Part shown: positions 1 through 64,000 of the stretch, in pieces
How the letters are laid out: each line of letters begins with the position of its first letter
How positions within the stretch are numbered: the first letter of the stretch is position 1
Source: Candidatus Nomurabacteria bacterium
GTDB taxonomy: Bacteria > Patescibacteriota > Minisyncoccia > Phycocordibacterales > UBA9973
Direction of reading: 5' to 3'
DNA length: 64,000 nucleotides
NCBI GenBank assembly: GCA_963832025.1
Contig: CAWHSF010000003.1
Location: 207,665-271,664, forward strand
Made by a program: the position numbers and the translations under genes
Notes under the pieces: generated by a model
What the model saw: the letters and a program-made list of their open reading frames with translations, nothing else
Databases searched by the model: none
Told to the model about the DNA's origin: nothing

Positions 1-623
1 GCAGCACAAGAATTTATACCAATTAAAGAAGTCCGCGATGGAATAATCGTGTTAAAAAACGACGAGCTGCGGGCGATCGTTTTGGCCAATTCAATCAATC
101 TTTCCTTAAAATCAAACGATGAACAACAGGCAACTATTTTGCAATTTCAAAATTTTCTCAACACCTTGGATTTTCCAATACAAATATCGGTTCAGTCAAG
201 AAGACTGGATATTAGACCGTATCTTTTGCTTTTAGAAGATAGACTTAAGGTGCAAAGTGAGCCATTACTTAAACTGCAAACAAAAGAATACATAGAGTTC
301 ATTAAAAATTTTACTGACTACTGTGGCGATAATGACTAAAAGTTTTTTTGTGGTAGTGCCTTATACCCATACAACTTTAAAATCAGATTCTGGAATTTTT
401 GGAAGTTTTTTCTCTAAAAAGAGTAAAGAACAAACACAAGCAATGGCAGCAAGTTGATTTTGAAGAAAAAAGATCACAATTGGAGGAGAGAGTTGCTGTC
501 ATCCAGCAGGGTCTCGGGCGTTGTGGAATAAATTCTGCTCAGCTGGGAACCGAAGAAGTCGTGGAAGTTTTTTATAAAGTTTTCAATCCGGGAGAAGTTG
601 AAGGAAAAATAAAAGTTGAATAA
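1..623 (+). pseudogene. VirB4/TrbE-like ATPase, N-terminal region split over three reading frames (1-339, 302-457, 399-623)
   Basis: Open from base 1 (AAQEFIPIKEVRDGIIVLKND...). It continues as ...MTKSFFVVVPYTHT... in the +1 frame, then ...EERVAVIQQGLGRCGINSAQLGTEEVVEVFYKVFNP in the next +1 frame. Contiguous with the ATPase ORF at 616. Confidence 0.5.
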
Positions 624-2478
624 AAATATGATGGAATTTTTTAAAAAATTATTTGGTAAGAAAACATCCGCCAAAAAAGACGAGGCACAAATTTCCACTT
701 TGGCGGTTTTACCGGAAGAAATTTACAAATCTGCCAACCTGGAACTCCAGGATATCATTGCGCCATCAGCCTTAAAAATTGAATCTAAATCAATAAATTT
801 GGGCGAAAAAATTGCTCGCACTTTTTTTATCATATCTTATCCGAGATTTTTGAATGATAATTGGTTTTCTCCGATAATAAACTTGGATAAAGTTTTTGAT
901 ATTGCGATTTTTATCCATCCGATAGACACCTCGCTCATGCTCCGACAATTTCAAAAAAAGGTGGCCGAAGTGCAAAGCCAGATAAGCGTGCGTGAAACAA
1001 AAGGCATGGTACGTGACCCGATGCTTGATACCGCCTACCAAGACTTGGAAGGCCTGCGTGACAACTTAATTCAAGCGCAAGAAAAAATGTTTGATGTCGG
1101 TGTTTACATCACAATTTATGCGGACAACGAAATGGAACTTTTCAAAATTGAAAATGAAATAAAATCAATGTTGGAATCAAAGCTTATTTACATCAAACCA
1201 GCGCTTTTCCAACAAGAAGAAGGTTTTAAAAGTGTCATTCCGACAGAAACAGACTTATTGAACATTCATCAAAAATTAAATTCAGAGCCGCTTTCCAGTG
1301 TTTTTCCATTCATTTCTTCCGACCTGACTTCCGACAAAGGAATACTTTACGGTATCAACCGAACAAATTCCAGTTTGGTTATTTTTGATAGATTTTCCTT
1401 GGAAAACTACAATTCCGTAACCTTTGCCAAGTCCGGTTCTGGAAAATCTTATGCGACAAAATTGGAAATATTGAGGTCTTTGATGTTTGATACTGACGTC
1501 ATTGTGATAGACCCGGAAAGGGAATACGAATTTTTGGCTGAAGCTGTGGGCGGAAGATATTTTAATATTTCTCTTTCTTCGGAACACCACATCAATCCTT
1601 TTGATTTGCCGATGCCCCGCGAAGACGAAACAGCTGAAGATGTGTTACGTTCAAATATAATAAATTTGGTTGGACTTTTGCGTTTGATGTTGGGTGGACT
1701 CACTCCAGAAGAAGATTCCATGGTGGACCGAGCCATTTCGGAAACTTATGCGATGAAAGATATTACTCCGGAATCAGATTTTTCAAATATTGATCCTCCG
1801 CTTCTTTCCGATTTTGAAATGGTACTTTCCGGAATGGACGGAAGTGATTCCGTGGTGCAAAGACTGGTGAAATATACACGTGGCTCTTGGGCAACATTTT
1901 TAAACAGACCATCCAACGTAGACATTAATAAAAAATTCGTGGTATTTTCCGTTCGCGACATGGAAGACGAATTAAAACCAGTTGCCATGTATATCGTCAT
2001 GCATTATATTTGGACCGAGGTACGCAAAAATCTAAAAAAGCGTTTGCTCGTAGTGGATGAAGCTTGGTGGATGATGAAATCTGAAGACACCGCATCATTT
2101 TTGTATTCCATCGCCAAAAGAGGCAGAAAATATTATCTCGGCCTTTCCACCATCACCCAAGATGCGGCTGATTTTATGAAATCTCCATACGGAGTACCGA
2201 TAATCACCAACTCTTCTATCCAGCTTTTGTTAAAACAATCACCAACCACAATCGATATCTTGCAAAAAACTTTCAATCTGACGGATGAAGAAAAATATTT
2301 GCTTTTGGAGTCAAATGTTGGGGAAGGAATATTTTTTGCCGGACTAAAACACGTCGCGATAAAAATAATTGCTTCTTATACCGAAGACCAAATTATTACT
2401 TCCGACCCTTCTCAAATATTATCGAATAGAAAAGCTAAACAAGAACAGGAAGTAGCCGAAGAAGGGGGTAAGGTTTAA
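616..2478 (+). CDS. virB4: VirB4-like type IV secretion/conjugation ATPase (ATPase portion)
   Basis: 620-aa ORF; Walker A AKSGSGKSYATK; Walker B LLVVDEAWW; VirB4-like middle region YPRFLNDNWFSPII. Confidence 0.75.
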   Translation: MNKNMMEFFKKLFGKKTSAKKDEAQISTLAVLPEEIYKSANLELQDIIAPSALKIESKSINLGEKIARTFFIISYPRFLNDNWFSPIINLDKVFDIAIFIHPIDTSLMLRQFQKKVAEVQSQISVRETKGMVRDPMLDTAYQDLEGLRDNLIQAQEKMFDVGVYITIYADNEMELFKIENEIKSMLESKLIYIKPALFQQEEGFKSVIPTETDLLNIHQKLNSEPLSSVFPFISSDLTSDKGILYGINRTNSSLVIFDRFSLENYNSVTFAKSGSGKSYATKLEILRSLMFDTDVIVIDPEREYEFLAEAVGGRYFNISLSSEHHINPFDLPMPREDETAEDVLRSNIINLVGLLRLMLGGLTPEEDSMVDRAISETYAMKDITPESDFSNIDPPLLSDFEMVLSGMDGSDSVVQRLVKYTRGSWATFLNRPSNVDINKKFVVFSVRDMEDELKPVAMYIVMHYIWTEVRKNLKKRLLVVDEAWWMMKSEDTASFLYSIAKRGRKYYLGLSTITQDAADFMKSPYGVPIITNSSIQLLLKQSPTTIDILQKTFNLTDEEKYLLLESNVGEGIFFAGLKHVAIKIIASYTEDQIITSDPSQILSNRKAKQEQEVAEEGGKV

Positions 2479-2516
2479 TTGTAAGGTTCATAGAGTAGAA
2501 AGTCGCAAAGCTTGTA

Positions 2517-2525
2517 TGGTATAAT
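2517..2525 (+). promoter_or_regulatory. extended -10 box TGgTATAAT, 6 nt before ATG 2532 (leaderless-type)
   Basis: tatggtataat-taaatt-ATG read directly. Confidence 0.55.
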
Positions 2526-2531
2526 TAAATT

Positions 2532-3523
2532 ATGAAATTTAGGTTTCTATTACTGCTTTTAGTTACAATAATCATAACAACAGGTGTTATTTCACCGTTT
2601 AAAGTAAGTGCTTCTTCCCCCAGTGATGTTAGTATATCCACCGTTCCAGAAAACCCAGCTCCAAATCAAAATGTAACTATCACATTGAGCAGTTATGTAG
2701 ATGATTTGGATAGTGTTTTAATAACTTGGACTGTAAACGGAAAAAATTCTAGTTCGGGAATCGGCGATAAATCTTTTTCTTTAATCGCTCCAGCTTTGGG
2801 GCAAAAAACGACAGTCATAGCTACCATTTCTTTATCTGATGGAGATTTAAATGAAACGATACCGATAACCCCAGCAATAATGACCATGCTTTGGCAGGCA
2901 AATGATTCTTATGTGCCGCCTTTTTACGAGGGAAAAGCTTTGCCGTCACCGGACAGTGAAATAAAAGTTGTGGCTATGCCGGAAATAAAAAATGGTTCCA
3001 GTTTTGTCAATCCCACAAATATGACTTATGATTGGCAACTAGATGAAAACAATCGATGCGGACAATTCCGGTTATGGGAAAAATTCTTATATTTATGTAA
3101 GTGATTATTTGGATAATTCAAACAATGTTAGCGTGACAGCTTCTACTTTAGACCAACAAGACTTCAGTGGATGGAAGCTTAAATGTAGCAACCGTAAATC
3201 CAAAAATAGATTTTTATAAAGATGACCCAACTTTGGGAACTGTTTGGGAGAAGCAGTTTCAGATGGTATCAAGATTACGGGAAATGAAATTATTACAAGC
3301 TGCTCCATATTTCATATCACCAAAAGAGTTTAAGAATTCCTTTTTTGACATGGACCTGGTCTTTGAATGGAGCAACAGATTGCCGTGTCATCTTATAGTA
3401 GTAACATTATTGCCACTACAACTGCAAAACGGCATTCATGGAACATCTCAAATAGGCCTAGAGGTGAGCAATATTCACAGCTTGGTCAACACAGCCAGCA
3501 AGGAAATTAATGTAAATTTTTAA
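2532..3523 (+). pseudogene. secreted protein with signal peptide, interrupted by two +1 frame changes (2532-3104, ~3051-3219, 3167-3523)
   Basis: N-terminal signal peptide MKFRFLLLLLVTIIITTG. The sequence continues as IDADNSGYGKNSYIYVSDYLDNSNNVSVTASTLDQQDF in the +1 frame, then (V)DGSLNVATVNPKIDFYKDDP in the next +1 frame. Confidence 0.45.
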
Positions 3524-3529
3524 CATGAG

Positions 3530-3609
3530 TCCCGTTAGAAGTAACTTCTAATAATAACAATGTAATGATAAAAAACTATAAACAAAATAAAATAACTTCT
3601 AACGGGATG
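3530..3609 (+). repeat. intercistronic hairpin cassette, family G copy 3 (3' arm ends on ATG 3607)
   Basis: Left arm TCCCGTTAGAAGT (3530-3542). Proximal complement ACTTCTAA (3544-3551). Distal perfect complement ACTTCTAACGGGA (3595-3607), followed by TG. Confidence 0.7.
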
Positions 3610-4752
3610 AAAAAACTTTTATCGTACTTAATAATATTCATTGCGCTGGTCGCGATATTTGGCCCAACAATAAGAGTAAATGCACAGACATGCAATATGA
3701 ATGGTTATGATGGTAGCCCTACGGGAGCGTGTGATTATGGTGGCACCCCTGACTATACTGATTTTCAATCCACCCAAACTGAATGTAATGCTCAAATTGC
3801 CGCCAAGGATGCAGTATCTTTTATTCCTGACACATATGGGGTATGTACTATAAATGGTTCAGCAAATGCATGTTGGACAAAAACATCCTGTATACAAAAT
3901 AAGGGAACTTTTGCCGGTTACTATAATTTGTTACAGCCCCTTCCTGGAGTAGGCGCAACGTTTAATCCCATAAGCACTCCTGGTCAGCCAACTAGCTTGA
4001 GTAGCTACTTAAACCCAATGATAAATATTTTCATTGGTATTTGCGCAGTATTGGCTGTGATAATGATCTTAATGGGTGGAATTGAATACATGACAAGTGA
4101 ATTAATCTCAAGCAAAGAAGCAGGAAAGGAAAGAATAAGGAATGCTCTGCTTGGGCTTCTCTTGGCCCTCGGTGCTTGGAGTATTCTTAATACAATAAAT
4201 CCTAACTTACTTAAGTCTGATGTAAGTATTCCAGATGCAAATGTAACTACAAATATAACAGCGCAAAATTTTGCAAACTCTCCCTCAACGTACATTGTTC
4301 CTCTTGGCCAAACAGGAAAAACAAGTGGTACAAACTGTGATGAAAATGCAATTTCTACATCTAATCAAACGGCAAGCTCCGGTCTTAATAGTTCCCAGAT
4401 ACAGACACTTGCTTGTATAGGTGGGATAGAAAGCGGTTGTAACTCAGTCGTAAACTACAACTGGAATAATGGATCCTCTGCATATGGGCCTTTCCAGATA
4501 ACATTACAAACAAATGCTGGTTGTTTTGAAAATAGTGTTTGTCAGCAAGCAGCTGGAGTAAGTGGACCCCTTAATTGTGCCGCTGGATTCCATAATGGAA
4601 ATCCCATACCGGGTTCTCTAATTGTGGCACAATGCATGAAGGCTGCTGATAATTTTACCTGTAGTGTAGCTGCTGCCGCGTGTTTAATAAAACAGAACCC
4701 GAACTATAGCGACTGGAACGCAAACGGCAATCTTTCAAAATGCACATCATAA
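3607..4752 (+). CDS. T4SS-pilin-like protein (two hydrophobic helices) with Cys-rich N-terminal part and lytic-transglycosylase-like C-terminal region
   Basis: Signal peptide MKKLLSYLIIFIALVA. TrbC/VirB2-style hairpin IFIGICAVLAVIMILMGGIEYMTSE...ALLGLLLALGAWSILNTINPNL. The C-terminus has E-S...YGPFQI, resembling the SLT catalytic motif. The longest ORF starts at 3565; start 3607 is preferred. Confidence 0.55.
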   Translation: MKKLLSYLIIFIALVAIFGPTIRVNAQTCNMNGYDGSPTGACDYGGTPDYTDFQSTQTECNAQIAAKDAVSFIPDTYGVCTINGSANACWTKTSCIQNKGTFAGYYNLLQPLPGVGATFNPISTPGQPTSLSSYLNPMINIFIGICAVLAVIMILMGGIEYMTSELISSKEAGKERIRNALLGLLLALGAWSILNTINPNLLKSDVSIPDANVTTNITAQNFANSPSTYIVPLGQTGKTSGTNCDENAISTSNQTASSGLNSSQIQTLACIGGIESGCNSVVNYNWNNGSSAYGPFQITLQTNAGCFENSVCQQAAGVSGPLNCAAGFHNGNPIPGSLIVAQCMKAADNFTCSVAAAACLIKQNPNYSDWNANGNLSKCTS

Positions 4753-4768
4753 TTTAACCATAACTTTT

Positions 4769-6154
4769 ATGTCAAAAAGAAATTTTATACTTTTAATAAT
4801 CGTTCTCATTATCATCATCCTTGCTGTTTTTGGATTTTTGTTTTTCAACAAGCCAAGTGGTCAATCAGGAGGGAACACAACTGGCACAAATTTCTTTTCG
4901 CAATTTAATCCTTTTGCAAATGTCAAACCAAAAACACCGGTAACGACACCAGTGCAAACGCCGACAACGACACCAACGACAACTTCAACTCTTAATTTAA
5001 AACTGAAAGAAGTTTCCAGTATGCCAATAGCGGGTTTTACGATATTCAGCAAAGAAAGGTTGGTGCCAGTGGTAACAGCTACGACATCTTCAACCACCCC
5101 GCCTTCGGCACCCCTCCTTAATCAAGGAGGGGAAGGGGGTGGTAATTCTTCTTCCGCAACAAAAAAAACAACTATTAAAACAACCAAGCCAACTGCGCCA
5201 CCGACGGAAATGGCTCTAGCGTTAAGGTATGCTGCCAAGGCAACAGGAAATATTTATGAAACCTTTGCAGACACAATACAAGAAGGTCAATTTTCAACGA
5301 CAACAATCCCTGAAGTTTACGATGCTTATTTTGGAAACAACGGAAACTCGGTGGTGATGAGATACTTATCAGGAGACGAAGAAACGATTGAAACTTTTCT
5401 CGGAACATTACCAAAAGAAATTTTTGGTGCAGACACAATCGCCAACAATCAAATCACAGGGTCGTTGTTACCAAATAATATAAAAAGTATTAGTTTGTCA
5501 CCTGATACATCAAGCATGTTTTATTTATTTGACAGTGGAGACAGCATGATAGGCACAACTCTTAATTTTACAACCAATAAAAAAGTGCAAATTTTTACTT
5601 CTCCATTTACTGAATGGTCTTCCGGTTGGGGAAACAGTAAAATCATTACTCTTACCACAAAACCTACTTCGGGAATTCCCGGATATGTTTATGAAATGGA
5701 TCAAACTGGAAAAAATTTAAACCAGACTTTGGGAAACATTAATGGGCTTACCGCCTTACCTAGCCCGGACGGAAAATTTATACTTTATGGTGACAATAGT
5801 TTAAATTTAAATATTTACAATAAAAGCACCAATACTTCGACTTTGTTGGGAGTTAAAACTCTACCAGAAAAATGTGTCTGGAACAGTGGAAGTACCACAG
5901 TGTATTGCGCTGTACCAAAAGCTATCCCAGTAAACCAGTATCCGGATGCTTGGTATCAAGGAGAAGTTTCTTTTAATGATCAATTTTGGAAAATTAATGT
6001 TGGGACCGGAAACACCACTATGCTTGTAGACCCGATCACAATGCCCGGAGGGCAAGAAATTGATGGAATCAAACTTGCGGTAGATAGCGCTGAAAATTAT
6101 TTATTTTTTGTAAACAAAAAAGATTCTTATCTTTGGGAATTTTCTCTTAAATAG
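4769..6154 (+). CDS. membrane-anchored exported protein with Thr/Pro-rich linker and beta-propeller-like C-terminal part (hypothetical)
   Basis: 461-aa ORF; N-terminal TM LLIIVLIIIILAVFGFLFF; TPVTTPVQTPTTTPTTT linker; TolB-like PDGKFILYGDNS segment. Confidence 0.5.
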   Translation: MSKRNFILLIIVLIIIILAVFGFLFFNKPSGQSGGNTTGTNFFSQFNPFANVKPKTPVTTPVQTPTTTPTTTSTLNLKLKEVSSMPIAGFTIFSKERLVPVVTATTSSTTPPSAPLLNQGGEGGGNSSSATKKTTIKTTKPTAPPTEMALALRYAAKATGNIYETFADTIQEGQFSTTTIPEVYDAYFGNNGNSVVMRYLSGDEETIETFLGTLPKEIFGADTIANNQITGSLLPNNIKSISLSPDTSSMFYLFDSGDSMIGTTLNFTTNKKVQIFTSPFTEWSSGWGNSKIITLTTKPTSGIPGYVYEMDQTGKNLNQTLGNINGLTALPSPDGKFILYGDNSLNLNIYNKSTNTSTLLGVKTLPEKCVWNSGSTTVYCAVPKAIPVNQYPDAWYQGEVSFNDQFWKINVGTGNTTMLVDPITMPGGQEIDGIKLAVDSAENYLFFVNKKDSYLWEFSLK

Positions 6155-6647
6155 TTCCGATATATTTTATGACCACGCGGCGGGAAGGACCAAAACCGAT
6201 TGATTCGGTTTTTAAGTCAGTCGCATCGGACAAAAACTCATGGACAATTCTACGTTCAAAAGCCGACATTGGATCAACTTCAATATTTGATTTAAAGTAT
6301 CTTGCTCGCTCGGACATCATGTGAGCTACCGCACGGACACTTTCTATTCGTTTTTTTTGAAAACCATTTATATCAATAAGAATATTATTGAAGCCATTTT
6401 CTGTAGTTACTTCTGCTTCAACTCCATTTCTGGTCGGAGAAGTTTTAGCTTCAATAATCCTATGAACCAAGTGGTTAAGCGCATGCAACCCTTCGGCGTC
6501 ACGAGAAATAAAAAAATGCGGTTCGCTGACTTCTAAAGAGAACAAAGTATTCTTGGGACCGTCTTCGGTAATCTCAACTCCATTTAGTTTTATGGTTGTT
6601 TTTTCGATTAGTTCTTTTATTAATTTTTGTATTTCATTTTTGTCCAT
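6147..6647 (-). CDS. jag: Jag/KhpB-type RNA-binding protein (KH + R3H)
   Basis: C-terminal R3H-like ERRIVHEFLSD; located downstream of yidC as in the canonical operon. Confidence 0.7.
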   Translation of the reverse strand: MDKNEIQKLIKELIEKTTIKLNGVEITEDGPKNTLFSLEVSEPHFFISRDAEGLHALNHLVHRIIEAKTSPTRNGVEAEVTTENGFNNILIDINGFQKKRIESVRAVAHMMSERARYFKSNIEVDPMSAFERRIVHEFLSDATDLKTESIGFGPSRRVVIKYIGTI

Positions 6648-6686
6648 ATTTTTATCAAAAATTTAATCCGTTGTTTATTTCATCAA

Positions 6687-7463
6687 CTATTTTCCTTTAT
6701 CCATTTTTTCCATTTCTTCTAAAATAACTTTTGACTCCATTTTTACCATTTGAGGATTAAATTCTTTCTTTTTGATATAAATCTGTTGCCCAACCATAAA
6801 CAAATTGCTGGTAATCCAATATAAAGAAATCGCTCCAGAAATATTGTAAGCAATAAAGGCAACTAAAAAGGGGAAAACATATTTCATTTGCATATTCATG
6901 CTCTTGCCAAAACTATCTTGAAAAGAAGGACTCCTCCCTCCGGAAATAACCGGTTTTGGCATAAAATGTGCCTGCAGTGACTGAGAAATTCCAGCCAGAA
7001 TTGCTAAAATCAAGCTTTTTTTACCGATATCGACAATTCCTAGGAAAATCATATTAATGTGCGCGGGAACGTGAACAAAAGAATAAAGCACTCCGTTTTG
7101 AAAATGGATTCCTTTTAGGAAAACATAATACAAAGCAAAAATAATTGGGATTTGGATTAGAACCAAAAGACAGCCGGAAAATGGATTGGTTTTGTATTTT
7201 TTGTAAAGTTCAAAGGTGCGCGTAGCTTGTTCCTCTTTACTTGCTCCACTTTCTTTTATTTTCTGTAATTCCGGAGCAAGAATATTCATTTGAGCCTGAC
7301 TTTCAATGGATTTTCTGGAAAGCGGGAAAAGTATAACTTTCACAAGAATGGTAAGCACTATGACAGCAATCCCGACATCTCCGCCGGGGATAATTGACAC
7401 CAAAAAAGCCAAGGCATTTAATAGTGGCTGATATAAGATAAGGTTCCAGATATGACTAATCAT
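6687..7463 (-). CDS. yidC: membrane protein insertase YidC/Oxa1 family
   Basis: 258-aa polytopic ORF in rnpA-yidD-yidC synteny; YidC-like core helices. Confidence 0.85.
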   Translation of the reverse strand: MISHIWNLILYQPLLNALAFLVSIIPGGDVGIAVIVLTILVKVILFPLSRKSIESQAQMNILAPELQKIKESGASKEEQATRTFELYKKYKTNPFSGCLLVLIQIPIIFALYYVFLKGIHFQNGVLYSFVHVPAHINMIFLGIVDIGKKSLILAILAGISQSLQAHFMPKPVISGGRSPSFQDSFGKSMNMQMKYVFPFLVAFIAYNISGAISLYWITSNLFMVGQQIYIKKKEFNPQMVKMESKVILEEMEKMDKGK

Positions 7464-7493
7464 CCTCTCATTCTATATGAAAACATGTAAAAA

Positions 7494-7709
7494 TCAAAGC
7501 ACAGGGTCAATATGATTTTTTTGCCAAGGATGGCAACGCAAAATTCGCAAAAAGCCAAGATAACTTCCTTTTAATATTCCGTATTTTTCTACCGCTTGTT
7601 TGGTGTATTCGGAGCAAGAAGGATAAAACACACAACTTGGTTTTATAAAAATAGAAATATTTTTTTGGTAAAAATCAATTAATTTTAGAAAGTATTTTTT
7701 TAATTTCAT
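7494..7709 (-). CDS. yidD: membrane protein insertion efficiency factor YidD
   Basis: CVFYPSCSEYTKQAVEKYG...RILRCHPW motif. The ORF is open to 7769, but an internal Met (MKLKKYF) is the likely start. Confidence 0.75.
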   Translation of the reverse strand: MKLKKYFLKLIDFYQKNISIFIKPSCVFYPSCSEYTKQAVEKYGILKGSYLGFLRILRCHPWQKNHIDPVL

Positions 7710-8001
7710 TTTCAATGATTGAAGCATCGTCTTGGTATTTTTTAAAAATAAATACACCCAAGGTGCCAAGAGGGAATTGCTTCAGATGTTTTTCCAAAGC
7801 AATATATCCGCGTCTTCTCAATAAATTCCTTTTAACCGCAAGCCTAGCAACATTTTTTGGCGCAATAAAAGAAATCCGCAAAGTTGTAGAATTTAGATTT
7901 TTTATGTATTTAAAGGTTAAATTATCGGAATTTAAAAATTTTCCTTCTTTAAAGATTTGATTTACCGCCTTTCTGTCGGCTCTATTTTTTTTCTTTAGCA
8001 T
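7675..8001 (-). CDS. rnpA: ribonuclease P protein component
   Basis: 108-aa basic ORF directly downstream of rpmH; RNase P protein-like RLAVKRNLLRRR. Confidence 0.8.
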   Translation of the reverse strand: MLKKKNRADRKAVNQIFKEGKFLNSDNLTFKYIKNLNSTTLRISFIAPKNVARLAVKRNLLRRRGYIALEKHLKQFPLGTLGVFIFKKYQDDASIIENEIKKILSKIN

Positions 8002-8024
8002 TACTTGTCCCGCTAAGGCGTGGA

Positions 8025-8159
8025 TTAAACAGTGAGTTTTGCTCGTCTTTTTTGACGTCTCTTTTTTAAGACTCTTTTTCCGTTTTTGGTTCTAGATCTG
8101 ACCAGAAATCCGTGAGACTTGGCTCTTTTTCTCTTTTTTGGTTGGTATGTTTGTGACAT
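8025..8159 (-). CDS. rpmH: 50S ribosomal protein L34
   Basis: Hand translation gives [44 protein letters not shown] (44 aa). It is below the ORF-track length cutoff. Confidence 0.9.
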
Positions 8160-8285
8160 ATAGTAGAGTCTATAATATAATGGGGAATAAATCAATTATG
8201 GAAAATTTTTTATCCACAGATTATCAACATAGTTAATAAGTTTCTTTAGATGTCATCTAAAACAGAAAGAGTATAATATGGAACT
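8160..8285. other. putative oriC segment / dnaA promoter region with DnaA boxes
   Basis: Perfect TTATCCACA at 8210-8218 and TTATCAACA at 8221-8229. TATAAT at 8272-8277 lies 8 nt before dnaA ATG. Genes diverge from this point. Confidence 0.55.
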
Positions 8286-9626
8286 ATGAATACGAAACAA
8301 CTTTGGAAAAATTGCTTAGCGGAAATCGAAACTGGTATATCAAAAGCAAATTTCAGCACTTGGTTTAAAAACACCTCTATTGTAAGAGAAGATACCGGCA
8401 TTATCTATATTGGAGTACCAAATGAGTTCGTTCGTGACTGGCTAATGAATAAATACCACAAACTTATCACCAAAACCATCGCGGATGAATACGAAAATAT
8501 GCGCGCCGTGGAATATACGATTTCTAAAATAGAAAACCTGAGCCAAGAAGTAACCATCACGAAAGAAACTATTGAAAAAGAACTGCCCTTGAAGGATTTA
8601 TACATTAATCCAGAAGATAATTTAAACCCACGCTACCATTTCAATTCTTTTATCGTGGGAACTTTCAACGAACTTGCCTATGCAGCGGCACAAGCAATCA
8701 TAGAATCTCCCGGAACTAAATATAACCCGTTCTTCATTTACGGAGGCACCGGATTGGGGAAAACTCACCTGATTCAAGCGGTTGGGAACTCCATCAAAGA
8801 AAAATATCCAAATAAAAAAGTTCATTATATGACCTTGGAAAAATTTGCGACAGATTTTATAAATTCTCTGCAAAACAACAAAGCAAACTCCTTTAAAGAA
8901 AAATATCGCAAATACGACCTTTTAATCATAGATGACATTCAATTTATCGGGAAAATGGAAAAAATCCAAGAGGAACTTTTCCACACATTCAACACTTTTT
9001 ACGAAAACAACAAACAAATTATTTTTTCTTCCGACAAACACCCCAATTACATTCCGGAGTTGGCCGATCGTTTAAAATCTCGTTTTGCCGCCGGTATGAT
9101 TGTAGACATTTCGGAACCGGAATATGAGTCTCGTTTAGCAATCTTGAAAGTGAAACTGCGAGAACAAAACATTGAATTAGAAGAAGAACTTGTTGAATAT
9201 GTCGCAAGCTCCGTGCAGGGAAATATTCGCGAGCTAGAGGGGAGTTTAAATCTTATCGTTTGCCAATATCGCTTGAAAAATAAGCCTCTAACGCTCCTCG
9301 AGGTGAAAAACTTGTTAAAAAACAACATGAAACCCAAAAAGAATATGGCCATCAAAGATGTTGTAAAAATTGTGAGTGAATATTATAAACTTGAAGAACT
9401 CTCTGTTTATGAAAAGACTAGAAAAAAAGAAATAGTTAAGGCTAGGCAGATTGTGATGTATCTGCTCCGAGAAGACTTTAATGTTTCTTATCCTTTGATT
9501 GGACAAAAGCTAGGAGGGAAAGACCATACCACGGTTATACACTCTTGTTTAAAAATTAAAAAAGATTTAAAGAACGACCCACAACTTTTGCAAGAACTGG
9601 AACAAATAAGGATAATGTTCAAATAG
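8286..9626 (+). CDS. dnaA: chromosomal replication initiator DnaA
   Basis: 446 aa; AAA+ Walker A GGTGLGKTHL; C-terminal DNA-binding domain (...GGKDHTTVIHS...). Confidence 0.95.
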   Translation: MNTKQLWKNCLAEIETGISKANFSTWFKNTSIVREDTGIIYIGVPNEFVRDWLMNKYHKLITKTIADEYENMRAVEYTISKIENLSQEVTITKETIEKELPLKDLYINPEDNLNPRYHFNSFIVGTFNELAYAAAQAIIESPGTKYNPFFIYGGTGLGKTHLIQAVGNSIKEKYPNKKVHYMTLEKFATDFINSLQNNKANSFKEKYRKYDLLIIDDIQFIGKMEKIQEELFHTFNTFYENNKQIIFSSDKHPNYIPELADRLKSRFAAGMIVDISEPEYESRLAILKVKLREQNIELEEELVEYVASSVQGNIRELEGSLNLIVCQYRLKNKPLTLLEVKNLLKNNMKPKKNMAIKDVVKIVSEYYKLEELSVYEKTRKKEIVKARQIVMYLLREDFNVSYPLIGQKLGGKDHTTVIHSCLKIKKDLKNDPQLLQELEQIRIMFK

Positions 9627-9841
9627 ATTTGGTAACTTGTTGAAAAGATGTTAAAGAAAATTGATAAGAAGTGATTTTAAAATTTAAAAATTTTTAAAGA
9701 CAAAACAAATAAAAGTTATTAGACCCAGAATAAAAATAAAAAACAAAAAAACCCCTAATAAATATTACTAATTAAAGTATTCCACTTATCAACAGAACTA
9801 ATATTATTAATAATTTATATATAAAAGATATAAACAAATAT
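9627..9841. other. AT-rich dnaA-dnaN spacer, putative DNA unwinding element / oriC segment
   Basis: 215 bp, almost entirely A/T. DnaA-box-like TTATCAACA at 9786-9794, adjacent to TATTCCACT. Confidence 0.45.
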
Positions 9842-10939
9842 ATGAAACTAGAATGTTCAATTGAAAAAATTAAAAACGCGGTTGCTCAAGTGGAAAGAAT
9901 AACCGGGAAAAATTTAACCTTACCAATACTTAGTTCGGTTTTACTTATTGCATCTTTAAAATCTTTAAAGTTAAGGTCTACGAACTTAAGTCTTGGTATT
10001 GAAATAGAAATTCCCGCAAAAATAGATCGTGAAGGGACCCTGGCTATTTCTGGTTCGGTTTTAAATTCAATTTTTTCAAATGTTTCCCAAAATGAAAATG
10101 TAAATTTAGAAGAAAAGGATGGAAATTTACTTATTAAAACAAATAAGACTCAAATAAGACTCAAAAGTCAGCCCCATGAAGATTTTCCGACAATCCCGAC
10201 GGTAAACGGAACCAGTTTTGAAATAGAATCAAAAAAATTAATCGATGGGATAAAATCGGTTTATTACAGCTCTTCTGTTTCAGACATAAAACCGGAAATT
10301 TCAAGTGTTTTTATTTATACAAATAATGACAACCTGGTTTTTGTCTCTACAGACTCTTTCAGATTAGCGGAAAAGAAAATTAAAACTAAAGGAGTTCCCG
10401 AAATTTTGGGCATCCTTATTCCCTTTAAAAACATTACCGAAATATTAAAGATTTTTGGCGAACTTCAAGGTTTAATAAAAGTTTGTTTCAATAAAAACCA
10501 AATTTCTTTTTCCACGGAAAATATTTATTTAACTTCCAGGGTAATTGATGGAATTTTCCCGGACTACCGTCAAATTATTCCCAAAAATTTTACCACGGAA
10601 ATTGTTGTTCTAAAGCAAGACTTGCTAAATGCGCTTAAACTTTCGAATATATTTTCTGACAAATTCAACCAAGTTAATCTCAAGGTTCTTCCAAAAGAAA
10701 AGATTTTTGAGCTTTCTTCAGCAAACAACGATATTGGAGAAAACAAAACTTATTTAGATGCGGTGATAAAAGGAGAAAACATTGAATTAGGCTTCAATTA
10801 TAAATACTTTTGGGATTGTTTCGTTTCTATTACTACCGACAGTGTTTCTATAAGATTATCCGGAAGTGGCAAACCAATAGTTGTTTCTCCTGTTTCTGAC
10901 CCATTATTTACTTATCTCATCATGCCGATGAATAAATAA
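9842..10939 (+). CDS. dnaN: DNA polymerase III beta sliding clamp
   Basis: 365-aa ORF immediately after dnaA; clamp-like length and C-terminus (...YLIMPMN). Confidence 0.9.
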   Translation: MKLECSIEKIKNAVAQVERITGKNLTLPILSSVLLIASLKSLKLRSTNLSLGIEIEIPAKIDREGTLAISGSVLNSIFSNVSQNENVNLEEKDGNLLIKTNKTQIRLKSQPHEDFPTIPTVNGTSFEIESKKLIDGIKSVYYSSSVSDIKPEISSVFIYTNNDNLVFVSTDSFRLAEKKIKTKGVPEILGILIPFKNITEILKIFGELQGLIKVCFNKNQISFSTENIYLTSRVIDGIFPDYRQIIPKNFTTEIVVLKQDLLNALKLSNIFSDKFNQVNLKVLPKEKIFELSSANNDIGENKTYLDAVIKGENIELGFNYKYFWDCFVSITTDSVSIRLSGSGKPIVVSPVSDPLFTYLIMPMNK

Positions 10940-10953
10940 AAACTTAAAATTTA

Positions 10954-11023
10954 TCCCGTACTAAATTTTAATTAAAACAAATGAACACTATTATTAAAAA
11001 TTTAAAATTTTAGTACCGGGATG
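10954..11023 (+). repeat. intercistronic hairpin cassette, family G copy 1 (3' arm ends on ATG 11021)
   Basis: Left arm TCCCGTACTAAATTTTA (10954-10970). Right arm TAAAATTTTAGTACCGGGA (11003-11021), followed by TG. Starts 15 nt after the dnaN stop. Confidence 0.7.
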
Positions 11024-11278
11024 ATTGAAATAAAAGATTTACTTAGTCGTTTTAGTGAAATTCTTCTAGGGGAAGAAGGGAAAAAAGAAGCTGTTAGAGA
11101 CGTAATTTCGTCTGTTATTCAGGTAAAAATAAAATCTGAAGATATAAAAATAAAAAATAATATTATTTATTTAAACATCAAACCTATTTACAAAAACGAA
11201 ATTTTTATTAAACAAGAAAAAATTTTTCTCGCACTAAAAGAAGCTCTCGGTAAAAAAGCACCAGAAAGTCTTAGGTAA
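11021..11278 (+). CDS. small protein, possibly DUF721/DciA-like
   Basis: 85-aa ORF after dnaN. The position and the C-terminal pattern (NNIIYLNIKPIYKNEIFIKQEKIFLALKEALG) resemble DUF721. Weak call. Confidence 0.35.
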   Translation: MIEIKDLLSRFSEILLGEEGKKEAVRDVISSVIQVKIKSEDIKIKNNIIYLNIKPIYKNEIFIKQEKIFLALKEALGKKAPESLR

Positions 11279-11286
11279 GACAAAAA

Positions 11287-13827
11287 CTATTGTGAAACTT
11301 TAAATACAGAATCCGTTTCACTACTATTATATTGCGTATCGTAAGAAATTATTTTTAAAGTGTTGCTTGCCTGCAGGTTCTCTAAATTTTCTGGAATGAA
11401 AGAAAAAGCAAATGGTGGAGTAATGGTTTCTTGATAAACACCATTTATATAAATATCCATTTTTTGCAACGGGAATGTACCAGAACTTGATATTTGTAGA
11501 TTTATTTTTTGTCCTGGTTGATAAACAGTCGTAGTATCTGGGGAAACGACTGAGACCACAGGTTTGTTTTGGTCGGTATGAATGTTGTCCGCGGCTACTG
11601 GTTTGTCAGCAAGCGTTACTATCGGGTACTTACTTTTATTTTGTGCCCACCAATTTTGTACCGGTACATCCCAGTGTTCAAATTGTGGATCGCTTGCCGG
11701 GTTTACCGGTGGTGGCCCTAAAATATCATTTCTATCCACCCAATATAAAATTGAATGTACATTTGTTATCACTTTTTCTTCCAAAGTTTGACTTGGTGTA
11801 TCGGAAGTAGCTAAAAGTCCGGTAGTTTTATCTATGAAAAAATTATCATTGCCCTCCCAGAAGCCTCGCAAAGCAGGTTTTACAAGCATCGGATTTGTGG
11901 TTAAATCCGGTTTTTCAAATGTTTCTTTTGGGAGGGTTGCCAAAGCTTGTGTCATAAACTGATTCCAGATGGGTCCGGCAACTGCAACTCCGCCGTTTTT
12001 CATTGGAGTATCGTTATTATTTCCTGCCCAAACTCCTACAACTAAAGAAGGAGTGTAGCCAATTGTCCAAGCGTCTTTATCATTATTTGTCGTTCCTGTT
12101 TTAACTGCGACATCTTTACCGGGAATATATAAAGCCGAGTGTACTCCAAAAGTTGGTTCACGGGCTGTTTCATCGGAAAGAATATCCGAAATAGTTAAAG
12201 CGGTATTCTTGGGCAGAACTTGTTGCAGAGTTGGCTGATATTGCTCTAAAATTTTTCCGGTCAAATCTTGAACCTGCAAGATTCCAGTGTAAGGGTTCCT
12301 TAACCCATCATTTGCGAACACTCCGTAAGCTGAGGTCATATCCAAAAGAGAAACTTCTCCACCTCCGATAACCAAAGTGAGTCCATACTGCTCCGCATCA
12401 CCCAGGGTGCTAATACCCATGTTTTCCGCTGTTTGCAGAGAGTTTTGTTCTCCGGTTAGGTAATAAAGTTTTACTGCCGGAATATTGATTGATTGGGCAA
12501 GTGCGTTTCTCAAACTAATTGGGCCACGATATTTTCCATCAAAATCTTGTGGCATATAGCAATCACTTTGGCTGTGACCTGGGAGTGCTTTACCATAAGC
12601 ATCACAGGTCGTTTGGAATTCTGTGGGTAAGTCAAACAGCACGGTGTCCGGAGTAAAGCCCTCATTAAAGGCTGTAGCGTAAATAAAAGGCTTAAAGGAA
12701 GAGCCTGGTTGTCTAGTGGCCGTGGCAACGTTGAAATTACCGTCTATTGTTTTATCAAAATAATCTCTTGAACCTACCATCGCCAGCACTTGTCCGGTTT
12801 TTGGGTCTATTGCCACAAGAGCGGCGTTTGATGCATTCCAAGTTTTCTCGTTCTGCAAAGCGCCATTTTTTACAATTTGTTCCGCCTGCGCCTCCAAATT
12901 GGCATCCAAGGTCGTAATAACTTTTAATCCACCGTTTTCCACCAGATCCGTGCCATATTTTTGTTCCAAGTAATCTTGAATCCAAAAAACAAAGTGCGGA
13001 GCTATTATGCCCGAGGTTGCCTGTGGAACAAAAGTTACAACTTCATTTTTTGCTTGGTCGTATTGAGCTTGTGTAATCATTTTGAGATCCAACATTCTAG
13101 ACAAGACTAAATTTTTCCTTTCATCTAGTTTATCTTTATTTTTCCCATAAGGAGAAAGAATGCTGGGGGATTGTGGGATTGATGCTAAATATGCGGCTTG
13201 CGCCAAATCCAAATCCGATGCATCAATACTAAAATAATTTTTACTGGCTGCCTCAATACCATAAATATTTCCTCCATAAGGAATTGCATTCAAATATGCC
13301 TCCAAGATGTCGTCTTTTGACATTGAATGGTCTATCTTTATTGCTAAAACCCATTCCTTGATTTTTCTGATGTAACTTCTATCCGATGTAAGCAAAGTAT
13401 TTTTTACCAATTGTTGGGTTATGGTAGAACCACCACCTCCGACTCCAATATGAAAAACATCAGAAAATGCCGCACGCAAAGTAGAGCTAATCCTAACTCC
13501 TCCCTCTGTGTAGAAATTTGAATCCTCGATTGCAATCGTTGCATTTTTAATGTTTGGGCTCATTTGAGCTAGCGGAATGTCAGTTCTTTTTACGTCGTTG
13601 TGTATATCATAAAGCAAAATTTTACCTGTTCGGTCATAAATTTGTGTGGAATTGGCAACCTTTCTGTCCGCGAAAGAATGAAAATCCGGAATCTTCAAAG
13701 AAGACAACATTATTACCACTGCTCCGGAAAATAAAATAAAAAGGCTAATGACAAATAAGGCTAAGTTTTTCAGCAACCGCTTGTTTTTATATAAATTTTT
13801 AAGTTTTCTAAAGATTTTTTTCACCAT
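11287..13827 (-). CDS. bifunctional penicillin-binding protein 1A (glycosyltransferase + transpeptidase) with C-terminal extension
   Basis: GT51 motif EDSNFYTEGG; transpeptidase SSFKP (SxxK) and KTGTT; N-terminal TM. Confidence 0.9.
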   Translation of the reverse strand: MVKKIFRKLKNLYKNKRLLKNLALFVISLFILFSGAVVIMLSSLKIPDFHSFADRKVANSTQIYDRTGKILLYDIHNDVKRTDIPLAQMSPNIKNATIAIEDSNFYTEGGVRISSTLRAAFSDVFHIGVGGGGSTITQQLVKNTLLTSDRSYIRKIKEWVLAIKIDHSMSKDDILEAYLNAIPYGGNIYGIEAASKNYFSIDASDLDLAQAAYLASIPQSPSILSPYGKNKDKLDERKNLVLSRMLDLKMITQAQYDQAKNEVVTFVPQATSGIIAPHFVFWIQDYLEQKYGTDLVENGGLKVITTLDANLEAQAEQIVKNGALQNEKTWNASNAALVAIDPKTGQVLAMVGSRDYFDKTIDGNFNVATATRQPGSSFKPFIYATAFNEGFTPDTVLFDLPTEFQTTCDAYGKALPGHSQSDCYMPQDFDGKYRGPISLRNALAQSINIPAVKLYYLTGEQNSLQTAENMGISTLGDAEQYGLTLVIGGGEVSLLDMTSAYGVFANDGLRNPYTGILQVQDLTGKILEQYQPTLQQVLPKNTALTISDILSDETAREPTFGVHSALYIPGKDVAVKTGTTNNDKDAWTIGYTPSLVVGVWAGNNNDTPMKNGGVAVAGPIWNQFMTQALATLPKETFEKPDLTTNPMLVKPALRGFWEGNDNFFIDKTTGLLATSDTPSQTLEEKVITNVHSILYWVDRNDILGPPPVNPASDPQFEHWDVPVQNWWAQNKSKYPIVTLADKPVAADNIHTDQNKPVVSVVSPDTTTVYQPGQKINLQISSSGTFPLQKMDIYINGVYQETITPPFAFSFIPENLENLQASNTLKIISYDTQYNSSETDSVFKVSQ

Positions 13828-13846
13828 AGAATTGTAACAGCAAACA

Positions 13847-13855
13847 TGGTATTAT
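13847..13855 (+). promoter_or_regulatory. extended -10 box TGgTATTAT, 7 nt before tyrS ATG
   Basis: catggtattat-tcaaact-ATG. Confidence 0.5.
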
Positions 13856-13862
13856 TCAAACT

Positions 13863-15032
13863 ATGAAAGTGATAACGGACGCGAAAAGAATAGAGGAGGT
13901 TTTGACTAAAGGAGTTGAAAACGTCTTTGTAAAAGAAGAGCTTAAGAAGAAGCTCTCTTCCGGTAAAAAACTAAAAGTATATCTAGGCATTGATCCAACT
14001 GGACCCACTCTCCACATGGGGCACGCAATACCACTGAAAAAACTACAGCAATTTCAAGAGCTTGGACACCAAGTAATTCTTTTGATGGGAGACTTTACTG
14101 CGATGATTGGAGACCCTACCGACAAGTCTTCCACCAGAAAACAACTTTCTCACAAAGAAGTTTTAAATAATTTAAAAAGATATAAAAAACAAGCTTCGAT
14201 TTTTTTGAAGTTCACAGGAGACAATAAAGCTGAATTTAAATTCAACTCCAAGTGGTTATCAAAAATGAAGTTTGAAGATGTTTTAAACTTAGCCTCAAAA
14301 ATGACAGTTGAACAAATGTTGAAGCGCGATATGTTTGTGAAGAGAAGCGAAGAAGGTAAACCAATATTTATTCATGAATTTTTATATCCTTTAATGCAGG
14401 GTTATGACAGTGTGGCCATGAAAGTGGATGTGGAAGTCGGTGGAAACGATCAAATGTTCAACATGCTTGCCGGCCGAAATCTTTCCGCGCAAATTTTAAA
14501 GAAAGACAAAGCAGTTGTTACTATGCAACTTCTTGAAGATAACACCGGCAAAAAAATGGGCAAAACAGAAGGAAATATGGTTACCTTTGAAGACTCTGCG
14601 CAAGATATGTTTGGAAAAGTGATGAGCTGGAATGACTCTTTAATTAAAAAAGGTTTTGAACTTTGTACCAATGTCGATTCTTTACTCATAGACATGAATC
14701 AAAACCCCCGCGATTTGAAAATGAAGCTTGCTTTTGAAATCGTAAAAATTTATCACGGAGAAAAAAAATCCAAAGAAGCAGAAAATATTTTTGTTAATAC
14801 ATTTCAAAAAAAAGAAGTTCCGGAAGTCGTAGAAGAAATAGAGGGCGAAGGTTTATTAACACAAATTCTTTTACAAGCAAAAATTTTTAGTTCAAACTCT
14901 GAAATACGTCGTCTGTTTGAAGCAGGAGCCATTTCTGATATGACGGAAAATAAGAAACTTTCTGCTCCTGGCGTTGTTACAAAGGGGCACGTTTATAAAA
15001 TCGGTAAACACAGATTTATAAAAATAAAATAA
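13863..15032 (+). CDS. tyrS: tyrosyl-tRNA synthetase
   Basis: GIDPTGPTLHMGH (HIGH) and KMGKT (KMSKS) motifs; C-terminal S4-like domain. Confidence 0.9.
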   Translation: MKVITDAKRIEEVLTKGVENVFVKEELKKKLSSGKKLKVYLGIDPTGPTLHMGHAIPLKKLQQFQELGHQVILLMGDFTAMIGDPTDKSSTRKQLSHKEVLNNLKRYKKQASIFLKFTGDNKAEFKFNSKWLSKMKFEDVLNLASKMTVEQMLKRDMFVKRSEEGKPIFIHEFLYPLMQGYDSVAMKVDVEVGGNDQMFNMLAGRNLSAQILKKDKAVVTMQLLEDNTGKKMGKTEGNMVTFEDSAQDMFGKVMSWNDSLIKKGFELCTNVDSLLIDMNQNPRDLKMKLAFEIVKIYHGEKKSKEAENIFVNTFQKKEVPEVVEEIEGEGLLTQILLQAKIFSSNSEIRRLFEAGAISDMTENKKLSAPGVVTKGHVYKIGKHRFIKIK

Positions 15033-15036
15033 ATAA

Positions 15037-15060
15037 AAAAGGCCTTCGAAAAGGTCTTTT
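15037..15060. terminator. bidirectional stem-loop terminator
   Basis: AAAAGGCCTT-cgaa-AAGGTCTTTT, with an A-run on one side and a T-run on the other, between convergent tyrS and the minus-strand genes. Confidence 0.6.
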
Positions 15061-15071
15061 TTATTTATTAA

Positions 15072-15203
15072 CTAACTATCTTTGTCTGGATCTTCTTCGT
15101 CTAGACCAAAATCCATATCCGGCATATCTTCTAGTGGTTCATCTTCATCATCGTCACTCATTTTAAAACCACCTTGCAATTCATCTTCTTCGTCGTAACT
15201 CAT
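15072..15203 (-). CDS. hypothetical highly acidic 43-aa micro-protein
   Basis: Hand translation: MSYDEEDELQGGFKMSDDDEDEPLEDMPDMDFGLDEEDPDKDS. Lies downstream of ruvC on the same strand. No homology recognised. Confidence 0.25.
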   Translation of the reverse strand: MSYDEEDELQGGFKMSDDDEDEPLEDMPDMDFGLDEEDPDKDS

Positions 15204-15299
15204 ATTAAATTTTTATTTTAAAATTTTTTAGCGACCTTTTGATAATTTCCTCCTTTGTATCAAAACGGAGAACGCTTTGCAAGAGAATTTGTGGATAAC

Positions 15300-15780
15300 T
15301 TATCCTCGTAAGCAGGCGAAAGCTGTCAGGGCGATAGCAATAGCATCCAACTCATCATCACTCTTCTTGGAATTGTCTATTTCAACCAGAATTTTCACCA
15401 TTTTTATGATTTGTTCCTTGCTCGCTCTACCGTAACCGGTCGTGGCAATTTTAATTTGTGGCGGAGAAGCTTCAAAAACCTTAAGTCCCGCACAGATAGC
15501 TTCATAAATCACTACCCCGCGTGCTTCTGCCACGTGCATGACAGTTTTTTGATTGGTAGTGAGAAATAAAGTTTCAATGGAAAGAATTTCTGGTTTGTAT
15601 TTTTTAACAATCATTTTTACTTCTTCGCCAATTAAATGCAATCGTTCACTAAAATTTAATTTGGCAGAAGTTTTGAAACATTCCGAAAAAAGCACAACTT
15701 CTCTTTTTGTCCCCTTTCCTTTTTTCTAAGATTGCTATTCCCAATCTTTCAAACCCAGGATCTATTCCTAAAATTTTCAT
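15300..15780 (-). CDS. ruvC: Holliday junction resolvase RuvC, interrupted by a +1 frame change in a T6/A6 run (15720-15725)
   Basis: The N-terminal piece MKILGIDPGFERLGIAILEK (ATG 15780) carries the catalytic Asp. The remainder (ORF 15300-15695) is in the +1 frame. The ATG overlaps the yebC TGA (ATGA). Confidence 0.75.
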
Positions 15781-16388
15781 GTTAAGTTTACCCCCACACC
15801 TATTTTAAAGCAAAAATAGGTGTGGGATTCTGCATTAGTGTAAACTTCCTGCACGTCGTCATTTTCTTCCAATTCTTCCACAAGCTTATCCAACAATTCT
15901 AAATCTTGGTCGGAGAGGGAAATTGTATTTTTTGGGATCCATCCATCAGTTTTTTCCCCGCCCGCATCGCCCTGCGAAGCATGGCGGGCAGGTTTTTGGA
16001 ATCCCCAAGTGACCGAACCGATACCTCCTAAAAGGAAACCATTTTTTGTTAAAATGTGTTTTATATCTTGGGCGGTTCTGTTTTTACTATCGGTTAAAGT
16101 TTCAATAATTATTCCGACTCCGCCCGGACCATATGTTTCATAAACAATTGCATCCATGTGCGCTCCCGGTTCACTTGCTTTTTTTATCGCCCTTTCAATA
16201 TTTTCCGCCGGCATATTTACTTTTTTTGCTTTTTCAATTGCGGCGCGTAAGCCGGGAGAGTCTTTTCCGCCGGAAAGTTTTGCTTCCACAGAAATAAAAC
16301 GTACAAGCTTGGAAAAGATTTTACTTTTCTTAGCATCCGTCATTCCTTTTTGTCTCTTAATTTGTGTCCAACTATTATGACCACTCAT
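15777..16388 (-). CDS. yebC: YebC/PmpR family transcriptional regulator
   Basis: MSGHNSWTQIKRQKG... N-terminus is typical of YebC. Carries an internal GC-rich insert and a repeat-encoded C-terminal tail. Confidence 0.85.
   Translation of the reverse strand: MSGHNSWTQIKRQKGMTDAKKSKIFSKLVRFISVEAKLSGGKDSPGLRAAIEKAKKVNMPAENIERAIKKASEPGAHMDAIVYETYGPGGVGIIIETLTDSKNRTAQDIKHILTKNGFLLGGIGSVTWGFQKPARHASQGDAGGEKTDGWIPKNTISLSDQDLELLDKLVEELEENDDVQEVYTNAESHTYFCFKIGVGVNLT
15781..15830 (-). repeat. family E hairpin repeat forming the last ~16 codons of yebC
   Basis: Coding strand reads CCCACACCTATTTTtgctttAAAATAGGTGTGGGGGTAAACTTAA. The right arm plus flank match the copy at 37431-37470. Confidence 0.65.
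15956..15992. repeat. GC-rich hairpin segment in-frame inside yebC
   Basis: ccccGCCCGCatcgccctgcgaagcatgGCGGGCagg encodes ...KPARHASQGDAGG... inside an otherwise AT-rich gene. Confidence 0.5.
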
Positions 16389-16412
16389 ATTAGTTTGTCT
16401 TGTTTTTCTTTT

Positions 16413-17438
16413 TTAAGGTCGAAATCCCAAATGTTCATAAGCTTTGTCAGTTGCCACTCTTCCTCGCGCAGTACGTTCTAGCAACCCAAGCTGAATCAAA
16501 TATGGTTCAATTACTTCTTCCACCGTGGCTTCTTCTTCGGACATGGCCGCGCCGATAGTTTTTAATCCGACTGGCCCGCCATTAAATTTTTCAATTAATA
16601 TTTCCAAAAATTTTCTGTCGGAAGAATTCAGGCCGATATCATCAATGGCGAGCATGTTCAATGCTTCTTTGACTGTTTTTTGGTCTAAGTTTTTTTTATG
16701 GACTTGTGCAAAGTCACGGCAACGTTTCAAAAAATAATTTGCGGTACGTGGAGTGAAACGACTTCGTTTAGCGATTTCTTTTAATGCACCTTCGTCCAAC
16801 TCCGTTTTCAAAAGTTTGCTGGACCTTTCTATAATTTTTGCGATTTCTTCATTAGAATAAAATTCTAAGCGAAAAACTCCTCCACCAAAACGAGAACGAA
16901 GCGGGGAAGACACCAAAGCTACACGAGTCGTCGCTGCGATTAAAGTAAAAGGTGGTAAGTCTAGTTGGATGGTGCGAGCAGAAGGGCCTTTGCCGATAAT
17001 AATATCTAAGACGCCGGATTCCATAGCCGGATAGAGTATTTCTTCAACCATTTTATTTAGTCGGTGTATTTCGTCAATAAAAAGAATGTCGCCAGCAGTC
17101 AAATTCGTCAAAATAGAGGCTAAATCACCAACTTTTTCAATTGCGGGGCCGGAAGTAATTTTCATTTGCTTGCCAGTTTCTTTGGCAATCAAATGTGCCA
17201 AGGTTGTTTTTCCCAATCCCGGTGGCCCATAAAAAAGTATGTGTTCCGGAATATGCCCACGCTCTTCAGCTGCGCGCAGTAAGATTTTCACATTGTCTTT
17301 TATGTGTTTTTGGCCGATATACTCATCCCAGTGTGTTGGACGAAGAGTTTGGTCTAGAAAAGATTCATCAATATTTGAAGTTTTCTCGAGCTCCGGGGTA
17401 TTTACTTCTTTTGTTTTTTTACTTGACATTGTTTTCAT
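16413..17438 (-). CDS. ruvB: Holliday junction branch migration helicase RuvB
   Basis: GPPGLGKTTLA Walker A; DEIHRL Walker B; RuvB C-terminal winged helix. Confidence 0.95.
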   Translation of the reverse strand: MKTMSSKKTKEVNTPELEKTSNIDESFLDQTLRPTHWDEYIGQKHIKDNVKILLRAAEERGHIPEHILFYGPPGLGKTTLAHLIAKETGKQMKITSGPAIEKVGDLASILTNLTAGDILFIDEIHRLNKMVEEILYPAMESGVLDIIIGKGPSARTIQLDLPPFTLIAATTRVALVSSPLRSRFGGGVFRLEFYSNEEIAKIIERSSKLLKTELDEGALKEIAKRSRFTPRTANYFLKRCRDFAQVHKKNLDQKTVKEALNMLAIDDIGLNSSDRKFLEILIEKFNGGPVGLKTIGAAMSEEEATVEEVIEPYLIQLGLLERTARGRVATDKAYEHLGFRP

Positions 17439-17699
17439 AATATGCTATATTACTAGTGTTAGTAAGTTTATTAACACGCTATGCACACTGCTATCAACAT
17501 TATAGCACTTGCTTAGTTTTGCATATAGTACAATTGGTTTTATAGAGAAAGCATTAATCTCTAAGCAATCAGCCATCGGTTATACGAATTTGCATAGGAC
17601 GTTTTGGTTCTATTTATAGCTCACTGGAACTATCCTATAATTTTTTGTTACTTTTGGGGCTCAGCTTCGAAAGGATTGTTTGGAGATTAATGCTTTTTT

Positions 17700-19397
17700 T
17701 TACTCCTCATTTAGATCTACTACGCTTTGCACTTCTTCGTAGGAAGTAATTCCGCTTAGCATTTTTACTAGTCCGTCTTGGCGCATGGAAAGGATGCCTT
17801 GAGTACTGGCGACTTTTTTAATTTCGCGCTCACTCGGATTTTCCGGAATTATTTTTTCTATGGCAGCATCCGTTTTTATTGCTTCAAAAATACCGATTCT
17901 TCCTTTGTAACCAGTCATATTGCATTTCTCACAACCAACTGCGGTAAATAATTTTATTGGAGCTTCGGGATTTATATTATAATCGGAAATTTTTTTACCC
18001 TCTGATGTCATTCCATCAATAATTGTTTTTAAAATTTTTATTTCTTGTTCAGTTGTCTGTTTTTCTTTTTTACAAACAGGACATAATTTTCGCACCAATC
18101 TTTGCGCGATGGAAAGAGTCAAAGCAGAGACGAGAATTTTCGGATTGACTCCAAGATCAATCAGACGGGGAATGACTCCGGCGGCGTTGTTGGTGTGTAA
18201 AGTTGAGAAAACGATATGTCCGGTCAAGGCCGATTGCACAGCGGTTTCCGCTGTTTCGTTGTCACGAATTTCTCCGACCATTACTACATCCGGGTCTTGG
18301 CGGAGCGCCGAACGCAATCCTTCCGCGAAAGTATAGCCCTTTACTTCGTTGGTTTGAGTTTGAGTTATTCCGGGAAGATGGTATTCAACCGGGTCTTCAA
18401 TCGTTATTATTTTTATTTCCGGCGAATAGATTCTTCTTAGAAAAGCGTAAAGAGTGGTGGTTTTTCCAGAACCAGTCGGTCCAGTGACTAAAATTAAGCC
18501 ATTTGGTTTTAAAATTTCTTCTTCGATTACAGAAAAAAGGCGAGTTTCTATTCCCAGCTCTTCAAGTTTTACTTGAATGGATTTTGGATCCAAAATACGC
18601 ATAACAATTGATTCACCGTATGCTCCGGGAATCAAAGAACTACGAATGCTTATTTCTTCACTTCCTTCTTCAATATTGAAACGCCCATCCTGTGCAATCG
18701 TGGAAGTTAATTTCATTCCGGACAAAAGTTTAATTCGCGAATTTAGTAAATGGTAAACATCCAAGCCAAAAAAATTCACGTCTTGTAGAACACCATCCAG
18801 ACGCAGACGTAATCTCCCTCGTTCTTTTTCCGGTTCAATGTGTATATCAGAAGCTTGAATAGCAATTGCTCCGGCCAAAATTATTTCAAGTAAGCGAGAA
18901 ATTTTATGAATTTTATTTCCTTCCAACGCCTCCGTCACCATTTTTTGAATGTCTTGTATTTTTTCTATTTTTTTAACTGTTTCTCGCAAAATATCTCCGG
19001 CAATATCTATACCTCCCACTCGGGAACTTTCTGCCATTGAGATTTCTTTATATCTATCCCAGATTTTATTGATACTTCCACTTGAAGCCATATAAAAAGT
19101 AGGAATTAAATTTTTCCTCTCCATGTCTTCTTTTAAACTTCGCAAAAGGTCTTCCGATGGTGAACGTACCGCGATAAAAATATTTTTCCCAAAAAGTTTA
19201 AAGGGTCCGATATTTTTTTCTCGAGAATCTTTTTCGGAAATTGCTCGGAGGGATTCGTTGTCTATGCCGAGGCGAGATAAGTCAATATAAGGGAGACCAT
19301 ATTTTGATTCTGCCAGGGTTGCCACCAATTGTTCTTCTTCTCGTTTATGCAAATCATCCAGTTGCTTGTTTTGTTTTTCTTCATTAAATAAAGCCAT
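17700..19397 (-). CDS. pilB: type IV pilus assembly / type II secretion ATPase (PilB/GspE family)
   Basis: GPTGSGKTTTLYA Walker A; GEIRD and TGH boxes; tetracysteine CPVC...CEKC. Confidence 0.85.
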   Translation of the reverse strand: MALFNEEKQNKQLDDLHKREEEQLVATLAESKYGLPYIDLSRLGIDNESLRAISEKDSREKNIGPFKLFGKNIFIAVRSPSEDLLRSLKEDMERKNLIPTFYMASSGSINKIWDRYKEISMAESSRVGGIDIAGDILRETVKKIEKIQDIQKMVTEALEGNKIHKISRLLEIILAGAIAIQASDIHIEPEKERGRLRLRLDGVLQDVNFFGLDVYHLLNSRIKLLSGMKLTSTIAQDGRFNIEEGSEEISIRSSLIPGAYGESIVMRILDPKSIQVKLEELGIETRLFSVIEEEILKPNGLILVTGPTGSGKTTTLYAFLRRIYSPEIKIITIEDPVEYHLPGITQTQTNEVKGYTFAEGLRSALRQDPDVVMVGEIRDNETAETAVQSALTGHIVFSTLHTNNAAGVIPRLIDLGVNPKILVSALTLSIAQRLVRKLCPVCKKEKQTTEQEIKILKTIIDGMTSEGKKISDYNINPEAPIKLFTAVGCEKCNMTGYKGRIGIFEAIKTDAAIEKIIPENPSEREIKKVASTQGILSMRQDGLVKMLSGITSYEEVQSVVDLNEE

Positions 19398-19454
19398 TTA
19401 CGGTAAATTATAGCTCATTTTAACTGCAAAAGATATTATAAAAATATTAAATTA

Positions 19455-19463
19455 TGTTAATAT
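19455..19463 (+). promoter_or_regulatory. extended -10 box TGtTAATAT, 6 nt before tsaE ATG
   Basis: tatgttaatat-caaaag-ATG. Confidence 0.5.
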
Positions 19464-19469
19464 CAAAAG

Positions 19470-19937
19470 ATGACTAGCGGAATAAAAAAAATATCGAAAA
19501 GCGTAAAAGAAACAAGTAAAATAGCAAAAATATTTATTGAAGAAGTTCTGAAAAATAGCAAAACCGACCAAGGCGCTTTTGTGGTTGGCTTGGTTGGGAA
19601 TTTAGGGGCAGGCAAGACAGCTTTTGCGCAAGCTGTCGCCAAACACCTGGGAGTAAAAAATAAAGTTAGTAGTCCAACTTTTGTAATTATGAAAAAATAT
19701 CCCCTAAAAAAAAATCAGAAAAATAAAAAATATGACTTTTTATTTCACTTAGATGCTTATCGCCTAAAAAATGAGCAAGAATTATTGTATTTGGGGTGGC
19801 AAGAAATTTTAGACAACGAGAAACACCTTGTCTTTATTGAATGGCCGGAAAATGTATCCAAAGTTATGCCAAAAAATATCAAGTATATTCATATTTCCGA
19901 CCAAAAAGATGGGCAAAAAGTTTTCAAATTTAAATGA
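19470..19937 (+). CDS. tsaE: tRNA t6A37 biosynthesis ATPase TsaE
   Basis: P-loop GNLGAGKTAF; SPTF motif; HLDAYRL. Confidence 0.8.
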   Translation: MTSGIKKISKSVKETSKIAKIFIEEVLKNSKTDQGAFVVGLVGNLGAGKTAFAQAVAKHLGVKNKVSSPTFVIMKKYPLKKNQKNKKYDFLFHLDAYRLKNEQELLYLGWQEILDNEKHLVFIEWPENVSKVMPKNIKYIHISDQKDGQKVFKFK

Positions 19938-19943
19938 TATAAT
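19935..19943 (+). promoter_or_regulatory. extended -10 box TGaTATAAT upstream of polA
   Basis: Overlaps the tsaE stop codon. Followed by the family H hairpin and then ATG 19993. Confidence 0.4.
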
Positions 19944-19947
19944 TCCA

Positions 19948-19981
19948 CTTGTTGGACAACAATTTCCCGTTGTTCGACAAG
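19948..19981. repeat. family H palindromic repeat (degenerate copy) in polA leader
   Basis: CTTGTtggACAACaatttcccGTTGTtcgACAAG; compare 39233-39268 and 53515-53551. Confidence 0.55.
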
Positions 19982-19992
19982 AAAGACAAAAA

Positions 19993-22434
19993 ATGAAAAC
20001 GGAAAATAAAAATTCAACTAAAACAATGGTCCTATTAGATGCTCACGCGATAATACATCGCGCCTATCATGCGTTGCCGGAGTTTTTATCATCCAGCGGT
20101 GAACCTACTGGCGCTCTGTACGGGCTTTCCAGCATGTTGATGAAAATTATCACCGAACTCAAACCGGACTATATTGCTGCTTGTTATGATTTGCCGCAAA
20201 AAACTTTTCGTCACGAAGCTTATGATGCCTACAAAGCTGGCCGGGCAAAAACAGATGAAGCACTGGTGGTGCAACTAAAAAAATCCAGACAAATTTTTGA
20301 AGCTTTCAACATACCTATTTATGATGCCCCTGGTTTCGAGGCGGATGATGTTTTGGGAACAATCGTTGAAAAATATAAAAAAGACAAAAGCATCAATATC
20401 ATTATCGCTTCTGGAGACATGGATACGATGCAGTTGGTTGATGATAAGAAAGTTCAAGTTTACACTCTAAAAAAAGGAATCAATGAAACCATTTTATATG
20501 ACGAAGATGCAGTAATGGAACGTTTCCATTTCAAACCGAAACTTTTGCCGGACTACAAAGGTTTGCGTGGCGACCCATCGGATAACATTATTGGCATAAA
20601 AGGCATTGGAGAAAAAACAGCGGAAAATTTAATTGTCAATTTTGGAACCATCGAGGAAATATATAAAAAAATAAAAAAAGACAAAGAAGCTTTCGTGAAA
20701 GCAAACATAAGCCTCAGAATAATTGAATTATTGAAAGAGAACGAAGAGGAAGCTCTGTTTTCAAAAACATTAGCGACCATTCGCAAAGATGCGCCGATAA
20801 ATTTTACATTACCGGCAAAAACTTTTTGGGAAAACATTGACTCTAAAAAAGTGGAACAAGTTTTCATGGATTTTGAGTTTAAAAGTTTGATGGCTCGCTT
20901 GAAGAATTTTTTTAGCGAGAATTCGACGGGTGTTGCTCAGAGGAGTCTTCGCAACGACCAGAAAGAACTTGCCCTTCCAGGACGGGGTGCGAACGACGGC
21001 GAGCAATATCCACCGAATTCTCAAATCATTAATCCTCAAAAGTTGCAAGAAGCCAGCATTGTTCTTTGGCTCATCAATTCCGATATTTCTACTCCTGGCT
21101 TAGAAGATATGTATTTCTTTGCAAAGACTGAGTCTTTTGATGTGGCTTATGAGTACATTTTTAAACAGCTAAAAGAAAGAAAGTTAGATAAAGTATATGA
21201 AGAAATCGAAAAACCGATTATTGGTGTCGTAAAAAAGATGGAAGATTTTGGAATTCTGATAGATAAAAAATATTTTGAAAAATTATCTCTTGAATACCAC
21301 AAAGAATTGGATATTTTGACCAAAAACATTTACAAAATGGCTGGAACAGAATTTAATATTAATTCTCCAAAACAGCTAGGCGAAATTCTTTTTGGTAAGC
21401 TTGGCATGAAATCTGGTAAGAAAAAAAGTGCCAATGGTAGTTTTTCCACCAAGGTTTCCATTCTGGAAGACCTTGCCGAAGAAAATGAAATTATTAAAGA
21501 AATTTTAGCTTACAGAGAGTTACAGAAATTGCTTTCTACCTACGTTGATGTCATTCCAAAAATGGCAGGGCCAGATGGACGACTGCATTCAAAATTTATA
21601 CAAAATGCCACTACAACTGGCAGGTTTTCTTCAATTGACCCAAACTTGCAAAATTTACCAATTAAAACAGAATTAGGTAGAAGAATCCGTGGTGGTTTCG
21701 TAGCTTCCAAAAATCATAAGCTAGCAGCTTTTGATTATAGCCAAATTGAATTACGGGTGGCAGCGATACTTTCCGGAGACAAAAACATGACTGAAATATT
21801 CCGTGACCGCAAAGACATTCATGCCGGAGTCGCCTCTTTTGTTTTTGGTGTGCCGATAGAGCGTGTTGATAGTGAAATGCGTCGCCGAGCAAAAGTCATC
21901 AACTTTGGCATTATTTACGGCATGGGGGTTTCTGCCTTACGAAAAAATCTGGGAGGTACCCGTGAAGAAGCGCAAAAATTTTACGATAATTATTTTAATC
22001 AATTTTCTGGAGTGCGAGATTATTTAGAAAGCGTGAAAATGTTTGCTGCTAAAAATTCCTTTACAGAGACATTGTTTGGTCGTAGGCGTTACTTCCCAAA
22101 TATCAATTCCCGAATTCCTTTTTTGAAAAACACGGCTGAACGTACTGCGACCAATGCTCCACTGCAAGGCACAGCCGCTGATATTATCAAACTTGCTATC
22201 AGATACGCTGAAGAAGATTTAAATAAAAAAGGATTGCTTTCGAAAGTTCATCTCGTGCTTCAAATCCATGATGAACTGGTTTACGAAATAGAAGATGATG
22301 TTTTAGAAGAGGCTGATAAAATAATAAAGCAGGCGATGGAAGAGGTGCTAGAAAGATCATATTTGCATTACAAAACAGACATTCCTTTACTGGTTCGCTC
22401 TGGTTTTGGTGACAATTTTGGGGAAGTAAAATAA
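19993..22434 (+). CDS. polA: DNA polymerase I (5' nuclease + polymerase domains)
   Basis: 5'-nuclease N-terminus (LLDAHAIIHRAYHAL); polymerase motifs DYSQIELRV and QIHDELV. The ORF is open from 19828, but ATG 19993 follows tsaE. Confidence 0.9.
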   Translation: MKTENKNSTKTMVLLDAHAIIHRAYHALPEFLSSSGEPTGALYGLSSMLMKIITELKPDYIAACYDLPQKTFRHEAYDAYKAGRAKTDEALVVQLKKSRQIFEAFNIPIYDAPGFEADDVLGTIVEKYKKDKSINIIIASGDMDTMQLVDDKKVQVYTLKKGINETILYDEDAVMERFHFKPKLLPDYKGLRGDPSDNIIGIKGIGEKTAENLIVNFGTIEEIYKKIKKDKEAFVKANISLRIIELLKENEEEALFSKTLATIRKDAPINFTLPAKTFWENIDSKKVEQVFMDFEFKSLMARLKNFFSENSTGVAQRSLRNDQKELALPGRGANDGEQYPPNSQIINPQKLQEASIVLWLINSDISTPGLEDMYFFAKTESFDVAYEYIFKQLKERKLDKVYEEIEKPIIGVVKKMEDFGILIDKKYFEKLSLEYHKELDILTKNIYKMAGTEFNINSPKQLGEILFGKLGMKSGKKKSANGSFSTKVSILEDLAEENEIIKEILAYRELQKLLSTYVDVIPKMAGPDGRLHSKFIQNATTTGRFSSIDPNLQNLPIKTELGRRIRGGFVASKNHKLAAFDYSQIELRVAAILSGDKNMTEIFRDRKDIHAGVASFVFGVPIERVDSEMRRRAKVINFGIIYGMGVSALRKNLGGTREEAQKFYDNYFNQFSGVRDYLESVKMFAAKNSFTETLFGRRRYFPNINSRIPFLKNTAERTATNAPLQGTAADIIKLAIRYAEEDLNKKGLLSKVHLVLQIHDELVYEIEDDVLEEADKIIKQAMEEVLERSYLHYKTDIPLLVRSGFGDNFGEVK
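20917..21022 (+). repeat. family A palindrome-ended repeat, in-frame inside polA
   Basis: TIR GAGAATTCG...CGAATTCTC. The core matches the reverse complement of 24739-24830. Confidence 0.8.
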
Positions 22435-22442
22435 AAAATTTA

Positions 22443-22451
22443 TGTTATAAT
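22443..22451 (+). promoter_or_regulatory. extended -10 box TGtTATAAT, 6 nt before ATG 22458
   Basis: tatgttataat-agatgg-ATG. Confidence 0.55.
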
Positions 22452-22457
22452 AGATGG

Positions 22458-22925
22458 ATGGAAAACAACCCCCCGGATATCTACAAGAATAAAGTCCATA
22501 AAATTTTAGCCCGTTCTTACTCTGTTTATCTAGTTTTTTTCTTGCTAGGCGTGTATTTAAATTTAATTTTTAACTTCAAAGTTTTTGCTAGTTCTATCGT
22601 TACACCGATTGGCCTTCTTTTCTTAATACTTGGAACTTTTTTAGCCATCTGGGCACAAAAAACGTCTAGAAATTTAGATACAAAAAATTTAACGAAAGAA
22701 GTTTTTTACAAGGGGCCGTATCGTTTTACCAGTACACCTACCAACTTCGGATTATTTTTTTTGATGTTGGGCTTTGGGATGATTGCGAACTCCTTTTTTA
22801 TCATGACTTGTTCTTGTATCGCCTTCGTGATTGCTAGGTTTGTTCTTCTGGTACAAGAAGAACAAGTTCTCGCGGAGAAATACGGTATCCCTTATATAGA
22901 ATATAAAAAAATAGTTAAGTTTTAA
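22458..22925 (+). CDS. membrane methyltransferase-like protein (ICMT/PEMT-like family)
   Basis: 155 aa, about 4 TM. C-terminal LVQEEQVLAEKYGIPYIEYKKIV resembles isoprenylcysteine carboxyl methyltransferase family tails. Confidence 0.5.
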   Translation: MENNPPDIYKNKVHKILARSYSVYLVFFLLGVYLNLIFNFKVFASSIVTPIGLLFLILGTFLAIWAQKTSRNLDTKNLTKEVFYKGPYRFTSTPTNFGLFFLMLGFGMIANSFFIMTCSCIAFVIARFVLLVQEEQVLAEKYGIPYIEYKKIVKF

Positions 22926-22928
22926 TGT

Positions 22929-23576
22929 ATGATATATCTATTTTCCGGAGACGATACAAAAAAGAAAAATGTTATCTATGAGGAATTTATAAATTCCTTG
23001 CCAAAAAATGCCGAGATTTTTTCTTTTAGCAGAAATAATTTTGATAAAGTTCAAATAGAAAGCCTTTATTCCGGCTCAAGCTTGTTTTCAAATAAATCCA
23101 TAATTGTATTTTCCAACATTCTGGAATACGAAGAAAACAGGAATTTTATTCTTGATAAATTAAAATTAATTGCGGAATCGAATAATATTTTTGTTTTTTT
23201 AGAGGGGAAATTAAATAAACCCATAGTTGATGCTTTTAAAAAAAATAATGCCGAAATAAACCTTTTTGAATTACTCAAAGAGAAAAAAGAAAAATTTGAT
23301 AATTTTCTTATAGCTAATGCTTTTGCCAATAAAGATAAGTTGAATACATGGATCTATTTTAGGCGGGGGATAGAAGCTGATGCAAGCCTGGAAGAAGTTA
23401 CCGGTATTCTTTTCTGGAAAATCAAGGACATGATTTTGAAAAAGAATTTCAGTAAATTCAAAGAAGAACAATTAAAAACCTTTGTCTCAAAATTAAGTTA
23501 TATTGTGCCGGAGGCCAGAAAAAACGGTCGCGACGCTGAATCCACCCTCGAGCAATTTTTACTTGAAGCTTTCTAG
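22929..23576 (+). CDS. holA: DNA polymerase III delta subunit-like (short)
   Basis: N-terminus MIYLFSGDDTKKK... is typical of HolA. Only 215 aa. Confidence 0.5.
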   Translation: MIYLFSGDDTKKKNVIYEEFINSLPKNAEIFSFSRNNFDKVQIESLYSGSSLFSNKSIIVFSNILEYEENRNFILDKLKLIAESNNIFVFLEGKLNKPIVDAFKKNNAEINLFELLKEKKEKFDNFLIANAFANKDKLNTWIYFRRGIEADASLEEVTGILFWKIKDMILKKNFSKFKEEQLKTFVSKLSYIVPEARKNGRDAESTLEQFLLEAF

Positions 23577-23581
23577 AATTG

Positions 23582-23590
23582 TGTTATTAT
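23582..23590 (+). promoter_or_regulatory. extended -10 box TGtTATTAT, 9 nt before tRNA-Lys 5' end
   Basis: gtgttattat-caaaatcat-GCGCCCG. Confidence 0.5.
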
Positions 23591-23599
23591 CAAAATCAT

Positions 23600-23672
23600 G
23601 CGCCCGTAGCTCAGCTGGTAGAGCAGATCCCTTTTAAGGATAAGGTCCTCGGTTCGATCCCGAGCGGGCGCA
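23600..23672 (+). tRNA. tRNA-Lys (anticodon UUU)
   Basis: Hand-folded cloverleaf: acceptor GCGCCCG/CGGGCGC; anticodon loop CTTTTAA; T-loop TTCGATC. Confidence 0.9.
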
Positions 23673-23699
23673 CAAAGTAATTGTCTCTTTTTAATTTTC

Positions 23700-25949
23700 A
23701 TGCAAAAAAATATTTTTAAATTAAAGAATTTATGGGAACCAGCGGGGGATCAGCCGAAGGCTATTTCTAAGCTGGTAGAAGGTTTAGAGAAGGGAATGAA
23801 GAAACAAACATTGTTGGGCGCAACCGGAACTGGCAAAACTTTTACCATGGCCAATGTCATTGCGCAGTACAACAAACCGACGCTCGTAATAGCTCACAAC
23901 AAAACTCTGGCTGCCCAGCTCGCGCAAGAATTTCGCCAGTTTTTCCCCGATGCGGCCGTGCATTATTTTGTTTCTTATTATGACTATTATCAACCGGAAG
24001 CATATATGCCTGCTTCGGATACTTATATCGAAAAAGATGCTTCCATCAATAAAGAAATAGATATGCTTCGTCACGCCAGCACACAAGCATTACTTACCAG
24101 GCGTGACGTGATTATCGTCGCTTCGGTTTCCTGTATTTATGGGCTGGGTTCTCCCGAAGAATATGAAAAAGTAAATTTAAAACTTGAACTTGGCATGAAA
24201 CTGGACCGCATGACTTTAATGAGAAAACTGATTGAGATTCATTTTGAAAGAACCAACGCGGATTTGAGTCCAGGGCAATTTCGTTCGATTGGTTCGCGAG
24301 TGGAATTTATGCCGGTGTCGGAGACTGTCATGTATCAAATAGAATTTGGAACGTCGGACCTTAAGGGGATTCAAGGTCCGACGTTAACAAAAATAATCAA
24401 AGTTGATCCGGTATCCTCGAAAATAATCGAAGAAATAAAACCCGCCGAAGGACGGGCAGGCATTTTCATTTTTCCGGCAAAACATTTTATTACTGAAGAA
24501 GTAAAAAAGCAAAAGGCATTGATTGAAATTAAAAAAGAATTAAATAAACAATTGAAAAAATTTGAAAAAGAAGGAAAGTTGCTCGAAGCTGAGCGTATTA
24601 AGAGAAGAACAAACTATGACCTAGCGATGATTCGCGAAGTTGGTTATTGCAACGGCATCGAAAATTATTCTCGGCATCTGTCGGGTAAATTGGAAGGTGA
24701 ACCGCCAGAAACTCTGCTTTCATATTTTCCGCATAGGGCTCGAGATTATTCTCGCCGTCGTTCGCACTCCGTCCTGGAAGGGCAAGAAAGTTCTGGTCGC
24801 AACGAAGACTCCTCTGAGAACAATCTCGAACCCGATTTCCTTACGATTATAGATGAATCGCATGTTACACTTCCGCAACTGCAAGGCATGTATGCCGGAG
24901 ATGCTTCCAGAAAAGAAACCCTAGTAGAATATGGATTCAGATTGCCATCAGCTAAGGACAACAGACCCCTTAAATTTAATGAATTTGAAGAAAGAATAAA
25001 TAATGTAATTTATACTTCTGCCACACCTGGAGAATTTGAAAGATCTAATAGTAATCAAACAGTAGAACAGATAATCAGACCCACTGGTTTGGTTGATCCA
25101 GAAATAGAAGTAAAGTCGGTAAGCGAAAAAGAAGATTACAAGGGCCAAATTCAAGATTTTATTTTTGAGACAGAAAAAACAATCAAAAAAGGTTTCCGCG
25201 TTTTAGCGACCACCCTCACAAAAAAAATGGCGGAGGACCTCTCAACATATTTGAAGGATAAAAAAATCAAAGCGGAATATTTACATAGTGATATAAAAAC
25301 AATGGAACGAATAAAAATTCTCACTCAGTTTAGAAAAGGAGAATTTGATGTTTTGGTTGGAGTAAACTTACTTCGCGAGGGACTTGATTTACCTGAAGTT
25401 GCTTTAATCGGTATTTTAGATGCTGATAAATCCGGATTTTTACGTTCGGAAACAGCGCTAGTGCAAACCATCGGTCGCGCAGCCAGAAATAGCGAAGGAA
25501 AAGTTATTCTATATGCGGACATCATGACTCCGGCCATGGAATATGCTATTTCCGAAACTACTCGCCGGAGAAATATTCAGCTTGCTTATAATAAAAAACA
25601 TGGTATCACTCCGAAGACAATTATGAAAAAGATAAATGACATTACCGAAGAGTTGGAAAGTGAACATGGGAAAACAGTGAATGCGGAATTAAACCTTGAT
25701 TTGGAAGTTTTCAAACGAGCTTACGCCAAAGAGTTAAAATTAGACAAAAGTAAACTAACAAAAAAGAATGGACTAACTGAAGTTAAATTACACATGTCCG
25801 ACGAAGAGAGAAGCAACTTAGTCTATGAAAAAATAATAAAAATCAAGGAAAAAGAAATGAGTAAAGCAGTTAAAGAATTGGATTTCGAAACCGCAGCGAT
25901 TCTGCGTGATGAAATTGGAGTTTTGAAATTACGTTTGGAGAAAAAATAA
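23700..25949 (+). CDS. uvrB: excinuclease ABC subunit B
   Basis: GATGTGKTF; DESHVTLPQ; helicase C motifs; C-terminal UVR domain (FETAAILRDEI). Carries three inserted repeat segments. Confidence 0.95.
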   Translation: MQKNIFKLKNLWEPAGDQPKAISKLVEGLEKGMKKQTLLGATGTGKTFTMANVIAQYNKPTLVIAHNKTLAAQLAQEFRQFFPDAAVHYFVSYYDYYQPEAYMPASDTYIEKDASINKEIDMLRHASTQALLTRRDVIIVASVSCIYGLGSPEEYEKVNLKLELGMKLDRMTLMRKLIEIHFERTNADLSPGQFRSIGSRVEFMPVSETVMYQIEFGTSDLKGIQGPTLTKIIKVDPVSSKIIEEIKPAEGRAGIFIFPAKHFITEEVKKQKALIEIKKELNKQLKKFEKEGKLLEAERIKRRTNYDLAMIREVGYCNGIENYSRHLSGKLEGEPPETLLSYFPHRARDYSRRRSHSVLEGQESSGRNEDSSENNLEPDFLTIIDESHVTLPQLQGMYAGDASRKETLVEYGFRLPSAKDNRPLKFNEFEERINNVIYTSATPGEFERSNSNQTVEQIIRPTGLVDPEIEVKSVSEKEDYKGQIQDFIFETEKTIKKGFRVLATTLTKKMAEDLSTYLKDKKIKAEYLHSDIKTMERIKILTQFRKGEFDVLVGVNLLREGLDLPEVALIGILDADKSGFLRSETALVQTIGRAARNSEGKVILYADIMTPAMEYAISETTRRRNIQLAYNKKHGITPKTIMKKINDITEELESEHGKTVNAELNLDLEVFKRAYAKELKLDKSKLTKKNGLTEVKLHMSDEERSNLVYEKIIKIKEKEMSKAVKELDFETAAILRDEIGVLKLRLEKK
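24350..24385. repeat. 36-bp perfect hairpin in-frame inside uvrB
   Basis: AACGTCGGACCTT-aaggggattc-AAGGTCCGACGTT (13-bp perfect arms); encodes GTSDLKGIQGPT. Confidence 0.7.
24441..24460. repeat. short GC-rich hairpin in-frame inside uvrB
   Basis: CCCGccgaaggaCGGGcagg encodes PAEGRAG; shares its terminal CGGGCAGG with the yebC insert. Confidence 0.35.
24739..24830 (-). repeat. family A palindrome-ended repeat, in-frame inside uvrB (inverted relative to polA copy)
   Basis: TIR CTCGAGATT...AATCTCGAA. Encodes ...RARDYSRRRSHSVLEGQESSGRNEDSSENNLEP between conserved YFP and DFLTIIDESH. Confidence 0.8.
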
Positions 25950-26059
25950 CAAATAAAGACTTTTTTAATTTTTGTGATATAGTATATTTACTTTAATATT
26001 GATACACACCCCCCTATGAAGAGAGCGGGTGTTCTTTGGTCCATATTGAATTTTAAATT

Positions 26060-33043: not shown

Positions 33044-34774
33044 TTGGATACTAAAAAAGAAAAACTGAATCAGCCTGGTCTTTTCGGTTTACTGAAACCG
33101 TACAAATTGCTGCTTTTTCTGCTGATTGTTTTTACAGTCATCGGCAATGGTTTCAACTTGATTGTGCCGAAAATTATCGCGCAGGCGATTGATACTTACA
33201 AGAAAGGCAATTTTTTTCTTAATCACTTAATCATAGAGTTTGCCGTAATTGCTATCCTTATTTTTATTTTTACCTATCTGCAAAACATTGTGCAAGTTTA
33301 TGTTTCCGAACGGGTAGCTCGCGATGTGCGCAATGACCTGACAGCAAAAATCTCGGTGCAGCAATATTCATACATCGAGCGTGTGACACCCGCCAAGCTT
33401 TTAACCAACCTTACTTCCGATGTTGATGCGATAAAAACTTTCGTTTCAACGGCGATTGCTTCTATTGTTGCTTCCTTTTTTTTGATTGTCGGAGCCGCCG
33501 TGCTCTTGCTTCTGATTGATTGGAGATTGGCGCTTGCCGTACTCATAATCGTACCGTTTATTGCGGTAACTTTTTTTTATGTTTTGACCAAGGTGCGAAA
33601 ACTTTTCTTGGAGTCGCAGAAGGCGATTGATTGGCTCAACAAAGTCATCAGTGAAAGTATTTTAGGTTCGGCGCTGATTAGATTACTTAATTCAAAAGAT
33701 ATCGAATATGAAAAATTTCTTCTGGCCAGCACGGAGGCGAAAAGAATTAGTCTGAATATTTTGGCTTTGTTTGCCAGTCTTATTCCGGTCATTACTTTTT
33801 TTACGAATCTCGCGACTCTCGTCATCGTAGTTTTGGGCGGACGCTTCGTAATTGAAGGGAACATGTCTCTTGGAAATTTTACCGCGTTCAACAGTTATTT
33901 AGCTATTCTTATTTTCCCGATTTTAATAATTGGTTTTATGACCAACGTTATTGCTTCCGCGCGAGCTTCCTATGGACGTATCTCGGAAGTTTTGTATGCG
34001 CCGGAAGAAAAGAAAAATGGTTTATTGAAAACTAAACTCCACGGCGACATTGAAGTAAATAACGTGACCGTTCTTTTTGGAGAAAAAGCAGCACTCAAGG
34101 ATGTCACTTTTTCCGTCCAGGCGGGAAGCAAAACTGCGATAATTGGTCCAACCGCGGCGGGTAAGACACAGCTATTGTACTTACTGACCGGACTTTTGAC
34201 TCCGACAGAAGGAACCATCAAAATAGACGGTCGAAACATCAACGAATACGACAAAGAGAGTCTGCACAGCCAAATTGGTTTTGTTTTTCAGGATAGCATT
34301 TTGTTTAATTTAAGTTTGCGGGAAAATATTGCTTTCAGTAATCTAGCCAAGGATGATTTTTTGGAAAAAGCGATAGATACCGCCGAGCTCCGGGATTTTA
34401 TCGATACTTTGCCGGACAAGCTCGACACAATCGTCTCCGAGAGAGGAACCAGTCTTTCCGGAGGGCAAAAACAGCGCATCATGCTAGCTCGCGCCTTGGC
34501 TCTCAATCCCAAAATACTCCTGCTTGATGATTTTACTTCTCGCGTGGACAACAAAACAGAATCTAAAATTCTAAGCAACATTACGCAAAATTATCCCGAA
34601 CTCACTCTTGTGTCGGTGACACAAAAAATACAGTCAATTGAACATTATGACCAAATTATTTTATTAATGGAGGGAGAGCTCCTGGCAAAGGGAACACATG
34701 AGGAACTTTTGTCTTCCTCTCCGGAATATGTGCAAATTTATGATTCACAAAAAAGCATAAACCAATATGAGTGA
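33044..34774 (+). CDS. ABC transporter, fused permease/ATPase (exporter half-transporter)
   Basis: 6-TM N-terminal domain; GPTAAGKTQ Walker A; LSGGQKQR signature; LLLDD Walker B. Confidence 0.85.
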   Translation: MDTKKEKLNQPGLFGLLKPYKLLLFLLIVFTVIGNGFNLIVPKIIAQAIDTYKKGNFFLNHLIIEFAVIAILIFIFTYLQNIVQVYVSERVARDVRNDLTAKISVQQYSYIERVTPAKLLTNLTSDVDAIKTFVSTAIASIVASFFLIVGAAVLLLLIDWRLALAVLIIVPFIAVTFFYVLTKVRKLFLESQKAIDWLNKVISESILGSALIRLLNSKDIEYEKFLLASTEAKRISLNILALFASLIPVITFFTNLATLVIVVLGGRFVIEGNMSLGNFTAFNSYLAILIFPILIIGFMTNVIASARASYGRISEVLYAPEEKKNGLLKTKLHGDIEVNNVTVLFGEKAALKDVTFSVQAGSKTAIIGPTAAGKTQLLYLLTGLLTPTEGTIKIDGRNINEYDKESLHSQIGFVFQDSILFNLSLRENIAFSNLAKDDFLEKAIDTAELRDFIDTLPDKLDTIVSERGTSLSGGQKQRIMLARALALNPKILLLDDFTSRVDNKTESKILSNITQNYPELTLVSVTQKIQSIEHYDQIILLMEGELLAKGTHEELLSSSPEYVQIYDSQKSINQYE

Positions 34775-36554
34775 TTATTCATTAAACAAAACAGACATAG
34801 CGAAAGAAAAGGAAAAAGGAGTATTAATTACCGCCTGGCGTAGACTTGTGCCCTTGATGAAAGAGGAAGGGCGCTCGGTCACTTTTGCTCTCATTGCAAT
34901 ACTCGTGTCTTCGGCGGCGACGCTTATTGTTCCGATTATTATCGGACACATTGTGGATGTTTATCTGCAAAGCAAAAATTTTCACGGAGTGGTGGTTTTT
35001 TCCGTCATTCTGGCGGGGGTGTATATCGTCGGACTGATTGCGAGCTATATTCAAGTAAAGACTATGGGTGGAGTGGGAAGGCGATTACTTTTCAATTTAC
35101 GCAATAAAATTTTTGAAAAACTAGAAGAACTTCCTTTGGCATTTTTTAATCAAAACAAAGAAGGGGACATTATTTCACGTATCAACAACGACACGGACAA
35201 ATTAAATCAATTTTTTTCCCAAGCCTTGATGCAATTTATCGGTAACATCGTATTGATTATCGGCACCGGAATATTTCTCTTGGTTATCAATATTCGTCTG
35301 GGGAGTGTCGCCCTAGTTCCTGCCATCATAGCGCTGGGCGCGACCCAATTACTTTCTCCTTGGGTAAAACGTACAAGTTTGCGCAGTTTGCGGACCTTGG
35401 GCAGTATGAGCGGTGAAATTTCCGAAAGTATCAATAATTTTAAAGTGATTGTCGCCTTCAATCGGTTGGATTATTTCCGAGATAAATTCAGAGAATCTAA
35501 TGATTTAAACTACAAGGCATCTGTTTCAGCCGGAATCGCCAGCAACGTTTTTAATCCTCTATACGCCCTGGCGGGAGTGCTGGGGCAAATCGGCGTTTTG
35601 GCTTATGGTATTTATTTAATTTCCATCGGCAATTTTACGATTGGTTTACTCATCAGTTTTCTGCTTTATGTAAACAATTTTTACAACCCATTGCGACAAC
35701 TCGCTTCAGTTTGGCCATCGCTCCAGCTTGCCTTAGCTGGATTGGATCGCATCTCCGAGGTTTTATCGCTCGAGTCAAATATGAAAATATTATCTCCCGG
35801 GGAAGAGCGAAATTCTCCAATACTTTCTACTTCTTCGGCGACACTTGAATTCAAAAATGTGTATTTCAGATATTCGGACGGTAAGGAAGTTTTGAAAAAT
35901 ATTAATTTCAAATTGGAAAAAGGGAAAACTTATGCCTTCGTTGGTCCAACCGGTGGCGGCAAGACCACAACAGCTTCGCTCATGGCGCGATTATACGACC
36001 CGACGAAGGGAGAGGTGTACCTGGAGGGCAAAGATATCAAGTATTATGAATCGGATGAAAGAACAAAAAAAATCGGCTTTATTCTGCAGGAACCATTTTT
36101 GTTTACTGGCACAGTTTATGAAAATATTCTCTATGGCAACAAAGAACATTCCGGATATTCACGGGAACAATTGGAAGACGTGTTGGAGAAAGCCAATCTG
36201 GGGAAATTACTATCGCGGTTTTCCGAAGGTTTGGATACGAAAATTTTTCCGGGTGGCGGAGCCATCAGTTTGGGGCAAAGACAGCTCATCGCTTTCATGC
36301 GTGCGGTTTTACGCAATCCCGATGTTTTAATTCTGGACGAAGCCACTGCCAACATTGATACGGTTACCGAGCAACTACTAGAAGACATTTTGAAAAAATT
36401 ACCGGTAAACACGACTCGGATTATCATTGCGCATCGTCTGAACACGATTGAAAGCGCCGATGAAATATTCTTTGTGAATGGAGGAGAAGTGATTCCTGCC
36501 GGAGACATGAAACATGCCGTTGAAATGCTTCTGCACGGCAAAAGACAAAGCTAG
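34767..36554 (+). CDS. ABC transporter, fused permease/ATPase (partner half-transporter)
   Basis: GPTGGGKTT Walker A; signature-like LGQRQL; ILDEATA Walker B. Overlaps the upstream gene by 8 nt. Confidence 0.85.
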   Translation: MSDYSLNKTDIAKEKEKGVLITAWRRLVPLMKEEGRSVTFALIAILVSSAATLIVPIIIGHIVDVYLQSKNFHGVVVFSVILAGVYIVGLIASYIQVKTMGGVGRRLLFNLRNKIFEKLEELPLAFFNQNKEGDIISRINNDTDKLNQFFSQALMQFIGNIVLIIGTGIFLLVINIRLGSVALVPAIIALGATQLLSPWVKRTSLRSLRTLGSMSGEISESINNFKVIVAFNRLDYFRDKFRESNDLNYKASVSAGIASNVFNPLYALAGVLGQIGVLAYGIYLISIGNFTIGLLISFLLYVNNFYNPLRQLASVWPSLQLALAGLDRISEVLSLESNMKILSPGEERNSPILSTSSATLEFKNVYFRYSDGKEVLKNINFKLEKGKTYAFVGPTGGGKTTTASLMARLYDPTKGEVYLEGKDIKYYESDERTKKIGFILQEPFLFTGTVYENILYGNKEHSGYSREQLEDVLEKANLGKLLSRFSEGLDTKIFPGGGAISLGQRQLIAFMRAVLRNPDVLILDEATANIDTVTEQLLEDILKKLPVNTTRIIIAHRLNTIESADEIFFVNGGEVIPAGDMKHAVEMLLHGKRQS

Positions 36555-36557
36555 GCA

Positions 36558-36660
36558 GCTCAAAATATATTTTATAAAGCAATCTATCTCCGCAAGCTTG
36601 CGGAGCGAACCTGCTCGGCTACCCGCCTGCGCAAGACTTTCTAAAACATATTTTCTGAGC
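36558..36660 (+). repeat. family F intergenic palindromic element, copy 2
   Basis: Outer TIR GCTCAAAATATATTTTATAAAG / CTTTCTAAAACATATTTTCTGAGC. Inner palindrome CTCCGCAAGCTTGCGGAG (36588-36605). The core is identical to copy 1. Confidence 0.75.
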
Positions 36661-36670
36661 TACTTAAATT

Positions 36671-36698
36671 AAAAAACCACCCGAGAGGGTGGTTTTTT
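36671..36698. terminator. bidirectional Rho-independent terminator
   Basis: AAAAAACCACCC-gaga-GGGTGGTTTTTT, between convergent ABC gene and cspA. Confidence 0.8.
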
Positions 36699-36711
36699 AT
36701 TAGAGAGAATA

Positions 36712-36909
36712 TTATGCGCGTTGAACGTTCACAGCATTCAATCCTTTTGGTGATTGTTCTGTTTCGAAAGAAACAGTATCACCTTCATGCAACTCATCAA
36801 AGGTTACTCCAACCAAAGAATTGCTGTGGAAGAATAAATCCTTCTGTAAGCCTTCTCCAGTAATGAAGCCGAAACCTTTATCTGTCAATCTTTTTATTGT
36901 ACCAGTCAT
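36712..36909 (-). CDS. cspA: cold-shock protein (CspA family)
   Basis: 65 aa; KGFGFI (RNP1) and cold-shock domain. Confidence 0.9.
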   Translation of the reverse strand: MTGTIKRLTDKGFGFITGEGLQKDLFFHSNSLVGVTFDELHEGDTVSFETEQSPKGLNAVNVQRA

Positions 36910-37059
36910 TGATTTTTTTGTTTAAGTTATTAAGTACAAACAGATATCCCTTAGAAATCGACTCTTTTCGAACCTGCTTTGTGCATGAAGTATATCATAA
37001 AATAGCCTGATTTGTCAAGGTACCTTTCTATTTTACCCTAAATAAGCTAGTCTGTATAA

Positions 37060-38590
37060 ATGGCAAAAGAAGAAGGCGGAAGGGAGAAAAACAAGGAAAC
37101 AATAGTCAGATTTGAAAATGTCTCATTTGAATGGGGAGTAACATAAGCCTATTTTAGAAGAGGTGAGCTTCACCATTCGGCGAGGCATGAAACTCACGTT
37201 GATGGGGCAAAATGGCGCTGGAAAAAGCACCATTTTTAGTTTAATCTCTGGGCTATCGGTCCCTGAGTCTGGAATAATCAACGTTGTTAAAGGGGTGAGT
37301 ATCGCAAACTCCTTGCAAGTAATTCCTCGCGACCAAATGGATTCTACTGTACGAGAATTTTTCGCAAATTGTTTTAAGGAAAAAGTTTATGATATTGACC
37401 CACGGATTGATGACATTTTAGAAGTAGTAAACCCCCACACCAAAAATTTTGGTGTGGGGGTAAATCTTAAGGGTCACGCGAAAATTCACGACAGAAAAAT
37501 AAATACTTTCTCTGGTGGGCAACAAGCGCGACTGCTTTTGGCTTCCGCCCTCATTCGAGATCCAGATTTACTATTATTGGATGAACCAACAAACAATTTA
37601 GACAAAGCCGGAATTGCTCACCTCACAAATTTTCTAGTAAATTACAAAAAAACAGTTCTAGTTATTTCCCACGATGCGGAATTTTTAAATGCTTTCACTG
37701 AAGGAGTGCTTTATTTAGATGTTTATACAAAAAAAGTTGAACAATATGTCGGTAACTATTTTAATGTGATGAAAGATATTACTGCGCGAGTAGAAAAAGA
37801 AAATATGAAGAACGCACAACTTCAAAAGGAAATTCAAGCCAAGAAAGACCAAGCAAATGTGTTTGCATATAAAGGCGGACGTTTGAGATTGGTAGCAAAG
37901 CGAATGCGAGAAAAGGCTGAAGAATTGGAAGAGGAAATTGTGGACGTTCGAAAAGAAGATAAAGCCATCAGGCCTTTTGTTATTCCTTCACAGCCAGACT
38001 TGATCGGGGAAATTTTAAACATCTCTTCTTTTACCACGATGGTGAATGGAAAAATTGTAAAACGGAAAGCACGTATTTCTTTAAATAAAAAACAACATTT
38101 GCTTTTACAAGGACCAAACGGAATTGGAAAAACAACACTCTTGGAAAGACTGGCGAGCGGAAAAGCCGAAGGAGAGAAAGTAAAAGAGGGAATACGTATC
38201 GGATATTATAGGCAAGATTTTTCCACGCTCAATTTTGAACATTCAGTTTATGAATCTTTGGCAGAAGCGATGATTGAGGGTGGAGAAAAATTAAATGAGG
38301 AACATATGCGTTCAGTTGCCGCGGGATTTTTAATTACTGGAGAATTTATTCGCACAAAAATTAAAGATTTATCCGAAGGACAAAAAGGGCTAGTGGCTTT
38401 TGCGAGATTGGTTTTACAAAAACCCGGACTCCTCATTTTGGATGAGCCAACAAACCATATAAATTTTCGTCACTTGCCAATAATCGCAGAAGCATTAGAT
38501 AAATATGCCGGTGCAATGATTCTCGTTTCCCACGTGCCCGAATTCGTCAAACAAATTAGGATTGATGAAGTACTTGATCTAGAAAAGTAG
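37060..38590 (+). CDS. ABC-F family ATPase, N-terminus displaced by a +1 frame change near 37138-37144
   Basis: MAKEEGGREKNKETIVRFENVSFEWGV (ATG 37060) stops at 37144. The +1 frame continues HKPILEEVSFTIRRGMKLTLMGQNGAGKST. Second module GPNGIGKTT. No TM domains. Confidence 0.8.
37431..37470 (+). repeat. family E hairpin repeat, in-frame inside the ABC-F gene
   Basis: ACCCCCACACCAAAA-a-TTTTGGTGTGGGGGT plus the flank AAATCTTAA; encodes NPHTKNFGVGVNLK. Confidence 0.7.
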
Positions 38591-39206
38591 ACAATTCTTC
38601 TCCTTTTATTTCTCTCACTCCTCCGGGTTTTAAGGTTCCTAATTTTATATTAATAATTCTTTCGCGTTTCAAATCGGCGACTTCTTGAAACAAAGCAGAA
38701 CACATGCGGCGGATTTGGTGTTTCTTGCCTTCTGTTAAAATTACTCTGAAAGTATTTTCATTTACAATTTTTACTTTGCATTTTTTTGTCAGGTAGCCTT
38801 CAATATTTACGCCAGCTTCCATTTTATTTTTTAAACTCGAGCGAAGTTTATTGGAGGTGCGGACAATGTATTCTTTTTCGTGAAAGTATTTAGGACTCAA
38901 AAGTTGCTCAGTGATGCGTCCGTCATTCGTCAAGATGAGTAATCCATGAGAATTTTTATCTAACCTCCCAAGAGGGAAGAAGCCCTCCTTTGGAGAATCA
39001 GTTTCAACCCCGATTGGTTTATTGTATGCAAAATATTTATATTCTTTTGGTTTTACCCCTTTTATTTCTACCTTATCATTTTCGCCTACTTGGCTGCCGA
39101 GTTCTGCCAACTTGCCATTTATAAAAACCTTCTTTTCTTTTATAAGTTCATCCGCACCCCTTCTGGTGGAGATTTTTCTATCAGCTAAATATTTATTAAT
39201 CCGCAT
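38556..39206 (-). CDS. pseudouridine synthase, RsuA/RluB family
   Basis: N-terminal S4 domain (MRINKYLADRKISTRR); catalytic motif GRLDKNSHGLLILTNDG. The 3' end overlaps the ABC-F gene by 35 nt. Confidence 0.8.
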   Translation of the reverse strand: MRINKYLADRKISTRRGADELIKEKKVFINGKLAELGSQVGENDKVEIKGVKPKEYKYFAYNKPIGVETDSPKEGFFPLGRLDKNSHGLLILTNDGRITEQLLSPKYFHEKEYIVRTSNKLRSSLKNKMEAGVNIEGYLTKKCKVKIVNENTFRVILTEGKKHQIRRMCSALFQEVADLKRERIINIKLGTLKPGGVREIKGEELSTFLDQVLHQS

Positions 39207-39232
39207 TCACTCATCTTAACATAGAATTTTCT

Positions 39233-39268
39233 CTTGTCCGACAACAAAATTCCCCGTTGCCGGACAAG
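39233..39268 (-). repeat. family H palindromic repeat after the efflux operon
   Basis: CTTGTCCG-acaacaaaattccccgttgc-CGGACAAG. The reverse complement closely matches 53515-53551. Confidence 0.65.
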
Positions 39269-39274
39269 TAGTTT

Positions 39275-39694
39275 TTATTGCGTTGGCGTTGTCGTGGTTG
39301 CAGGAAGTTTCGGTGTAATTCTTATTGATTGCGCGGTGACGCTGCCATCTACATTGGCTGTGCCTGTAACCATTACACTTGTGCCAACGGCAAGGTCGGA
39401 CATTGTTCCATCAACCTGTTTTGTGATTGGCGTAGTCTTGTCTAAGAAAACTATTTCCGAACCACCGCTCGGCAGGGCGATAGTTATACTTTGTGCATTC
39501 TCGGAAAGTATCTGTCCGATTACTCCTCCTCCAAAACCGCCAGCACCTCTTGCCCCACTTCTTACTCCTGCGTAGGCAGAAGCCCCTGATGTTTTAGTTG
39601 CCGATGTTTGACCTTTGCCTACTGACATTCCTACAAAAAACACTCCAATTAAAACCAAGATACCCACAACTCCCCAAATAATTTTTTTTCTCAT
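39275..39694 (-). CDS. exported small beta-rich protein (paralog of 43374-43856)
   Basis: N-terminal TM/signal; Gly-rich linker; C-terminal ...VGTSVMVTGTANVDGSVTAQSIRITP. Last gene of the efflux operon. Confidence 0.4.
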   Translation of the reverse strand: MRKKIIWGVVGILVLIGVFFVGMSVGKGQTSATKTSGASAYAGVRSGARGAGGFGGGVIGQILSENAQSITIALPSGGSEIVFLDKTTPITKQVDGTMSDLAVGTSVMVTGTANVDGSVTAQSIRITPKLPATTTTPTQ

Positions 39695-39726
39695 ATTTTT
39701 TTAATTATATTTTTAATATTAATAAT

Positions 39727-40956
39727 TTACTCATACCTTAATGCATCAATCGGATTTAACTGCGCGGCACGTCGAGCAGGGTAGTACCCGAAGACAATTC
39801 CAATTCCGGCCGAGACACAAAAAGCCAGAATGATTGATGAAATTGACACGGATGCTTGCAAGATACCAAAATACGTCACACCAAACGCGATTAAACAGCC
39901 TAACACTATGCCGATAAATCCGCCGATAAAAGTAAGCATCATGGCTTCAATTAAAAATTGTTTATTAATGTCGCTCCTTTTTGCGCCGATTGCTTTTCGT
40001 AGTCCGATTTCGCGCGTGCGCTCGGTGACGGTCGTGAGCATCATGTTCATAATTCCTATTCCACCGACGACTAATGAAATACCAGCGACTGCAGCGAGCA
40101 ACGTAGTGAATGTTCCTGTGACCGATGAAGCTGTCGCGACAATTGATGCTTCATTTAAAACGTTGAAATCAGCTTTGGTTGGGTCACTGATATTATGATT
40201 GGCAAGTAATAATGTAGTTATGTCATTTTGAACTTGCGTTGAAGTTTTGGAGCTAGAAGCTTGCACATCAATTTCACTTAAATATTTATTTCCGGAAATA
40301 TATTGCTGCGCGGTTGTGTAGGGAATATAAATCATATCATCTGCATTACTAAAACCCGAACCGCCCTTTGCGACAGTCACTCCTATGACGCTGTATTCCA
40401 TGCCGTTTATGCGGATAACTTGTCCTATGGCGTCGGCAGCAGTTGCGTCTGTTCCGAATAAATCTCCCATTGTTGTCGGGCCCAAAACCGCTACTTTATC
40501 TGCGTTTGTAACATTTTCATCTGAAATAAAGTCTCCACTTGCGACAGCAACATTTCTTACCGAAAGATAATCTGGCTCGGTGCCCAAAATCGTTGTATTG
40601 GTGTTTGCTCCTTCGTAAATCACTTGTTTTCGTGAAGACACCTCTCGACTTACTTGTGATACATTTGAAACTTGAGAGGCAATAGCGTCTGCATCTGCCA
40701 CGGTCAGAGTTTGAGCTCCTCCACGTCCGCCGGATGGTCCTCCGAAAGTGCGTGTTGCTCCGGGCATAATCATCAGTAAATTTGCCCCTATTGATTCGAT
40801 ACTAGAGGATACAGAATTTTGAGCTCCTTGTCCGACGGCGGTCATCGCGATTACAGAAGCTATGCCAATAACAATTCCAAGCATTGTGAGTCCAGAGCGT
40901 GCCTTGTTGGCGGAAAGGGCGGAATATGTTTCGTGTAATAAATCAGCGTTTTTCAT
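39727..40956 (-). CDS. MacB-type ABC transporter permease (FtsX-like)
   Basis: 409 aa; RSGLTMLGIVIGIASVI TM1; large extracytoplasmic domain; C-terminal FtsX helices with RTREIGLRKAIGA. Confidence 0.85.
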   Translation of the reverse strand: MKNADLLHETYSALSANKARSGLTMLGIVIGIASVIAMTAVGQGAQNSVSSSIESIGANLLMIMPGATRTFGGPSGGRGGAQTLTVADADAIASQVSNVSQVSREVSSRKQVIYEGANTNTTILGTEPDYLSVRNVAVASGDFISDENVTNADKVAVLGPTTMGDLFGTDATAADAIGQVIRINGMEYSVIGVTVAKGGSGFSNADDMIYIPYTTAQQYISGNKYLSEIDVQASSSKTSTQVQNDITTLLLANHNISDPTKADFNVLNEASIVATASSVTGTFTTLLAAVAGISLVVGGIGIMNMMLTTVTERTREIGLRKAIGAKRSDINKQFLIEAMMLTFIGGFIGIVLGCLIAFGVTYFGILQASVSISSIILAFCVSAGIGIVFGYYPARRAAQLNPIDALRYE

Positions 40957-41657
40957 ATATGATTAATTATTCTTTTAATATGCGGATCACGTTCTGCCAG
41001 TAATCCATCTTTAATAAAAAGTATTCGGTCAGCGTGTTCAGCTACATCTGGTTCGTGTGTAATGAGCACGATGGTTCGTCCTAAGTCTTTATTTAATTTT
41101 TGAAAAGTTCCTAAAACAATTTCACTGGTTTTTGAATCTAGGTTTCCAGTAGGTTCATCAGCTAGAATGAGGGATGGGTCGTTTACCAAAGCACGGGCGA
41201 TAGCAACTCTTTGAATTTGCCCCCCAGAGAGTTGATTGGAAAGATTGAAGAAATGTCCTTCGTCCAAACCTGCCAGCAAAAGAACTTTTTTTGCTCTTTC
41301 TTCTCTTTCCGGTGACTCAATTCCTTCATAAATAAGTGGGAGCATTACATTGCGCAAAACAGTCGTTCTGGGAAGTAGGTTGAAAGATTGAAAAACGAAA
41401 CCAATTTTGTCTTTGCGAATTTCTGCCAACTCATCATCAGAGAGAGTCGAGACATCCTTGCCATCCAATAAATATGTCCCGCTCGTCGGATTATCCAATC
41501 CACCTAAAATATGCATCAAGGTTGATTTTCCGGAGCCGGAGGGTCCCATGATTGCCACAAATTCTCCATCTTTTATGGTGAAGCTTATTCCTCTCAAAGC
41601 TTCAAATTCAATATCTCCAGTTTTATATGTTTTTTTTATGTCTTTTATCTCTATCAT
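40953..41657 (-). CDS. ABC transporter ATP-binding protein (MacB/LolD-type)
   Basis: GPSGSGKST; [15 protein letters not shown]; [11 protein letters not shown]. Confidence 0.9.
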   Translation of the reverse strand: MIEIKDIKKTYKTGDIEFEALRGISFTIKDGEFVAIMGPSGSGKSTLMHILGGLDNPTSGTYLLDGKDVSTLSDDELAEIRKDKIGFVFQSFNLLPRTTVLRNVMLPLIYEGIESPEREERAKKVLLLAGLDEGHFFNLSNQLSGGQIQRVAIARALVNDPSLILADEPTGNLDSKTSEIVLGTFQKLNKDLGRTIVLITHEPDVAEHADRILFIKDGLLAERDPHIKRIINHI

Positions 41658-41663
41658 AAGTGT

Positions 41664-43370
41664 TTACCCACCTATTCTTACAGCTCCTCCGCCCACTCTT
41701 CCTCCGCCTCCTACTCCACCCAATATACTAGGAGCAGTTGAAGTAGTTGTGCTTGTTGTTGCTGAAGTGATTGTTTTTGTTACGATTATATCTCCTGCGT
41801 TCAGTCCAGAAACAATTTCCGTAGAAGTATTATTGGAAATTCCAGTTACAACAATCTGTGATTTAGGTGGGGTTGCAGAAGGAGAACCTTGTACTCCCGG
41901 CAAAGGAGCAGGTAAAGCTGTGGCAAATGTCTGCACATAACTTACACCGCCCTGTGTTTTTATCGCGCCATTTGGCACCATCAAAACATTTTGCTTCACA
42001 GCTGTGATGATATCTGCATTTACGCTCATCCCCGGTTTTACGCCTCCGTCATTGGTGGCATCAAAACTTATTTGCACATTGTAGTTTACAACTCCAGAAG
42101 AAACAGTGCCCACAGAATCAATTTCTGTAACTTCTCCGGCGATGGTTAAATTCGGTATAGCATCAAATGTCAGTGTAGCTTGATCTCCGAGTGCTATTTT
42201 TGCCACATCCACTTCACTAAGGGTAACTGTCGCTAAGTCTTCGGAAGTAATAATTGTACCCAAAGTTGTTCCGGAACCTGCAGTGTCTCCGACAATAACA
42301 GGAACACTGGACATTACTCCGCCAAAAGGAGCGGTGACATAACAATCAGCCAAGGTTTGTTTTGCATCTGTTAAGGTGTTGTTCGCTTGTTGAATAGAAA
42401 TTTGCGCAGACTGCACATCTAAATCGCTACTTGGCAGCGCCTCTTCGTTGCTCGAAATACTTGTCTCCGATGACAACAAATCACTCAAATGCGAATTAAT
42501 TTCAGAAGTATAAGTATTTAGGGATGCTTCTTGGGTAGTAATGATTGTCGGAACTTTGAAATTATATTTTTGAAGAGTAGTATCTACAAAATCAATATAG
42601 TTATTTGCGGCTTGTATTTCGTCGGCGATTAATTTGGTCGTAGTGTAAGTCTCAGAGATCAAGCCATCAATCGCAGTGTCGTCGGAAGTTCTGGTAATTG
42701 TTTTGTAGTCGCTGGAATTTTGAGTGTATGCAGTTGTGGCGAGTTTGTAAGCATCCATAAAATTTTGTTTATAAAGCATCGCCTGAGCTGTTTCTGTGCT
42801 GGTGACTTGTTCCGCGTACCAATCAATATTTTGCTGAGTCGTTCCGTTGGTGCTTTCAAAAAACATATTATTTATTCCATTCGTGACAGAAGGTAAATCC
42901 AAAAAGGTGTTTGATACAGAAGTAAAGCCATTATCGTAGGCTTGTGTTAAGGCAGTGTTTAGAGTGTCGGTTGAATCTTGGAGCTGAAGTTTTTGTAATG
43001 CCAAGTTCGCATTTTGTACGCCTATCTCCGCGTCGCGAACTGCTTGTTGTGCACTGGTATCATCAATAACAAAAAGTGTTTCACCGGCTCTGACATGATC
43101 TCCTGGTTTGACATTCACGCCAGTGATGGTGCCGGAAACTTGTGGAGTGACATTGATTTGGTTAAACGCAGACACTTGTCCACTGTCAGTAATTGAAGCA
43201 ATAATTGTACCGGTAGTAACTTTTGAGGTAACATATCGAACAACCCCAGCCGGAGTAGTTATTTTTTGATATCCTAAGTATCCACCTCCCAAGATTATTA
43301 TAATTACAATAGTGCTAATAATTTTATGTGCTAACGCGTAAGTTTTTATTTTAGTGAAAATGTTTTTCAT
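41664..43370 (-). CDS. HlyD/MacA-family periplasmic adaptor-like protein
   Basis: N-terminal TM; lipoyl-like GTITGVNVKPGDHVRAGETLFVIDD; long coiled-coil; beta-barrel; Gly-rich tail. Confidence 0.75.
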   Translation of the reverse strand: MKNIFTKIKTYALAHKIISTIVIIIILGGGYLGYQKITTPAGVVRYVTSKVTTGTIIASITDSGQVSAFNQINVTPQVSGTITGVNVKPGDHVRAGETLFVIDDTSAQQAVRDAEIGVQNANLALQKLQLQDSTDTLNTALTQAYDNGFTSVSNTFLDLPSVTNGINNMFFESTNGTTQQNIDWYAEQVTSTETAQAMLYKQNFMDAYKLATTAYTQNSSDYKTITRTSDDTAIDGLISETYTTTKLIADEIQAANNYIDFVDTTLQKYNFKVPTIITTQEASLNTYTSEINSHLSDLLSSETSISSNEEALPSSDLDVQSAQISIQQANNTLTDAKQTLADCYVTAPFGGVMSSVPVIVGDTAGSGTTLGTIITSEDLATVTLSEVDVAKIALGDQATLTFDAIPNLTIAGEVTEIDSVGTVSSGVVNYNVQISFDATNDGGVKPGMSVNADIITAVKQNVLMVPNGAIKTQGGVSYVQTFATALPAPLPGVQGSPSATPPKSQIVVTGISNNTSTEIVSGLNAGDIIVTKTITSATTSTTTSTAPSILGGVGGGGRVGGGAVRIGG

Positions 43371-43373
43371 AAT

Positions 43374-43856
43374 TTAATTTGTTGTTGTCTGTGGCGGTGG
43401 AACAGGCATTCCAACTGGCATTACTCTTATAAATTTTGCTTCTATCTGACCTTGCGTATTAGGTTCTCCAATTACAACAACAAAATCATTCAATTTCAAA
43501 TCAGTATTTGCAATCTTTGCTCTCATGTCTTCTATCTGTGTGTCGTTTGTTGTCAGAATTACTTTTTCTGTATTGTCTTTATCTTGTACGATAATGGTCG
43601 GCAATTCTATTTTTATAATTTTGCCGATTGCACCGTTGGCATTTGGAAAATTATTTTCCCCAGAAATCGAATGGTCGGGCCCAAAACCAAAATTGCGTTC
43701 GTAGTTTTCTTCCCAAGCTCTTCCAAAAGTTGCTTTATGAAAACCGACATTCATTCCCAGGTAGAAGATAAACAAAGCGATCAATACGATTCCAATTACG
43801 CATAAAATTTTAAACAGCAATTTTGACTCGAAAAACTTTTTTATGTTTTCGTACAT
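43374..43856 (-). CDS. membrane-anchored small beta-rich protein (paralog of 39275-39694)
   Basis: N-terminal TM; C-terminal ...DFVVVIGEPNTQGQIEAKFIRVMP parallels the 39275 protein. Confidence 0.4.
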   Translation of the reverse strand: MYENIKKFFESKLLFKILCVIGIVLIALFIFYLGMNVGFHKATFGRAWEENYERNFGFGPDHSISGENNFPNANGAIGKIIKIELPTIIVQDKDNTEKVILTTNDTQIEDMRAKIANTDLKLNDFVVVIGEPNTQGQIEAKFIRVMPVGMPVPPPQTTTN

Positions 43857-43865
43857 TCTTTATAT

Positions 43866-44282
43866 TTAAATTGATAATGTCGCACCGTTTATTGATTGAC
43901 TCCTACTAATTTGTTTCATTAAATATTTTAATGACAAGAAGCAAACAAAGAAAAGAGAAAGAGTAAAAATAATACTCATTGTTGGTAAAGATTCAGCCAG
44001 AGAAAAAGACAATTCTTTCCAGTAGGTCAACATTGATCCACTATCGGAAAAGATTAAAGAGAAATATTCATAAAAACCAGAATGTGCAAAATCACTTAAC
44101 AACATTTGGAAGGCCGGTATTAGTCCCACTGAAGACAGGAAAAGGATTAAGGACAGAGACCACAATTTTAATCTAATCATTCTTTTTTGGTGTGCATTTA
44201 TGATTTTCCATACGGAAAAAGACAACTCCGGGCTGGGTTCGTATACTGCCTTTTTAAATAATTTTATTAATTTGTCTTGCAT
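43866..44282 (-). CDS. putative anti-sigma factor (membrane protein)
   Basis: 138-aa ORF with 3 TM segments, immediately downstream of the ECF sigma gene. Assignment rests on position only. Confidence 0.35.
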   Translation of the reverse strand: MQDKLIKLFKKAVYEPSPELSFSVWKIINAHQKRMIRLKLWSLSLILFLSSVGLIPAFQMLLSDFAHSGFYEYFSLIFSDSGSMLTYWKELSFSLAESLPTMSIIFTLSLFFVCFLSLKYLMKQISRSQSINGATLSI

Positions 44283-44320
44283 ATGGATATTATACGTTAT
44301 TTAAGGTTATTTTGGTGCAT

Positions 44321-44944
44321 TTATTTATGGCTCACTTCAATGCCTCCTTGCGAAGGAGAGGCAGATATTATTTTTTTAAGTTCTAAAAGAGCTCTACGGT
44401 GTTGGCTTTTGACCGTGTTTAGCGGTTTGTCTAGAATTTTTCCTATTTCTTCAAAAGTCATTTCTTCTTGGTAATGAAGAATCAAAACTTCCTGATAATC
44501 TAAACGTAATTTTTCCAAAGTCTTATTCAAAAATTGACTGTCTTGTAATTTTTGCAAGGTCACGTCCGGCAACAGATCTTCTGCAGGAATATTTTCGGCA
44601 AAAGAATTTATATTTTCTTCGTCCTTGTTTTCCATGTCGGAAAACAGCAAACTTCTTTTTTTTCTCAAAAAATCGGTTACGGTATTTTTTGTAATAGTAA
44701 AAATCCAAGTTTTGAAACTTGCCTTTTTTGAATCAAAGTTACGAATATTTTTCCATATTTTTATAAAAACTTCTTGAACTATGTCTGGTGCATCGTTGCG
44801 ATTTGTTAGGCGTGCAGTAAAGTTATAAAGAGAAGTGGTATAACGATTTATGAGAATTTTTAACGCTTCTTGTTCTCTGTTTTTGTATAAAATAAGAATT
44901 TCTTCGTCACTTGATTTAGTTAGGTCACTATCATCATTTTCCAT
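44321..44944 (-). CDS. ECF-type sigma-70 family RNA polymerase sigma factor
   Basis: Region 2 DIVQEVFIKIWKN; region 4 HTH MTFEEIGKILDKPLNTVKSQHRRAL. Start MENDDSD chosen from the promoter spacing. Confidence 0.8.
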   Translation of the reverse strand: MENDDSDLTKSSDEEILILYKNREQEALKILINRYTTSLYNFTARLTNRNDAPDIVQEVFIKIWKNIRNFDSKKASFKTWIFTITKNTVTDFLRKKRSLLFSDMENKDEENINSFAENIPAEDLLPDVTLQKLQDSQFLNKTLEKLRLDYQEVLILHYQEEMTFEEIGKILDKPLNTVKSQHRRALLELKKIISASPSQGGIEVSHK

Positions 44945-44950
44945 GCCTTT

Positions 44951-44959
44951 AATATAGCA
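44951..44959 (-). promoter_or_regulatory. extended -10 box TGcTATATT, 6 nt before sigma-factor ATG 44944
   Basis: Minus strand: tgtgctatatt-aaaggc-ATG. Confidence 0.5.
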
Positions 44960-44984
44960 CAAATTTTTTTGGTTTTTCCATATT

Positions 44985-45018
44985 AAAAGCCCTTCGGCTT
45001 TATGCCTGAAGGGCTTTT
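44985..45018 (-). terminator. stem-loop after the giant surface-protein gene
   Basis: AAAAGCCCTTC-ggctttatgcct-GAAGGGCTTTT (11-bp arms). Confidence 0.55.
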
Positions 45019-45034
45019 AATATGGAACTTTGGT

Positions 45035-48000
45035 TTATTCTTGTACTGTTGTTGTGGTAGTTTTCTTTCCGAGAGGTTGATGATCTACAACAGTGGTAGT
45101 TCTTTTGATAAAAGGAGCTGTGGGCGGTGGAAGATATGCTGGATTTATTTTTCTTTGTCCGTAAATATATTTTGCTAACAATATCAATATAAGAATAAGT
45201 ATGATTATGATAAGCCAACCAAATATATTTGTCGGGAAGAAGCCAGCTCCGAAAGCGAATGCTCCAAGAGGGGAGGTCGTTCCGGTTGTTGCACTCCATA
45301 CTTGAGCGGAAACATTCGCATTGACTGATTGAGAATTACCGGAAGGGTCAACATAGTTTAAGGTTGCAGGGAAGTTGAGCAATGTGCCTGCGGTTGCGTC
45401 GCTGTTTACCTGTGTTTTTACTGTTACCACACCGGAAGCTCCTCCTCTAAGTGTTCCCAAGTTGAATACCAAAGTATTTCCGAGAACATTAGGATTGATT
45501 GGGTTCGATGAAAGATAAGTTACTTCTTGTGGCAACACTAACTGCAAACTTAGATTGGTAGCAGATCCTGTTCCGACATTTTGATAATTTATAGTGTAAT
45601 TAATTTCATCTCCTGGGTGTGGTCTGGTGTTGTCAATTGTAGGAACAATCGGTTGGTCTCTATTTACCGAAGAAGTAATAAGAAGAAGTGAACTTGCAGC
45701 TGTCCTGTTTACATATCTGATTACTGTCGTCGGACTCTGTGCCCCAGTTGTGGTAAAGCTTAATATATAACCATTACTACTTTGATAGGAATCTTGCGCA
45801 ATTGCTCGGAAGTAATAAGTTGTTCCAGGGCTTAATCCACTCAATGTGTCTGTGTGTATAACCGATGGCAATGTTCCGACAGCTGTGGTTGTAGTCGTAT
45901 TTCCCAAATTTATAGTTGGGCCCCACTCAAACCAAGCATTTATTGGGCTGGAATCAGAACTGCTAATTAAGGAGTTCAATTGTGCACTGGTGCTTAATAC
46001 TTGTGTTGCTTGCGTGGTGACGACACTTAGATTGCTTGCTATTGGTTGTGGATATATTGGTGTTGGAACGGGATATACCGGAACTATTGGTTGATAGTTT
46101 TGATTTACATAAACAGTGGTTGAACCAGTCGCTTGCTGTCCGGTGCTACTAGTACAAACAATATTGTAAGTAGTTGTATAAGTTAGAGCTCCAGTAGTTA
46201 TACTGCCGGAAGTACTTTGTGTTCCGGAAAGTCCATTGTAACCACCAGTAATACTACAATAACTTGCGTTAGTTGAGTTCCAAGAAATAATACTGGAACC
46301 ATTATAGTTGACACTGGAAGGATTTGCGTAAATGTTGACGGTAGGTTGCAAAATTTGATTTTGATTTACATAAACAGTGGTTGAACCAGTCGCTTGCTGT
46401 CCGGTGCTACTAGTACAAACAATATTGTAAGTAGTTGTATAAGTTAGAGCTCCAGTAGTTATACTGCCGGAAGTACTTTGTGTTCCGGAAAGTCCATTGT
46501 AACCACCAGTAATACTACAATAACTTGCGTTAGTTGAGTTCCAAGAAATAATACTGGAACCATTGTAGTTGACACTGGAAGGATTTGCGTAAATGTTGAC
46601 GGTAGGAATCTGGTTTTGAATTTGATTTACCGACACCGTCGCTGAAGCACTTACTTGTGTTCCATTGGTTCCATAACAAGTAATTGAATAGGTTGTAGTT
46701 CCACTTGGTACTACAACTCCGGAACCACTAGTTGCTGTACTGGAAGTCCAGTAAGCCTGACAAGATGTTGCGTTATTTGAACTCCAAGTAAGTGTAGAGT
46801 TTGCTCCGGATTGGATGGAAGTTGGGTTGGCGTAAAGAGAAACGGTTGGGTTTTGATATTGAATCTGATTTACCGACACCGTCGCTGAAGCACTTACTTG
46901 TGTTCCATTGGTTCCATAACAAGTAATTGAATAGGTTGTAGTTCCACTTGGTACTACAACTCCGGAACCACTAGTTGCTGTACTGGAAGTCCAGTAAGCC
47001 TGACAAGATGTTGCGTTATTTGAACTCCAAGTAAGTGTAGAGTTTGCTCCGGATTGGATGGAAGTTGGGTTGGCGTAAAGAGAAACGGTTGGGTTTTGAT
47101 ATTGAATCTGATTTACCGACACCGTCGCTGAAGCACTTACTTGTGTTCCATTGGTTCCATAACAAGTAATTGAATAGGTTGTAGTTCCACTTGGTACTAC
47201 AACTCCGGAACCACTAGTTGCTGTACTGGAAGTCCAGTAAGCCTGACAAGATGTTGCGTTATTTGAACTCCAAGTAAGTGTAGAGTTTGCTCCGGATTGG
47301 ATGGAAGTTGGGTTGGCGTAAAGAGAAACGGTTGGGTTTTGATATTGAATCTGATTTACCGACACCGTCGCTGAAGCACTTACTTGTGTTCCATTGGTTC
47401 CATAACAAGTAATTGAATAGGTTGTAGTTCCACTTGGTACTACAACTCCGGAACCACTAGTTGCTGTACTGGAAGTCCAGTAAGCCTGACAAGATGTTGC
47501 GTTATTTGAACTCCAAGTAAGTGTAGAGTTTGCTCCGGATTGGATGGAAGTTGGGTTGGCGTAAAGAGAAACGGTTGGGTTTTGAATCTGTTGCGCTGCT
47601 ACTGTTACCGTCGCATATGCGGAAGCTTGTGCTCCGGTACTGCTGGTACAAGTAAGATTGTAAGAAGTTGTATTAGCTAAAGCTCCAGTATTAAAACTAC
47701 CGGAAGTATTTTGATTTCCTCCCCAACCATTTGTACCACCACTTGCGATGCAAGATGTTGCGTTGGTGGAATTCCAAGTTAAGATACTTGTTCCATTGTA
47801 AGCTACGGAAGTTGGATTAGCGGAAAGAGAAACTGTCGGCTGAACCTGACCACTCACTGACACCGTCGCATAGGCGGAAGCTTGTGCTCCGGTACTGCTG
47901 GTACAAGTAAGATTGTAAGAAGTTGTATTAGCTAAAGCTCCAGTATTAAAACTACCGGAAGTATTTTGATTTCCTCCCCAACCATTTGTACCACCACTTG

Positions 48001-48967
48001 CGATGCAAGAAGTTGCGTTAGTAGAATTCCAAATTAACGTACTTGTTCCATTGTAAGCTACGGAAGTTGGATTAGCGGTTAAACTGACAGTTGGGGTTTT
48101 TATCTGTTGAGTTACCGACACCGTCGCTGAAGCACTTACTTGTGTTCCATTGGTTCCATAACAAGTAATTGAATAGGTTGTAGTTCCACTTGGTACTACA
48201 ACTCCGGAACCACTAGTTGCTGTACTGGAAGTCCAGTAAGCCTGACAAGATGTTGCGTTATTTGAACTCCAAGTAAGTGTAGAGTTTGCTCCGGATTGGA
48301 TGGAAGTTGGGTTGGCGTAAAGAGAAACGGTTGGGTTTTGAATCTGTTGCGCTGCTACTGTTACCGTCGCATATGCGGAAGCTTGTGCTCCGGTACTGCT
48401 GGTACAAGTAAGATTGTAAGAAGTTGTATTAGCTAAAGCTCCAGTATTAAAACTACCGGAAGTATTTTGATTTCCTCCCCAACCATTTGTACCACCACTT
48501 GCGATGCAAGATGTTGCGTTGGTGGAATTCCAAGTTAAGATACTTGTTCCATTGTAAGCTACGGAAGTTGGATTAGCTGTAAGGTTAACGGTTGGTGTAA
48601 CTACAGTAGGTTGGCAAGAAGCGGTAGTAAAAGAAACCATACTTCCGGACCATGATCCTTGAGGGGCATTGTTGAATTCTGTTTCATAATAATATGTAGT
48701 GTTTTGAGTGAGACCATTTATTACGGCACTGAAATCCGAATACGCAGTATAAGTTTGAGGAGTCGTGGAATATCCGAGAGATGGAGTAGGTCCCCATTCA
48801 AACCAAGCTGAAGTCGGAGTTCCGTTTGGACTTACGTAGCCATTTAAGGTTGCGCTGTTGCAAGTCTGCACTTGATATTGTGCTGCTGCTTTGTTTACAT
48901 TAATAAAAAGCCCGAAAACGGTAACGAAAACGATAAACATGGATATTGATAACTTTTTCATATTCAT
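45035..48967 (-). CDS. giant cell-surface repeat protein (signal peptide, FN3-like ends, 10 Ig-like tandem repeats, DUF11-like domain, C-terminal TM anchor)
   Basis: 1310 aa. N-terminal MNMKKLSISMFIVFVTVFGLF. Two ...WFEWGPT... modules. Three repeat types (A x3, B x5, C x2). C-terminal WLIIIILILILILLAKY anchor. Confidence 0.8.
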   Translation of the reverse strand: MNMKKLSISMFIVFVTVFGLFINVNKAAAQYQVQTCNSATLNGYVSPNGTPTSAWFEWGPTPSLGYSTTPQTYTAYSDFSAVINGLTQNTTYYYETEFNNAPQGSWSGSMVSFTTASCQPTVVTPTVNLTANPTSVAYNGTSILTWNSTNATSCIASGGTNGWGGNQNTSGSFNTGALANTTSYNLTCTSSTGAQASAYATVTVAAQQIQNPTVSLYANPTSIQSGANSTLTWSSNNATSCQAYWTSSTATSGSGVVVPSGTTTYSITCYGTNGTQVSASATVSVTQQIKTPTVSLTANPTSVAYNGTSTLIWNSTNATSCIASGGTNGWGGNQNTSGSFNTGALANTTSYNLTCTSSTGAQASAYATVSVSGQVQPTVSLSANPTSVAYNGTSILTWNSTNATSCIASGGTNGWGGNQNTSGSFNTGALANTTSYNLTCTSSTGAQASAYATVTVAAQQIQNPTVSLYANPTSIQSGANSTLTWSSNNATSCQAYWTSSTATSGSGVVVPSGTTTYSITCYGTNGTQVSASATVSVNQIQYQNPTVSLYANPTSIQSGANSTLTWSSNNATSCQAYWTSSTATSGSGVVVPSGTTTYSITCYGTNGTQVSASATVSVNQIQYQNPTVSLYANPTSIQSGANSTLTWSSNNATSCQAYWTSSTATSGSGVVVPSGTTTYSITCYGTNGTQVSASATVSVNQIQYQNPTVSLYANPTSIQSGANSTLTWSSNNATSCQAYWTSSTATSGSGVVVPSGTTTYSITCYGTNGTQVSASATVSVNQIQNQIPTVNIYANPSSVNYNGSSIISWNSTNASYCSITGGYNGLSGTQSTSGSITTGALTYTTTYNIVCTSSTGQQATGSTTVYVNQNQILQPTVNIYANPSSVNYNGSSIISWNSTNASYCSITGGYNGLSGTQSTSGSITTGALTYTTTYNIVCTSSTGQQATGSTTVYVNQNYQPIVPVYPVPTPIYPQPIASNLSVVTTQATQVLSTSAQLNSLISSSDSSPINAWFEWGPTINLGNTTTTTAVGTLPSVIHTDTLSGLSPGTTYYFRAIAQDSYQSSNGYILSFTTTGAQSPTTVIRYVNRTAASSLLLITSSVNRDQPIVPTIDNTRPHPGDEINYTINYQNVGTGSATNLSLQLVLPQEVTYLSSNPINPNVLGNTLVFNLGTLRGGASGVVTVKTQVNSDATAGTLLNFPATLNYVDPSGNSQSVNANVSAQVWSATTGTTSPLGAFAFGAGFFPTNIFGWLIIIILILILILLAKYIYGQRKINPAYLPPPTAPFIKRTTTVVDHQPLGKKTTTTTVQE
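46101..46622 (-). repeat. 2 x 261-bp near-identical tandem coding repeat (type C)
   Basis: tgatttacataaacagtggttgaacc... recurs at 46101 and 46362. Confidence 0.85.
46624..47585 (-). repeat. 4 x 243-bp tandem coding repeat (type B), apparently identical at nucleotide level
   Basis: gatttaccgacaccgtcgctgaagc... starts at 46624, 46867, 47110 and 47353. Units 2 and 3 read identical by eye. Confidence 0.9.
47586..48600 (-). repeat. interleaved type A / type B repeat units (A3, A2, B1, A1) with long identical stretches
   Basis: ttgaatctgttgcgctgctactgttaccgtcgcatatgcgg occurs near 47580 and again near 48320. Confidence 0.75.
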
Positions 48968-49275
48968 AAATTAATTTTTAATTATTAAAATTTTAATTTT
49001 TAATTAAACTAAATCGTTTGGCTTTTTAAAATATTAAGATAGATAATATATCTATATTTTATAAGCTTTTTTGGGAAATGAGCTTTTGTCAACTTCCTTA
49101 CTAGTGATTGTAGCATAGTCTGATAGAAATGTCAACTCTAGAATCTTGGCGTTCCAAATCTGCAAAATATATTTTGAACATCAAGATTCACATAAATCGA
49201 GTGTTTAAAAAAGAAAATTATTAATTTAATTTTGATTTTTATTAAAAAACTGCTAATCTTCAAGTGTAAAGACTT

Positions 49276-49347
49276 GCCCTCATAGTTTAATGGATAGAAT
49301 GCGAGCTTGCGGAGTTTGCGATCCAGGTTCGATTCCTGGTGAGGGCA
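49276..49347 (+). tRNA. tRNA-Arg (anticodon GCG)
   Basis: Acceptor GCCCTCA/TGAGGGC; anticodon loop TTGCGGA; T-arm CCAGG-TTCGATT-CCTGG. Confidence 0.8.
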
Positions 49348-49389
49348 CACAAATAAAAAAACACTCTGAGAGTGTTTTTTTATTTGTGT
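49347..49389. terminator. long bidirectional stem-loop terminator
   Basis: ACACAAATAAAAAAACACTC-tgag-AGTGTTTTTTTATTTGTGT, between the tRNA and the convergent gene. Confidence 0.75.
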
Positions 49390-49391
49390 AG

Positions 49392-49880
49392 TTAAAATCC
49401 AAGCATTTCCATTATTCTATCTGTCGGGTGTTCTCTCATTTCAACTTCTGCAATATTTTTTGAAGTCATAATGTAATGAATGTCTGTCGCCATCGTCTCA
49501 TCTATCGGGATGGTTATGATTGGCATAAAAGCTCTTTCTGAGTGTATGAAAAGAAGTGATTTTGTATTTATCTGTTCGGGTTGTTCTGTTTGTATCCAAA
49601 AAGACTTTATATTTTCATAAGGATAAATACGATTGCCGATTTTAAGTCCTTTATTGTTTAATTCATAAAAAATAGTTCCCGGCTTTTTTACCGCAAAAAA
49701 TCCGAGCAATATTCCAGAAAGAATCAATAATGCGGCAAAAAAATAATCACCAAAAATAATTGCAGCAATTGAACTGGTTATCACAATAATTCCGAGAGCC
49801 CAAAACCAATCTTTGCTTCTTTCTCGTTCTTCGTATTCGAGTGCGGACCAATTTAATTTTTCACTTAAACCCTCATCCAT
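49392..49880 (-). CDS. membrane protein with bacterial PH-like domain (hypothetical)
   Basis: 162 aa; two TM helices followed by KKPGTIFYELNNKGLKIGNRIYPYENIKSFWI. Confidence 0.4.
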   Translation of the reverse strand: MDEGLSEKLNWSALEYEERERSKDWFWALGIIVITSSIAAIIFGDYFFAALLILSGILLGFFAVKKPGTIFYELNNKGLKIGNRIYPYENIKSFWIQTEQPEQINTKSLLFIHSERAFMPIITIPIDETMATDIHYIMTSKNIAEVEMREHPTDRIMEMLGF

Positions 49881-49952
49881 GCTATAATCATACTATACTA
49901 ATAACCTTTTATCAAAAATAAATGCAAAAATTTTCCGTCGTTCTTTCCTTTT

Positions 49953-51495
49953 ATGCGAAATTTAATTAAATCCAAAATAACAATTAGTATTATTGTCTTT
50001 ATACTGCTTTTGGTGGGTGTGTTTTTACTCTTTTCTCATCATAGCCCTAAGTATCAATTTGTCTCTGTAACACGTGGTCCTATAACAGAAGTAGTTTCCC
50101 TGACCGGCAACACGACACCGAGCCAAAGTGTCGCTTTGTCTTTTAGCAGTAGTGGAAATATTTCCAATATATATTCTGCACTCGGAAAGAATGTGTCTGC
50201 GGGCGAGGTACTTGCGGAGTTGGATACCAGCAATCTAGTGGCTCAATTGCACCAAGCACAAGCAAACCTAGACACCGAACAAGCAAAATTGGAGGGATTA
50301 CAAGTCGGAGCCAGTCCCGAGAACATAGCGGTATCACAAACAGCTCTTGATAAAGCAAACCAAGACCTTGCGAATATGTATTCTAGTATTATTGATACTT
50401 CTACCGATGCATACGCCAAAGCAAATGACGCAGTCAGTACACAAATGAGTCAACTTTTTACCAATACCAATGGAACAATGCCAAGTCTTTCATATAGTAC
50501 TTCTGATTCTCAAGCTCAAACGAATGCTCAATTAGAATTGTCCTATTCACAGACAGCTTTGAGTAAATGGTCTTCCGAGCTCACAAACAATGATGGTTCT
50601 AATACCAGTTTAGACACTCTCTTAACGGATGGAATTTCTTATCTGGCAACCATACGAGAATTATTAAACAGTGTTTCTACTACACTCCAAAGTACTACTA
50701 ATTTGAGCGCGACAACCCTAGCCACATATAAGATGAATGTTTCTACTGCGCTTAGTGAAGTAAATTTAGCTACGACAAATCTAAATACGCTTTCTCAAAA
50801 TATTTCTTCGCAAAAACTAACCGTCTCGCAAGCGGTCAGCCGCGCTTGCTCTAACAAAAGCCGGTTCCACGGCAACTGATATTGCTGCGCAACAGGCCCA
50901 AGTAGAGGAGGCTACCGCTAGTGTTCAGAGCGCCCAAGCGCAACTGCAAAATGCCGAAATTGTAGCGCCGATAAGTGGAACGGTAACGCAGTTCGATGCA
51001 AAGATAGGACAGTTTGCGTCTTCAAATACACCTCTTGTTTCTATTATGTCTGATGCCGGATACGAGGTGGATGGAGGTGTTTCCGAAATTGACATAGGAA
51101 AAGTTGCGATCGGCGATACTGTGTCAATGACCCTGGATGCCTTTCCCGGGGAAACTTTTACCGGTTCAGTTTTCTATATTGCCCCGGCCGAAACAAATAC
51201 CGGCGGAGTTATAAGTTATCTAATTAAAATTGCATTTAGCAAACCAGACCCTAGGATAAAGAGTGGCTTGACCGCAAATATTGATATACAAACAAAACAA
51301 GACAATAATGTATTGATTCTTCCGCAATACGCCATTTTACAAAATGACCAAGGAACATTTGTGGAGACGTTGGTAAATAATAAAATTGTTCAAACTCCAG
51401 TTGTTTTGGGGATACAAGATGAAACAGGTAATGTTGAAGTGACTTCCGGCGTGAGCGAAGGAGAGCAGGTTATCAATATCGGGCTGAAGTCTTAA
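49953..51495 (+). CDS. HlyD/MacA-family adaptor-like protein, interrupted by a +1 frame change near 50828-50840
   Basis: ORFs 49953-50879 and 51046-51495. The +1 frame reads ...AALALTKAGSTATDIAAQQAQVEEATASVQSAQAQLQNAEIVAPISGTVTQFDAKIGQFA... across the gap. Confidence 0.7.
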
Positions 51496-51528
51496 TTGAA
51501 ATCCCAACTGAGTCCTAATTTAGCAGTA

Positions 51529-52236
51529 ATGATTGATTTACATAATTTAAAAAAAGAATATCAAGAGGAAGAAACTCCGACGTTGGCTTTACGTGACGTG
51601 ACTTTTTCTGTTGAAAAAGGAGAGTTTGTTTCTATTATGGGTCCTTCGGGTTCAGGTAAATCAACTCTTCTGCATATTTTAAGTTTTCTTGACAGACCAA
51701 CCGGCGGAGCTTATACCTTTCAAGGTAAAAGTATTGATGACATGACTGACAAAGAACTTGCAGAAGTGCGCAATAAAGATATGGGTTTCGTTTTTCAATC
51801 TTTTAATTTACTTTCTCGTCTGACAGTTTATGACAATGTTGAAATCCCCCTTATCTATTCCGATATTCCGCCTAAAGAAAGACAAAAATTAGTGGAAGAG
51901 GCAGTAAAAGCGGTAGGACTTGAAGAAAAATTATATACCGAAGCCGGAAAACTTTCCGGAGGGCAAAAACAGCGTGTCGCCATTGCCAGAGCTCTAGTGG
52001 TTGACCCAAATGTTATTTTTGCCGATGAGCCGACCGGTAACCTTGATTCGCAATCTGGATTACAAGTTATGGAAATTCTTGAATCATTGCACGACAAAGG
52101 TCGCACGATAATACTAGTGACTCACGAGACAGAAACCGCAAAATTTGCAGATCGTATTATTAAAATAAGAGACGGAATGGTTGAGAGCGACGAAAAAATT
52201 GTTGCTCTACGTCATATTCGTGGCAGTTTAAAATAA
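51529..52236 (+). CDS. ABC transporter ATP-binding protein (MacB/LolD-type)
   Basis: GPSGSGKST; [15 protein letters not shown]; [11 protein letters not shown]. Start [11 protein letters not shown] chosen by comparison with the paralog at 40953-41657. Confidence 0.9.
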
Positions 52237-52237
52237 T

Positions 52238-53492
52238 ATGTTATTTAGAGACGCTTTTAAAACTGCAACGCGAAGTCTTGATGCATGGCAAGATGCGTTC
52301 AATCTTGACGATGCTCGGTATTGTTATCGGTATCGCCTCCGTTATTATTTTGATGTCAATCGGGCAATCAGCGCAAGATTTGATTTTAAATCAAGTGGAA
52401 TCCATCGGCTCCAATCTAATTATTGTCATACCCGGCGCTCCAGCCAATGGAAAATTTTCTTCGCCGGCGGCAGCGCAGGGAATTGTCATCACCAGTCTGC
52501 AACAGCGAGACGTGGAGGCACTGTCTCGCGAACCGTCAATCGATTATGCCGTGCCGGAAGTGCGTGGACAAGCAGATGTTGTTTATGGGAACAACGATGT
52601 GACGGAAGGTTTTACCGGTTCTACCGCGGATTTTTTTACTGTCAGTAATTTAGCCAAAGTTTCTGCCGGGCAAACTTTTACCAAAAGTGATGTCGATTCA
52701 GCCAATCATGTCGTTGTCATCGGTCCCGATTTAGCCAAGACATTATTTGGAGCAAACATAAATCCGATTGATAAAATAATTCGTTTAAAAAATGTTTCCT
52801 TCCGAGTGGTTGGAGTTTTGGCGAAAGGTGGCACCGGAGCCTTTGGCGTTGATATTGGAAACTTGGTAGTGATGCCGATCACAGTTGCCCAGACACAACT
52901 TTTAGGAATTAATTATTTTAATGTTATCGTTGTCCAGGCTGATGCTCAGTACGATAGTACTTTCGTAAAATCTCGCGTGGAATTTATTTTGGAACAGGAC
53001 CACGGTATTACTAATTCTAATAAAGATGATTTCACTATTGATACTCAGGAAGATATTTTGTCTTTACTTGGAAATATCACATCAATCTTGACTCTCTTTT
53101 TGGCGGCGATTGCTTCTATCTCGCTTTTGGTCGGGGGAATCGGCATTATGAATATAATGTTGGTTTCGGTTACCGAAAGAACGCGCGAAATTGGACTACG
53201 TAAAGCTGTCGGTGCCACCAACGGAGATATTTTAAAACAATTTTTAATTGAATCAGTCTTGCTAACGCTTTTTGGCGGCGTGATTGGTATCGCAATAGGT
53301 GCAGGAGTGGTGGGGTTGGTTTATTTTGCTATTTCAGTTTTTGATCCGTCGCTCGGCTGGGTTTTCGCCTTTCCTATTTCCTCGGTAATTCTGGGGCTTC
53401 TCGTTTCCGGTATTGCCGGTATTGCCTTCGGTATTTATCCTGCGCAAAAAGCCGGTAAGAAAAATCCGATTGATGCATTACGTTACGAATAA
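52238..53492 (+). CDS. MacB-type ABC transporter permease (FtsX-like), N-terminus displaced by a +1 frame change near 52274-52281
   Basis: MLFRDAFKTATRSL (ATG 52238) followed by +1 frame MHGKMRSILTMLGIVIG reproduces the 23-residue N-terminal length of the paralog at 39727-40956. Confidence 0.8.
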
Positions 53493-53514
53493 TTCTTATT
53501 GGACACCAGAATTT

Positions 53515-53551
53515 CTTGTCCGACAATGGAGAATTTTTGTTGTCGGACAAG
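53515..53551 (+). repeat. family H palindromic repeat after the second efflux operon (possible terminator)
   Basis: CTTGTCCGACAA-tggagaattttt-gTTGTCGGACAAG (12-bp perfect arms). Confidence 0.65.
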
Positions 53552-53557
53552 GAGAAT

Positions 53558-54292
53558 TTATCTTTTTAATATTTCGGCAACAATCGCCATGTGGTCGCTA
53601 ACTCCGTCTACCAGTTTAACGTTTGAAGTTTTGTATTCTGGGGTGGTAAAAAGACAATCAACCATATATTGCAATCCTTTAACCCTGTGTAATTTTTGGT
53701 CTAGGCTAGTTTTATATCCCAATGGGATATTGTCTTTATATTTTTTTTCAAGCATGTTAAAAGTTTCATTTCCACGAGGAGCGTTCATGTCTCCACAAAT
53801 AACAAACTCACCGAAGGAGTTTAATTTTTCCAAAAGATTTTTTGCTACTTCTATTTGAAAGGGGCTAGATTCTCCCTCTTTGGTAACCGGTAGGTGAGTA
53901 GTTATAATTTTGTATATTACACCATCAACATTTTTTACGTTCGTCCAGACTAAAGCATAATTTTTTATAAATTTTTCATCAGAGATATATTCATCAAACG
54001 ATTTTAAAAGATTCTCTTCTTTCCCATAATAAAAAATTGAGTCTGAATCAATAATGTTTTTTGTAAAAATCGCAATGCCCTGTCTTTTACCAATCAGCTC
54101 TAAATAATTCTTACTTTTAATATAACTGAAGCAACAAAAATTTCCACTTAAATTCAATTCTTTCTTAAAAAACTCAAAATCTTCTTCCAGAAGTTCTTGA
54201 AAACAAACCACATCAGGTTTTTCTTTTTTTAGAAAACTTAAAACAGTATCATAATGTAAATTATTTTCTATATTAATTGATATCAACTTCAT
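53558..54292 (-). CDS. endonuclease/exonuclease/phosphatase (EEP) family protein
   Basis: 244 aa; ...VVCFQE..., ICGDMNAPRGNE, SDHMAIVAEI motifs. Confidence 0.7.
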   Translation of the reverse strand: MKLISINIENNLHYDTVLSFLKKEKPDVVCFQELLEEDFEFFKKELNLSGNFCCFSYIKSKNYLELIGKRQGIAIFTKNIIDSDSIFYYGKEENLLKSFDEYISDEKFIKNYALVWTNVKNVDGVIYKIITTHLPVTKEGESSPFQIEVAKNLLEKLNSFGEFVICGDMNAPRGNETFNMLEKKYKDNIPLGYKTSLDQKLHRVKGLQYMVDCLFTTPEYKTSNVKLVDGVSDHMAIVAEILKR

Positions 54293-54298
54293 TGTCTT

Positions 54299-54307
54299 AT
54301 TATAGCA
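54299..54307 (-). promoter_or_regulatory. extended -10 box TGcTATAAT, 6 nt before ATG 54292
   Basis: Minus strand: tctgctataat-aagaca-ATG. Confidence 0.55.
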
Positions 54308-54316
54308 GATTTATTT

Positions 54317-55366
54317 TTAGTATTCTTTTGCATTATAGAAGTCTAGGTAAAAAGTTTTCTCCAAAGAATTTATTATTGTCGGGTCCGAAAGAAAAATTCC
54401 CAATTCACGGTTTTTATTGAGAGAAGTATAGGAAAAATTTTCTGAACCGATAAAAGCATTAGTGTCATCAGCCAGAATCATCTTGGCATGAATATAAAAT
54501 TTTTCACCGTGAAAAAGATGCAAATTTACACCCGCATTTTTTAATTCCGCAAAAGCATTTTTATCGGCACTCTGATACGTCATGACCACATTTACGGTTA
54601 CTCCCCGTTTTTCCGCCCGGATGAGTGCATCGATTACCGCAGAGTCCGCCATTTCTTCATTGTAGATATCGAGTTCCTTGGTGGCGCTCTTGATTATTAA
54701 AAGGATGTTTCCATCCGAGCCGGGACTCCAAACCAAATCGTCTCCATTTTCCGCTAAGGTGTTTTGATTAGTCCAATCATTGCCAAAAGTATTTTCTATC
54801 GCTCCGACATCGTTTTGATCCGTATCCAAAATAGCGAAGTCTCTGGCTGTGGCATAATATTCCGGCACGAAATTAAAAGTCATTATCAATGCTTTGTTTT
54901 TATCCACCACCATAGTTTTTTGGTGAGTCAAAGCAAAAAAACCGGGTGTCCAGTGTACTGCGACTCCTCCGGATTTCAAATATACGTATGCCGGCTCGTT
55001 CATTTTTTCTTCTTTGCCGTAATAGCCTTGGTTGATTAATACCCGCACACTTACTCCGCGTTTTTCCGCATCAATCAGCGCATCGGCAATGTCCTTGTCT
55101 TTAAATTCATACATGACCAAATCAATTGAGCTCGTAGAATTTTTTATCATAGCCAATATCGGAGAGATGCCTGCTTCCGGCTCTGTCATCAGAGAAAAAG
55201 TTCCGGCTGGCAGATTTATGTTTGGCAAACTTGCGCGAGTGTTTTCTTGGAGAGGAGTATTGAGCGGATGAGTGTAGGCAAAAATTAAAAAACAGACGAG
55301 AAATACAACCCCAATACAGGCATATATGGGATATTTTTTTATTTTTGAAATAAAACCATCAATCAT
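54317..55366 (-). CDS. phospholipase D-like protein with two HKD motifs and N-terminal TM
   Basis: HQKTMVVD...N and HAKMILADD...GSENFS motifs. Confidence 0.75.
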   Translation of the reverse strand: MIDGFISKIKKYPIYACIGVVFLVCFLIFAYTHPLNTPLQENTRASLPNINLPAGTFSLMTEPEAGISPILAMIKNSTSSIDLVMYEFKDKDIADALIDAEKRGVSVRVLINQGYYGKEEKMNEPAYVYLKSGGVAVHWTPGFFALTHQKTMVVDKNKALIMTFNFVPEYYATARDFAILDTDQNDVGAIENTFGNDWTNQNTLAENGDDLVWSPGSDGNILLIIKSATKELDIYNEEMADSAVIDALIRAEKRGVTVNVVMTYQSADKNAFAELKNAGVNLHLFHGEKFYIHAKMILADDTNAFIGSENFSYTSLNKNRELGIFLSDPTIINSLEKTFYLDFYNAKEY

Positions 55367-55742
55367 CCTTTGAAAGGTTTAAAATTTTTCCGGTATCCAC
55401 ATAAACTTGATACCAGGCAAAAGTGGAATTTTTGCCGGATAAGTTTTGATAAACTTGCACCGTCCAATAAACGCCAAAGGTGTCTTTGTCTGTCGTCGCG
55501 CTTACGCCTATGAGCGGATGCCCGTGTTTCTTTTCGGTTTGGGTGAAGAAGTTTTCTACTTCCGGCAAATCGCTGACTACCTTGATTGCTTGATCCTGAG
55601 TGATTTCGTTCTGGCTTTTATCTAAGACACTGGGAGTGTAAATAAAACCTAGCTCTTGCTCCACTAAATAATAAGCTAGCGCCCCAGCTATGATGGTGAT
55701 AATGAGAAGCGCATAAATAAAATTTACTTTTTTATAAATCAT
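55359..55742 (-). CDS. membrane-anchored small protein (hypothetical, PepSY-like shape)
   Basis: 127 aa; N-terminal TM. Overlaps the downstream PLD gene by 8 nt. Confidence 0.4.
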   Translation of the reverse strand: MIYKKVNFIYALLIITIIAGALAYYLVEQELGFIYTPSVLDKSQNEITQDQAIKVVSDLPEVENFFTQTEKKHGHPLIGVSATTDKDTFGVYWTVQVYQNLSGKNSTFAWYQVYVDTGKILNLSKDD

Positions 55743-55749
55743 TATCTAA

Positions 55750-55758
55750 AGTATAGCA
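55750..55758 (-). promoter_or_regulatory. extended -10 box TGcTATACT, 7 nt before ATG 55742
   Basis: Minus strand: tttgctatact-ttagata-ATG. Confidence 0.5.
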
Positions 55759-55905
55759 AAATTTGGACAAACGAAAAAGCCACAGAGACTCTTCCTAAAT
55801 AATTTAGATAAATCTAAGTGACTTGTGTGATTTGCTTCCGATTGGAAGAAATGTGGGCTTTGGGGGTCCGCGGCGGACCCCCAGTCCCGTGTTCCGCGCC
55901 TTCAG

Positions 55906-56040
55906 CTAGTCGGCCGGCTCGGTGTTGTCAGCGCAGAAGTTGGTGTTGAGGCCGGTGCTACCGCGGGTGTCGGTGAGGCCTTCGCATACGACATTGGCAT
56001 TCGGGTTGGCGCAGGAGGCGCCGAGACAGCGTTTGTTCAT
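55906..56040 (-). CDS. 44-aa Cys-containing peptide encoded in a high-GC islet (foreign-looking)
   Basis: MNKRCLGASCANPNANVVCEGLTDTRGSTGLNTNFCADNTEPAD. 35 of 43 codons after ATG end in G/C. AAGGAG lies 7 nt upstream of ATG. GC stem-loop GGGGGTCCG-cgg-CGGACCCCC lies downstream. Confidence 0.5.
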   Translation of the reverse strand: MNKRCLGASCANPNANVVCEGLTDTRGSTGLNTNFCADNTEPAD

Positions 56041-56153
56041 GGTGTTGCTCCTTGGGGAGAGGCTACCTTCTCGACTCCATAAAACTGGAAGGAACTCTCA
56101 GATAGAGAGTAATATATTTCTCTCCAACATACAAATAAGTTATCCCCACCTAT

Positions 56154-56315
56154 TTACTTAAACGCGAAAGCGAGGAGCACGATAGTGAGAGCGTTCAGAA
56201 CAACCAACGCAATCACTAATGCTGTTTTTGAATGCATCGCGTTGGGGTTGTTTAAAATATATACCGTGTAGATTATCGCAACAATCGCCGCGCCAATAAA
56301 ATTTCCTTTTATCAT
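56154..56315 (-). CDS. hypothetical 53-aa two-TM micro-protein
   Basis: Hand translation: MIKGNFIGAAIVAIIYTVYILNNPNAMHSKTALVIALVVLNALTIVLLAFAFK. Below the ORF-track cutoff. Confidence 0.35.
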   Translation of the reverse strand: MIKGNFIGAAIVAIIYTVYILNNPNAMHSKTALVIALVVLNALTIVLLAFAFK

Positions 56316-56395
56316 AGTTTTTAAATTATTAAATTAATAAAGCATTCGGCCTTTAATGGTTATATTATATCATCTTTCGAAATGAATTTTTCCTG

Positions 56396-56477
56396 CGGAG
56401 GGCAGAGGAGTCGAACCTCTAAGTGGTTTCCCACGATAGTTTTCAAGACTATTGCCATACCATTAGGCGAGCCCTCC
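56396..56477 (-). tRNA. tRNA-Ser (anticodon UGA)
   Basis: Acceptor GGAGGGC/GCCCTCC; anticodon stem-loop ATAGT-CTTGAAA-ACTAT; long variable arm GTGG-GAAA-CCAC; T-arm AGAGG-TTCGACT-CCTCT. Confidence 0.85.
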
Positions 56478-56505
56478 GTGTAATACAGAACAATATCAAT
56501 ATACC

Positions 56506-56994
56506 TTATTGTGCTTTTTTTTCAATCTTTTTTCGTAACCAGCTCTTTTCTAAAAAATGTTCTTCGTAATGACAATTTGGACAAATAAGTTCCAGGTTAT
56601 TTAATTCGTTGCGATTTCTGTTTCTGTCTTTGTGGTGGACTTGCAGAATTTCATATTTGTTATAATTGCATTTTTCGCATTTCAATCCTCTCGCTTTCAG
56701 AAGTTTTAGTTTTAGGGCTTGTTGAGACTTAACTTTGTCTCTCGGACTGCCTAAGTGGTATTTAATGCCTGTTCTTTGTATGTTAGCACAAGCCCTTCCA
56801 CAAGTTTTTTTATTTAATCCAGATAAAATTAATTTTCCGCAAACCGAGCAGGGGATTTCTTTTCTGCAAGATATTCCACGACAAACCAAGCTACAAAAGA
56901 CCTGTCCACTTTTTATTTGGAATGGTCTTCTATAGATTTCCTTACAGCAAACATTACATTTTGTATTCGGTTTTCTTTTGTACGGCTCGCTCAC
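56506..56994 (-). CDS. HNH endonuclease with N-terminal repeated Cys4 zinc-ribbon modules
   Basis: HHKDRNRNRNELNNLELICPNCH; upstream CxxC...CxxxC repeats; GTG start. Confidence 0.7.
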   Translation of the reverse strand: MSEPYKRKPNTKCNVCCKEIYRRPFQIKSGQVFCSLVCRGISCRKEIPCSVCGKLILSGLNKKTCGRACANIQRTGIKYHLGSPRDKVKSQQALKLKLLKARGLKCEKCNYNKYEILQVHHKDRNRNRNELNNLELICPNCHYEEHFLEKSWLRKKIEKKAQ

Positions 56995-57000
56995 TCATCC

Positions 57001-57009
57001 AGTATACCA
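57001..57009 (-). promoter_or_regulatory. extended -10 box TGgTATACT, 6 nt before GTG 56994
   Basis: Minus strand: agtggtatact-ggatga-GTG. Confidence 0.4.
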
Positions 57010-57013
57010 CTTT

Positions 57014-57259
57014 TTATTTAAATGACGAAAGTGCTTTGCGAAAATCTCTTTTTACGTCCGTCCAGCTTTTCTTTGCAATCTTGAAAATGTAGAAAATTTC
57101 TAAAATTCCCACAGTATTCAAGATGAGCAAAACGATAAACCATCCCTTTTGATTGTGCTTGGCACAGAGCCAAAGCGAATAGGCTTTCCATGGAATGGTC
57201 CAAAGAGCCAAGATTAAAATAATGACATTGAAAGCACCCGAACTATATAAATTATACAT
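57014..57259 (-). CDS. small two/three-TM membrane protein (hypothetical)
   Basis: 81 aa; WTIPWKAYSLWLCAKHNQKGWFIVLLILNTVGILEIFYIF. Confidence 0.5.
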   Translation of the reverse strand: MYNLYSSGAFNVIILILALWTIPWKAYSLWLCAKHNQKGWFIVLLILNTVGILEIFYIFKIAKKSWTDVKRDFRKALSSFK

Positions 57260-57294
57260 GCCGAAATAATAACAGAAAAAAGCATTTTATGCTA

Positions 57295-57362
57295 CCCGGT
57301 AGTGAAACTTGGCAAAGTTTTTTAAAACGTGCCGAAGCGCATTGCCAAGTTCTACTACCGGG
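57295..57362 (+). repeat. 21-bp-armed hairpin upstream of yqgF, related to family G arms
   Basis: CCCGGTAGTGAAACTTGGCAA ... TTGCCAAGTTCTACTACCGGG. Followed by TGcTAGTAT (57363-57371), 8 nt before ATG 57380. Confidence 0.55.
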
Positions 57363-57379
57363 TGCTAGTATTCTTTTAT

Positions 57380-57823
57380 ATGAGATTTTTGGGAATTGAT
57401 TATGGGACAAAGAGAATAGGACTCGCAGTTTCTGATGAAAATGGACAAATTGCTTTTCCGAAAGAAATACTCGTCAATGATTTGAATACTTTTAAAACGC
57501 TGGGTGATATAATCAAAACAGAAAAGGTCAAAGAGATTGTTGTTGGCGAGTCGGTGGATTTTTCCGGAAAATTAAACGCGCTGTCTGGCAGAATTGAAGT
57601 TTTTATTTTAGAATTAAAAGAGAAGTTTGGGTTGCCGGTTTACAAACAAAAAGAATTTTTGACTTCCGTGGAGGCCCGCCGTTCTAAAAATAGTAAAAAA
57701 GATTTTAATTCACCTCAATCACACAGCAAAGTAAAACAAATAAAGTCAGGGAGAGTAGATGCTTCGGCTTCCGCATTAATATTACAAAGATATTTAGATC
57801 GCAGAAATAAAACAAATGAGTGA
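57380..57823 (+). CDS. ruvX: YqgF/RuvX-family putative pre-16S rRNA nuclease / resolvase-like protein
   Basis: MRFLGIDYGTKRIGLAVSD N-terminus. The ORF is open from 57329, but that part covers the hairpin. Confidence 0.8.
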   Translation: MRFLGIDYGTKRIGLAVSDENGQIAFPKEILVNDLNTFKTLGDIIKTEKVKEIVVGESVDFSGKLNALSGRIEVFILELKEKFGLPVYKQKEFLTSVEARRSKNSKKDFNSPQSHSKVKQIKSGRVDASASALILQRYLDRRNKTNE

Positions 57824-58187
57824 AATAATCAAATTAGAAGATTTTAAAAAAATTGATATTGCGGTTGGGGAAATTTTATCCGCAGAAAAAGTTCCAGAAA
57901 CTGATAAGTTGCTCAGATTACTGGTTGATTTGGGACCCTCCGACGCCAAGGCTTTGGAGGGCGAAGGAGCCAACGATATAAGACAAATTGTTTCTGGTAT
58001 TGCCGAATTTTTTCCTGATTGCTCGGAGTTAGTGGGAAAAAAGTGCATGTTTGTGGCAAATTTGGAACCCAGAGTGATTCGTGGTCTGGAAAGTAACGGC
58101 ATGTTGTTCGCTGTTTCCGGAGAAGACGGAGAATTTTCTCTTTTAGAACCAAATAACAGCATAAAAGTTGGAGCTCGCGCTAAATAA
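57816..58187 (+). CDS. tRNA-binding domain protein (CsaA/Trbp111-like OB fold)
   Basis: DFKKIDIAVGEILSAEKVPETDKLLRLLVDLG...RQIVSGIAEFF...VANLEPRVIRGLESNGML. Confidence 0.75.
   Translation: MSEIIKLEDFKKIDIAVGEILSAEKVPETDKLLRLLVDLGPSDAKALEGEGANDIRQIVSGIAEFFPDCSELVGKKCMFVANLEPRVIRGLESNGMLFAVSGEDGEFSLLEPNNSIKVGARAK
57936..57975. repeat. GC-rich hairpin segment in-frame inside the tRNA-binding protein gene
   Basis: CCCTCCgacgccaaggctttGGAGGGcgaagg... encodes PSDAKALEGEGAND, between conserved VDLG and RQIVSGI. Confidence 0.45.
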
Positions 58188-58212
58188 AATAGCAACCGGA
58201 ACCAAAATATCG

Positions 58213-58218
58213 TATACT
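58213..58218 (+). promoter_or_regulatory. -10 box TATACT, 6 nt before pilM ATG 58225
   Basis: tcgtatact-attaac-ATG. Confidence 0.4.
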
Positions 58219-58224
58219 ATTAAC

Positions 58225-59331
58225 ATGTTTATGGAGTCACCTAATAAGAATTTTTCAAAATTTTTTCTTAAATTATTCCCTATTCCCAATTTTTTAGAAG
58301 CTCGTTCTTTTGGTTTGGATATATCGGATGAATCATTGAAATTTGTTGAGCTGCTCTCGACGAGGCATGGCATGAAGGTGGGGCGTTGGGGAGAAAAAAT
58401 TATTCCGCCCGGAGTGATTGAGTCTGGAAAAATCACAGACCCGAGACGAATGGAGGAGATTCTCTCCAGGTTGCGAAAAGAAGAAGGCGTAAAGTCTGTT
58501 CGTGTTTCTTTACCAGAAGAACAAGTTTACATCTTTCAACTTCGCCTGGAAAAAGCCGGACTCAAGAATATAAAAGAGGCGATAGAGCTTGTGCTGGAAG
58601 AACACGTTCCCATTCAAGCAGAAGATGCGATTTTTGACTACGCTTTAGTCAAAGAAGATGCGCAAAGTTTGGAGGTGCAAGTCGTGACAATTCCAAAAAA
58701 TATTATAGACAATTATCTGCTGATTTTTGAACACTCCCAAATACAAGTACAAGCTTTTGAATTGGAGGCGCAAGCCATCTCGCGCGCTGTTATCAAAAAT
58801 AAAGACATGGATACTTATATGATTGTTGATTTCGGCAAGAAACGAACTGGTATTTTCATTGTATCTAGTGGTATTGTCATGTTTACTTTTACTTTGGATG
58901 TGGGTGGTATCGCGCTTACCAATGTCATCCAAAAAAGTTTCAACGTAAATTTTGAAGAAGCGGAAAAAATGAAAGAAAAATATGGTTTAGAGCGTAGTTC
59001 GGAGAATAAAGAAATTTTTGCCGTGCTTTTAAACAATGTTTCCATTTTGCGCGATGAAATTGTGAAGCATTTTTTATATTGGAATACCCACAAAGACGAA
59101 GAAGGTAAAAATAATCCGCCGATAAAAAAAATAATTCTTTGTGGCGGAGATTCAAATTTGATAGGACTAGCAGATTATATTTCAGTAAGCATGAAGACTG
59201 CCGTAGAAATGGCAAATGTTTGGGTTAACATTATAAATACAGAAAGTTTTACCCCAGAGATGCCTTTTAGACAAGTTTTAGCTTTTGCCACGGCGTTTGG
59301 TCTGGTGCTCGGCAATTTCATTGATAATTAA
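58225..59331 (+). CDS. pilM: type IV pilus assembly protein PilM (actin-like ATPase fold)
   Basis: About 368 aa; FGLDISDESLKFVEL start; followed by pilN/pilO-like genes. Confidence 0.75.
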   Translation: MFMESPNKNFSKFFLKLFPIPNFLEARSFGLDISDESLKFVELLSTRHGMKVGRWGEKIIPPGVIESGKITDPRRMEEILSRLRKEEGVKSVRVSLPEEQVYIFQLRLEKAGLKNIKEAIELVLEEHVPIQAEDAIFDYALVKEDAQSLEVQVVTIPKNIIDNYLLIFEHSQIQVQAFELEAQAISRAVIKNKDMDTYMIVDFGKKRTGIFIVSSGIVMFTFTLDVGGIALTNVIQKSFNVNFEEAEKMKEKYGLERSSENKEIFAVLLNNVSILRDEIVKHFLYWNTHKDEEGKNNPPIKKIILCGGDSNLIGLADYISVSMKTAVEMANVWVNIINTESFTPEMPFRQVLAFATAFGLVLGNFIDN

Positions 59332-59335
59332 AAAG

Positions 59336-59878
59336 ATGATTAATTTAATTCCAAAAGAAGAAAAGAAGAAAATGGTCACAGAGTTTTACTACAGGCTTTT
59401 GGTTTTATTATTTTTAATGTTCAGTTTTGCTGTATTTATTGGGAGCGTAGTTCTGTTACCGGCCTATTTTTATTCCGTAGTTAAAGATGAGATTATTAAC
59501 AATAAACTGACTATGCAGAAAAATGACCCGGTCCCTGTGTCCAGCCAAGAATCCTTGACCGAGATAAAAGACATGAACGACAAACTCACTTTAGTGGAAA
59601 ATGCAGAGAAAAATAAATTTTTAATTTCCGCAAATGTTATCAATAATATTTTGGCAGAAAAAACATCCGACATAAAAATAATTCAAATTACATATCAAAA
59701 TGATCCGATTTTAGGTAAAAAAATCAATTTACTGGGGACAGCTTCTTCTCGTGATGCGCTACTTTCCTTTGAGCAAACTCTCCAAAATGATGCAAATTTC
59801 AAAAATGTAAACTTACCGATTTCCAGTTTTGTTAAACAATCCAACATTCAATTTGATTTGAGTTTAAGTCCTGCCTAA
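59336..59878 (+). CDS. pilN: type IV pilus assembly protein PilN-like
   Basis: MINLIPKEEKKK N-terminus followed by a single TM. Confidence 0.6.
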   Translation: MINLIPKEEKKKMVTEFYYRLLVLLFLMFSFAVFIGSVVLLPAYFYSVVKDEIINNKLTMQKNDPVPVSSQESLTEIKDMNDKLTLVENAEKNKFLISANVINNILAEKTSDIKIIQITYQNDPILGKKINLLGTASSRDALLSFEQTLQNDANFKNVNLPISSFVKQSNIQFDLSLSPA

Positions 59879-59881
59879 TAT

Positions 59882-60421
59882 ATGAAAAATAACTTTCCAA
59901 AAATATTTATATTTCTCTCAGCCTTAGTTTTCATATTTGCTTGCTTGGTTTTTGTGTTTTTATATATGAAAATAAATCAAAACAATCAAAAAGCAGAAGC
60001 AGGAATGGTGGCTTGGCAAACAGAAACAGAAAGGAGAAACGATATAGTTACTCTTAATACCTCGCTTGCCGAGGTGGCTCCTGACAGAACTTTGCTTGAA
60101 ACGCATTTTGCTCAAAGCTCTGACGTTGTGCCATTTTTAAATACCATCGGACAATTAGGGGCACCGGTCGGAGCTACCGTGGTAATCTCTTCGGTGGAGA
60201 CAAGTACGGACAACAGCTCATTGGTGGTGGATTTAAAAGCGACAGGGACTTTCGGGCAAGTTTATAAATTCTTGACCCTTTTAGAGAATTCTCCATATGA
60301 AATAAGTTTTAATTCAATGGATATGCATGAGTTGGTCGTGCCAACAACCCCTAATGAAAAAGTCGGAATTTCACAATGGGAAGGTGATTTTGAAATACAA
60401 CTTTTAAGTTATGTTCCATAA
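59882..60421 (+). CDS. PilO-like bitopic membrane protein
   Basis: 179 aa; N-terminal TM; position after pilN. Confidence 0.45.
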   Translation: MKNNFPKIFIFLSALVFIFACLVFVFLYMKINQNNQKAEAGMVAWQTETERRNDIVTLNTSLAEVAPDRTLLETHFAQSSDVVPFLNTIGQLGAPVGATVVISSVETSTDNSSLVVDLKATGTFGQVYKFLTLLENSPYEISFNSMDMHELVVPTTPNEKVGISQWEGDFEIQLLSYVP

Positions 60422-60430
60422 ATTCATTAT

Positions 60431-60739
60431 ATGAAATTAAATTTTTTCAAAAAGAAAAATAATTTTAAGAAGAAAAAGTTTGACATAAGGCCAGATTTCT
60501 TTTGGGAGATTATCTTTTTTTGTACGGCATTGATAATGGTGGGATCTTTTGTTTTTGGGTATTACCTTTTTATGAAAATAAATCAAGAGCCAACTTTGTC
60601 AATTTCCAGTAATTCCGGACAAGTCGGTACAGTAAATAAAGACCGTATTGAAAAAGACCTAAATTATTTTTCAGCAAAAGCACAAACATCAACTGAAATA
60701 TTAAATTCGTCCGCGCCGGTCGTTGACCCATCGCTCTAA
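60431..60739 (+). CDS. small bitopic membrane protein in pilus cluster (hypothetical)
   Basis: 102 aa; Lys-rich N-terminus then a TM. Confidence 0.35.
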   Translation: MKLNFFKKKNNFKKKKFDIRPDFFWEIIFFCTALIMVGSFVFGYYLFMKINQEPTLSISSNSGQVGTVNKDRIEKDLNYFSAKAQTSTEILNSSAPVVDPSL

Positions 60740-60778
60740 ATGTGCTAATTTTAAACAGTATTTATGAATAAACATTTG

Positions 60779-60851
60779 CGCGCTTAGCTCAGTTGGTAGA
60801 GCAACTCATTTACACTGAGAAGGTCGGGGGTTCGAGTCCCTCAGCGCGCAC
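60779..60851 (+). tRNA. tRNA-Val (anticodon UAC)
   Basis: Acceptor GCGCGCT/AGCGCGC; anticodon loop TTTACAC; T-arm GGGGG-TTCGAGT-CCCTC. Confidence 0.9.
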
Positions 60852-60869
60852 TAGAGCCTTAGAGAAATG

Positions 60870-60941
60870 CCCTCGTAGTTCAATGGATAGAACAGAGCTC
60901 TTCTAAGGCTTCGATGTAGGTTCGATTCCTACCGAGGGCAC
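60870..60941 (+). tRNA. tRNA-Arg (anticodon UCU)
   Basis: Acceptor GCCCTCG/CGAGGGC; anticodon loop CTTCTAA; T-arm GTAGG-TTCGATT-CCTAC. Confidence 0.9.
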
Positions 60942-61259
60942 AAAAATAAGCGGAGCATATTTTTGTGCCCGAGAGCGAGCAAACTGCTTTGCTCGCGGGT
61001 AGGAAGCGAAAAGCTTTTCATTAATAGCGAGAAATTTATTTCGAGCTATTTGAAAAGGTATACTGTTCCCGTAGGGAAAGATATCCTACCGAGGGCACAA
61101 AAATAAGCGGAGCATATTTTTGTGCCCGAGAGCGAGCAAACTGCTTTGCTCGCGGGTAGGAAGCGAAAAGCTTTTCATTAATAGCGAGAAATTTATTTCG
61201 AGCTATTTGAAAAGGTATACTGTTCCCGTAGGGAAAGATATCCTACCGAGGGCACAAAT
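60929..61259 (+). repeat. 2 x 157-bp direct tandem repeat, each unit starting with the last 13 nt of tRNA-Arg(UCU)
   Basis: CCTACCGAGGGCACAAA occurs at 60929, 61086 and 61243. The intervening 157-bp units read identical. Confidence 0.9.
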
Positions 61260-61278
61260 TTTAAATAAATTACGGTTG

Positions 61279-61287
61279 TGATACAAT
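61279..61287 (+). promoter_or_regulatory. extended -10 box TGaTACAAT, 6 nt before ATG 61294
   Basis: ttgtgatacaat-tgttct-ATG. Confidence 0.5.
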
Positions 61288-61293
61288 TGTTCT

Positions 61294-62061
61294 ATGGACG
61301 AAAATACGAATACGGAACCCATAGAAAATATCAACTCTGCTACCTTTAAATATATTCGTACTAGTTATTTACCATATGTAATTGTTTACATAGGTGTTTT
61401 TCTTGCCTTAATGATTATTTTTCACAACCCAGTTATTATTTACGTAATGATTATTCTGGGGTTCTTTGGGTACTCTTTTATTTTTAAAAAAATTAAAACT
61501 GAGTTCACAGAAGAGTTTGGTAAATCTATTGGTTTTAGTTACACAAAATCGACAGGAATAGAAACAGTTTCGGGGAAGTTATTTAAAACAGGTCACAGCC
61601 AATCTCTTTACGATGTTTTGACTGGTGTTTACCAAAATATCCCCATGCGTATTTTCACCCTATGCTTTACCGAAGGATATGGTAAAAATTCTCATACTTA
61701 CTCTTATACGGTTTTTGAATCCACTCTCAATAAGGTTGTGCCAGATATTTTATTATATTCAAAAAAACACTCAAGCGCCGTGCTTGATTTTTTTAATGGT
61801 GATGAGACAGTGGAGTTAGAAGGTGATTTTAATAAATATTTTAAATTACGAGTCCCAAAAGGATATGAGCAAGAGGCTTATCAAATATTCGCGCCCGATG
61901 TCATGGCTGATTTGATTGATAAAGCGCAAGAGGCCAGTTTTGAATTTACTGGCAACAAGCTTTATATATATGCTACGACAATCATCACAACCAAGGAACA
62001 AATGCAATCAATGTTTTCTCTTTCTGAATATCTTATTGCTTTATTTGATAAAAATATCTAA
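61294..62061 (+). CDS. hypothetical membrane protein (two N-terminal TM helices)
   Basis: 255-aa ORF. Possibly DUF3137-like; weak. Confidence 0.4.
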   Translation: MDENTNTEPIENINSATFKYIRTSYLPYVIVYIGVFLALMIIFHNPVIIYVMIILGFFGYSFIFKKIKTEFTEEFGKSIGFSYTKSTGIETVSGKLFKTGHSQSLYDVLTGVYQNIPMRIFTLCFTEGYGKNSHTYSYTVFESTLNKVVPDILLYSKKHSSAVLDFFNGDETVELEGDFNKYFKLRVPKGYEQEAYQIFAPDVMADLIDKAQEASFEFTGNKLYIYATTIITTKEQMQSMFSLSEYLIALFDKNI

Positions 62062-62093
62062 TAAATAGATAATTGTTTTTATTTTTCAGTTAT

Positions 62094-62102
62094 TGCTATA
62101 AT
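62094..62102 (+). promoter_or_regulatory. extended -10 box TGcTATAAT, 6 nt before thyA ATG 62109
   Basis: attgctataat-ctatct-ATG. Confidence 0.55.
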
Positions 62103-62108
62103 CTATCT

Positions 62109-63050
62109 ATGCAAGGCAAACACGTAGACGAATCTTATTTAGATTTATTGGAGCACATTATCAAGAATGGTGCGGTGAAAACTGACCGCACGGGAACGGG
62201 TACGAAGAGTTTATTGGGCTATCAAATGCGCTTTAATCTAAGCGACGGTTTTCCTCTTCTGACTACAAAAAAAGTTCCAATCAAATCAATCATCCACGAA
62301 TTGTTATGGTTCATGCGTGGTGACACCAACTTAAAATATTTGGCTGATAATAATGTGCACATTTGGGACGAGTGGCCTTACAAAGCTTATTTAATCAGAA
62401 ACAAAATGAATGTTCCAAAAACAGGCTCGGAAGAATGGAATTCGGGCATCAAGGAATTTATAGAAAAAATAAAAGCAGATGAAAGTTTTGCCAAAGATTA
62501 CGGAAACCTCGGTCCGATTTACGGATATCAGTGGAGAAGTTGGCCGACGCCAAACGGTGGACACATAGACCAGCTGGCGAAAGTCATAGAAGATATTAAA
62601 AACACTCCGGATTCTCGACGATTGATAGTTTCAGCCTGGAATGTAGCGGACATTGATGAGATGGCGAAAGCCGGACTTCCTCCATGTCATTGTTTTTTTC
62701 AATTCTATGTCGTGGATGGAAAATTGTCTTGTCAGCTCTATCAGCGCTCCTGTGATACTTTTCTCGGAGTTCCGTTTAATATTGCTTCTTATGCTTTGTT
62801 CACAATGATTATCGCACAGATTTGCGGATTACAGCCCGGAGAATTTGTTTGGACCGGCGGAGATGTTCATCTCTACTCAAATCATTTAGAGCAAGCGAAT
62901 TTACAACTTTCTCGTCGCGGTGATATTCGTCCGATGCCAAAAATGAAAATAAATCCAAACAAAAATAAAATTGCAGATTTTACAATCGATGATTTTGAAT
63001 TAATTGATTATAATCCTCATGAAGGAATAAAAGCCCCTATCGCAGTTTAA
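62109..63050 (+). CDS. thyA: thymidylate synthase (ThyA)
   Basis: [18 protein letters not shown] (catalytic Cys), GDVHLY motifs. The ORF is open from 62073. Confidence 0.9.
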
Positions 63051-63055
63051 ACATC

Positions 63056-63571
63056 ATGATTTCACTAATTGCAGCCATTGGTAGAAATAATGAACTTGGG
63101 AAGGGGAATACTTTGCTTTGGAAACTACCAGCCGACATGGAACATTTTAAAAAAATAACTTCTTTACATACCGTTTTGATGGGCAGAAAAACTTTTGAGT
63201 CCCTCGGGCGTAGTCCTACGGGCGAGCCAGTTGGACGTCCATTGCCAAATAGGAGAAATATAATCATTACTCGAGATGTAAATTACAAAAAAGAAGGAGT
63301 TGAAATTGCTCATTCATTGAGTGAGGCTTTAGACATAATCGGAAACAACGATGAAGAAATTTTTGTTATCGGCGGAGCAGAAATTTACAAGCAAACCATG
63401 CCGATTGCCGACAAGCTTTACATTACCCATATTGATGCGGAAGATAGTTCTGCCGACAGTTTTTTCCCGGAAATTATTCCGATTGTTTGGAATGAAGTAT
63501 CTCACGAGGAACACGAAAGAGACGAGAAAAATCCCTTAAACTACACTTTTTCTGTTTACGAGAAAATTTAA
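63056..63571 (+). CDS. folA: dihydrofolate reductase
   Basis: MISLIAAIGRNNELG; MGRKTFES; VIGGAEIY. Contains a 9-codon insertion in the GRPLP motif. Confidence 0.85.
   Translation: MISLIAAIGRNNELGKGNTLLWKLPADMEHFKKITSLHTVLMGRKTFESLGRSPTGEPVGRPLPNRRNIIITRDVNYKKEGVEIAHSLSEALDIIGNNDEEIFVIGGAEIYKQTMPIADKLYITHIDAEDSSADSFFPEIIPIVWNEVSHEEHERDEKNPLNYTFSVYEKI
63209..63238. other. 27-bp GC-rich in-frame insertion with flanking GR/GR codon duplication inside folA
   Basis: ESLGR-SPTGEPVGR-PLPNRR; gggcgt...ggacgt flank the insert; CGTAG-tc-CTACG mini-hairpin. Confidence 0.5.
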
Positions 63572-64000
63572 ACGAGATAAGTGCTTTTGTATTGTCTAAT
63601 TTTTACACCGGCTAATTTAAATAGTTTTTTTGATGCTCGTACGATCGGAGTCTTTGCATATTTGTCACTTTCATAAATAACTTCCTTGATCCCATTCTGG
63701 ATTATGGTTTTTGCGCATTCGTTGCAAGGGAATAGATTGCAATATATTTTACATCCCTTGGTTGAATTATTGGCATTATAAACTGCGTTTTCTTCTGCGT
63801 GGCATACGTAAGCGTATTTTGTGTCTTCAAAATCCCCGACTTTCTCCCAAGGCAAAGCATCATTTTCAATTCCTCTAGGGAAACCATTGTATCCGACTCC
63901 CACTACAACATTACTATAGTCCACGACCACAGCACCTGCTTGAGTATTGGGGTCCTTGGATCTTTCGGAAATAAGATGAGCCATTCTCATAAAGCATTCA
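63568..64000 (-). CDS. dCMP deaminase (ComEB-like), 5' end beyond window
   Basis: CHAEENA...PCNECAK cytidine/deoxycytidylate deaminase zinc motif. The reading frame is still open at base 64000. Confidence 0.8.
   Translation of the reverse strand, partial: ECFMRMAHLISERSKDPNTQAGAVVVDYSNVVVGVGYNGFPRGIENDALPWEKVGDFEDTKYAYVCHAEENAVYNANNSTKGCKIYCNLFPCNECAKTIIQNGIKEVIYESDKYAKTPIVRASKKLFKLAGVKIRQYKSTYLV

What the first reader, a model, noticed from the sequence alone, without database searches (positions are those of the whole stretch)
37431..37470. Family E hairpin shared by an ABC-F gene and the yebC 3' end
ACCCCCACACCAAAA-a-TTTTGGTGTGGGGGT is a near-perfect 31-bp palindrome. Its right arm and flank (GGTGTGGGGGTAAATCTTAA) recur on the coding strand of yebC (15781-15830: ...AATAGGTGTGGGGGTAAACTTAA). 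Both are translated in the same frame, giving FGVGVNLK in the ABC-F protein and IGVGVNLT-stop in YebC.
Basis: seen in the sequence. Interest (0 to 1): 0.7.

Follow-up and report, generated by a model that had tools for sequence, protein, structure and literature searches.

The report
Tiny palindromic mobile element inside genes
The hairpin in the ABC-F gene and its relative at the end of yebC are two gene-less copies of a very small mobile DNA element that is widespread in ultra-small (CPR/Patescibacteria) bacteria; its roughly 300-bp full-length form carries only one 85-residue GIY-YIG nuclease gene, an arrangement I could not find described.

Summary
A perfect 15+1+15 palindrome lies in the ABC-F ORF (37431-37461), and a related hairpin lies at the yebC 3' end (15791-15826).

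- **Insertion, not native linker.** About 110 of 120 ABC-F orthologues read LEVVNLKGH. The window has 33 extra bases: a 29-bp element, CCCCCACACC-AAAAATTTT-GGTGTGGGGG, plus a duplicated TAAA.
- **Second copy.** It inserted at the TAAA after the yebC stop. A later short deletion fused it to yebC, giving a 16-residue tail that no orthologue has.
- **Family.** Most are Patescibacteria of many classes.
  - The centre of the element varies but stays self-complementary.
  - Identical 4-nt flanks occur far more often than chance. The target consensus is G-TWWA-C.
  - Nested copies occur, and copies inside genes stay in frame.
- **Full-length form.** Members of 275-305 bp with the same ends and flank repeats carry one conserved 84-86-residue GIY-YIG (UPF0213-type) nuclease gene (85 of 119 matches). 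Rarely the ends enclose a 5S rRNA or a group I intron instead.

I read the hairpins as MITE-like derivatives, probably moved by that nuclease. That last step is inferred, not shown. I found no published description of the family.

The parts
37432..37460 (.). Copy 1: 29-bp gene-less element CCCCCACACC AAAAATTTT GGTGTGGGGG (10-bp conserved ends plus a self-complementary centre)
   Evidence: Perfect palindrome. Absent from about 110 of 120 ABC-F orthologues and from the orthologous DNA of L002/L003. Identical (29/29) in L001.
37428..37431 (.). Left copy of the 4-bp target-site duplication TAAA
   Evidence: The empty site has a single TAAA (L002 GTTGTAAATTTAAAAGG). The window has TAAA on both sides.
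37461..37464 (.). Right copy of the 4-bp target-site duplication TAAA
   Evidence: Family-wide, 37 of 102 copies have identical 4-nt flanks against 7.5 expected.
37163..38590 (+). Host gene: ABC-F ATPase (two ABC_tran domains). The 33 inserted bases (37428-37460) add 11 codons, VNPHTKNFGVG, upstream of the SGGQ signature of the first ATPase domain, and the frame is kept
   Evidence: ORF, Pfam, orthologue alignment.
15791..15826 (.). Copy 2: damaged element CCCCCACACC TATTTTAAAGCAAAAATA GGTGTGGG. The arm on the yebC side has lost its last two bases
   Evidence: The inner stem differs from copy 1 (TATTTT/AAAATA against AAAA/TTTT) but is still complementary.
15787..15790 (.). Retained copy of the target duplication (TTTA on + strand, TAAA on the gene strand). 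The other copy was lost in a deletion of about 5-11 nt that also removed the yebC stop codon
   Evidence: Empty site in L152/L154 is GCGGAATAATGCTAAACTTATTTCATG. The window reads GCAGAAT[element]TAAACTTAACATG.
15780..15827 (-). 16 extra codons (SHTYFCFKIGVGVNLT) added to YebC by read-through of the element. The new stop TGA at 15777-15779 overlaps the ruvC ATG (15778-15780)
   Evidence: All 120 closest YebC orthologues end at ...NAE except one with an unrelated extension. ORFs.
15777..16388 (-). Host gene yebC (TACO1/YebC family)
   Evidence: Pfam PF20772 and PF01709.

Best explanation
Both hairpins are gene-less, MITE-like copies of a family of very small mobile elements. The family is defined by the inverted ends CCCCCACACC ... 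GGTGTGGGGG.

Shown:
- The element inserts at T-W-W-A, preferably G-TWWA-C, and duplicates those 4 bp.
- It lands in intergenic DNA, in rRNA and tRNA genes, and in protein-coding genes. In coding genes it survives mainly when its length keeps the frame, and it is then translated.
- Copy 1 is such an in-frame insertion (29 bp + 4 bp = 11 codons) in ABC-F.
- Copy 2 went in just after the yebC stop codon. It was later fused to yebC by a small deletion.
- Full-length relatives of 275-305 bp have the same ends and the same kind of flank repeat. They carry a single gene under purifying selection, for an 84-86-residue protein that is just a GIY-YIG nuclease domain of the UPF0213/YhbQ type.

Inferred (about even odds): this nuclease, acting in trans, is what moves both the cassettes and the empty hairpins. 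One possible route is that it recognises the ends as a hairpin or cruciform and makes a 4-nt staggered cut at the palindromic target G^TWWAC.

In this window the two copies are most likely passive: tolerated selfish DNA, not a regulatory signal.
For: Insertion with duplication:
- Filled against empty orthologous sites for ABC-F and for yebC-ruvC.
- Identical 4-nt flanks in 37 of 102 hairpins (permutation mean 7.5, maximum 17 in 10,000) and in 31 of 117 cassettes (mean 4.0, maximum 12).
- Target consensus from 77 reconstructed sites: G 42%, T 90%, W, W, A 90%, C 52%.

Family and spread:
67 are labelled as CPR lineages of many classes. Others are Omnitrophota, Elusimicrobia, WOR-1 and more.
- Nested or tandem copies in L056, L070 and L102.
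- 60 of 102 copies have at least 3 further perfectly paired bases beyond the searched ends, with many different sequences.
- In ABC-F, L004/L005 carry CCCGCACACT..AGTGTGCGGG at the same site. Both differences from the window's copy are mirrored on the other arm.

Translation: 16 of 21 copies whose removal restores an open frame are multiples of 3 and are read through. All three frames are used.

Link to the GIY-YIG gene:
- L030 has a 290-bp member with TSD TCAA.
85 of 119 matches have a GIY-YIG coding sequence and 69 are intact.
- Pfam PF01541, E about 1e-18. Nearest solved structures are the UPF0213 proteins 1ZG2 and 1YWL.
- dN/dS is about 0.15.
- Independent check by protein homology only: P0344 is flanked by TCAA|CCCCCACACC...GGTGTGGGGG|TCAA. 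Of 15 homologues whose ORFs run past the core, 12 read into end-encoded peptides.

No DDE or Y1 transposase was found between such ends in about 2 Mb of fetched sequence.
Against: - No experiment, and no known precedent, shows a GIY-YIG nuclease acting as a transposase. An 85-residue protein has no obvious DNA-binding or strand-joining function.
- The window has no GIY-YIG gene. The rest of that genome is unknown.
- The size class that revealed the gene was chosen from a single example (L030), so other cargo classes may be under-sampled. The ends also enclose a 5S rRNA (L244/L259), a group I intron (L201) and unidentified inserts of 68-134 bp. The gene could therefore be a passenger.
- Only about a third of copies keep identical flanks.
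- The 29-bp copy is identical in the window and L001, although third codon positions of the surrounding gene are only 63% identical. An equally close relative (L002) is empty. This needs repeated insertion at one site, precise loss, or constraint. I cannot tell which.
- Labels of non-CPR hosts may reflect mis-binned contigs.
Confidence: 0.7

Rival explanations
1. The hairpins are an independent dispersed repeat, moved by some other unknown enzyme. The GIY-YIG gene is a free-standing homing endonuclease that parasitises them. It cuts the hairpin and is copied into its centre by repair from a filled copy.
For: - GIY-YIG enzymes are classic homing endonucleases (established knowledge).
- One member has a group I intron between the ends.
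- Cassette ends have variable sub-terminal parts like those of hairpins.
- The flank repeats would simply be inherited from the hairpin.
- Other cargo exists.
Against: - The conserved part is the outer 10 bp, while the centre where the gene sits is highly variable. That is odd for a sequence-specific homing site.
- The protein lacks the DNA-binding domain of known homing GIY-YIG enzymes.
- It still leaves the hairpin's own mobility unexplained.
- The ORF is fitted tightly between the ends, with the stop codon inside the end.
Confidence: 0.2
2. An ordinary MITE of a classical DDE insertion sequence. The IS1380/piggyBac-like pattern fits: ends starting CC(C), 4-bp duplication, TTAA-like target. 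The transposase would be encoded elsewhere, and the GIY-YIG gene would be a frequent passenger.
For: Terminal inverted repeats plus a 4-bp duplication at TWWA. The pattern of ends and duplication matches what I recall for IS1380 and piggyBac (own knowledge, not tested).
Against: - No such transposase was seen between the ends at any spacing up to 6 kb in about 2 Mb.
- 29 bp is very short for a paired-end complex.
- The only recurrent protein cargo is GIY-YIG.
Confidence: 0.07
3. A REP/REPIN-like repeat served by a Y1 (RAYT or IS200/IS605-type) transposase.
For: Short GC-rich hairpins in an AT-rich genome. A Y1_Tnp gene sits at exactly the yebC-ruvC junction in a relative (L150/L151).
Against: - That Y1 gene is flanked by a different hairpin (TACCAAGGGGAACCCTTGGTA).
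- Family E has variable duplicated flanks rather than a fixed GTAG or CGTC tag.
- It occurs inside genes.
- No Y1 gene was found between its ends.
Confidence: 0.02
4. A functional hairpin of the host, such as a terminator, an RNA processing or stability signal, or a protein binding site. A chance resemblance is the other possibility in this group.
For: Strong stems. The ends bracket a 5S rRNA in L244 like a processing stem.
Against: - Presence and absence vary among close orthologues. The element lies inside conserved coding sequence and rRNA, and is read in all frames.
- No T run follows the hairpin.
- No Rfam family matches.
- Chance is excluded.
Confidence: 0.01

Closest known systems
Rickettsia palindromic elements (RPE; Ogata et al. 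2000, own knowledge)
   Same: Selfish palindromic DNA inserted in frame into conserved protein-coding genes and translated as an extra peptide segment. No stop codons in the element.
   Different: RPEs are about 100-150 bp and confined to Rickettsia. No associated gene is known for them. Here the element is 27-50 bp, has a 4-bp target duplication, spans a superphylum and has a gene-bearing form.
Small dispersed repeats of cyanobacteria (SDR; Elhai et al. 2008, own knowledge; cited in PMC5861425 and PMC3116915)
   Same: Mobile-looking hairpin repeats of only 21-27 nt, with compensatory changes and nested insertions. They are found in varied contexts.
   Different: Different sequences and hosts. 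No gene-bearing form is known for SDRs, and an RNA intermediate was proposed for them. Here there are clear target duplications and a GIY-YIG cassette.
MITEs of bacterial insertion sequences (reviewed in PMC10969869; census in PMC11602168)
   Same: Terminal inverted repeats, target-site duplication, no coding capacity, many copies, and a longer relative with the same ends.
   Different: The size is below the 50-800 bp range given for prokaryotic MITEs (PMC11602168). The longer relative encodes a GIY-YIG nuclease, not a known transposase. That census does not mention Patescibacteria.
REP / REPIN elements with RAYT transposases (PMC3116915, PMC3733652)
   Same: 20-40-bp palindromic repeats dispersed in the genome and tied to one small dedicated gene.
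   Different: REPs carry a fixed GTAG or CGTC tag, are extragenic and go with a Y1 HUH enzyme. Family E has duplicated variable flanks, enters genes and goes with a GIY-YIG enzyme.
Free-standing and intron-borne GIY-YIG homing endonuclease genes (I-TevI, T4 Seg; own knowledge) and GIY-YIG ORFs in non-intron insertions of CPR rRNA genes (PMC11270868)
   Same: A GIY-YIG nuclease as the only gene of a small invasive DNA. Tsurumaki et al. noted that these ORFs in CPR rRNA insertions match neither intron class and do not look like homing. One family-E member lies in 16S rRNA.
   Different: The protein here is the catalytic domain alone (84-86 residues). The element has inverted ends and target duplications, which that paper does not mention.
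IS1380 family / piggyBac (own knowledge)
   Same: Ends beginning CC(C)...GG(G), a 4-bp duplication and an A/T-rich TTAA-like target.
   Different: No DDE transposase was found with these ends.

Membership tests
MITE (non-autonomous inverted-repeat transposable element) | Terminal inverted repeats | tested here: met
   10-bp invariant ends, extended by 3-10 further paired bases in 60 of 102 copies.
MITE (non-autonomous inverted-repeat transposable element) | Target-site duplication, with empty orthologous sites | tested here: met
   TAAA duplicated in ABC-F against a single TAAA in L002/L003. 37 of 102 copies have identical flanks against 7.5 expected.
MITE (non-autonomous inverted-repeat transposable element) | Many copies, no coding capacity | tested here: met
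   2 copies in 64 kb here and several per 8 kb in L011, L055 and L056. A 29-bp element has no ORF of its own.
MITE (non-autonomous inverted-repeat transposable element) | An autonomous relative with the same ends that encodes the transposase | tested here: inconclusive
   Relatives with the same ends exist and encode a GIY-YIG nuclease. Whether that protein transposes DNA is unknown.
REP/RAYT | Fixed GTAG or CGTC tetranucleotide next to the palindrome | tested here: not met
   Flanks are TAAA, TATA, TTTA, TGAA and others. They vary between copies but are often the same on both sides of one copy.
REP/RAYT | Y1 transposase gene flanked by the repeats | tested here: not met
   The only Y1_Tnp seen (L150/L151) is flanked by TACCAAGGGGAACCCTTGGTA. 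None was found between family-E ends. Whole genomes were not searched.
Rickettsia palindromic elements | In-frame insertion in conserved genes, translated | tested here: met
   ABC-F, the P-type ATPase in L055, and 16 of 21 coding copies in frame.
Rickettsia palindromic elements | Sequence family and size of RPE-1 to RPE-8 (about 100-150 bp, Rickettsia) | not tested
   No RPE sequences were at hand. Size (29 bp) and hosts differ, so membership is not claimed.
IS1380 / piggyBac-type DDE element | DDE transposase between the ends | tested here: not met
   No coding cargo other than GIY-YIG between ends up to 6 kb apart in about 2 Mb. Not a whole-genome test.
GIY-YIG homing endonuclease gene | GIY-YIG catalytic domain with conserved catalytic residues | tested here: met
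   PF01541, E 1e-16 to 1e-18. Many positions are at least 90% conserved among 35 intact 85-residue ORFs, including Tyr, Arg, His-Asn, Glu and Asn positions.
GIY-YIG homing endonuclease gene | Separate DNA-binding domain, and a conserved long target occupied only at allelic sites | tested here: not met
   The protein is 84-86 residues with a single domain. Insertion sites are diverse short TWWA sites.
Intrinsic terminator | GC-rich hairpin followed by a T run, downstream of a gene | tested here: not met
   The hairpin is followed by TAAATC (site 1) and TAAACT (site 2) on the coding strand. Site 1 is in mid-gene.

The most novel reading that the evidence does not exclude
The roughly 300-bp cassette would be an autonomous DNA transposon whose only protein is an 85-residue GIY-YIG nuclease. 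It consists of the 10-bp inverted ends, that one gene and a 4-bp duplication at G-TWWA-C. This would be a new class of transposition enzyme and, to my knowledge, the smallest self-sufficient mobile element. The 27-50-bp hairpins would be its MITEs. These have been written into housekeeping proteins, rRNA and tRNA genes across the Patescibacteria and passed to other phyla.
Probability: 0.4. Interest if true: 0.9.

Novelty: new variant of a known kind. Interest (0 to 1): 0.8.

Why it matters
- **Protein and rRNA peculiarities.** It would explain part of the many short, odd inserts seen in otherwise highly conserved proteins and rRNA genes of CPR bacteria. These organisms are supposed to have streamlined genomes.
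- **Annotation and phylogeny.** The element gives a simple sequence signature (CCCCCACACC..GGTGTGGGGG with TWWA repeats). With it, such inserts can be found and removed before annotation, alignment or phylogeny.
- **Gene flow.** The same 10-bp ends occur in very distant CPR classes and some other phyla, so the element marks gene flow between them.
- **Mechanism.** If the 85-residue GIY-YIG protein does move the element, it is a new and extremely compact DNA-insertion system with a defined 6-bp target. That is directly testable in vitro.

Tried and rejected
- Exact look-up of the window's YebC and ABC-F proteins in public assemblies found nothing.
- Rfam on the whole window gave only five tRNAs and nothing at the hairpins.
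- Viral contigs: 24 matches to the hairpin pattern, about ten of them true palindromes, so no enrichment. There were no cassette-sized matches.
- A search for a larger element with these ends (60-6000 bp, same flanks or long repeats) turned up no transposase. It found only pairs of separate hairpins, for example around ribosomal protein genes in L103 and in a P-type ATPase in L055.
- Intermediate members (68-134 bp) share only their ends with the cassettes, so they are not simple deletion products.
- An intron-like reading (removal at the RNA level) was rejected, because coding copies keep the frame.
- AlphaFold model of ABC-F from 41 close orthologues: mean pLDDT 50.8, with the insert in a segment below 50. 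It says nothing about the insert's position on the surface.
- Nine literature searches, including the bare sequence motif, found no description of the repeat or of GIY-YIG genes between inverted repeats. The library holds open-access papers only.

Full report
**The observation**

The sequence is as described. At 37431-37461 two 15-nt arms are 100% complementary with one base between them. At 15790-15826 a second hairpin has the same outer stem, ACCCCCACACC / GGTGTGGG, and a different, still complementary, inner stem. GGTGTGGGGGTAAA occurs exactly at both sites. Shuffles gave 0.24 matches on average, and none of 100 reached the three found. Both fold much better than shuffled sequence, with z between -5.3 and -6.3 as DNA or RNA. 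The ABC-F ORF (37163-38590, +) reads VVNPHTKNFGVGVNLKGH. The yebC ORF (15777-16388, -) ends NAESHTYFCFKIGVGVNLT.

**Copy 1 is an insertion**

The 120 best ABC-F homologues are 84-100% identical and come from Nomurabacteria, Paceibacterota and relatives. About 110 of them read ...LEVVNLKGH.... The window and P0001 have 11 extra residues there. P0003 has the same insert plus a second one, and P0007/P0008 have a 10-residue variant.

At the DNA level:
- The empty site in L002/L003 is GTTGTAAATTTAAAAGG.
- The window is GTAG-TAAA-[CCCCCACACCAAAAATTTTGGTGTGGGGG]-TAAA-TCTTAAGG. That is a 29-bp element plus a second TAAA, 33 bases in all.
- L001 has the identical 29 bp.
- L004/L005 have TAAA-[CCCGCACACTAAATTTAGTGTGCGGG]-TAAA at the same place. 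Both substitutions are mirrored on the other arm.

**Copy 2 is an insertion followed by a deletion**

The closest YebC orthologues end at ...VYTNAE, except one (P0207) that has an unrelated extension. The empty junction in L152/L154 is GCGGAATAATGCTAAACTTATTTCATG, in which ATG is the ruvC start. The window reads GCAGAAT-[CCCACACC...GGTGTGGGGG]-TAAACTTAACATG.

So the element entered at the TAAA after the stop codon. A deletion of about 5-11 nt then removed the stop, the left TAAA and two C of the arm. The exact size depends on the ancestral spacer. The ORF now runs through the element to a TGA that overlaps the ruvC ATG.

**The family**

By record title, the loci break down as follows:

| Label | Loci |
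|---|---|
| CPR lineages | 67 |
| Unclassified | 5 |
| Other phyla, with true hairpins | about 27 |
| Single-strand matches in high-GC genomes that look like chance | about 21 |

The CPR lineages are Saccharibacteria, Nomura-, Paceibacterota, Wolfe-, Falkow-, Giovannoni-, Sung-, Berkel-, Doudna-, Moran-, Campbell-, Buchanan-, Yonath- and Nealsonbacteria, Microgenomates and Minisyncoccia. The other phyla include Omnitrophota, Elusimicrobia, WOR-1 and two 'Deltaproteobacteria' MAGs, one of which has six loci. Some of the non-CPR labels may be binning errors.

Features of the family:
- **Self-complementary centre.** The centre differs from copy to copy (TATGCATA, AATGCATT, AAAGATTTT, AACTTTTTCAAAAGTT and others). 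Even so, 60 of 102 complete copies have at least three more perfectly paired bases beyond the ends.
- **Flank repeats.** Identical 4-nt flanks occur in 37 of 102 copies, against 7.5 expected and a maximum of 17 in 10,000 permutations. They are mostly TAAA, TATA and TTTA.
- **Target.** From 77 reconstructed empty sites the target is G(42%)-T(90%)-W-W-A(90%)-C(52%).
- **Nesting.** Copies sit inside or next to each other in L056, L070 and L102.
- **Location.** Copies are intergenic or inside long ORFs, for example two in one P-type ATPase.
- **Frame.** Of 21 copies whose removal restores an open frame, 16 are multiples of three and are read through. All three frames occur. The insert is therefore translated, not spliced, and the shared frame of the two window copies has no special meaning.

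**The gene-bearing form**

Longer members with the same ends and flank repeats exist: 68 bp in L011, 104 bp in L056, 134 bp in L089 and 290 bp in L030. The interior of the L030 member encodes an 86-residue GIY-YIG protein.

A metagenome scan for the ends 255-285 nt apart again stopped at 120 loci.
- Of 119 matches, 85 contain a GIY-YIG coding sequence and 69 have an intact ORF of 83-87 residues.
- The other 34 are mostly GC-rich matches with only the 10 searched bases in common.
- 31 of 117 have identical 4-nt flanks, against 4.0 expected.

The protein is a bare PF01541 domain (E about 1e-18). Its nearest solved relatives are the uncharacterised UPF0213 proteins 1ZG2 and 1YWL, followed by SLX1 and I-TevI. 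dN/dS is about 0.15 with saturated dS, and many positions, including Tyr, Arg, His-Asn, Glu and Asn positions, are at least 90% conserved.

At least 1194 protein clusters are homologous. Sources name them 'GIY-YIG nuclease family protein', 'putative endonuclease' or 'Excinuclease ABC C subunit domain protein'.

Two checks did not depend on the DNA pattern:
- P0344, picked by protein similarity, is flanked by TCAA|CCCCCACACCAAATTTTAGT-ATG...TGA-TTTGGTGTGGGGG|TCAA.
- Of 15 homologues whose called ORFs run beyond the core, 12 read into peptides encoded by the ends (PPHQ, NPHT, VWG, GVGV).

No such gene is present in the window.

**Other cargo**

The ends also enclose:
- a complete 5S rRNA, nested in further 5S copies (L244/L259);
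- a group I intron in 16S rRNA at the 515 region, with a CCAG repeat (L201);
- unidentified inserts of 68-134 bp that share only their ends with the cassettes.

A decayed cassette sits on the CCA end of a tRNA gene (L166).

**Interpretation**

The data show a mobile inverted-repeat element with a 4-bp duplication, and show that the window's hairpins are gene-less members of it. They do not show what moves it.

The simplest reading is that the only recurrent, conserved gene between these ends, the GIY-YIG nuclease, does so in trans. I put that at about even odds. Two points fit this reading. The target is a 6-bp palindrome with the duplicated 4 bp at its centre, which suggests a symmetric staggered cut. 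And the protein's family is related to SLX1, a structure-specific nuclease (own knowledge; YhbQ is mentioned in PMC7017083, which I did not open), which suggests recognition of the ends as a hairpin or cruciform.

The main rival is that the gene is a homing endonuclease living inside an independent repeat. A DDE insertion sequence of IS1380/piggyBac type, whose end and duplication pattern fits, cannot be excluded without whole genomes. REP/RAYT, terminator and chance readings are not supported.

One unexplained point remains. The 29-bp copy is identical in the window and L001, although the genes are 85.6% identical overall and only 63% at third codon positions. The equally distant L002 is empty. 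That calls for repeated insertion at one hot spot, precise loss, or constraint on the palindrome.

**Literature**

Nine searches of the open-access library found no description of this repeat or of GIY-YIG genes between inverted repeats.
- Tsurumaki et al. [quoted passage not shown] They also report many short uncharacterised insertions. They do not mention repeats or hairpins.
- PMC12455944 predicts transfer of a GIY-YIG domain protein from Patescibacteria to other bacteria.
- A 183,232-genome MITE census (PMC11602168) does not mention Patescibacteria.

**Verdict**

It is selfish DNA of a known general kind: palindromic and MITE-like, inserted in frame as in Rickettsia. Three things set it apart: its unusually small size, its spread across a superphylum, and a gene partner not known from any transposon family. 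In this window both copies are most likely passive passengers.

Noticed in passing
window 37060-37165: The ABC-F N-terminus (MAKEEGGREKNKETIVRFENVSFEWGVT, stop at 37144-37146) is in a different frame from the rest of the gene. One extra base near 37141 would explain this. The 100%-identical P0001 (509 aa) is unbroken, so this is an assembly error or a strain-specific frameshift.
   Followed up: partly
window 15300-15780 (- strand): ruvC is split into two ORFs (15649-15780 and 15300-15695). This is a second frameshift close to a family-E copy.
   Followed up: no
window ~15956-15991 (- strand): YebC carries a 12-residue GC-rich insert, PARHASQGDAGG (CCTGCCCGCCATGCTTCGCAGGGCGATGCGGGCGGG, an imperfect palindrome). 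It is absent from the 178-residue orthologues. Relatives carry other GC-rich inserts at the same spot, which points to a second family of short coding insertions.
   Followed up: partly
ABC-F orthologues P0011, P0016, P0021, P0023, P0042, P0052, P0067, P0103, P0112; L001 about 24 nt downstream of the family-E copy: Other short inserts recur four residues downstream of the family-E site (PARLSHSGG, GPPSRLVEA, GLPANSRA, GLSAQA) and at two further sites (LALRERGGVRV, QNKTSA). In L001 the extra 24 nt are CCCGCCTAGACTCGGCGAGGCTGG.
   Followed up: no
window 30651-30668, 32687-32704, 36588-36605: Three 18-bp perfect palindromes share the flanks ATCTAT...CGAACC: CTGGCAAAGCTTTGCCAG, CTGGCGAAGCTTCGCCAG and CTCCGCAAGCTTGCGGAG. 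Their differences are mirrored on both arms. This is another hairpin family.
   Followed up: no
window 55861-55883, 24350-24385, 60975-60996 and 61132-61153, 29195-29286, 29614-29701: Further strong hairpins: TGGGGGTCCGC-G-GCGGACCCCCA, a 13-bp stem at 24350, a duplicated 9-bp stem pair near the tRNA genes, and two long inverted repeats with 24-25-nt arms.
   Followed up: no
L150 2560-3760 and L151 2560-3680: In a close relative a Y1_Tnp (IS200/RAYT-type) gene sits between yebC and ruvC. It is flanked by TACCAAGGGGAACCCTTGGTA hairpins, with one to three tandem copies upstream. This is a different hairpin-plus-gene element at the same junction.
   Followed up: partly
L001 8432-9792: A diversity-generating retroelement (bAvd plus reverse transcriptase) lies between the cold-shock gene and ABC-F in a close relative. 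The window has nothing there.
   Followed up: no
L201 1736-2017: Family-E ends enclose a group I intron (Rfam 59.3 bits) inside a 16S rRNA gene at the 515 primer region, with a CCAG repeat. Because of the repeat, splicing after the U of CGU and after a terminal G would restore the rRNA exactly.
   Followed up: partly
L244 12860-13330 and L259: Family-E ends enclose a complete 5S rRNA. This unit is itself nested twice inside further 5S copies.
   Followed up: partly
L166 9266-9641: A decayed GIY-YIG cassette is inserted at TGGA, the CCA end of a tRNA gene.
   Followed up: partly
L152 1181-2014: A LAGLIDADG-type ORF lies directly upstream of yebC in another relative, so the ruvB-yebC-ruvC region collects mobile elements.
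   Followed up: no

What the first reader, a model, noticed from the sequence alone, without database searches (positions are those of the whole stretch)
55855..56075. ~220-bp high-GC islet encoding a 44-aa Cys-containing peptide with canonical SD
By my count, bases 55861-56040 are 119/180 G+C (66%), in a window that is otherwise about one-third G+C. On the minus strand the islet contains AAGGAG-N7-ATG. This opens an ORF of 44 codons (MNKRCLGASCANPNANVVCEGLTDTRGSTGLNTNFCADNTEPAD, four Cys) in which 35 of 43 codons end in G/C. It finishes with a GC stem-loop (GGGGGTCCG-cgg-CGGACCCCC) lacking a U-tract, the style of high-GC bacteria. This is a complete, compact expression cassette with foreign composition. 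Candidate explanations are very recent horizontal acquisition (for example from a high-GC host or neighbour), a secreted or modified peptide gene, or an assembly chimera. It lies next to a 53-aa two-TM micro-ORF, a tRNA-Ser and an HNH endonuclease gene.
Basis: partly seen in the sequence, partly recalled or inferred. Interest (0 to 1): 0.75.

Follow-up and report, generated by a model that had tools for sequence, protein, structure and literature searches.

The report
Foreign high-GC micro-gene insert
A 220-base stretch of foreign, GC-rich DNA that looks like one complete tiny gene (44 amino acids) has been inserted behind a conserved micro-protein gene in an ultra-small (Patescibacteria) bacterium; it is real and recent, but it matches nothing known and there is no evidence that it does anything.

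Summary
Window 55853-56078 is 65% G+C between 32-35% flanks. It is the strongest GC peak in the 64 kb (5 SD; next best 56%).

On the minus strand it carries AAGGAG-N7-ATG, a 44-codon ORF (GC3 82%, C3 73%; host genes 34% and 18%) and a perfect 10-bp GC hairpin 23 nt after the stop. That ordered combination appeared in 0 of 3000 dinucleotide shuffles.

The host is a Paceibacteria-type CPR bacterium. Two relatives keep the same gene order (53-aa membrane micro-protein 'tm53', then p127, then PLD), but their spacers are about 50 and 93 bp, against 411 bp here. The islet is therefore a lineage-specific insertion. It lies between the tm53 stop and tm53's own terminator, so the ORF is probably a second cistron of that mRNA (inferred).

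A separate Logan assembly is 100% identical across the islet, so a chimera is unlikely.

No homologue was found in 5.8 and 1.84 billion proteins, in the genome, metagenome, viral, plasmid or phage collections, or in Rfam. There is no excess RNA folding and no RiPP enzyme within ±16 kb. A borderline OmpA-like motif (E about 0.05-0.3) is unproven.

Verdict: a recently acquired orphan micro-gene, donor and function unknown. Modest interest.

The parts
55853..56078 (.). GC-rich islet (about 225 bp, 65% G+C) inserted in an AT-rich intergenic spacer
   Evidence: Sliding GC and maximum-likelihood change points. Absent from the orthologous spacer of L020 and L023.
56048..56053 (-). Shine-Dalgarno-like AAGGAG, 7 nt upstream of the ATG
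   Evidence: Read from the sequence. Part of the combined shuffle test. These bases also fall in the ORF's reading frame (codons P-R-S), within 8 upstream codons that already show the C3 bias.
55906..56040 (-). 44-codon ORF 'pep44' (MNKRCLGASCANPNANVVCEGLTDTRGSTGLNTNFCADNTEPAD, stop TAG)
   Evidence: GC by codon position is 23/24/36 of 44, and C at position 3 is 32/44. Periodicity p=0.0019. No homologue found anywhere.
55861..55883 (-). Perfect GC hairpin (TGGGGGTCCGC / GCGGACCCCCA), 23 nt after the stop, with no U-tract
   Evidence: I5. A perfect 9-bp hairpin occurs in only 17 of 3000 shuffles.
55835..55848 (-). Small hairpin CTTCC-N4-GGAAG in the AT-rich flank just downstream of the islet
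   Evidence: Predicted in the fold of 55770-55862 on the minus strand (z=-3.5).
55774..55824 (-). Long AT-rich hairpin (AAGUCAC...GUGGCUU) followed by a U-run. Read as the ancestral terminator of the tm53 transcription unit, now downstream of the islet.
   Evidence: Fold z=-3.5, 0 of 200 shuffles as stable. GTGGCTTTTTCG aligns with GTGGTTTTTTG of the L020 spacer.
55741..55770 (-). Promoter-like site (TTGTCC-18-GATAAT) in front of p127. Conserved with relatives and not part of the insert.
   Evidence: The TTTTG(C/T)TATACTT block is conserved in L020, L021 and L023.
55743..56153 (-). Whole tm53-p127 spacer: 411 bp here, against 93 bp in L020 and about 50 bp in L023
   Evidence: Alignment A2 and gap table.
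56154..56315 (-). tm53, a conserved 53-aa two-TM micro-protein gene. Presumed first cistron of the mRNA that would carry pep44.
   Evidence: 92% aa identity to L020. 306 tblastn relatives in JGI metagenomes.

Best explanation
The islet is a small piece of foreign DNA from an unidentified high-GC donor. It is about 225 bp long and carries one whole micro-gene: ribosome-binding site, 44-codon ORF and a GC-rich 3' hairpin. It entered the chromosome of a Paceibacteria-type (CPR/Patescibacteria) bacterium recently and has not yet drifted toward host composition.

It landed in the spacer behind the conserved micro-protein gene tm53, upstream of that gene's own terminator. It has no recognisable promoter of its own. 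If expressed, it is therefore most likely transcribed by read-through as a second cistron of the tm53 mRNA and translated from its own AAGGAG site. Transcription would end at the GC hairpin or at the retained AT-rich terminator.

What is shown: the foreign composition, the gene-like anatomy beyond chance, the insertion relative to related genomes, and the position inside the tm53 unit.

What is inferred: the route of entry (uptake of external DNA and illegitimate recombination, since no repeats or integrase are present), co-transcription, and any translation.

No function in the recipient is supported. The most likely status is a neutral or nearly neutral recent acquisition.
For: Composition and codon usage:
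- The GC peak is 5 SD above the window mean and unique in the 64 kb.
- Codon usage is foreign: GC3 0.82 and C3 0.73, against host 0.34 and 0.18.
- Period-3 signal has p=0.0019 and is confined to the ORF (plus about 8 codons upstream), not the islet's untranslated parts.
- The SD, start, complete ORF and hairpin in order occurred in 0 of 3000 shuffles.
- The few non-C third positions are where high-GC bacteria usually place them (Pro CCG, Glu GAG/GAA). This point rests on my own knowledge of actinobacterial codon preferences and was not tested here.

Insertion:
- Relatives L020 (JGI) and L023 (ENA) keep tm53, p127 (and PLD in L020) with spacers of 93 and about 50 bp, against 411 bp here.
- None of more than 80 tm53 loci has islet DNA, the peptide, or a long GC-rich spacer like this one.
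- The ancestral terminator and the p127 promoter block are retained downstream of the islet.

Assembly and background:
- An independent assembler output (Logan, ERR11523672) is identical across the islet.
- HGT, pili and competence genes are documented for Patescibacteria, and recent cross-phylum transfers are reported as rare (PMC12455944). A PilM gene lies 2 kb away.
Against: - No donor or homologue was found at protein or DNA level. Foreign origin therefore rests on composition and phyletic absence only.
- ORFs of 44 codons are common by chance in 65% G+C DNA. Two plus-strand frames share the periodicity: an in-register antisense frame that is open over 55831-56079, and the 79-aa ORF at 55922-56161.
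- No promoter was found.
- No target-site duplication, terminal repeats or integrase were found.
- The C3 bias starts about 8 codons before the ATG, so the ORF could be the tail of a longer donor gene.
- There is no expression data.
- The Logan contig may come from the same reads as the source assembly.
Confidence: 0.6

Rival explanations
1. The islet is a captured fragment of a larger donor gene, not a gene of its own. It would be the 3' part of a coding region plus its terminator hairpin, possibly from an OmpA-like (ArfA-type) peptidoglycan-binding domain gene of a high-GC bacterium. The ATG and the AAGGAG would then be internal codons (Met; Pro-Arg-Ser) that only mimic a start site. The DNA would be non-functional filler.
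For: - The C3 bias already holds in the 8 in-frame codons upstream of the ATG (SLSPRSNT, 6 of 8 end in C). The AAGGAG lies inside them.
- Residues 11-35 (ANPNANVVCEGLTDTRGSTGLNTNF) align without gaps to the most conserved OmpA_C motif ('enpsvkveieGhtDerGsaeyNlaL').
- NCBIfam gives LptF E=0.05 and Pal E=0.17.
- PDB gives M. tuberculosis Rv0899/ArfA with 12 of 28 identical residues, E=0.33.
- Ten composition-matched shuffles gave no hit at all.
- A profile I built from 15 real OmpA-like domains scores 11.2 bits, against a maximum of 6.8 in 5000 shuffles.
Against: - After correcting for about 19,000 families searched, the match is borderline.
- The Pfam OmpA model gave nothing.
- Scores are far below family cut-offs (13 bits against 125-400).
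- His, Tyr and the LS..RA part of the motif are missing, and the ORF stops 9 residues after the motif.
- Extending upstream adds only 0.3-0.5 bit.
- The best frameshift 'rescue' adds 2.9 bits among about 100 trials and contains a stop.
- An intact compositional signal argues against long decay of a once-normal OmpA domain.
- The SD, ORF and hairpin order was not seen in 3000 shuffles.
Confidence: 0.2
2. The islet is a functional peptide gene used by the CPR cell, for example a precursor of a modified (RiPP or bacteriocin-like) or secreted Cys-containing peptide. Export might go through the neighbouring MacB/ABC/HlyD systems.
For: - Strong RBS, four Cys and many Ser/Thr/Asn.
- Two MacB-type ABC/HlyD export systems lie at 39727-43370 and 51046-53492.
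- The slot next to tm53 holds other lineage-specific micro-ORFs in a relative, L025.
Against: - No radical-SAM, LanB/C/M, YcaO or similar enzyme lies within about 16 kb on either side.
- No match to any precursor family in Pfam or NCBIfam.
- No signal peptide, leader motif or hydrophobic segment.
- The ABC systems are also present next to the empty site in L020, so they are not linked to the islet.
- The peptide occurs in a single lineage, so there is no evidence of selection.
- The AlphaFold model is uninformative (pLDDT 58).
Confidence: 0.08
3. The islet is a structured non-coding RNA or cis-regulatory RNA. GC-rich RNA genes stand out in AT-rich genomes, and the ORF would be incidental.
For: - In AT-rich genomes, GC peaks often mark RNA genes (general knowledge).
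- The 3' region at 55760-55905 on the minus strand folds with z=-4.5.
Against: - No Rfam family at gathering score or at E up to 10.
- The whole islet folds no better than shuffles (z=-0.15 minus strand, z=-1.64 plus strand).
- The significant folding comes from the terminal hairpin and from the AT-rich ancestral terminator outside the islet.
- A period-3 C pattern confined to the ORF is a coding signature.
- No RNA gene occupies this slot in 20 relatives.
Confidence: 0.05
4. The islet is an assembly or library chimera, with high-GC DNA from another organism spliced in silico or in vitro into the CPR contig.
For: - The composition jump is abrupt and the piece is very short.
- The Logan contigs break at 56099 and 56388, close to the islet.
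Against: - Two precise junctions fall inside one intergenic spacer and leave all flanking genes and signals intact.
- The Logan k-mer assembly of ERR11523672 reproduces the left junction, the islet and 21-24 bp past the right junction at 100% identity.
- The Logan breaks lie in AT-rich sequence, not at the GC junctions.
Confidence: 0.04

Closest known systems
Horizontally acquired ORFan genes or genomic islets recognised by atypical composition
   Same: Sharp compositional discontinuity, foreign codon usage, absence from the orthologous site of relatives, and no homologues.
   Different: Extremely small: one 44-codon gene in about 225 bp. No integrase, tRNA-edge integration, direct repeats or mobility genes. 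The recipient is a CPR bacterium, for which recent cross-phylum transfers are reported as rare (PMC12455944).
OmpA-like (OmpA_C / Pal / MotB; M. tuberculosis ArfA Rv0899) peptidoglycan-binding domain
   Same: An ungapped 25-28-residue resemblance to the core motif NP..v.veG.TD.rGs...N..L. It includes the ArfA-type 'GS.G(I/L)N'.
   Different: Only a quarter of a domain. It lacks the Arg of the binding pair, the His and the Tyr. Scores are far below every family cut-off and there is no Pfam hit. The resemblance may be chance.
Small bicistronic micro-protein operons (a second small ORF translated from its own SD on a read-through transcript)
   Same: An ORF with its own strong SD placed between the stop of a conserved micro-protein gene and that gene's terminator.
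   Different: The second cistron here is foreign and unique to one lineage. Co-transcription is inferred only.
Hairpin-only ('I-shaped') terminators described for high-GC bacteria such as mycobacteria (from my own knowledge; their function is debated)
   Same: A perfect GC stem-loop shortly after the stop codon, with no U-tract.
   Different: No evidence that it terminates transcription in this host. A conventional hairpin plus U-run follows about 40-90 nt further on.

Membership tests
Horizontally transferred islet | Composition and codon usage atypical for the recipient genome | tested here: met
   65% against 38% G+C, 5 SD, unique in the window. GC3 0.82 against 0.34 and C3 0.73 against 0.18.
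Horizontally transferred islet | Absent from the orthologous site in related genomes | tested here: met
   L020 and L023 have 93 bp and about 50 bp spacers between tm53 and p127, against 411 bp here. No islet DNA in more than 100 related loci.
Horizontally transferred islet | Identifiable donor or homologue in another lineage | tested here: not met
   No hit in 5.8 bn or 1.84 bn proteins, in GTDB species genomes, JGI metagenomes or IMG/VR by peptide patterns, or in the plasmid and phage collections. NCBI nt/WGS BLAST was not available.
Mobile element (IS, MITE or integrative element) | Terminal inverted repeats, target-site duplication, or an integrase/transposase | tested here: not met
   No flanking direct or inverted repeats bracket the islet. 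The neighbouring genes are tm53, p127, PLD and HNH, with no recombinase.
OmpA-like domain (PF00691 and NCBIfam Pal/LptF) | Score at or above the family's curated cut-off | tested here: not met
   13.2 bits against 400 (LptF) and 12 bits against 125 (Pal). No Pfam hit at E up to 10.
OmpA-like domain (PF00691 and NCBIfam Pal/LptF) | Full domain of about 100 aa with the conserved Asp...Arg (TD...LS..RA) peptidoglycan-binding pair | tested here: not met
   TD is present. LS..RA is replaced by FCADNT and the ORF ends 9 residues later. Frameshift rescue is not supported.
RiPP or bacteriocin precursor | Maturation or immunity genes adjacent to the precursor gene | tested here: not met
   Pfam scan of ORFs of at least 100 aa from 37163 to 63571 found none. 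38556-39694, 43866-44282 and shorter ORFs were not scanned.
RiPP or bacteriocin precursor | Match to a known precursor family or leader motif | tested here: not met
   No precursor family in Pfam, NCBIfam or PHROGs; the only NCBIfam hits are two far-sub-threshold OmpA-related matches.
Rfam structured RNA | Covariance-model match, or thermodynamic stability beyond shuffles | tested here: not met
   No family hit. Islet fold z=-0.15 and z=-1.64.
Canonical intrinsic terminator | GC-rich stem-loop immediately followed by a U-tract | tested here: not met
   The stem is perfect (55861-55883) but on the minus strand is followed by AAAGCCCACA. The AT-rich hairpin at 55824-55774 does have a U-run.
Expressed protein-coding gene | Transcription, translation and purifying selection | not testable with these tools
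   No transcriptome, Ribo-seq or homologues for dN/dS. Only sequence-intrinsic signals are available.

The most novel reading that the evidence does not exclude
The islet is a fresh, still unameliorated gene unit taken up from the high-GC organism that this episymbiotic Paceibacteria cell lives on or next to. That organism could be an actinobacterium, given the ArfA-like motif and codon style. The islet would then be a molecular tag for the otherwise unknown host. Its peptide, expressed from the tm53 operon, might take part in the interaction.
Probability: 0.1. Interest if true: 0.7.

Novelty: new member of a known kind. Interest (0 to 1): 0.33.

Why it matters
If real and recent, this is about the smallest self-contained unit of horizontal transfer one can recognise: one micro-gene in roughly 225 bp. 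It sits in a CPR genome, where recent cross-phylum acquisitions are reported to be rare and where the hosts of most lineages are unknown.

Finding the donor in the same sample could point to the physical partner of this bacterium.

It also shows how a foreign micro-ORF can become expression-ready simply by landing between a conserved gene and its terminator. Without a donor or expression data, it remains an ordinary orphan insert.

Tried and rejected
- Structured RNA. Rfam at gathering score on the whole window and at E up to 10 on 55600-56400 gave only tRNAs and noise. Islet folding is no better than shuffles. Rejected.
- Peptide homology. Nothing from the word-indexed search of 5.8 bn proteins, phmmer against 1.84 bn representatives, or exact look-up. 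Nothing from peptide-pattern scans of GTDB genomes, JGI metagenomes and IMG/VR, or tblastn against plasmids and phages.
- Other reading frames. A concatenated search of the other five frames against 5.8 bn proteins gave nothing.
- DNA similarity. blastn against phages and plasmids gave only chance matches of 20-55 nt.
- Mobile-element signatures. No TSD or TIR.
- A recurrent GC-rich element or RNA gene in the same slot. None was found in more than 80 tm53 loci.
- Homology between the islet and the acidic micro-ORF that occupies the same slot in L025. None found.
- OmpA-like lead. Followed with controls. It stays borderline, so I did not file the peptide as an OmpA-like protein.
- AlphaFold single-sequence model. 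pLDDT 57.7, unusable, so no fold search was run.
- Synteny through the PLD protein in GTDB genomes. Relatives at 43-64% identity were too rearranged to give an empty site. The p127 homologues gave it instead.
- An apparent split stem, AAAGCCCACA...TGTGGCTTT around the AT-rich flank. Considered and left as a possible coincidence.

Full report
**1. The observation**

Bases 55861-56040 are 118/180 G+C. The richest 180-bp window of the whole 64 kb starts at 55852 (67.2%). The window mean is 37.8% (sd 5.8) and no other peak exceeds 56%. A two-change-point likelihood fit places the islet at 55853-56078 (64.6% G+C) between flanks of 32% and 35%.

On the minus strand the sequence reads AAGGAG (56053-56048), 7 nt, ATG (56040), a 44-codon ORF ending in TAG (55906), and 23 nt later a perfect palindrome, TGGGGGTCCGC/GCGGACCCCCA (55861-55883). 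No U-run follows that palindrome.

**2. Is it more than chance?**

An open frame of 44 codons means little in 65% G+C DNA. Two plus-strand frames are also open across the islet. The following signals do count.

- G+C by codon position is 23, 24 and 36 of 44. The permutation test for period 3 gives p=0.0019.
- C alone fills 32 of 44 third positions.
- Fifty-eight long host ORFs have mean GC3 0.338 (highest gene 0.44) and mean C3 0.175. No 44-codon window in them exceeds GC3 0.64 or C3 0.41.
- The periodicity stops at the stop codon and is absent from the islet's untranslated parts. It does begin about 8 codons before the ATG.
- In 3000 dinucleotide-preserving shuffles of the islet, an SD-like site plus a start plus a complete ORF of at least 40 codons appeared 75 times. 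A perfect 9-bp hairpin appeared 17 times. The two together in the right order never appeared.

The period-3 pattern is RNY-like. It is therefore shared by the in-register antisense frame (open over 55831-56079, no start codon) and by the 79-aa plus-strand ORF. The choice of strand rests on the SD, the start, the stop and the hairpin.

**3. Not an RNA gene**

Rfam finds only the five tRNAs in the window. A permissive search of 55600-56400 gives nothing with E below about 1. The islet folds no better than shuffles (z=-0.15 on the minus strand, z=-1.64 on the plus strand).

**4. Host and context**

The neighbours are as follows.

- A PLD-family protein, an EEP-family protein and a 127-aa protein with no family ('p127').
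- An HNH nuclease, DUF5652, RuvX, a tRNA-binding protein and PilM.
- Two MacB/ABC/HlyD sets, an ECF-type sigma factor, ThyA and DHFR.

PLD relatives (43-64% identity) all lie in Minisyncoccia, Paceibacteria, Kaiserbacteria or Adlerbacteria MAGs. The window is therefore a CPR/Patescibacteria chromosome. The same p127 protein is on record on a 430,556-bp contig held by NCBI and ENA.

**5. The islet is an insertion**

Homologues of p127 (59-63% identical) were found on JGI contig Ga0480578_0018895 (L020) and on ENA contig k141_1140931 (L023). Both keep the order tm53 then p127, and L020 continues into PLD. Their tm53-p127 spacers are 93 bp and about 50 bp, against 411 bp in the window.

The block just before p127 (GTGG(C/T)TTTTT...TTTTG(C/T)TATACTT...ATG) is conserved. 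The extra roughly 320-360 bp, including the whole islet, is missing from the relatives.

The micro-protein tm53 is itself strongly conserved. It is 92% identical to L020, and 306 relatives were found in JGI metagenomes. Among more than 80 such loci, none contains islet DNA or the peptide. None has a long downstream spacer that is well above its background G+C. No Rfam family lies in that slot in 20 of them.

**6. Where exactly it landed**

On the minus strand, the AT-rich 93 nt after the islet (55862-55770) fold significantly better than shuffles (z=-3.5, 0 of 200). The fold has a small CUUCC/GGAAG hairpin and a long hairpin that ends in GUGGCUU followed by a U-run. That 3' half aligns with the terminator-like GTGGTTTTTT of L020.

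The islet therefore sits between the tm53 stop codon and what looks like tm53's own terminator. No sigma-70-like promoter is detected between tm53 and the ATG.

My reading, which is inferred, is that the ORF would be transcribed by read-through from tm53 and translated from its own SD.

**7. Assembly artefact?**

Two Logan contigs from run ERR11523672 are 100% identical to the window over 52467-56099 and 56388-57935. The first spans the left junction, the whole islet and 21-24 bp past the right junction. The contig breaks lie in AT-rich sequence on either side of tm53, not at the GC junctions.

Both junctions are clean and fall inside one spacer, which makes a chimera improbable. I cannot tell whether the Logan run is the same read set as the source assembly, and I could not inspect reads.

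**8. Origin**

No donor was found. The peptide has no homologue in any of the following.

- 5.8 billion clustered proteins or 1.84 billion representatives read by phmmer.
- 185,579 GTDB species genomes, 241 million JGI metagenome records or IMG/VR, by peptide-pattern scans.
- Plasmids or phages by tblastn.

The other five frames also match nothing. DNA searches of phages and plasmids give only chance matches. No direct or inverted repeats flank the islet.

Patescibacteria carry pili and competence genes and do receive genes. Recent transfers from other phyla are reported as rare (PMC12455944, read). Uptake of external DNA followed by illegitimate recombination is the simplest route, but it is inferred.

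**9. A weak lead: an OmpA-like motif**

Residues 11-35 align without gaps to the core of OmpA-like peptidoglycan-binding domains.

- NCBIfam gives LptF E=0.05 and Pal E=0.17.
- The PDB gives M. tuberculosis Rv0899/ArfA with 12 of 28 identical residues, E about 0.3.
- Ten shuffled peptides hit nothing.
- A profile built from 15 real OmpA-like domains fetched here scores 11.2 bits, against at most 6.8 in 5000 shuffles.

Against real homology:

- The family was picked after searching about 19,000 models, so the corrected significance is borderline.
- Pfam's OmpA model gives nothing.
- The Arg of the binding pair, the His and the Tyr are absent.
- The ORF ends 9 residues after the motif.
- Upstream extension adds 0.3-0.5 bit, and frameshift rescue is not supported.

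I record this as a lead toward a possible actinobacterial donor gene, not as a family assignment.

**10. Function**

Nothing supports a RiPP or secreted-peptide role. No maturation enzymes were found among the ORFs of at least 100 aa scanned between 37163 and 63571 (38556-39694 and 43866-44282 were not scanned). There is no precursor-family match and no signal or hydrophobic segment. The MacB/ABC/HlyD genes also flank the empty site in L020. A single-sequence AlphaFold model is uninformative (pLDDT 57.7).

**11. Verdict**

- Real, lineage-specific, compositionally foreign insertion: about 0.85-0.9.
- Represents a genuine gene unit of the donor: about 0.6.
- Fragment of a longer gene: about 0.2.
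- The peptide has a function in this bacterium: 0.1 or less.

It is a new member of a known kind, namely a horizontally acquired orphan micro-gene. It is notable mainly for its minimal size, its CPR recipient, and its placement inside a conserved micro-protein transcription unit.

Noticed in passing
window 56154-56315 (-); L020 437-601; L024-L103: The 53-aa two-TM ORF 'tm53' is a real, strongly conserved micro-protein family with no Pfam, NCBIfam or PHROGs match. It is 92% identical to L020 although the adjacent p127 is only 59% identical. 306 tblastn relatives (70-92% identity among the 80 kept) were found in JGI peat, soil, sediment and lake metagenomes. Its exact sequence was not on record as a called gene.
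   Followed up: partly
window 56395-56477 (-) with 56154-56315; L025, L029, L038, L054: tRNA-Ser(UGA) directly upstream of tm53 is a conserved linkage. The ancestral order appears to be RuvX, DUF5652, tRNA-Ser, tm53.
   Followed up: partly
window 56506-56994 (-); L025 2-406; L027 29-523: The HNH endonuclease gene sits between DUF5652 and tRNA-Ser in the window. 78-87% identical copies lie upstream of tRNA-Ser/tm53 in L025 and L027, whose DUF5652 side was not seen. It is absent from L029, L038 and L054, where DUF5652 is 38-125 nt from the tRNA. It is a second lineage-specific, probably mobile, insertion next to the islet.
   Followed up: partly
L025 604-735 and 967-1110: In the closest HNH-bearing relative, tm53 is flanked on both sides by paralogous micro-ORFs of 43 and 47 aa that are very acidic and Asn/Asp/Glu-rich (MDPEDNKNQDEENRTNNENNTSDSDHKDN... 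and MDSDNEEKEDEGNRTNNENNTSDSNHKDN...). The downstream one occupies the same slot as the islet but is unrelated to it. The tm53 surroundings seem to turn over small ORFs.
   Followed up: partly
window 53558-54292 (-): The EEP-family (Exo_endo_phos) gene lies between PLD and the MacB permease in the window. It is missing in L020, where PLD is followed directly by MacB. This is another indel in the same neighbourhood. p127 itself is absent in L025 and L050, where PLD follows tm53 directly or, in L025, after a 47-aa micro-ORF.
   Followed up: no
window 55831-56079 (+): The frame exactly antisense to pep44 is open across the whole islet (83 codons, Gly/Ala/Val-rich, G at 73% of first positions within the pep44 stretch) but has no ATG, GTG or TTG. 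It is a by-product of the RNY-type periodicity, and it has no homologue.
   Followed up: yes
window 56094-56124: Overlapping palindromes (ACTCTCAGATAGAGAGT; GAGAGTAATATA/TATATTTCTCTC) lie in the AT-rich stretch between tm53 and the islet. The Logan contig L001 ends inside them at 56099, and L019 ends at 56388, so tm53 itself is not on either Logan contig retrieved here.
   Followed up: no
window 39727-43370 and 51046-53492: Two separate MacB-type permease, ABC ATPase and HlyD-like sets lie within 16 kb. An ECF-type sigma factor (44321-44962) and a 1310-aa DUF11/Ig-like surface protein (45035-48967) lie between them.
   Followed up: no

What the first reader, a model, noticed from the sequence alone, without database searches (positions are those of the whole stretch)
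60929..61259. 157-bp tandem duplication seeded on the 3' end of tRNA-Arg(UCU)
The last 13 nt of the tRNA (CCTACCGAGGGCA, i.e. the T-stem 3' strand plus the acceptor 3' strand and discriminator) plus CAAA recur at 61086 and 61243, giving two identical 157-bp units. Each unit can fold. TTTTTGTGCCC pairs with the following GGGCACAAAAA, which uses tRNA-derived bases. GGTAGGA pairs with TCCTACC. Internal hairpins include GCGAGCAAA-ctgc-TTTGCTCGC, GAAAAGCTTTTC and TTCCC-gta-GGGAA. Repetition of a tRNA 3' core is the signature of integrase att sites, but the cargo here is only ~140 nt. Alternatives are a tRNA-primed or tRNA-mimicking small RNA, a satellite-like element, or replication slippage.
Basis: partly seen in the sequence, partly recalled or inferred. 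Interest (0 to 1): 0.65.

Follow-up and report, generated by a model that had tools for sequence, protein, structure and literature searches.

The report
tRNA-like structured element, tandemly duplicated
The 157-bp repeat behind tRNA-Arg is real, and each copy is a tRNA-shaped, strongly structured non-coding element from an apparently undescribed family that sits behind many tRNA genes of Patescibacteria (CPR bacteria) and re-uses the 3' end of its own tRNA.

Summary
Positions 60927-61258 hold 2.1 perfect copies of a 157-bp unit, each bounded by the 18-nt tRNA-Arg(UCU) 3' end TCCTACCGAGGGCACAAA.

It is not a one-off. Each unit is a 24-nt hairpin spacer plus a 134-nt element. The element has an acceptor-like strand, a 9-bp hairpin where the anticodon arm would be, a T-stem-like helix, a ~75-nt two-hairpin insert in place of the T-loop, and a copy of the tRNA 3' end.

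A covariance model built from it finds 26 copies. They lie behind tRNA-Arg (four anticodons), Lys, Val, Gly and Ser genes across Patescibacteria, on the tRNA strand wherever a tRNA precedes them (two are orphans), and their T-like stem matches the tRNA in front. Thirty-one of 34 base pairs show compensatory changes. Rfam 15 and the searched literature hold nothing like it.

Unit number differs between relatives (0, 1 or 2), and further tandem duplications occur in other loci. The window's doubling is therefore most likely a recent recombination or slippage event between the 18-nt repeats.

I found no integrase, no cargo and no kb-scale islands, so a plain att-site scar does not fit.

My best reading is a tRNA-mimicking RNA element that is evolutionarily mobile. 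An integron-attC-like folded DNA recombination site is a serious rival. The function is untested.

The parts
60778..60851 (+). tRNA-Val(TAC), first gene of the Val-Arg tRNA pair
   Evidence: ARAGORN; Rfam tRNA 70.4 bits. The same Val-Arg pair precedes the element in relatives L003, L162 and L164.
60869..60941 (+). tRNA-Arg(TCT). The discriminator A is at 60940 and no CCA is encoded.
   Evidence: ARAGORN; Rfam tRNA 70.1 bits; coordinates checked.
60927..60944 (+). Core copy 1, TCCTACCGAGGGCACAAA: T-stem 3' strand, acceptor 3' strand, discriminator and 4 nt of trailer of the real tRNA
60936..60970 (+). Spacer hairpin 1, GGGCACAAAAATA-AGCGGAGCA-TATTTTTGTGCCC. It starts inside the tRNA 3' end. In relatives this position holds a classic palindromic intrinsic terminator; here the stem is weak.
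   Evidence: Inverted repeat I5. Relatives. Not called as a + strand terminator in the window. The window's other tRNA-Arg (49276-49348) has a plain perfect palindromic terminator starting at the same relative position.
60965..61098 (+). Structured element, copy 1 (A-type), 134 nt. Sub-parts:
- 60965-60975, GTGCCCGAGAG: acceptor-5'-like strand.
- 60975-60996: hairpin H1, 9 bp with loop CUGC.
- 60998-61010, GGTAGGAAGCGAA: T-stem-5'-like strand plus the complement of the T-loop.
- 61014-61020 pairing with 61051-61057: helix P2, enclosing the variable hairpin 61023-61050.
- 61058-61065, GTATACTG: junction.
- 61066-61078: hairpin P3 with a GUA loop.
- 61079-61098, AGATA plus the tRNA 3' end copy.
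   Evidence: Covariance model R1, 138.9 bits, E = 9e-31. Helix coordinates. Covariation.
61084..61101 (+). Core copy 2: the end of unit 1 and the start of unit 2
61093..61127 (+). Spacer hairpin 2, identical to hairpin 1
61122..61255 (+). Structured element, copy 2, identical to copy 1
   Evidence: R1, 138.9 bits; identity confirmed
61241..61258 (+). Core copy 3, followed by the native flank
61260..61287 (+). Promoter-like site (TTTAAA, 16-nt spacer, TG-n-TACAAT) of the downstream gene at 61294-62061. It is not part of the element and marks the end of the repeat region.
   Evidence: GTTGTGATACAATT is conserved in L003.

Best explanation
WHAT IT IS (shown). The repeat is two identical copies of [24-nt hairpin spacer + 134-nt structured element]. 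The element is tRNA-shaped but is not a tRNA. In order it has:
- a strand resembling the acceptor 5' strand;
- a 9-bp hairpin (H1) where the anticodon arm would be;
- CGU where the variable loop would be;
- a T-stem-like helix (P1) whose 3' strand is a literal copy of the tRNA's T-stem 3' strand, acceptor 3' strand and discriminator;
- in place of the 7-nt T-loop, a ~75-nt insert of two helices, P2 and P3 (P3 has a GUA loop).

It belongs to a family found just behind tRNA genes of many Patescibacteria, on the tRNA's strand, after the tRNA's terminator-like hairpin. In each copy the T-like stem matches the tRNA in front. Sister families with other cores (here called B, C and D) use the same layout.

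HOW IT MOST LIKELY WORKS (inferred).
1. The element acts as a folded single strand, most likely RNA read through from the tRNA gene. In the window the spacer hairpin is a poor terminator.
2. Its outer helices imitate the acceptor/T-stem 'top half' of its own tRNA. The tRNA-maturation machinery (RNase P, RNase Z, CCA-adding enzyme) or other proteins that bind the tRNA top half could therefore recognise, trim or stabilise it.
3. The insert (P2/P3) would be the functional or cargo part.
4. The family is evolutionarily mobile and dispensable. It is gained, lost, internally deleted and duplicated at the tRNA-end repeats.

THE DOUBLING (inferred). A one-unit locus already carries two 18-nt direct repeats 157 bp apart. 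Unequal recombination or replication slippage between them, or re-insertion at the tRNA end, gives exactly the observed two perfect units. The 100% identity says the event is recent.
For: Anatomy and repeat.

Structure.
- One unit folds with z = -5.1 (+ strand) and -7.2 (- strand).
- In an 11-sequence alignment, 88.5% of cells are paired against 68.6% in shuffles, 26 of 34 pairs have compensatory changes, and slid controls give 38-49%.
- In the 26-hit, model-fitted alignment, 94% of cells are paired, 31 of 34 pairs are compensatory, 210 double-change cells are seen against 54 in shuffles (0 of 500 shuffles reach this), and slid controls give 38-46%.

tRNA-likeness. Model R1, built only from the elements, also hits genuine tRNA-Arg genes at 15-28 bits. 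In those hits H1 aligns to the anticodon arm, CGU to the variable loop, P1 to the T stem, and the 81-nt insert to the 7-nt T-loop.

Family and tie to tRNAs.
- Among 119 loci sharing this tRNA 3' end and holding at least 120 nt of downstream sequence, 21 have a second perfect 13-mer within 350 nt (first seen).
- The same holds for the own 3' ends of tRNA-Val, His and Phe genes.
- R1 hits lie behind Arg(TCT/CCT/GCG/CCG), Lys, Val, Gly and Ser genes. They are on the tRNA strand, with ends matching that tRNA.
- By a rough criterion (R1 hits, perfect repeats or a C-type sequence motif), about 41 of 130 loci carry some element.

Strand. The + strand folds better in 19 of 27 units, and there are 29 G.U pairs against 17 A.C.

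Dispensability and mobility.
- L162 and L164 have one unit and the window has two.
- L003 has an internally deleted copy plus a C-type module.
- L117 has two units where its relative L158 has one.
- Orphan and tandem copies occur in L159 and L163.
- Partial tandem copies occur in L052, L006, L109 and L123.

Not an ordinary island. No integrase in the window, no kb-scale islands, no enriched neighbouring protein.
Against: - There is no expression data, so RNA versus folded DNA is undecided. The strand preference is weak (29 versus 17).
- In most relatives a canonical intrinsic terminator lies between the tRNA and the element, and no promoter is evident. Many copies may therefore be poorly transcribed.
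- The acceptor-like pairing (5' strand with the 3' copy) is not kept in all members. It is degenerate in L164, L117, L065 and L017. In L052 and L006 the 5' strand instead complements the real tRNA end. This weakens the idea that RNase P or RNase Z must process the element.
- The patchy distribution and several unrelated cores sharing one layout fit 'structure matters, sequence does not', as in recombination sites.
- The window and L162 share a 98.5% identical block in backgrounds that are about 70% identical, with unrelated spacer hairpins and flanks. That looks like lateral transfer of the block, or a chimeric contig. It is not explained by a resident RNA gene.
- How the ends come to match eight different tRNAs is unexplained.
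Confidence: 0.4

Rival explanations
1. Integron-like cassette with a folded recombination site. The mobile unit is [core, hairpin spacer, inverted copy of the core, variable structured region, core]. In single-stranded DNA the inverted copy pairs with the core and rebuilds a duplex that imitates the tRNA gene's 3' end. An unlinked recombinase exchanges strands with the tRNA gene. The spacer hairpin is 'cargo' that restores a terminator for the tRNA. Two identical units arise by excision and re-insertion at the tRNA end.
For: - The topology matches cassette arrays: core, cargo, inverted core, variable terminal structure, core, and so on.
- Structure is conserved while sequence varies, and there are several unrelated cores.
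- Arrays hold different units (L031, L117, L161, L083), and whole units are gained or lost at core boundaries.
- The block is identical but the 'cargo' hairpin differs between the window and L162.
- The acceptor part of the repeat is often perfect even where it has no pairing partner.
- Orphan clusters occur without a tRNA.
- In most relatives a canonical terminator lies upstream of the block, which argues against a need for transcription.
Against: - No recombinase was found in the window or enriched near the elements.
- No attC consensus (R''/R' GTTRRRY boxes) and no integron integrase were seen.
- Re-targeting to eight tRNA species would require the core and its inverted copy to change together, and the element would have to bring a correct tRNA 3' end.
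- A 157-nt circle is very small for a DNA intermediate.
- The inverted acceptor part is degenerate in several members.
- There is a slight G.U excess on the tRNA strand, but no clear extrahelical-base signature was analysed.
Confidence: 0.28
2. Scar of ordinary tRNA-targeting integrative elements (prophage or island). The repeats are attL/attR cores of the T-loop sublocation class, and the interior is what is left after deletion of the cargo.
For: The direct repeats start in the T-loop or at the T-stem 3' strand and run 13-20 nt to the discriminator, with 0-7 nt of trailer. From my own knowledge, this matches the published 'T-loop' class of integrase sites (Williams 2002). Arrays occur at one tRNA.
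Against: - No integrase, no ORFs, and no kb-scale islands bounded by the repeat in about 120 loci.
- Sizes cluster at 80-300 nt.
- Interiors are homologous across phylum-level lineages and across tRNA species, and they show compensatory covariation. Decaying scars would not.
- No conserved integrase half-site was seen by eye 5' of the right-hand core in the examples.
Confidence: 0.07
3. No function at all. A degenerate tandem copy of the tRNA gene, or palindrome extension by template switching around the tRNA terminator, was locally amplified by slippage.
For: - L057 holds a plain partial duplicate of its tRNA (anticodon arm onward) with hairpins inserted in the T-loop.
- L116 has a perfect 22-nt inverted copy of the tRNA end and nothing else.
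- The native terminators are long palindromes that already reach into the tRNA's last bases.
- Tandem partial duplications are frequent.
Against: - H1 with its CUGC loop, the junction motifs and the P2/P3 helices are shared by elements behind eight tRNA species in distant lineages.
- 31 of 34 pairs are compensated. Neutral debris would not keep this.
Confidence: 0.08
4. T-loop intervening sequence. The tRNA body could pair with the distal 3' copy instead of the proximal one. Everything between the two copies would then be an intron-like insert in the T-loop, and the tRNA could mature by either route.
For: The distal copy is a perfect replacement for the tRNA 3' end in most members. The stretch between the copies can fold on itself, with the proximal 3' end pairing with the inverted copy.
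Against: The upstream tRNA is complete without any splicing. No bacterial enzyme for such splicing is known (my own knowledge). The distal acceptor part has decayed in several members. Two or more units in series make this route implausible.
Confidence: 0.03

Closest known systems
tRNA-like structures cut out by tRNA enzymes (mascRNA from MALAT1, plant GUT15 tRNA-like RNA, viral 3' TLS). Recalled from knowledge; papers listed (PMC8457004, PMC6152437).
   Same: An RNA that copies the acceptor/T-stem 'top half' of a tRNA and sits next to another transcript. The mimicry could recruit RNase P, RNase Z or the CCA-adding enzyme.
   Different: - Here the stems are literal copies of the neighbouring tRNA and change with it.
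- The D arm is missing.
- The T-loop is replaced by a ~75-nt two-helix insert.
- The acceptor-like pairing is not always kept.
- The host is bacterial.
- Processing was not tested.
Integron attC sites, cassette arrays and CALINs (clusters of attC sites lacking an integrase)
   Same: - The same linear topology: core, cargo, inverted core, variable terminal structure, core.
- Conserved fold with variable sequence.
- Arrays.
- Clusters without a nearby integrase.
- Duplicated cassettes.
   Different: - No GTTRRRY/RYYYAAC boxes and no IntI.
- The 'cargo' is only a 24-50-nt hairpin.
- The core is a tRNA 3' end and differs from tRNA to tRNA.
att-site repeats of tRNA-integrating elements, and non-autonomous derivatives such as CIMEs
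   Same: Direct repeats of the tRNA 3' end that begin in the T-loop. Tandem accretion at one tRNA gene. The tRNA stays intact.
   Different: 100-300 nt instead of kilobases. No integrase anywhere near. A conserved, covarying interior. An extra inverted copy of the tRNA end.
Bacterial MITE- and REP-type intergenic repeats (ERIC, Correia, RPE, BIME)
   Same: Small, non-coding and hairpin-rich. Terminal inverted repeats. Found next to terminators. Patchy among relatives.
   Different: The terminal repeats are not element-specific; they equal the adjacent tRNA's end. The position is fixed relative to a tRNA gene. There are no dispersed copies in the 64-kb window.
3' external transcribed spacer RNAs of tRNA operons (for example the E. 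coli glyW-cysT-leuZ 3'ETS). Recalled from knowledge.
   Same: A functional small RNA made from the trailer of a tRNA transcript.
   Different: Those are short and unstructured and act by base-pairing as sponges. They have no tRNA mimicry and no repeat of the tRNA end.

Membership tests
Any described RNA family (Rfam 15) | Match to a curated covariance model | tested here: not met
   Only the two tRNAs score in 60000-62000 at E up to 10. Only tRNAs reach gathering score in 18 related loci. No family overlaps the modules at E up to 0.5 in 8 loci.
Canonical tRNA or tmRNA | Cloverleaf with D arm, 7-nt anticodon loop and T-loop (tRNA); tag reading frame plus tRNA-like domain (tmRNA) | tested here: not met
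   ARAGORN tRNAs in the window and none inside the repeat. In the element, a 9-bp hairpin with a 4-nt loop occupies the anticodon-arm position, there is no D arm, and the T-loop is replaced.
tRNA-like structure (mimic of the acceptor/T-stem top half) | Helices equivalent to the acceptor and T stems, with a tRNA-type 3' strand and discriminator | tested here: inconclusive
   The T-like helix is kept in 95% of cells and covaries with the tRNA (helix 2). The element model hits true tRNAs. However, acceptor-like pairing ranges from 9 bp to about 3 bp among members.
tRNA-like structure | Recognition by RNase P, RNase Z, the CCA-adding enzyme or an aminoacyl-tRNA synthetase | not testable with these tools
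   Needs enzymology or RNA-end mapping.
Integrase att sites at a tRNA gene (integrated prophage or island) | Direct repeats identical to the tRNA 3' part | tested here: met
   18-nt repeat present three times. In relatives the repeats are 13-20 nt starting in the T-loop.
Integrase att sites at a tRNA gene | Integrase gene and cargo between or next to the repeats | tested here: not met
   The only ORF of at least 50 aa overlapping the repeat is a 53-aa TTG-start frame at 61120-61281, which was not examined further. No recombinase domain appears in the 37 ORFs of at least 180 aa in the window. No repeat-bounded island larger than 1.5 kb appears in about 120 loci. No enriched neighbouring protein.
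Integron cassette / attC | Imperfect palindrome with inverted core boxes flanking a variable structure; arrays of such sites | tested here: met
   The layout core, hairpin, inverted core, structured region, core is seen in the window and in arrays L031, L117 and L161.
Integron cassette / attC | R''/R' consensus (RYYYAAC ... GTTRRRY) and an IntI integrase | tested here: not met
   The cores are tRNA 3' ends that differ by tRNA. No integrase in the window. The whole genome was not available.
MITE | Element-specific terminal inverted repeats, short target duplication of fixed length, many dispersed copies | tested here: not met
   The end repeats equal the neighbouring tRNA and vary with it. Repeat length varies from 13 to 20 nt. 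The only copies in the 64-kb window are the two tandem ones.
Intrinsic terminator of the tRNA gene (applies to the spacer hairpin only) | G+C-rich stem followed by a U tract | tested here: inconclusive
   In relatives the spacer is a textbook terminator. In the window it has an A/U-rich stem and is not called on the + strand.
Satellite or tandem-repeat array | Many head-to-tail copies | tested here: not met
   2.1 copies here. Relatives have one or two.

The most novel reading that the evidence does not exclude
Patescibacteria carry a new kind of tiny mobile cassette anchored at tRNA genes. It would be a protein-less unit of 130-300 nt whose recombination site is a folded single strand that rebuilds the duplex of the target tRNA's own 3' end (core plus inverted core). 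An unlinked recombinase would insert and excise it, and each cassette would bring a replacement terminator. This would be an integron-like system that uses tRNA genes as attI, and whose 'specificity' can be rewritten for different tRNAs.
Probability: 0.2. Interest if true: 0.9.

Novelty: new variant of a known kind. Interest (0 to 1): 0.68.

Why it matters
If the family is an RNA, it is a new and well-supported structured RNA class (31 of 34 covarying pairs) in a huge and poorly understood bacterial radiation. It would also be a natural example of a 'tRNA scaffold' carrying a variable insert.

If the family is a folded DNA recombination site, it would be a new type of miniature mobile element that targets tRNA genes without carrying an enzyme.

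Either way it explains a class of odd tRNA-flanking repeats that annotation pipelines ignore. It bears on how tRNA gene ends evolve in CPR genomes. It also gives concrete, cheap experiments: RNA-end mapping, processing assays and read-level searches for circles or empty sites.

The 157-bp doubling itself is an ordinary secondary event.

Tried and rejected
- **Rfam** at permissive thresholds on the window and on 26 related loci: nothing but tRNAs.

- **Viral contig scans** with three element motifs.
  - The 22-mer gave 0 hits.
  - The 17-mer gave 3 hits, all judged chance from their sequence context.
  - The 16-mer gave 25 hits, of which 24 were chance hits in G+C-rich DNA.
  - Only L129 (IMG/VR UViG_3300033463_005745) holds a real array of C-type modules, and its tRNA lies outside the stored stretch.

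- **First metagenome scan**, with the 25-mer shared by the window and L003: 0 hits.

- **Synteny through the downstream 255-aa protein.** Only L003 kept the tRNA locus. P0003, P0004, P0006, P0007, P0008 and P0010 did not, or had no DNA held.

- **Neighbouring-gene enrichment** over 130 loci: nothing convincing, best uncorrected p = 0.008.

- **Pfam** on 37 window ORFs: no integrase, transposase or reverse transcriptase.

- **Literature searches** (5 queries): no description found. TIGR-Tas arrays from CPR came up but are unrelated, being short guide arrays with a Tas protein.

- **Considered and dropped:**
  - Retroviral-type primer-binding site. The inverted copy complements the genomic trailer base, not CCA.
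  - Group II (class C) intron. These insert after terminators and start GUGYG, but the element is far too small and gives no Rfam signal.
  - Hammerhead, twister, HDV-like or similar self-cleaving ribozyme. No Rfam family matched the element.
  - Casposon-type target duplication. No Cas1 and no element-specific terminal repeats.
  - Invertible switch. The cores always have one orientation relative to the tRNA.
  - Anticodon-loop mimic in P3. The loop-closing positions covary as pairs.
Full report
**1.

The window carries tRNA-Val(TAC) at 60778-60851 and tRNA-Arg(TCT) at 60869-60941. Tandem Repeats Finder finds one array, 60927-61258, with period 157, 2.1 copies, 100% identity and no indels. 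The repeat finder and a string comparison confirm two identical 157-nt units and three copies of the 18-nt core TCCTACCGAGGGCACAAA at 60927, 61084 and 61241. The core is the T-stem 3' strand, the acceptor 3' strand, the discriminator and four trailer bases. Shuffles predict 0.04 matches at up to three mismatches. The interior occurs nowhere else in the window.

An independent Logan assembly of run ERR11523672 breaks at the locus. One contig begins with the 30-mer that ends in the core. That is the node expected to branch only if reads contain both a unit-to-unit and a unit-to-flank junction. The tandem junction is therefore in the data, although the exact copy number cannot be verified here.

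**2. Context.**

The flanking genes are housekeeping genes of a Patescibacteria (CPR) genome. Upstream lie a type IV pilus PilM-like gene and small membrane proteins. Downstream lie a 255-aa membrane protein, thymidylate synthase, DHFR and dCMP deaminase. The best named relative of the 255-aa protein is from Candidatus Taylorbacteria, and the source contig is 430 kb. None of the 37 ORFs of at least 180 aa in the window has an integrase, transposase or reverse-transcriptase domain.

**3. The unit is strongly structured and is not a known RNA.**

One unit folds at -56 kcal/mol with z = -5.1, and the complement gives z = -7.2. Rfam 15 reports only the two tRNAs, even at E up to 10.

**4. Relatives show that this is a family.**

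- The syntenic contig L003, whose neighbouring protein is 78% identical, has the same tRNA pair and one repeat-bounded unit. Its interior differs, but it keeps GTGCCCGAGAG and TAGGGAAAGATATCCTACCGAGGGCAC. That is the window's element with about 96 nt deleted, preceded by another module.
Of the 119 tRNA-end matches with at least 120 nt of downstream sequence, 21 have a second perfect copy of CCTACCGAGGGCA within 350 nt downstream (first seen). My own estimate of the chance expectation is below 1e-5 per locus.
- The neighbouring tRNA-Val, tRNA-His and tRNA-Phe genes in these loci show the same thing with their own 3' ends: 4 of 34, 2 of 18 and 3 of 17. tRNA-Leu(GAG) and tRNA-Ser(TGA) show 0 of 18 and 0 of 16 for perfect repeats.
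- The repeats start in the T-loop or at the T-stem 3' strand, span 13-20 nt, and run on for 0-7 nt into the trailer.
- No repeat-bounded island of kilobase size was seen.

**5. Common layout.**

Every unit has three parts in order.
- (i) A hairpin that begins right after the discriminator. In most loci it is a textbook palindromic terminator. tRNA genes without an element have the same kind of terminator, including the window's other tRNA-Arg at 49276-49348.
- (ii) A sequence complementary to the tRNA's 3' end. Its acceptor part is often split from its T-stem/T-loop part by a hairpin.
- (iii) A structured core, followed by the direct copy of the tRNA 3' end.

Several cores exist.
- The window's 'A-type'.
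- A 'C-type' built around CCGGAGC-[hairpin]-GCGAGGCGGGGTCGCG-[hairpin]-YGTGACC, seen behind both Arg and Val tRNAs and also standing free after hairpins.
- B and D types, seen behind Arg and His tRNAs.

**6. The A-type family.**

A second metagenome scan, using a degenerate A-type pattern, added L157-L164. An 11-sequence alignment gives a consensus structure of H1, P1 (T-like), P2 with a variable hairpin, and P3 with a GUA loop.
- 88.5% of cells are paired against 68.6% in shuffles.
- 26 of 34 pairs show compensatory changes.
- Slid controls give 38-49%.

The covariance model R1 finds 26 copies in about 1 Mb of related loci. They lie behind tRNA-Arg(TCT, CCT, GCG, CCG), Lys(TTT), Val(TAC), Gly(CCC) and Ser(TGA). 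They are on the tRNA's strand wherever a tRNA precedes them, and their P1 and end sequences match that tRNA. Two are orphans or tandem copies without a tRNA, in L159 and L163.

On the model-fitted alignment of 25 distinct sequences:
- 94% of cells pair.
- 31 of 34 pairs are compensated.
- 210 double-change cells are seen against 54 expected.
- 0 of 500 shuffles reach these values.
- Slid controls give 38-46%.

This alignment leans towards the model, but the independent MAFFT alignment already gave the same picture.

**7. The element is tRNA-shaped.**

R1 also hits genuine tRNA-Arg genes at 15-28 bits. In those hits H1 aligns with the anticodon arm, CGU with the variable loop, P1 with the T stem, and the 81-nt insert with the 7-nt T-loop.

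The 5' strand (GCCCGAG or GCCCUCG) equals or resembles the acceptor 5' strand. This acceptor-like pairing is not universal, however. It ranges from 9 bp to about 3 bp. In L052 and L006 the 5' strand complements the real tRNA end while the distal copy has decayed. The constant parts are H1 (often with a CUGC loop), P1, P2, P3 and the junction motifs.

**8. Strand.**

The tRNA strand folds better in 19 of 27 units, by about 5 kcal/mol on average. It has 29 G.U pairs against 17 A.C in the model pairs. This is a weak preference. RNA and single-stranded DNA cannot be told apart with these data.

**9. Dynamics.**

- L164 is syntenic, with flanks 66-76% identical. It has one A-type unit that is 76% identical to the window's, which fits vertical descent.
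- L162 has the same Val-Arg pair in flanks about 70% identical, and also one unit. Its block from GTGCCCGAGAG to the core is 98.5% identical to the window's, while its spacer hairpin and downstream flank are unrelated. Either the block moved laterally or the short contig is chimeric at the identical tRNA.
- L117 has two different units where its relative L158 has one. Their flanks are 85% identical, and tRNA plus unit 1 are 99.6% identical. The extra unit is bounded by TCCTACCGAGGGCACATT.
- Partial or complete tandem copies of the 3' part recur in L052, L006, L109, L123 and L163.
- Modules are shared between elements tied to unrelated tRNAs. For example, L036 (Val) and L056 (Arg) share 63 of 79 positions.
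- By a rough criterion (R1 hits, perfect repeats or a C-type sequence motif), 41 of 130 loci carry some element. No neighbouring protein family is convincingly enriched.

**10. Interpretation.**

The doubling in the window is the easy part. A one-unit locus has two 18-nt direct repeats 157 bp apart. Slippage or unequal exchange between them yields two perfect units. Relatives with one unit, and frequent similar duplications elsewhere, support this.

The element itself is the interesting part. I favour, at about 0.4, a folded RNA that is read through from the tRNA gene. Its outer helices imitate the top half of its own tRNA and carry a variable insert, and it is dispensable and evolutionarily mobile.

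The main rival, at about 0.28, is a folded-DNA recombination site with integron-attC-like topology: core, cargo hairpin, inverted core, variable structure, core. This rival better explains several observations:
- the terminator upstream of the block;
- the several unrelated cores;
- the perfect distal core without a pairing partner;
- the arrays;
- the window/L162 block.

It lacks any recombinase, however, and it has trouble with re-targeting to eight tRNAs.

Plain att scars, neutral debris and a T-loop intron are less likely, for the reasons given under the rival explanations.

**11. Novelty.**

No Rfam family matches, and five literature queries found no paper describing these elements. The library searched is incomplete, so prior description cannot be excluded.

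I rate this a new variant of a known kind (tRNA-like, tRNA-linked structured elements). There is a roughly one-in-five chance that it is something categorically new, namely a tRNA-anchored cassette system.

Noticed in passing
window 49276-49395: The window's other tRNA-Arg (GCG) has no element. It is followed directly by a perfect palindromic terminator with 19-nt arms (CACAAATAAAAAAACACTC-TGA-GAGTGTTTTTTTATTTGTG) that begins at the base after the discriminator. Many 'empty' tRNA loci in relatives look the same, and some palindromes reach into the last 3-4 tRNA bases.
   Followed up: partly
window 8286-10939: dnaA (8286-9626) and dnaN (9842-10939) lie side by side, with yidC (6687-7463, minus strand) upstream. 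The chromosomal replication origin is probably inside the window.
   Followed up: no
window 616-6154: A conjugation or type IV secretion-like cluster: a TraG/VirB4-type P-loop ATPase (616-2478) and a protein with a T4SS pilin domain (3565-4752), next to unannotated ORFs.
   Followed up: no
window 45035-48967 (minus strand): A 1310-aa protein with only DUF11 and Ig-like (FixG_C) matches, probably a large surface protein. An ECF-type sigma factor lies next to it at 44321-44962.
   Followed up: no
L129 2880-3319 (IMG/VR UViG_3300033463_005745): A contig classed as viral holds an array of at least three C-type modules. Each has the GCAAACTGCTTTGC hairpin, and they are separated by hairpins and copies of a tRNA-like 3' end (CAAATCCCTCCCTCTCCG). 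The tRNA itself lies beyond the stored stretch. This could be a phage carrying the elements or a misclassified CPR fragment.
   Followed up: partly
L057, 131 nt downstream of its tRNA-Arg(GCG): A plain partial duplicate of the tRNA (anticodon arm with the GCG anticodon, variable loop, T-stem 5' strand, TTC). Two simple hairpins are inserted exactly in the T-loop before GATTCCTACCGAGGGCA. The repeat extends about 20 nt into the trailer. It looks like an intermediate between a tandem tRNA copy and the structured elements.
   Followed up: partly
L116 3447-3560: tRNA-Arg(CCT) is followed, after 9-11 nt, by a perfect inverted copy of at least 20 nt of its own 3' end (GTGCCCTCGGTAGGAATCGAAT). An ORF follows, and there is no direct repeat within 4.4 kb.
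   Followed up: no
L083 and L039, downstream of the B-type elements: Arrays mix core types. In L083 a B-type unit is followed by a terminator, an H1-like hairpin and a free-standing C-type module without a terminal tRNA copy. In L039 an Arg-linked element and a Val-linked element face each other across one bidirectional terminator.
   Followed up: partly
L002 end (equivalent to window ~60806): The Logan contig upstream of the locus ends inside tRNA-Val rather than at the repeat. This is probably because that tRNA sequence is shared with other community members. It is a reminder that contigs such as L162 could be chimeric at identical tRNAs.
   Followed up: no
window 61058-61063 and 61215-61220 (junction GTATAC): The conserved junction between P2 and P3 contains the self-complementary hexamer GUAUAC in the window and several relatives. 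The family consensus is (G)UACUG. It could allow dimerisation or a tertiary contact.
   Followed up: no

Follow-up and report, generated by a model that had tools for sequence, protein, structure and literature searches.

Extended -10 promoters held in register with the start codon point to leaderless transcription units in a Nomurabacteria-like CPR bacterium

In the DNA analyzed here (the window, 64,000 nucleotides in all), a set of genes carries an extended -10 promoter that ends six bases before the start codon. The source is presumably an ultra-small, groundwater-type CPR bacterium of the Nomurabacteria kind; genome GC is 37%, and TGA is read as stop. We consider it quite probable, judging from the sequence, that these promoters are placed so that the mRNA starts at the AUG and is translated leaderless, with no Shine-Dalgarno (SD) pairing. 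Leaderless transcription is strongly supported by the combination of motif anatomy, spacing, conservation and SD absence. A preliminary description of this DNA had proposed leaderless units, and every computational test run favored them, with start sites that are predicted ones.

Promoters and start codons in the window

The preliminary description listed 13 genes with a TGnTAnnnT box close to the start codon. All 13 were recovered with the coordinates and spacings it gave, and TGnTAnnnT is present in 12 of them, the exception being pilM with its plain -10 box. The list was short by at least five sites, namely those of ruvA 32266(-), an rluA-like gene 39206(-), a DUF5652 gene 57259(-) and two hypothetical genes, hyp162 49880(-) and hyp138 44282(-). 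The sites are given below with the number of bases (N) between the -10 hexamer and the start codon; the last two lines are contrasts.

2517..2534 (+), TGGTATAAT-N6-ATG, hypothetical 190-aa gene, 2532-3104
13822..13839 (-), TGTTACAAT followed by N3-ATG (13827) or N6-GTG (13824), class A PBP gene, start ambiguous
13847..13865 (+), TGGTATTAT-N7-ATG, tyrS, 13863-15032
19455..19472 (+), TGTTAATAT-N6-ATG, tsaE, 19470-19937
22443..22460 (+), TGTTATAAT-N6-ATG, PEMT-family gene, 22458-22925
32264..32281 (-), TGATATTAT-N6-ATG, ruvA, 31700-32266, newly added
32326..32343 (+), TGATATATT-N6-ATG, rpsT, 32341-32592
39204..39221 (-), TGTTAAGAT-N6-ATG, S4/pseudouridine synthase (rluA-like) gene, 38556-39206, newly added
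44280..44297 (-), ACG-TATAAT-N6-ATG, hypothetical 138-aa gene (hyp138), 43866-44282, probable, no TG
44942..44959 (-), TGCTATATT-N6-ATG, sigma-70-family gene, 44321-44944
49878..49895 (-), TAG-TATGAT-N6-ATG, hypothetical 162-aa gene (hyp162), 49392-49880, newly added
54290..54307 (-), TGCTATAAT-N6-ATG, Exo_endo_phos gene, 53558-54292
55740..55758 (-), TGCTATACT-N7-ATG, hypothetical 127-aa gene, 55359-55742
56992..57009 (-), TGGTATACT-N6-GTG, HNH endonuclease gene, 56506-56994
57257..57274 (-), TGTTATTAT-N6-ATG, DUF5652 gene, 57014-57259, divergent from ruvX, newly added
57363..57382 (+), TGCTAGTAT-N8-ATG, ruvX/yqgF, 57380-57823, outlier spacing, predicted leader 0-2 nt
58210..58227 (+), TCG-TATACT-N6-ATG, pilM, 58225-59331, plain -10 without TG
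61279..61296 (+), TGATACAAT-N6-ATG, hypothetical 255-aa gene, 61294-62061
62094..62111 (+), TGCTATAAT-ctatct-ATG (N6), thyA, 62109-63050, followed by folA, 63056-63571
23582..23600 (+), TGTTATTAT 9 nt before tRNA-Lys, an RNA gene
36989..37018 (-), TTGACA-18-TGATATACT, promoter ~73 nt upstream of csp, 36712-36909, leadered

The pattern is real and far above chance. TGNTANNNT-N6-ATG has 11 exact matches in the window compared with 2.50 ± 1.55 in dinucleotide shuffles, and none of 100 shuffles reached 11. Each of the 11 matches is the start of a real gene; no ATG of a short ORF lies at N6 from TGNTANNNT in the window. A histogram of TGNTANNNT-to-ATG spacings, which counted only ATGs opening ORFs of at least 80 codons, gave 11 at N6 and 0-2 at each other spacing from 0 to 30. 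The window thus has -10 (TANNNT) boxes 6-8 nt before start codons, the position typical of leaderless units, and ~12 of its ~20 strong gene-assignable promoters are arranged in this way.

Gene starts were set by a simple first-ATG rule. Pfam identified tyrS, tsaE, PEMT, rpsT, a sigma-70 family member, Exo_endo_phos, HNH, RuvX/YqgF, PilM and ThyA, with profile alignments that start at residues 1-10 of the proposed proteins. The Thymidylat_synt alignment begins at residue 9 of ThyA, residues 1-62 of RuvA align to positions 1-61 of RuvA_N, and residues 1-46 of the rluA-like product align to positions 1-48 of the S4 profile. Public gene calls have identical starts for thyA and the 255-aa gene.

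Two candidates were rejected. The gene ruvB (17438) is not regarded as leaderless because a perfect TGCTATAAT 60 nt upstream is a better promoter candidate than its weak N8 box, and TGGTACAAT at 36904(-) lies inside the csp coding sequence and was discarded as a promoter.

Promoter anatomy and conservation

In a logo of 212 starts of this kind, T (0.62) and G (0.57) occupy -15/-14, an R stands at -16 and the hexamer reads TAtaaT; a weak TTgaCA-like signal lies ~18 nt upstream, and the base at -1 is T in 57%. Hexamer positions T1, A2 and T6 dominate, with TRTG upstream and a weak -35. Judged by this anatomy, the motif is a sigma-70 extended -10 promoter of consensus T-R-T-G-n-T-A-t-a-a-T and not a ribosome-binding site: TG or TRTG stands one base before TAtaaT, and the -35 is weak or dispensable, as in promoters of this type. 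A generic sigma-70 scan that required both hexamers returned 64 sites against 53.6 ± 7.2 in shuffles and was uninformative, so the -35 adds little.

The same motif stands 8-9 nt before tRNA genes and, together with a perfect TTGACA, ~73 nt before csp, which has an A-rich, SD-free stretch before its ATG. Promoters of the same type lie 60-139 nt upstream of ruvB, of a gene encoding 1310 aa and of the gene at 49953. The motif therefore behaves as a promoter does, preceding genes of any kind, RNA genes included, at a distance set by the transcript and not by the ORF.

At N6 the start codon is ATG in 119 cases and GTG in 9, with no TTG or CTG, as expected of leaderless units, in which the 5'-terminal start codon is AUG and GUG is tolerated. 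The base at -1 is a pyrimidine in 91 of the 119 ATG sites, and Y(-1)A(+1)T(+2) at the ATG corresponds to the start element Y-1 R+1 Y+2. In bacteria, start sites are centered 7 bp downstream of the -10 box, a position to which the YRY element ties the start in 93% of cases (PMC12641261).

The preliminary description had staked its reading on a spacing peak that would survive broader counting, and the N6 peak does persist in both of two independent collections of relatives. The first, 506 kb drawn from 34 genomes, has 108 sites at N6, 28 at N7 and at most 18 at other spacings; the second, 864 kb drawn from another 80 relatives, has 81 at N6, 70 at N7 and 0-29 elsewhere. The related loci are partly orthologous, so these counts are not independent events. 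Roughly a third of the genes of this lineage (~30%) would have the leaderless arrangement.

The arrangement is kept gene by gene across dozens of related genomes. Orthologues of ruvX have the box at N6 in 18 cases and at N7 in 8, with none in 4 (26/30 kept), and the box is at N6 or N7 in 27/29 pilM, 16/17 DUF5652 and 20/21 hyp162 orthologues. It is at N6 in 5/5 orthologues of rpsT, 5/5 of ruvA and 3/4 of the rluA-like (S4) gene. TGG TATACT precedes the GTG of the HNH gene at N6 in 3/4 orthologues, two of them identical to the promoter and spacer of the window, and one thyA orthologue reads TGT TATAAT ctattc ATG. Among 57 relatives, tyrS has the box at N6 in 23, N7 in 8 and N8 in 5, with no box in 15 of the most distant. 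For hyp138, only two orthologues are available, one with N5 and one without a box. Relaxed TANNNT without TG turns up in ~9-15% of AT-rich upstream regions, whichever two offsets are fixed; TG-less sites without orthologue support (dnaA, yidC, pilB, hyp138) are therefore uncertain.

The signature marks promoter-proximal genes. It is found in 1/44 overlapping genes versus 45% of divergent genes, and the operon-internal genes pilN and pilO lack the box in 30/34 and 26/28 orthologues, respectively; it also occurs behind short same-strand gaps. Divergent pairs share 35-120 nt for two promoters, which leaves little room for leaders: the spacer between tyrS and the PBP gene is just 35 nt, and the promoters of ruvA and rpsT stand back to back in a 74-nt spacer. 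Seven of the 13 listed genes are divergent or follow a hairpin or a large gap, for example the sigma-70-family gene, whose promoter is preceded by a 20-bp hairpin at 44978-45025. For these seven, the earlier label of first-in-unit genes is sound. At the other six, a same-strand gene ends 19-53 nt earlier and no terminator-like hairpin intervenes, so their first-in-unit status is putative and is argued from the promoter. The pilM promoter directly follows the stop codon of the upstream tRNA_bind gene. As no terminator follows the same-strand neighbor, leadered read-through transcripts probably exist for the six, and at genes packed in this manner they may coexist with leaderless ones.

Shine-Dalgarno absence and competing readings

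None of the 13 sites has a canonical SD, as had been noted before; the two that score -5.6 kcal/mol owe this solely to G-U-rich stretches situated upstream of the -10 box. At the sites of the leaderless class, SD duplex energies are close to zero, in keeping with leaderless units, which offer neither an SD nor space for a 5' UTR. Only 6-14% of genes reach dG <= -4.5, compared with 13/16 (~80%) in a Clostridium control locus put through the identical pipeline, and no SD is detectable in any gene class of this lineage. In genes outside the leaderless class, nothing but an A-rich, G-poor stretch precedes the ATG, or the gene sits close against its upstream neighbor or overlaps it. The ORF held up earlier as an SD-bearing contrast does have AAGGAG-N7-ATG (minus strand, 56040->55906) inside an island of 62-65% GC, and a Pfam search of it returned no family. 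That contrast understated the case, since the entire lineage and not only the listed genes lacks SD.

SD pairing thus appears not to be used at all in this Nomurabacteria/Paceibacteria-like CPR lineage. The absence on the mRNA side agrees with the published loss of the anti-SD motif in a subgroup of Parcubacteria (PMC9297842, Tsurumaki et al. 2022), and we infer that the 16S rRNA of this organism has lost its anti-SD. Conserved 16S/23S segments were found neither in the window nor in 116 loci, and Rfam returned five tRNAs and no rRNA or other RNA in the window. At one locus (L001), nusG and rplK are followed by Vut_1, with rplA not at its usual place.

Initiation would probably proceed as follows. 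With a spacing of N6, the A of the start codon is the seventh base after the -10 hexamer, the normal start position of bacterial RNA polymerase, and (T/C)-A-T at the ATG provides the preferred pyrimidine-purine-pyrimidine start element. By this 7-bp rule and the YRY element, the predicted transcription start is the A itself, so that the mRNA would begin 5'-AUG, with 0-2 extra bases at N7 and N8 sites. The ribosome and initiator tRNA would then recognize the 5'-terminal AUG without SD pairing, and translation would follow the leaderless route. No study of this lineage's RNA polymerase is known to us, and the distance from -10 box to start is assumed from other bacteria.

An improbable alternative is that the promoters are real but internal or secondary, or that transcription starts 1-3 nt off the A, with protein made mostly from leadered polycistronic or very-short-leader mRNAs and strictly leaderless translation contributing little. 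The six sites that lie closely behind a same-strand gene without a terminator-like hairpin fit this alternative, as do the N7, N8 and N9 variants (e.g. tyrS, ruvX and pilB) and the tRNA promoters at 8-9 nt, which indicate that very short leaders are also in use; moreover, genes with no such promoter evidently manage translation without SD, which makes initiation inside a read-through RNA conceivable. However, if any short leader sufficed, there would be no selection for an exact register, and the peak at N6 is one base wide. The exclusion of TTG and the strong preference for ATG are expected only if the AUG is 5'-terminal, and at the seven sites with a divergent neighbor, a preceding hairpin or a large gap there is no upstream transcript to use.

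We give still less credence, and indeed very little, to the idea that TAnnnT at -12 to -7 is a non-SD ribosome-binding motif in leadered mRNA, such as an AU-rich S1 site or a site that pairs with an altered 16S tail, as in GeneMarkS-2 groups B/X. A lineage without SD needs another signal, and the motif is AU-rich and sits at the position of a ribosome-binding site; yet conservation falls on T1, A2 and T6, with TG two bases upstream and a -35-like signal, which is the pattern of sigma-70 recognition and not of contiguous base pairing. A general ribosome-binding site would also be expected at pilN, pilO and overlapping genes, where the motif is missing; group B genomes have one motif upstream of all genes, internal ones included, and here internal and overlapping genes have no TAnnnT at N6/7. 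The very same motif is found before tRNA genes and ~73 nt before csp, and genes that lack it show A-richness only. An artefact of composition or gene calling in AT-rich DNA, with in-frame TAA/TAG at -12 mimicking the hexamer, is effectively refuted by the shuffles, the spacing counts in both sets of relatives and the conservation among orthologues. Relaxed TANNNT does occur at ~4-7% per offset in upstream regions, and a hexamer at N6 is in frame with the ATG, so TAA/TAG there would also bound the ORF. Against this, the observed count was never reached by dinucleotide shuffles, the in-frame spacings N3 and N9 have no peak (2 and 18 versus 108 at N6 in the 506 kb), and hexamer position 3 is T in 55%, so that the first triplet in these is TAT and not a stop. 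Neither TG at -15/-14 nor conservation among orthologues is explained by composition.

Scope and relation to known systems

CPR bacteria, with their reduced ribosomes, form a large part of bacterial diversity; hardly any are in culture, and to our knowledge the start of translation in them is essentially unstudied. The window and ~1.4 Mb of related sequence suggest a concrete answer, namely ATG-register promoters for many genes and A-rich leaders for the rest. Beyond leaderless units as such, we lean slightly toward a wider reading, in which SD initiation has been abandoned clade-wide (TyrS identity down to ~50%) in favor of minimal 5' ends. About one-third of genes, including most promoter-proximal ones, would have a 5'-AUG from a register-held extended -10, tRNA precursors would have leaders of 1-3 nt, and initiation at the remaining genes would depend on an A-rich leader, on tight coupling or on a short 'UA(A/C)YGGG-AUG' leader that is rare but conserved. 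If true, this lineage would be a bacterial counterpart of the leaderless-dominated archaea and would lend itself naturally to studies of how a reduced ribosome initiates without SD; the anti-SD loss reported for Parcubacteria would then be linked to a concrete mechanism that takes its place. In practice, gene prediction that presupposes SD will put starts in the wrong place in these genomes, in which the start codon is precisely marked by a -10 box at N6, and expression constructs for CPR are probably best made leaderless.

The mode of initiation is a known one, of which this low-GC, SD-free CPR group appears to have no published description. Searches of the literature on CPR, Patescibacteria, Parcubacteria and Saccharibacteria found no paper describing leaderless mRNAs in CPR, the matches being reference-list items or YchF, and the preprint of a TM7x study (PubMed 35975994) has no mention of leaderless mRNA, SD, ribosome binding, UTRs, promoters or start sites. 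As the mechanism is already well known in Actinobacteria, Deinococcus, Mycoplasma and archaea, the advance lies in taxonomic scope and context, not in principle.

The closest likeness is to GeneMarkS-2 group C (Actinobacteria and Deinococcus-Thermus, e.g. M. tuberculosis and D. deserti), in which TANNNT lies 6-8 nt before promoter-proximal starts and 25-50% of transcripts are predicted to be leaderless, predictions confirmed by dRNA-seq in M. tuberculosis and D. deserti (PMC6028130; 10.1101/2022.07.25.500264). Here, as there, a Pribnow-type box precedes the start codon by 6-8 nt. Nearly all known code-11 genomes of group C, however, are high-GC (10.1101/2022.07.25.500264), compared with 37% here; their remaining genes use an SD-type ribosome-binding site (PMC6028130), whereas here no gene class does; and the strong TG/TRTG extension and a spacing peak essentially one base wide set the present genomes apart. 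Mycoplasma, also in group C, shares the reduced AT-rich genome, with 30-60% of transcripts predicted to be leaderless, but uses code 4 and has SD-type models for its other genes (10.1101/2022.07.25.500264), whereas the present CPR organism reads TGA as stop and has no SD signal.

Bacteroidetes (group B) likewise lack SD and have an A-rich, G-poor stretch before starts, as do the leadered and internal genes here; in that group one non-SD motif precedes all genes and leaderless transcription is not a feature (PMC6028130), whereas here a promoter replaces the leader in a class of ~30%. The Parcubacteria lacking anti-SD and uL1 (PMC9297842) belong to the same broad taxon, and the SD absence described here is what loss on the rRNA side predicts. 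That study reports the anti-SD as missing in part of Parcubacteria and covers rRNA and ribosomal proteins, with no account of mRNA recognition or of the distance between promoter and start; the word 'leaderless' is absent from its text, its main text does not name Nomurabacteria, and the likeness does not imply that our organism belongs to the subgroup. In haloarchaea and Sulfolobus (group D), most transcription units begin at the start codon and SD has little or no role, as here, but the TATA box lies ~22-26 nt upstream and is served by another type of polymerase and initiation factor (PMC6028130).

An extended -10 box in register with start codons

In the arrangement analyzed here, an extended -10 box (TGnTAnnnT) ends six to eight bases before a start codon (N6, N7 or N8), as at thyA:

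62094-62111, thyA promoter and start, TGCTATAAT-ctatct-ATG, the ATG opening thyA

The identity of thyA is supported by Pfam (Thymidylat_synt, 8.5e-119, aligned from residue 9), folA lies downstream at 63056, and a public gene call on the identical contig has the same thyA start. The preliminary description listed 13 such starts, all of which are present with the spacing it gave. The TGnTAnnnT pattern holds for 12 of them; the pilM start (58225) instead carries a plain -10 box, TCG-TATACT. The names proposed for the genes are upheld, with Pfam alignments beginning at residues 1-10 of the proposed proteins. Three starts with the exact pattern had been overlooked:

32266, minus strand, ruvA (Pfam alignment from residue 1)
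39206, minus strand, S4/pseudouridine synthase gene (Pfam alignment from residue 1)
57259, minus strand, DUF5652 gene

The view that the 13 genes are each first in a transcription unit is borne out only for seven, which are divergent or lie behind a hairpin or large gap. The other six (2532, 22458, 54292, 56994, 58225 and 62109) have a same-strand gene 19-53 nt upstream without a terminator and are probably also carried on read-through transcripts. A 20-bp perfect hairpin at 44978-45025, between the end of a 1310-aa surface-protein-like gene and the sigma-factor promoter, is probably a terminator insulating the sigma gene, which is predicted to be leaderless (its mRNA beginning at the start codon).

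TGNTANNNT-N6-ATG occurs 11 times in the window, always at a real gene start, versus 2.50 ± 1.55 times in dinucleotide shuffles (maximum 6; 0 of 100 reached 11); no short-ORF ATG in the window stands at N6 of TGNTANNNT. We also tallied, without assuming gene starts, how far each TGNTANNNT lies from each ATG opening an ORF of at least 80 codons, and obtained 11 at N6 in the window and 0-2 at each other distance from 0 to 30. Disappearance of the peak in wider statistics would have refuted the preliminary description; the peak persists in both related sets. Sequence totaling 506 kb from 34 Nomurabacteria/Paceibacterota genomes gave 108 at N6, 28 at N7 and at most 18 elsewhere, and a second, independent set retrieved via TyrS (864 kb in 80 metagenome loci at 50-82% identity) gave 81, 70 and 0-29, respectively. 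The PilM relatives (62-82% identity) come from MAGs labeled Candidatus Nomurabacteria or Paceibacterota (Parcubacteria within CPR/Patescibacteria).

A logo of 212 gene starts with TANNNT at N6 or N7 shows T (0.62) and G (0.57) at -15/-14 and a purine at -16. In its T-A-t-a-a-T hexamer, positions 1, 2 and 6 hold most of the information; a TTgaCA-like signal ~18 nt upstream is weak, and 57% of the starts have T at -1. These features make up a TRTG-extended -10 sigma-70 promoter, here observed directly in fixed register with the ATG. The same promoter is found on RNA genes and leadered genes:

23582-23600, tRNA-Lys promoter, a window example of the motif before a tRNA gene
36712-36909, minus strand, csp (cold-shock protein, 65 aa; Pfam CSD aligns 1-64), unlisted in the preliminary description

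The TGnTAnnnT motif lies within 80 nt upstream of 57 of 131 tRNA genes (window and related loci L002-L035), and its distance to the mature tRNA 5' end peaks at 8-9 nt (7 nt, 2; 8 nt, 11; 9 nt, 11; 10 nt, 3), which implies that tRNA precursors would offer RNase P leaders of only ~1-3 nt. The csp unit (36712-37018, minus strand) has a perfect TTGACA-18-TGATATACT promoter ~73 nt upstream, a ~73-nt leader, an A-rich pre-ATG stretch without a Shine-Dalgarno (SD) sequence, and an intrinsic terminator; it illustrates the layout of a leadered unit in this genome. Strong boxes, defined as TGn plus at least five of six hexamer matches, number 39 in the window; 12 stand 6-7 nt before a gene start (13 with the class A PBP gene divergent from tyrS), and ~7 others are assignable to leadered genes or tRNAs. 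At 56160-56372 (minus strand), a strong TGATATAAT box lies shortly past tRNA-Ser, and ~45 nt beyond it comes a ~50-aa ORF (ATG near 56318) that resembles a membrane protein and is shorter than the ORF-length cut-offs applied here for gene lists.

Conservation among orthologues

The promoter register is kept among orthologues, although the surrounding DNA and even the neighboring genes vary. In relatives, the upstream neighbor of pilM is divergent or on the same strand, across a gap of 7 to 351 nt.

Orthologues with a -10 box at N6/7 (hyp162, a hypothetical gene)
ruvX, 26/30
pilM, 27/29
DUF5652, 16/17
hyp162, 20/21
rpsT, 5/5
ruvA, 5/5

Operon-internal genes of the same loci lack the box in 30/34 cases for pilN and 26/28 for pilO. 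By gene context, the signature is present in 1 of 44 overlapping genes, grows more frequent with the intergenic gap, and reaches 45% among divergent genes (26% with TG). Among tyrS relatives, the box stands at N6 in 23, at N7 in 8 and at N8 in 5. No box is present in 15 of the most distant relatives, which appear leadered, so the trait shows evolutionary turnover.

Absence of Shine-Dalgarno sequences

Pairing of positions -20 to -3 with CACCUCCU was scored with a threshold of dG <= -4.5 kcal/mol, and a Clostridium locus was run through the identical scan and pipeline.

Genes reaching the SD threshold, and mean dG
Window and pilM loci, 6-14% of genes, mean 0 to -1.4
TyrS loci (678 genes), 6%, mean -0.5
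Clostridium locus, 13/16, mean about -7

Where no -10 box stands at the start, genes display only A enrichment and G depletion from -9 to -2, plus T at -1, and the k-mers enriched before them consist of A and T only. Starts fixed by Pfam are likewise SD-free (folA, dnaN, csp, and fpg with its obligatory MPELPEV N terminus). The CCUCCU anti-SD was detected in only 48% of Parcubacteria, and lineages without it overlap the uL1-lacking group (PMC9297842); the SD absence observed here matches this pattern. In L001 (5392-7077, ~4.5-6 kb downstream of the window end), nusG and rplK are followed by a Vut_1 transporter gene, and rplA is not at its usual place there. This gene order fits the Parcubacteria subgroup that lacks uL1 and is reported to lack the anti-SD (PMC9297842). 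No rRNA gene is present in the window or the related loci examined.

The preliminary description had contrasted these genes with one ORF carrying a textbook SD, and AAGGAG-N7-ATG indeed precedes a 44-aa ORF in a ~200-nt island of 62-65% GC (55850-56060, minus strand; genome, 37% GC). It is the only textbook SD seen in a lineage otherwise without SD. The ORF has four Cys residues (MNKRCLGASCANPNANVVCEGLTDTRGSTGLNTNFCADNTEPAD), matches no Pfam family and lacks a counterpart in 34 related loci; recent acquisition or chimeric assembly could account for the island.

Probable transcription from the start codon

At N6, the A of the ATG is the seventh base after the hexamer. Start sites mapped in 49 bacteria center 7 bp past the -10 element, and in 93% of library variants a Y(-1)R(+1)Y(+2) "start" element holds initiation at that position (PMC12641261). 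The -1 base at N6 sites is a pyrimidine in 91 of 119, and +1 and +2 are by definition A and T. N6 start codons comprise 119 ATG and 9 GTG, with no TTG or CTG, an ATG bias expected if the codon needs to be recognized at the very 5' end. Divergent spacers measure 35 nt (tyrS/PBP), 74 nt (ruvA/rpsT), 72 nt (pilB/tsaE) and 120 nt (DUF5652/ruvX), leaving almost no room for leaders. RNA polymerase would accordingly be placed at the A of the ATG or, at N7/N8 sites (tyrS and ruvX, for example), 0-2 nt upstream of it; the 5'-AUG mRNA would be translated by the leaderless route, with the 16S anti-SD presumably lost or unused.

The -10-like motif might instead be read as a non-SD ribosome-binding site, a reading contradicted by the logo, by its absence from internal genes, and by its occurrence on tRNA genes and csp. 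A composition artefact is excluded, the shuffles, the other in-frame offsets and the conservation all being contrary to it; nor do in-frame stops explain the N6 peak, because there is no peak at N3 or N9 and the third hexamer position is usually T, so that the triplet reads TAT, not a stop. Individual genes may have a short leader or a secondary promoter, but this leaves the one-base-wide spacing peak and the exclusion of TTG unexplained. The leaderless interpretation of the preliminary description is supported by promoter anatomy, N6 register, orthologue conservation, ATG bias and SD absence, all directly observed, and we consider it likely that transcription of most of these genes begins at the A of the ATG (±1-2 nt).

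Genomes placed in GeneMarkS-2 group C show this architecture: their Pribnow box sits 6-8 nt ahead of the start, and 25-50% of transcripts are leaderless. Such genomes are characteristic of Actinobacteria and Deinococcus-Thermus, in which dRNA-seq confirmed the prediction (PMC6028130). Nearly every known group C genome with code 11 is high-GC, the low-GC exceptions being code-4 Mycoplasmas (10.1101/2022.07.25.500264), whereas the genome here is low-GC (window, 33-40%). Group C genomes also use SD for their remaining genes, unlike the genes here. Bacteroidetes (group B) are alike in being SD-free, but are not rich in leaderless genes. In open-access full texts we found no description of leaderless mRNAs in CPR (Patescibacteria, Parcubacteria, Saccharibacteria), and earlier mention elsewhere is possible. 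The mechanism is a known one; its occurrence in a CPR lineage is new, and the low-GC, SD-free setting is unusual. The mechanism itself will not surprise a specialist; the scope and sharpness of the signal in CPR and the link to anti-SD loss are noteworthy.

A different, conserved short-leader motif precedes unrelated genes (the hypothetical gene hyp85, a uvrC-like gene, fpg, whose start is certain from MPELPEV, and nusG; in some relatives also tyrS), ~1-2% of genes in all:

10990-11023, window
28805-28836, window
31625-31660, minus strand, window
3585-3609, window
L001, before nusG (6532-7077, minus strand)
L005, 9592 and 11770
L024, 7786
L034, 15336
L054, L084 and L096, before tyrS

It comprises a TATTAT-like -10 box ~20-24 nt before the ATG, an A/T run, and TTTT(n)TA(A/C)(C/T)GGG abutting the ATG, with a predicted 5' UTR of ~13-16 nt ending in GGG; it may act as an alternative signal for initiation or as a leader with a regulatory role. 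The 3' end of tRNA-Arg(tct) (60869-60941) contains the beginning of a perfect 157-nt tandem duplication (60927-61240; two copies with 100% identity), which may be a scar left by integration or an artefact of assembly. The window probably spans the replication origin, because yidC (minus strand), dnaA (8286-9626) and dnaN (9842-10939) adjoin at 6687-10939.
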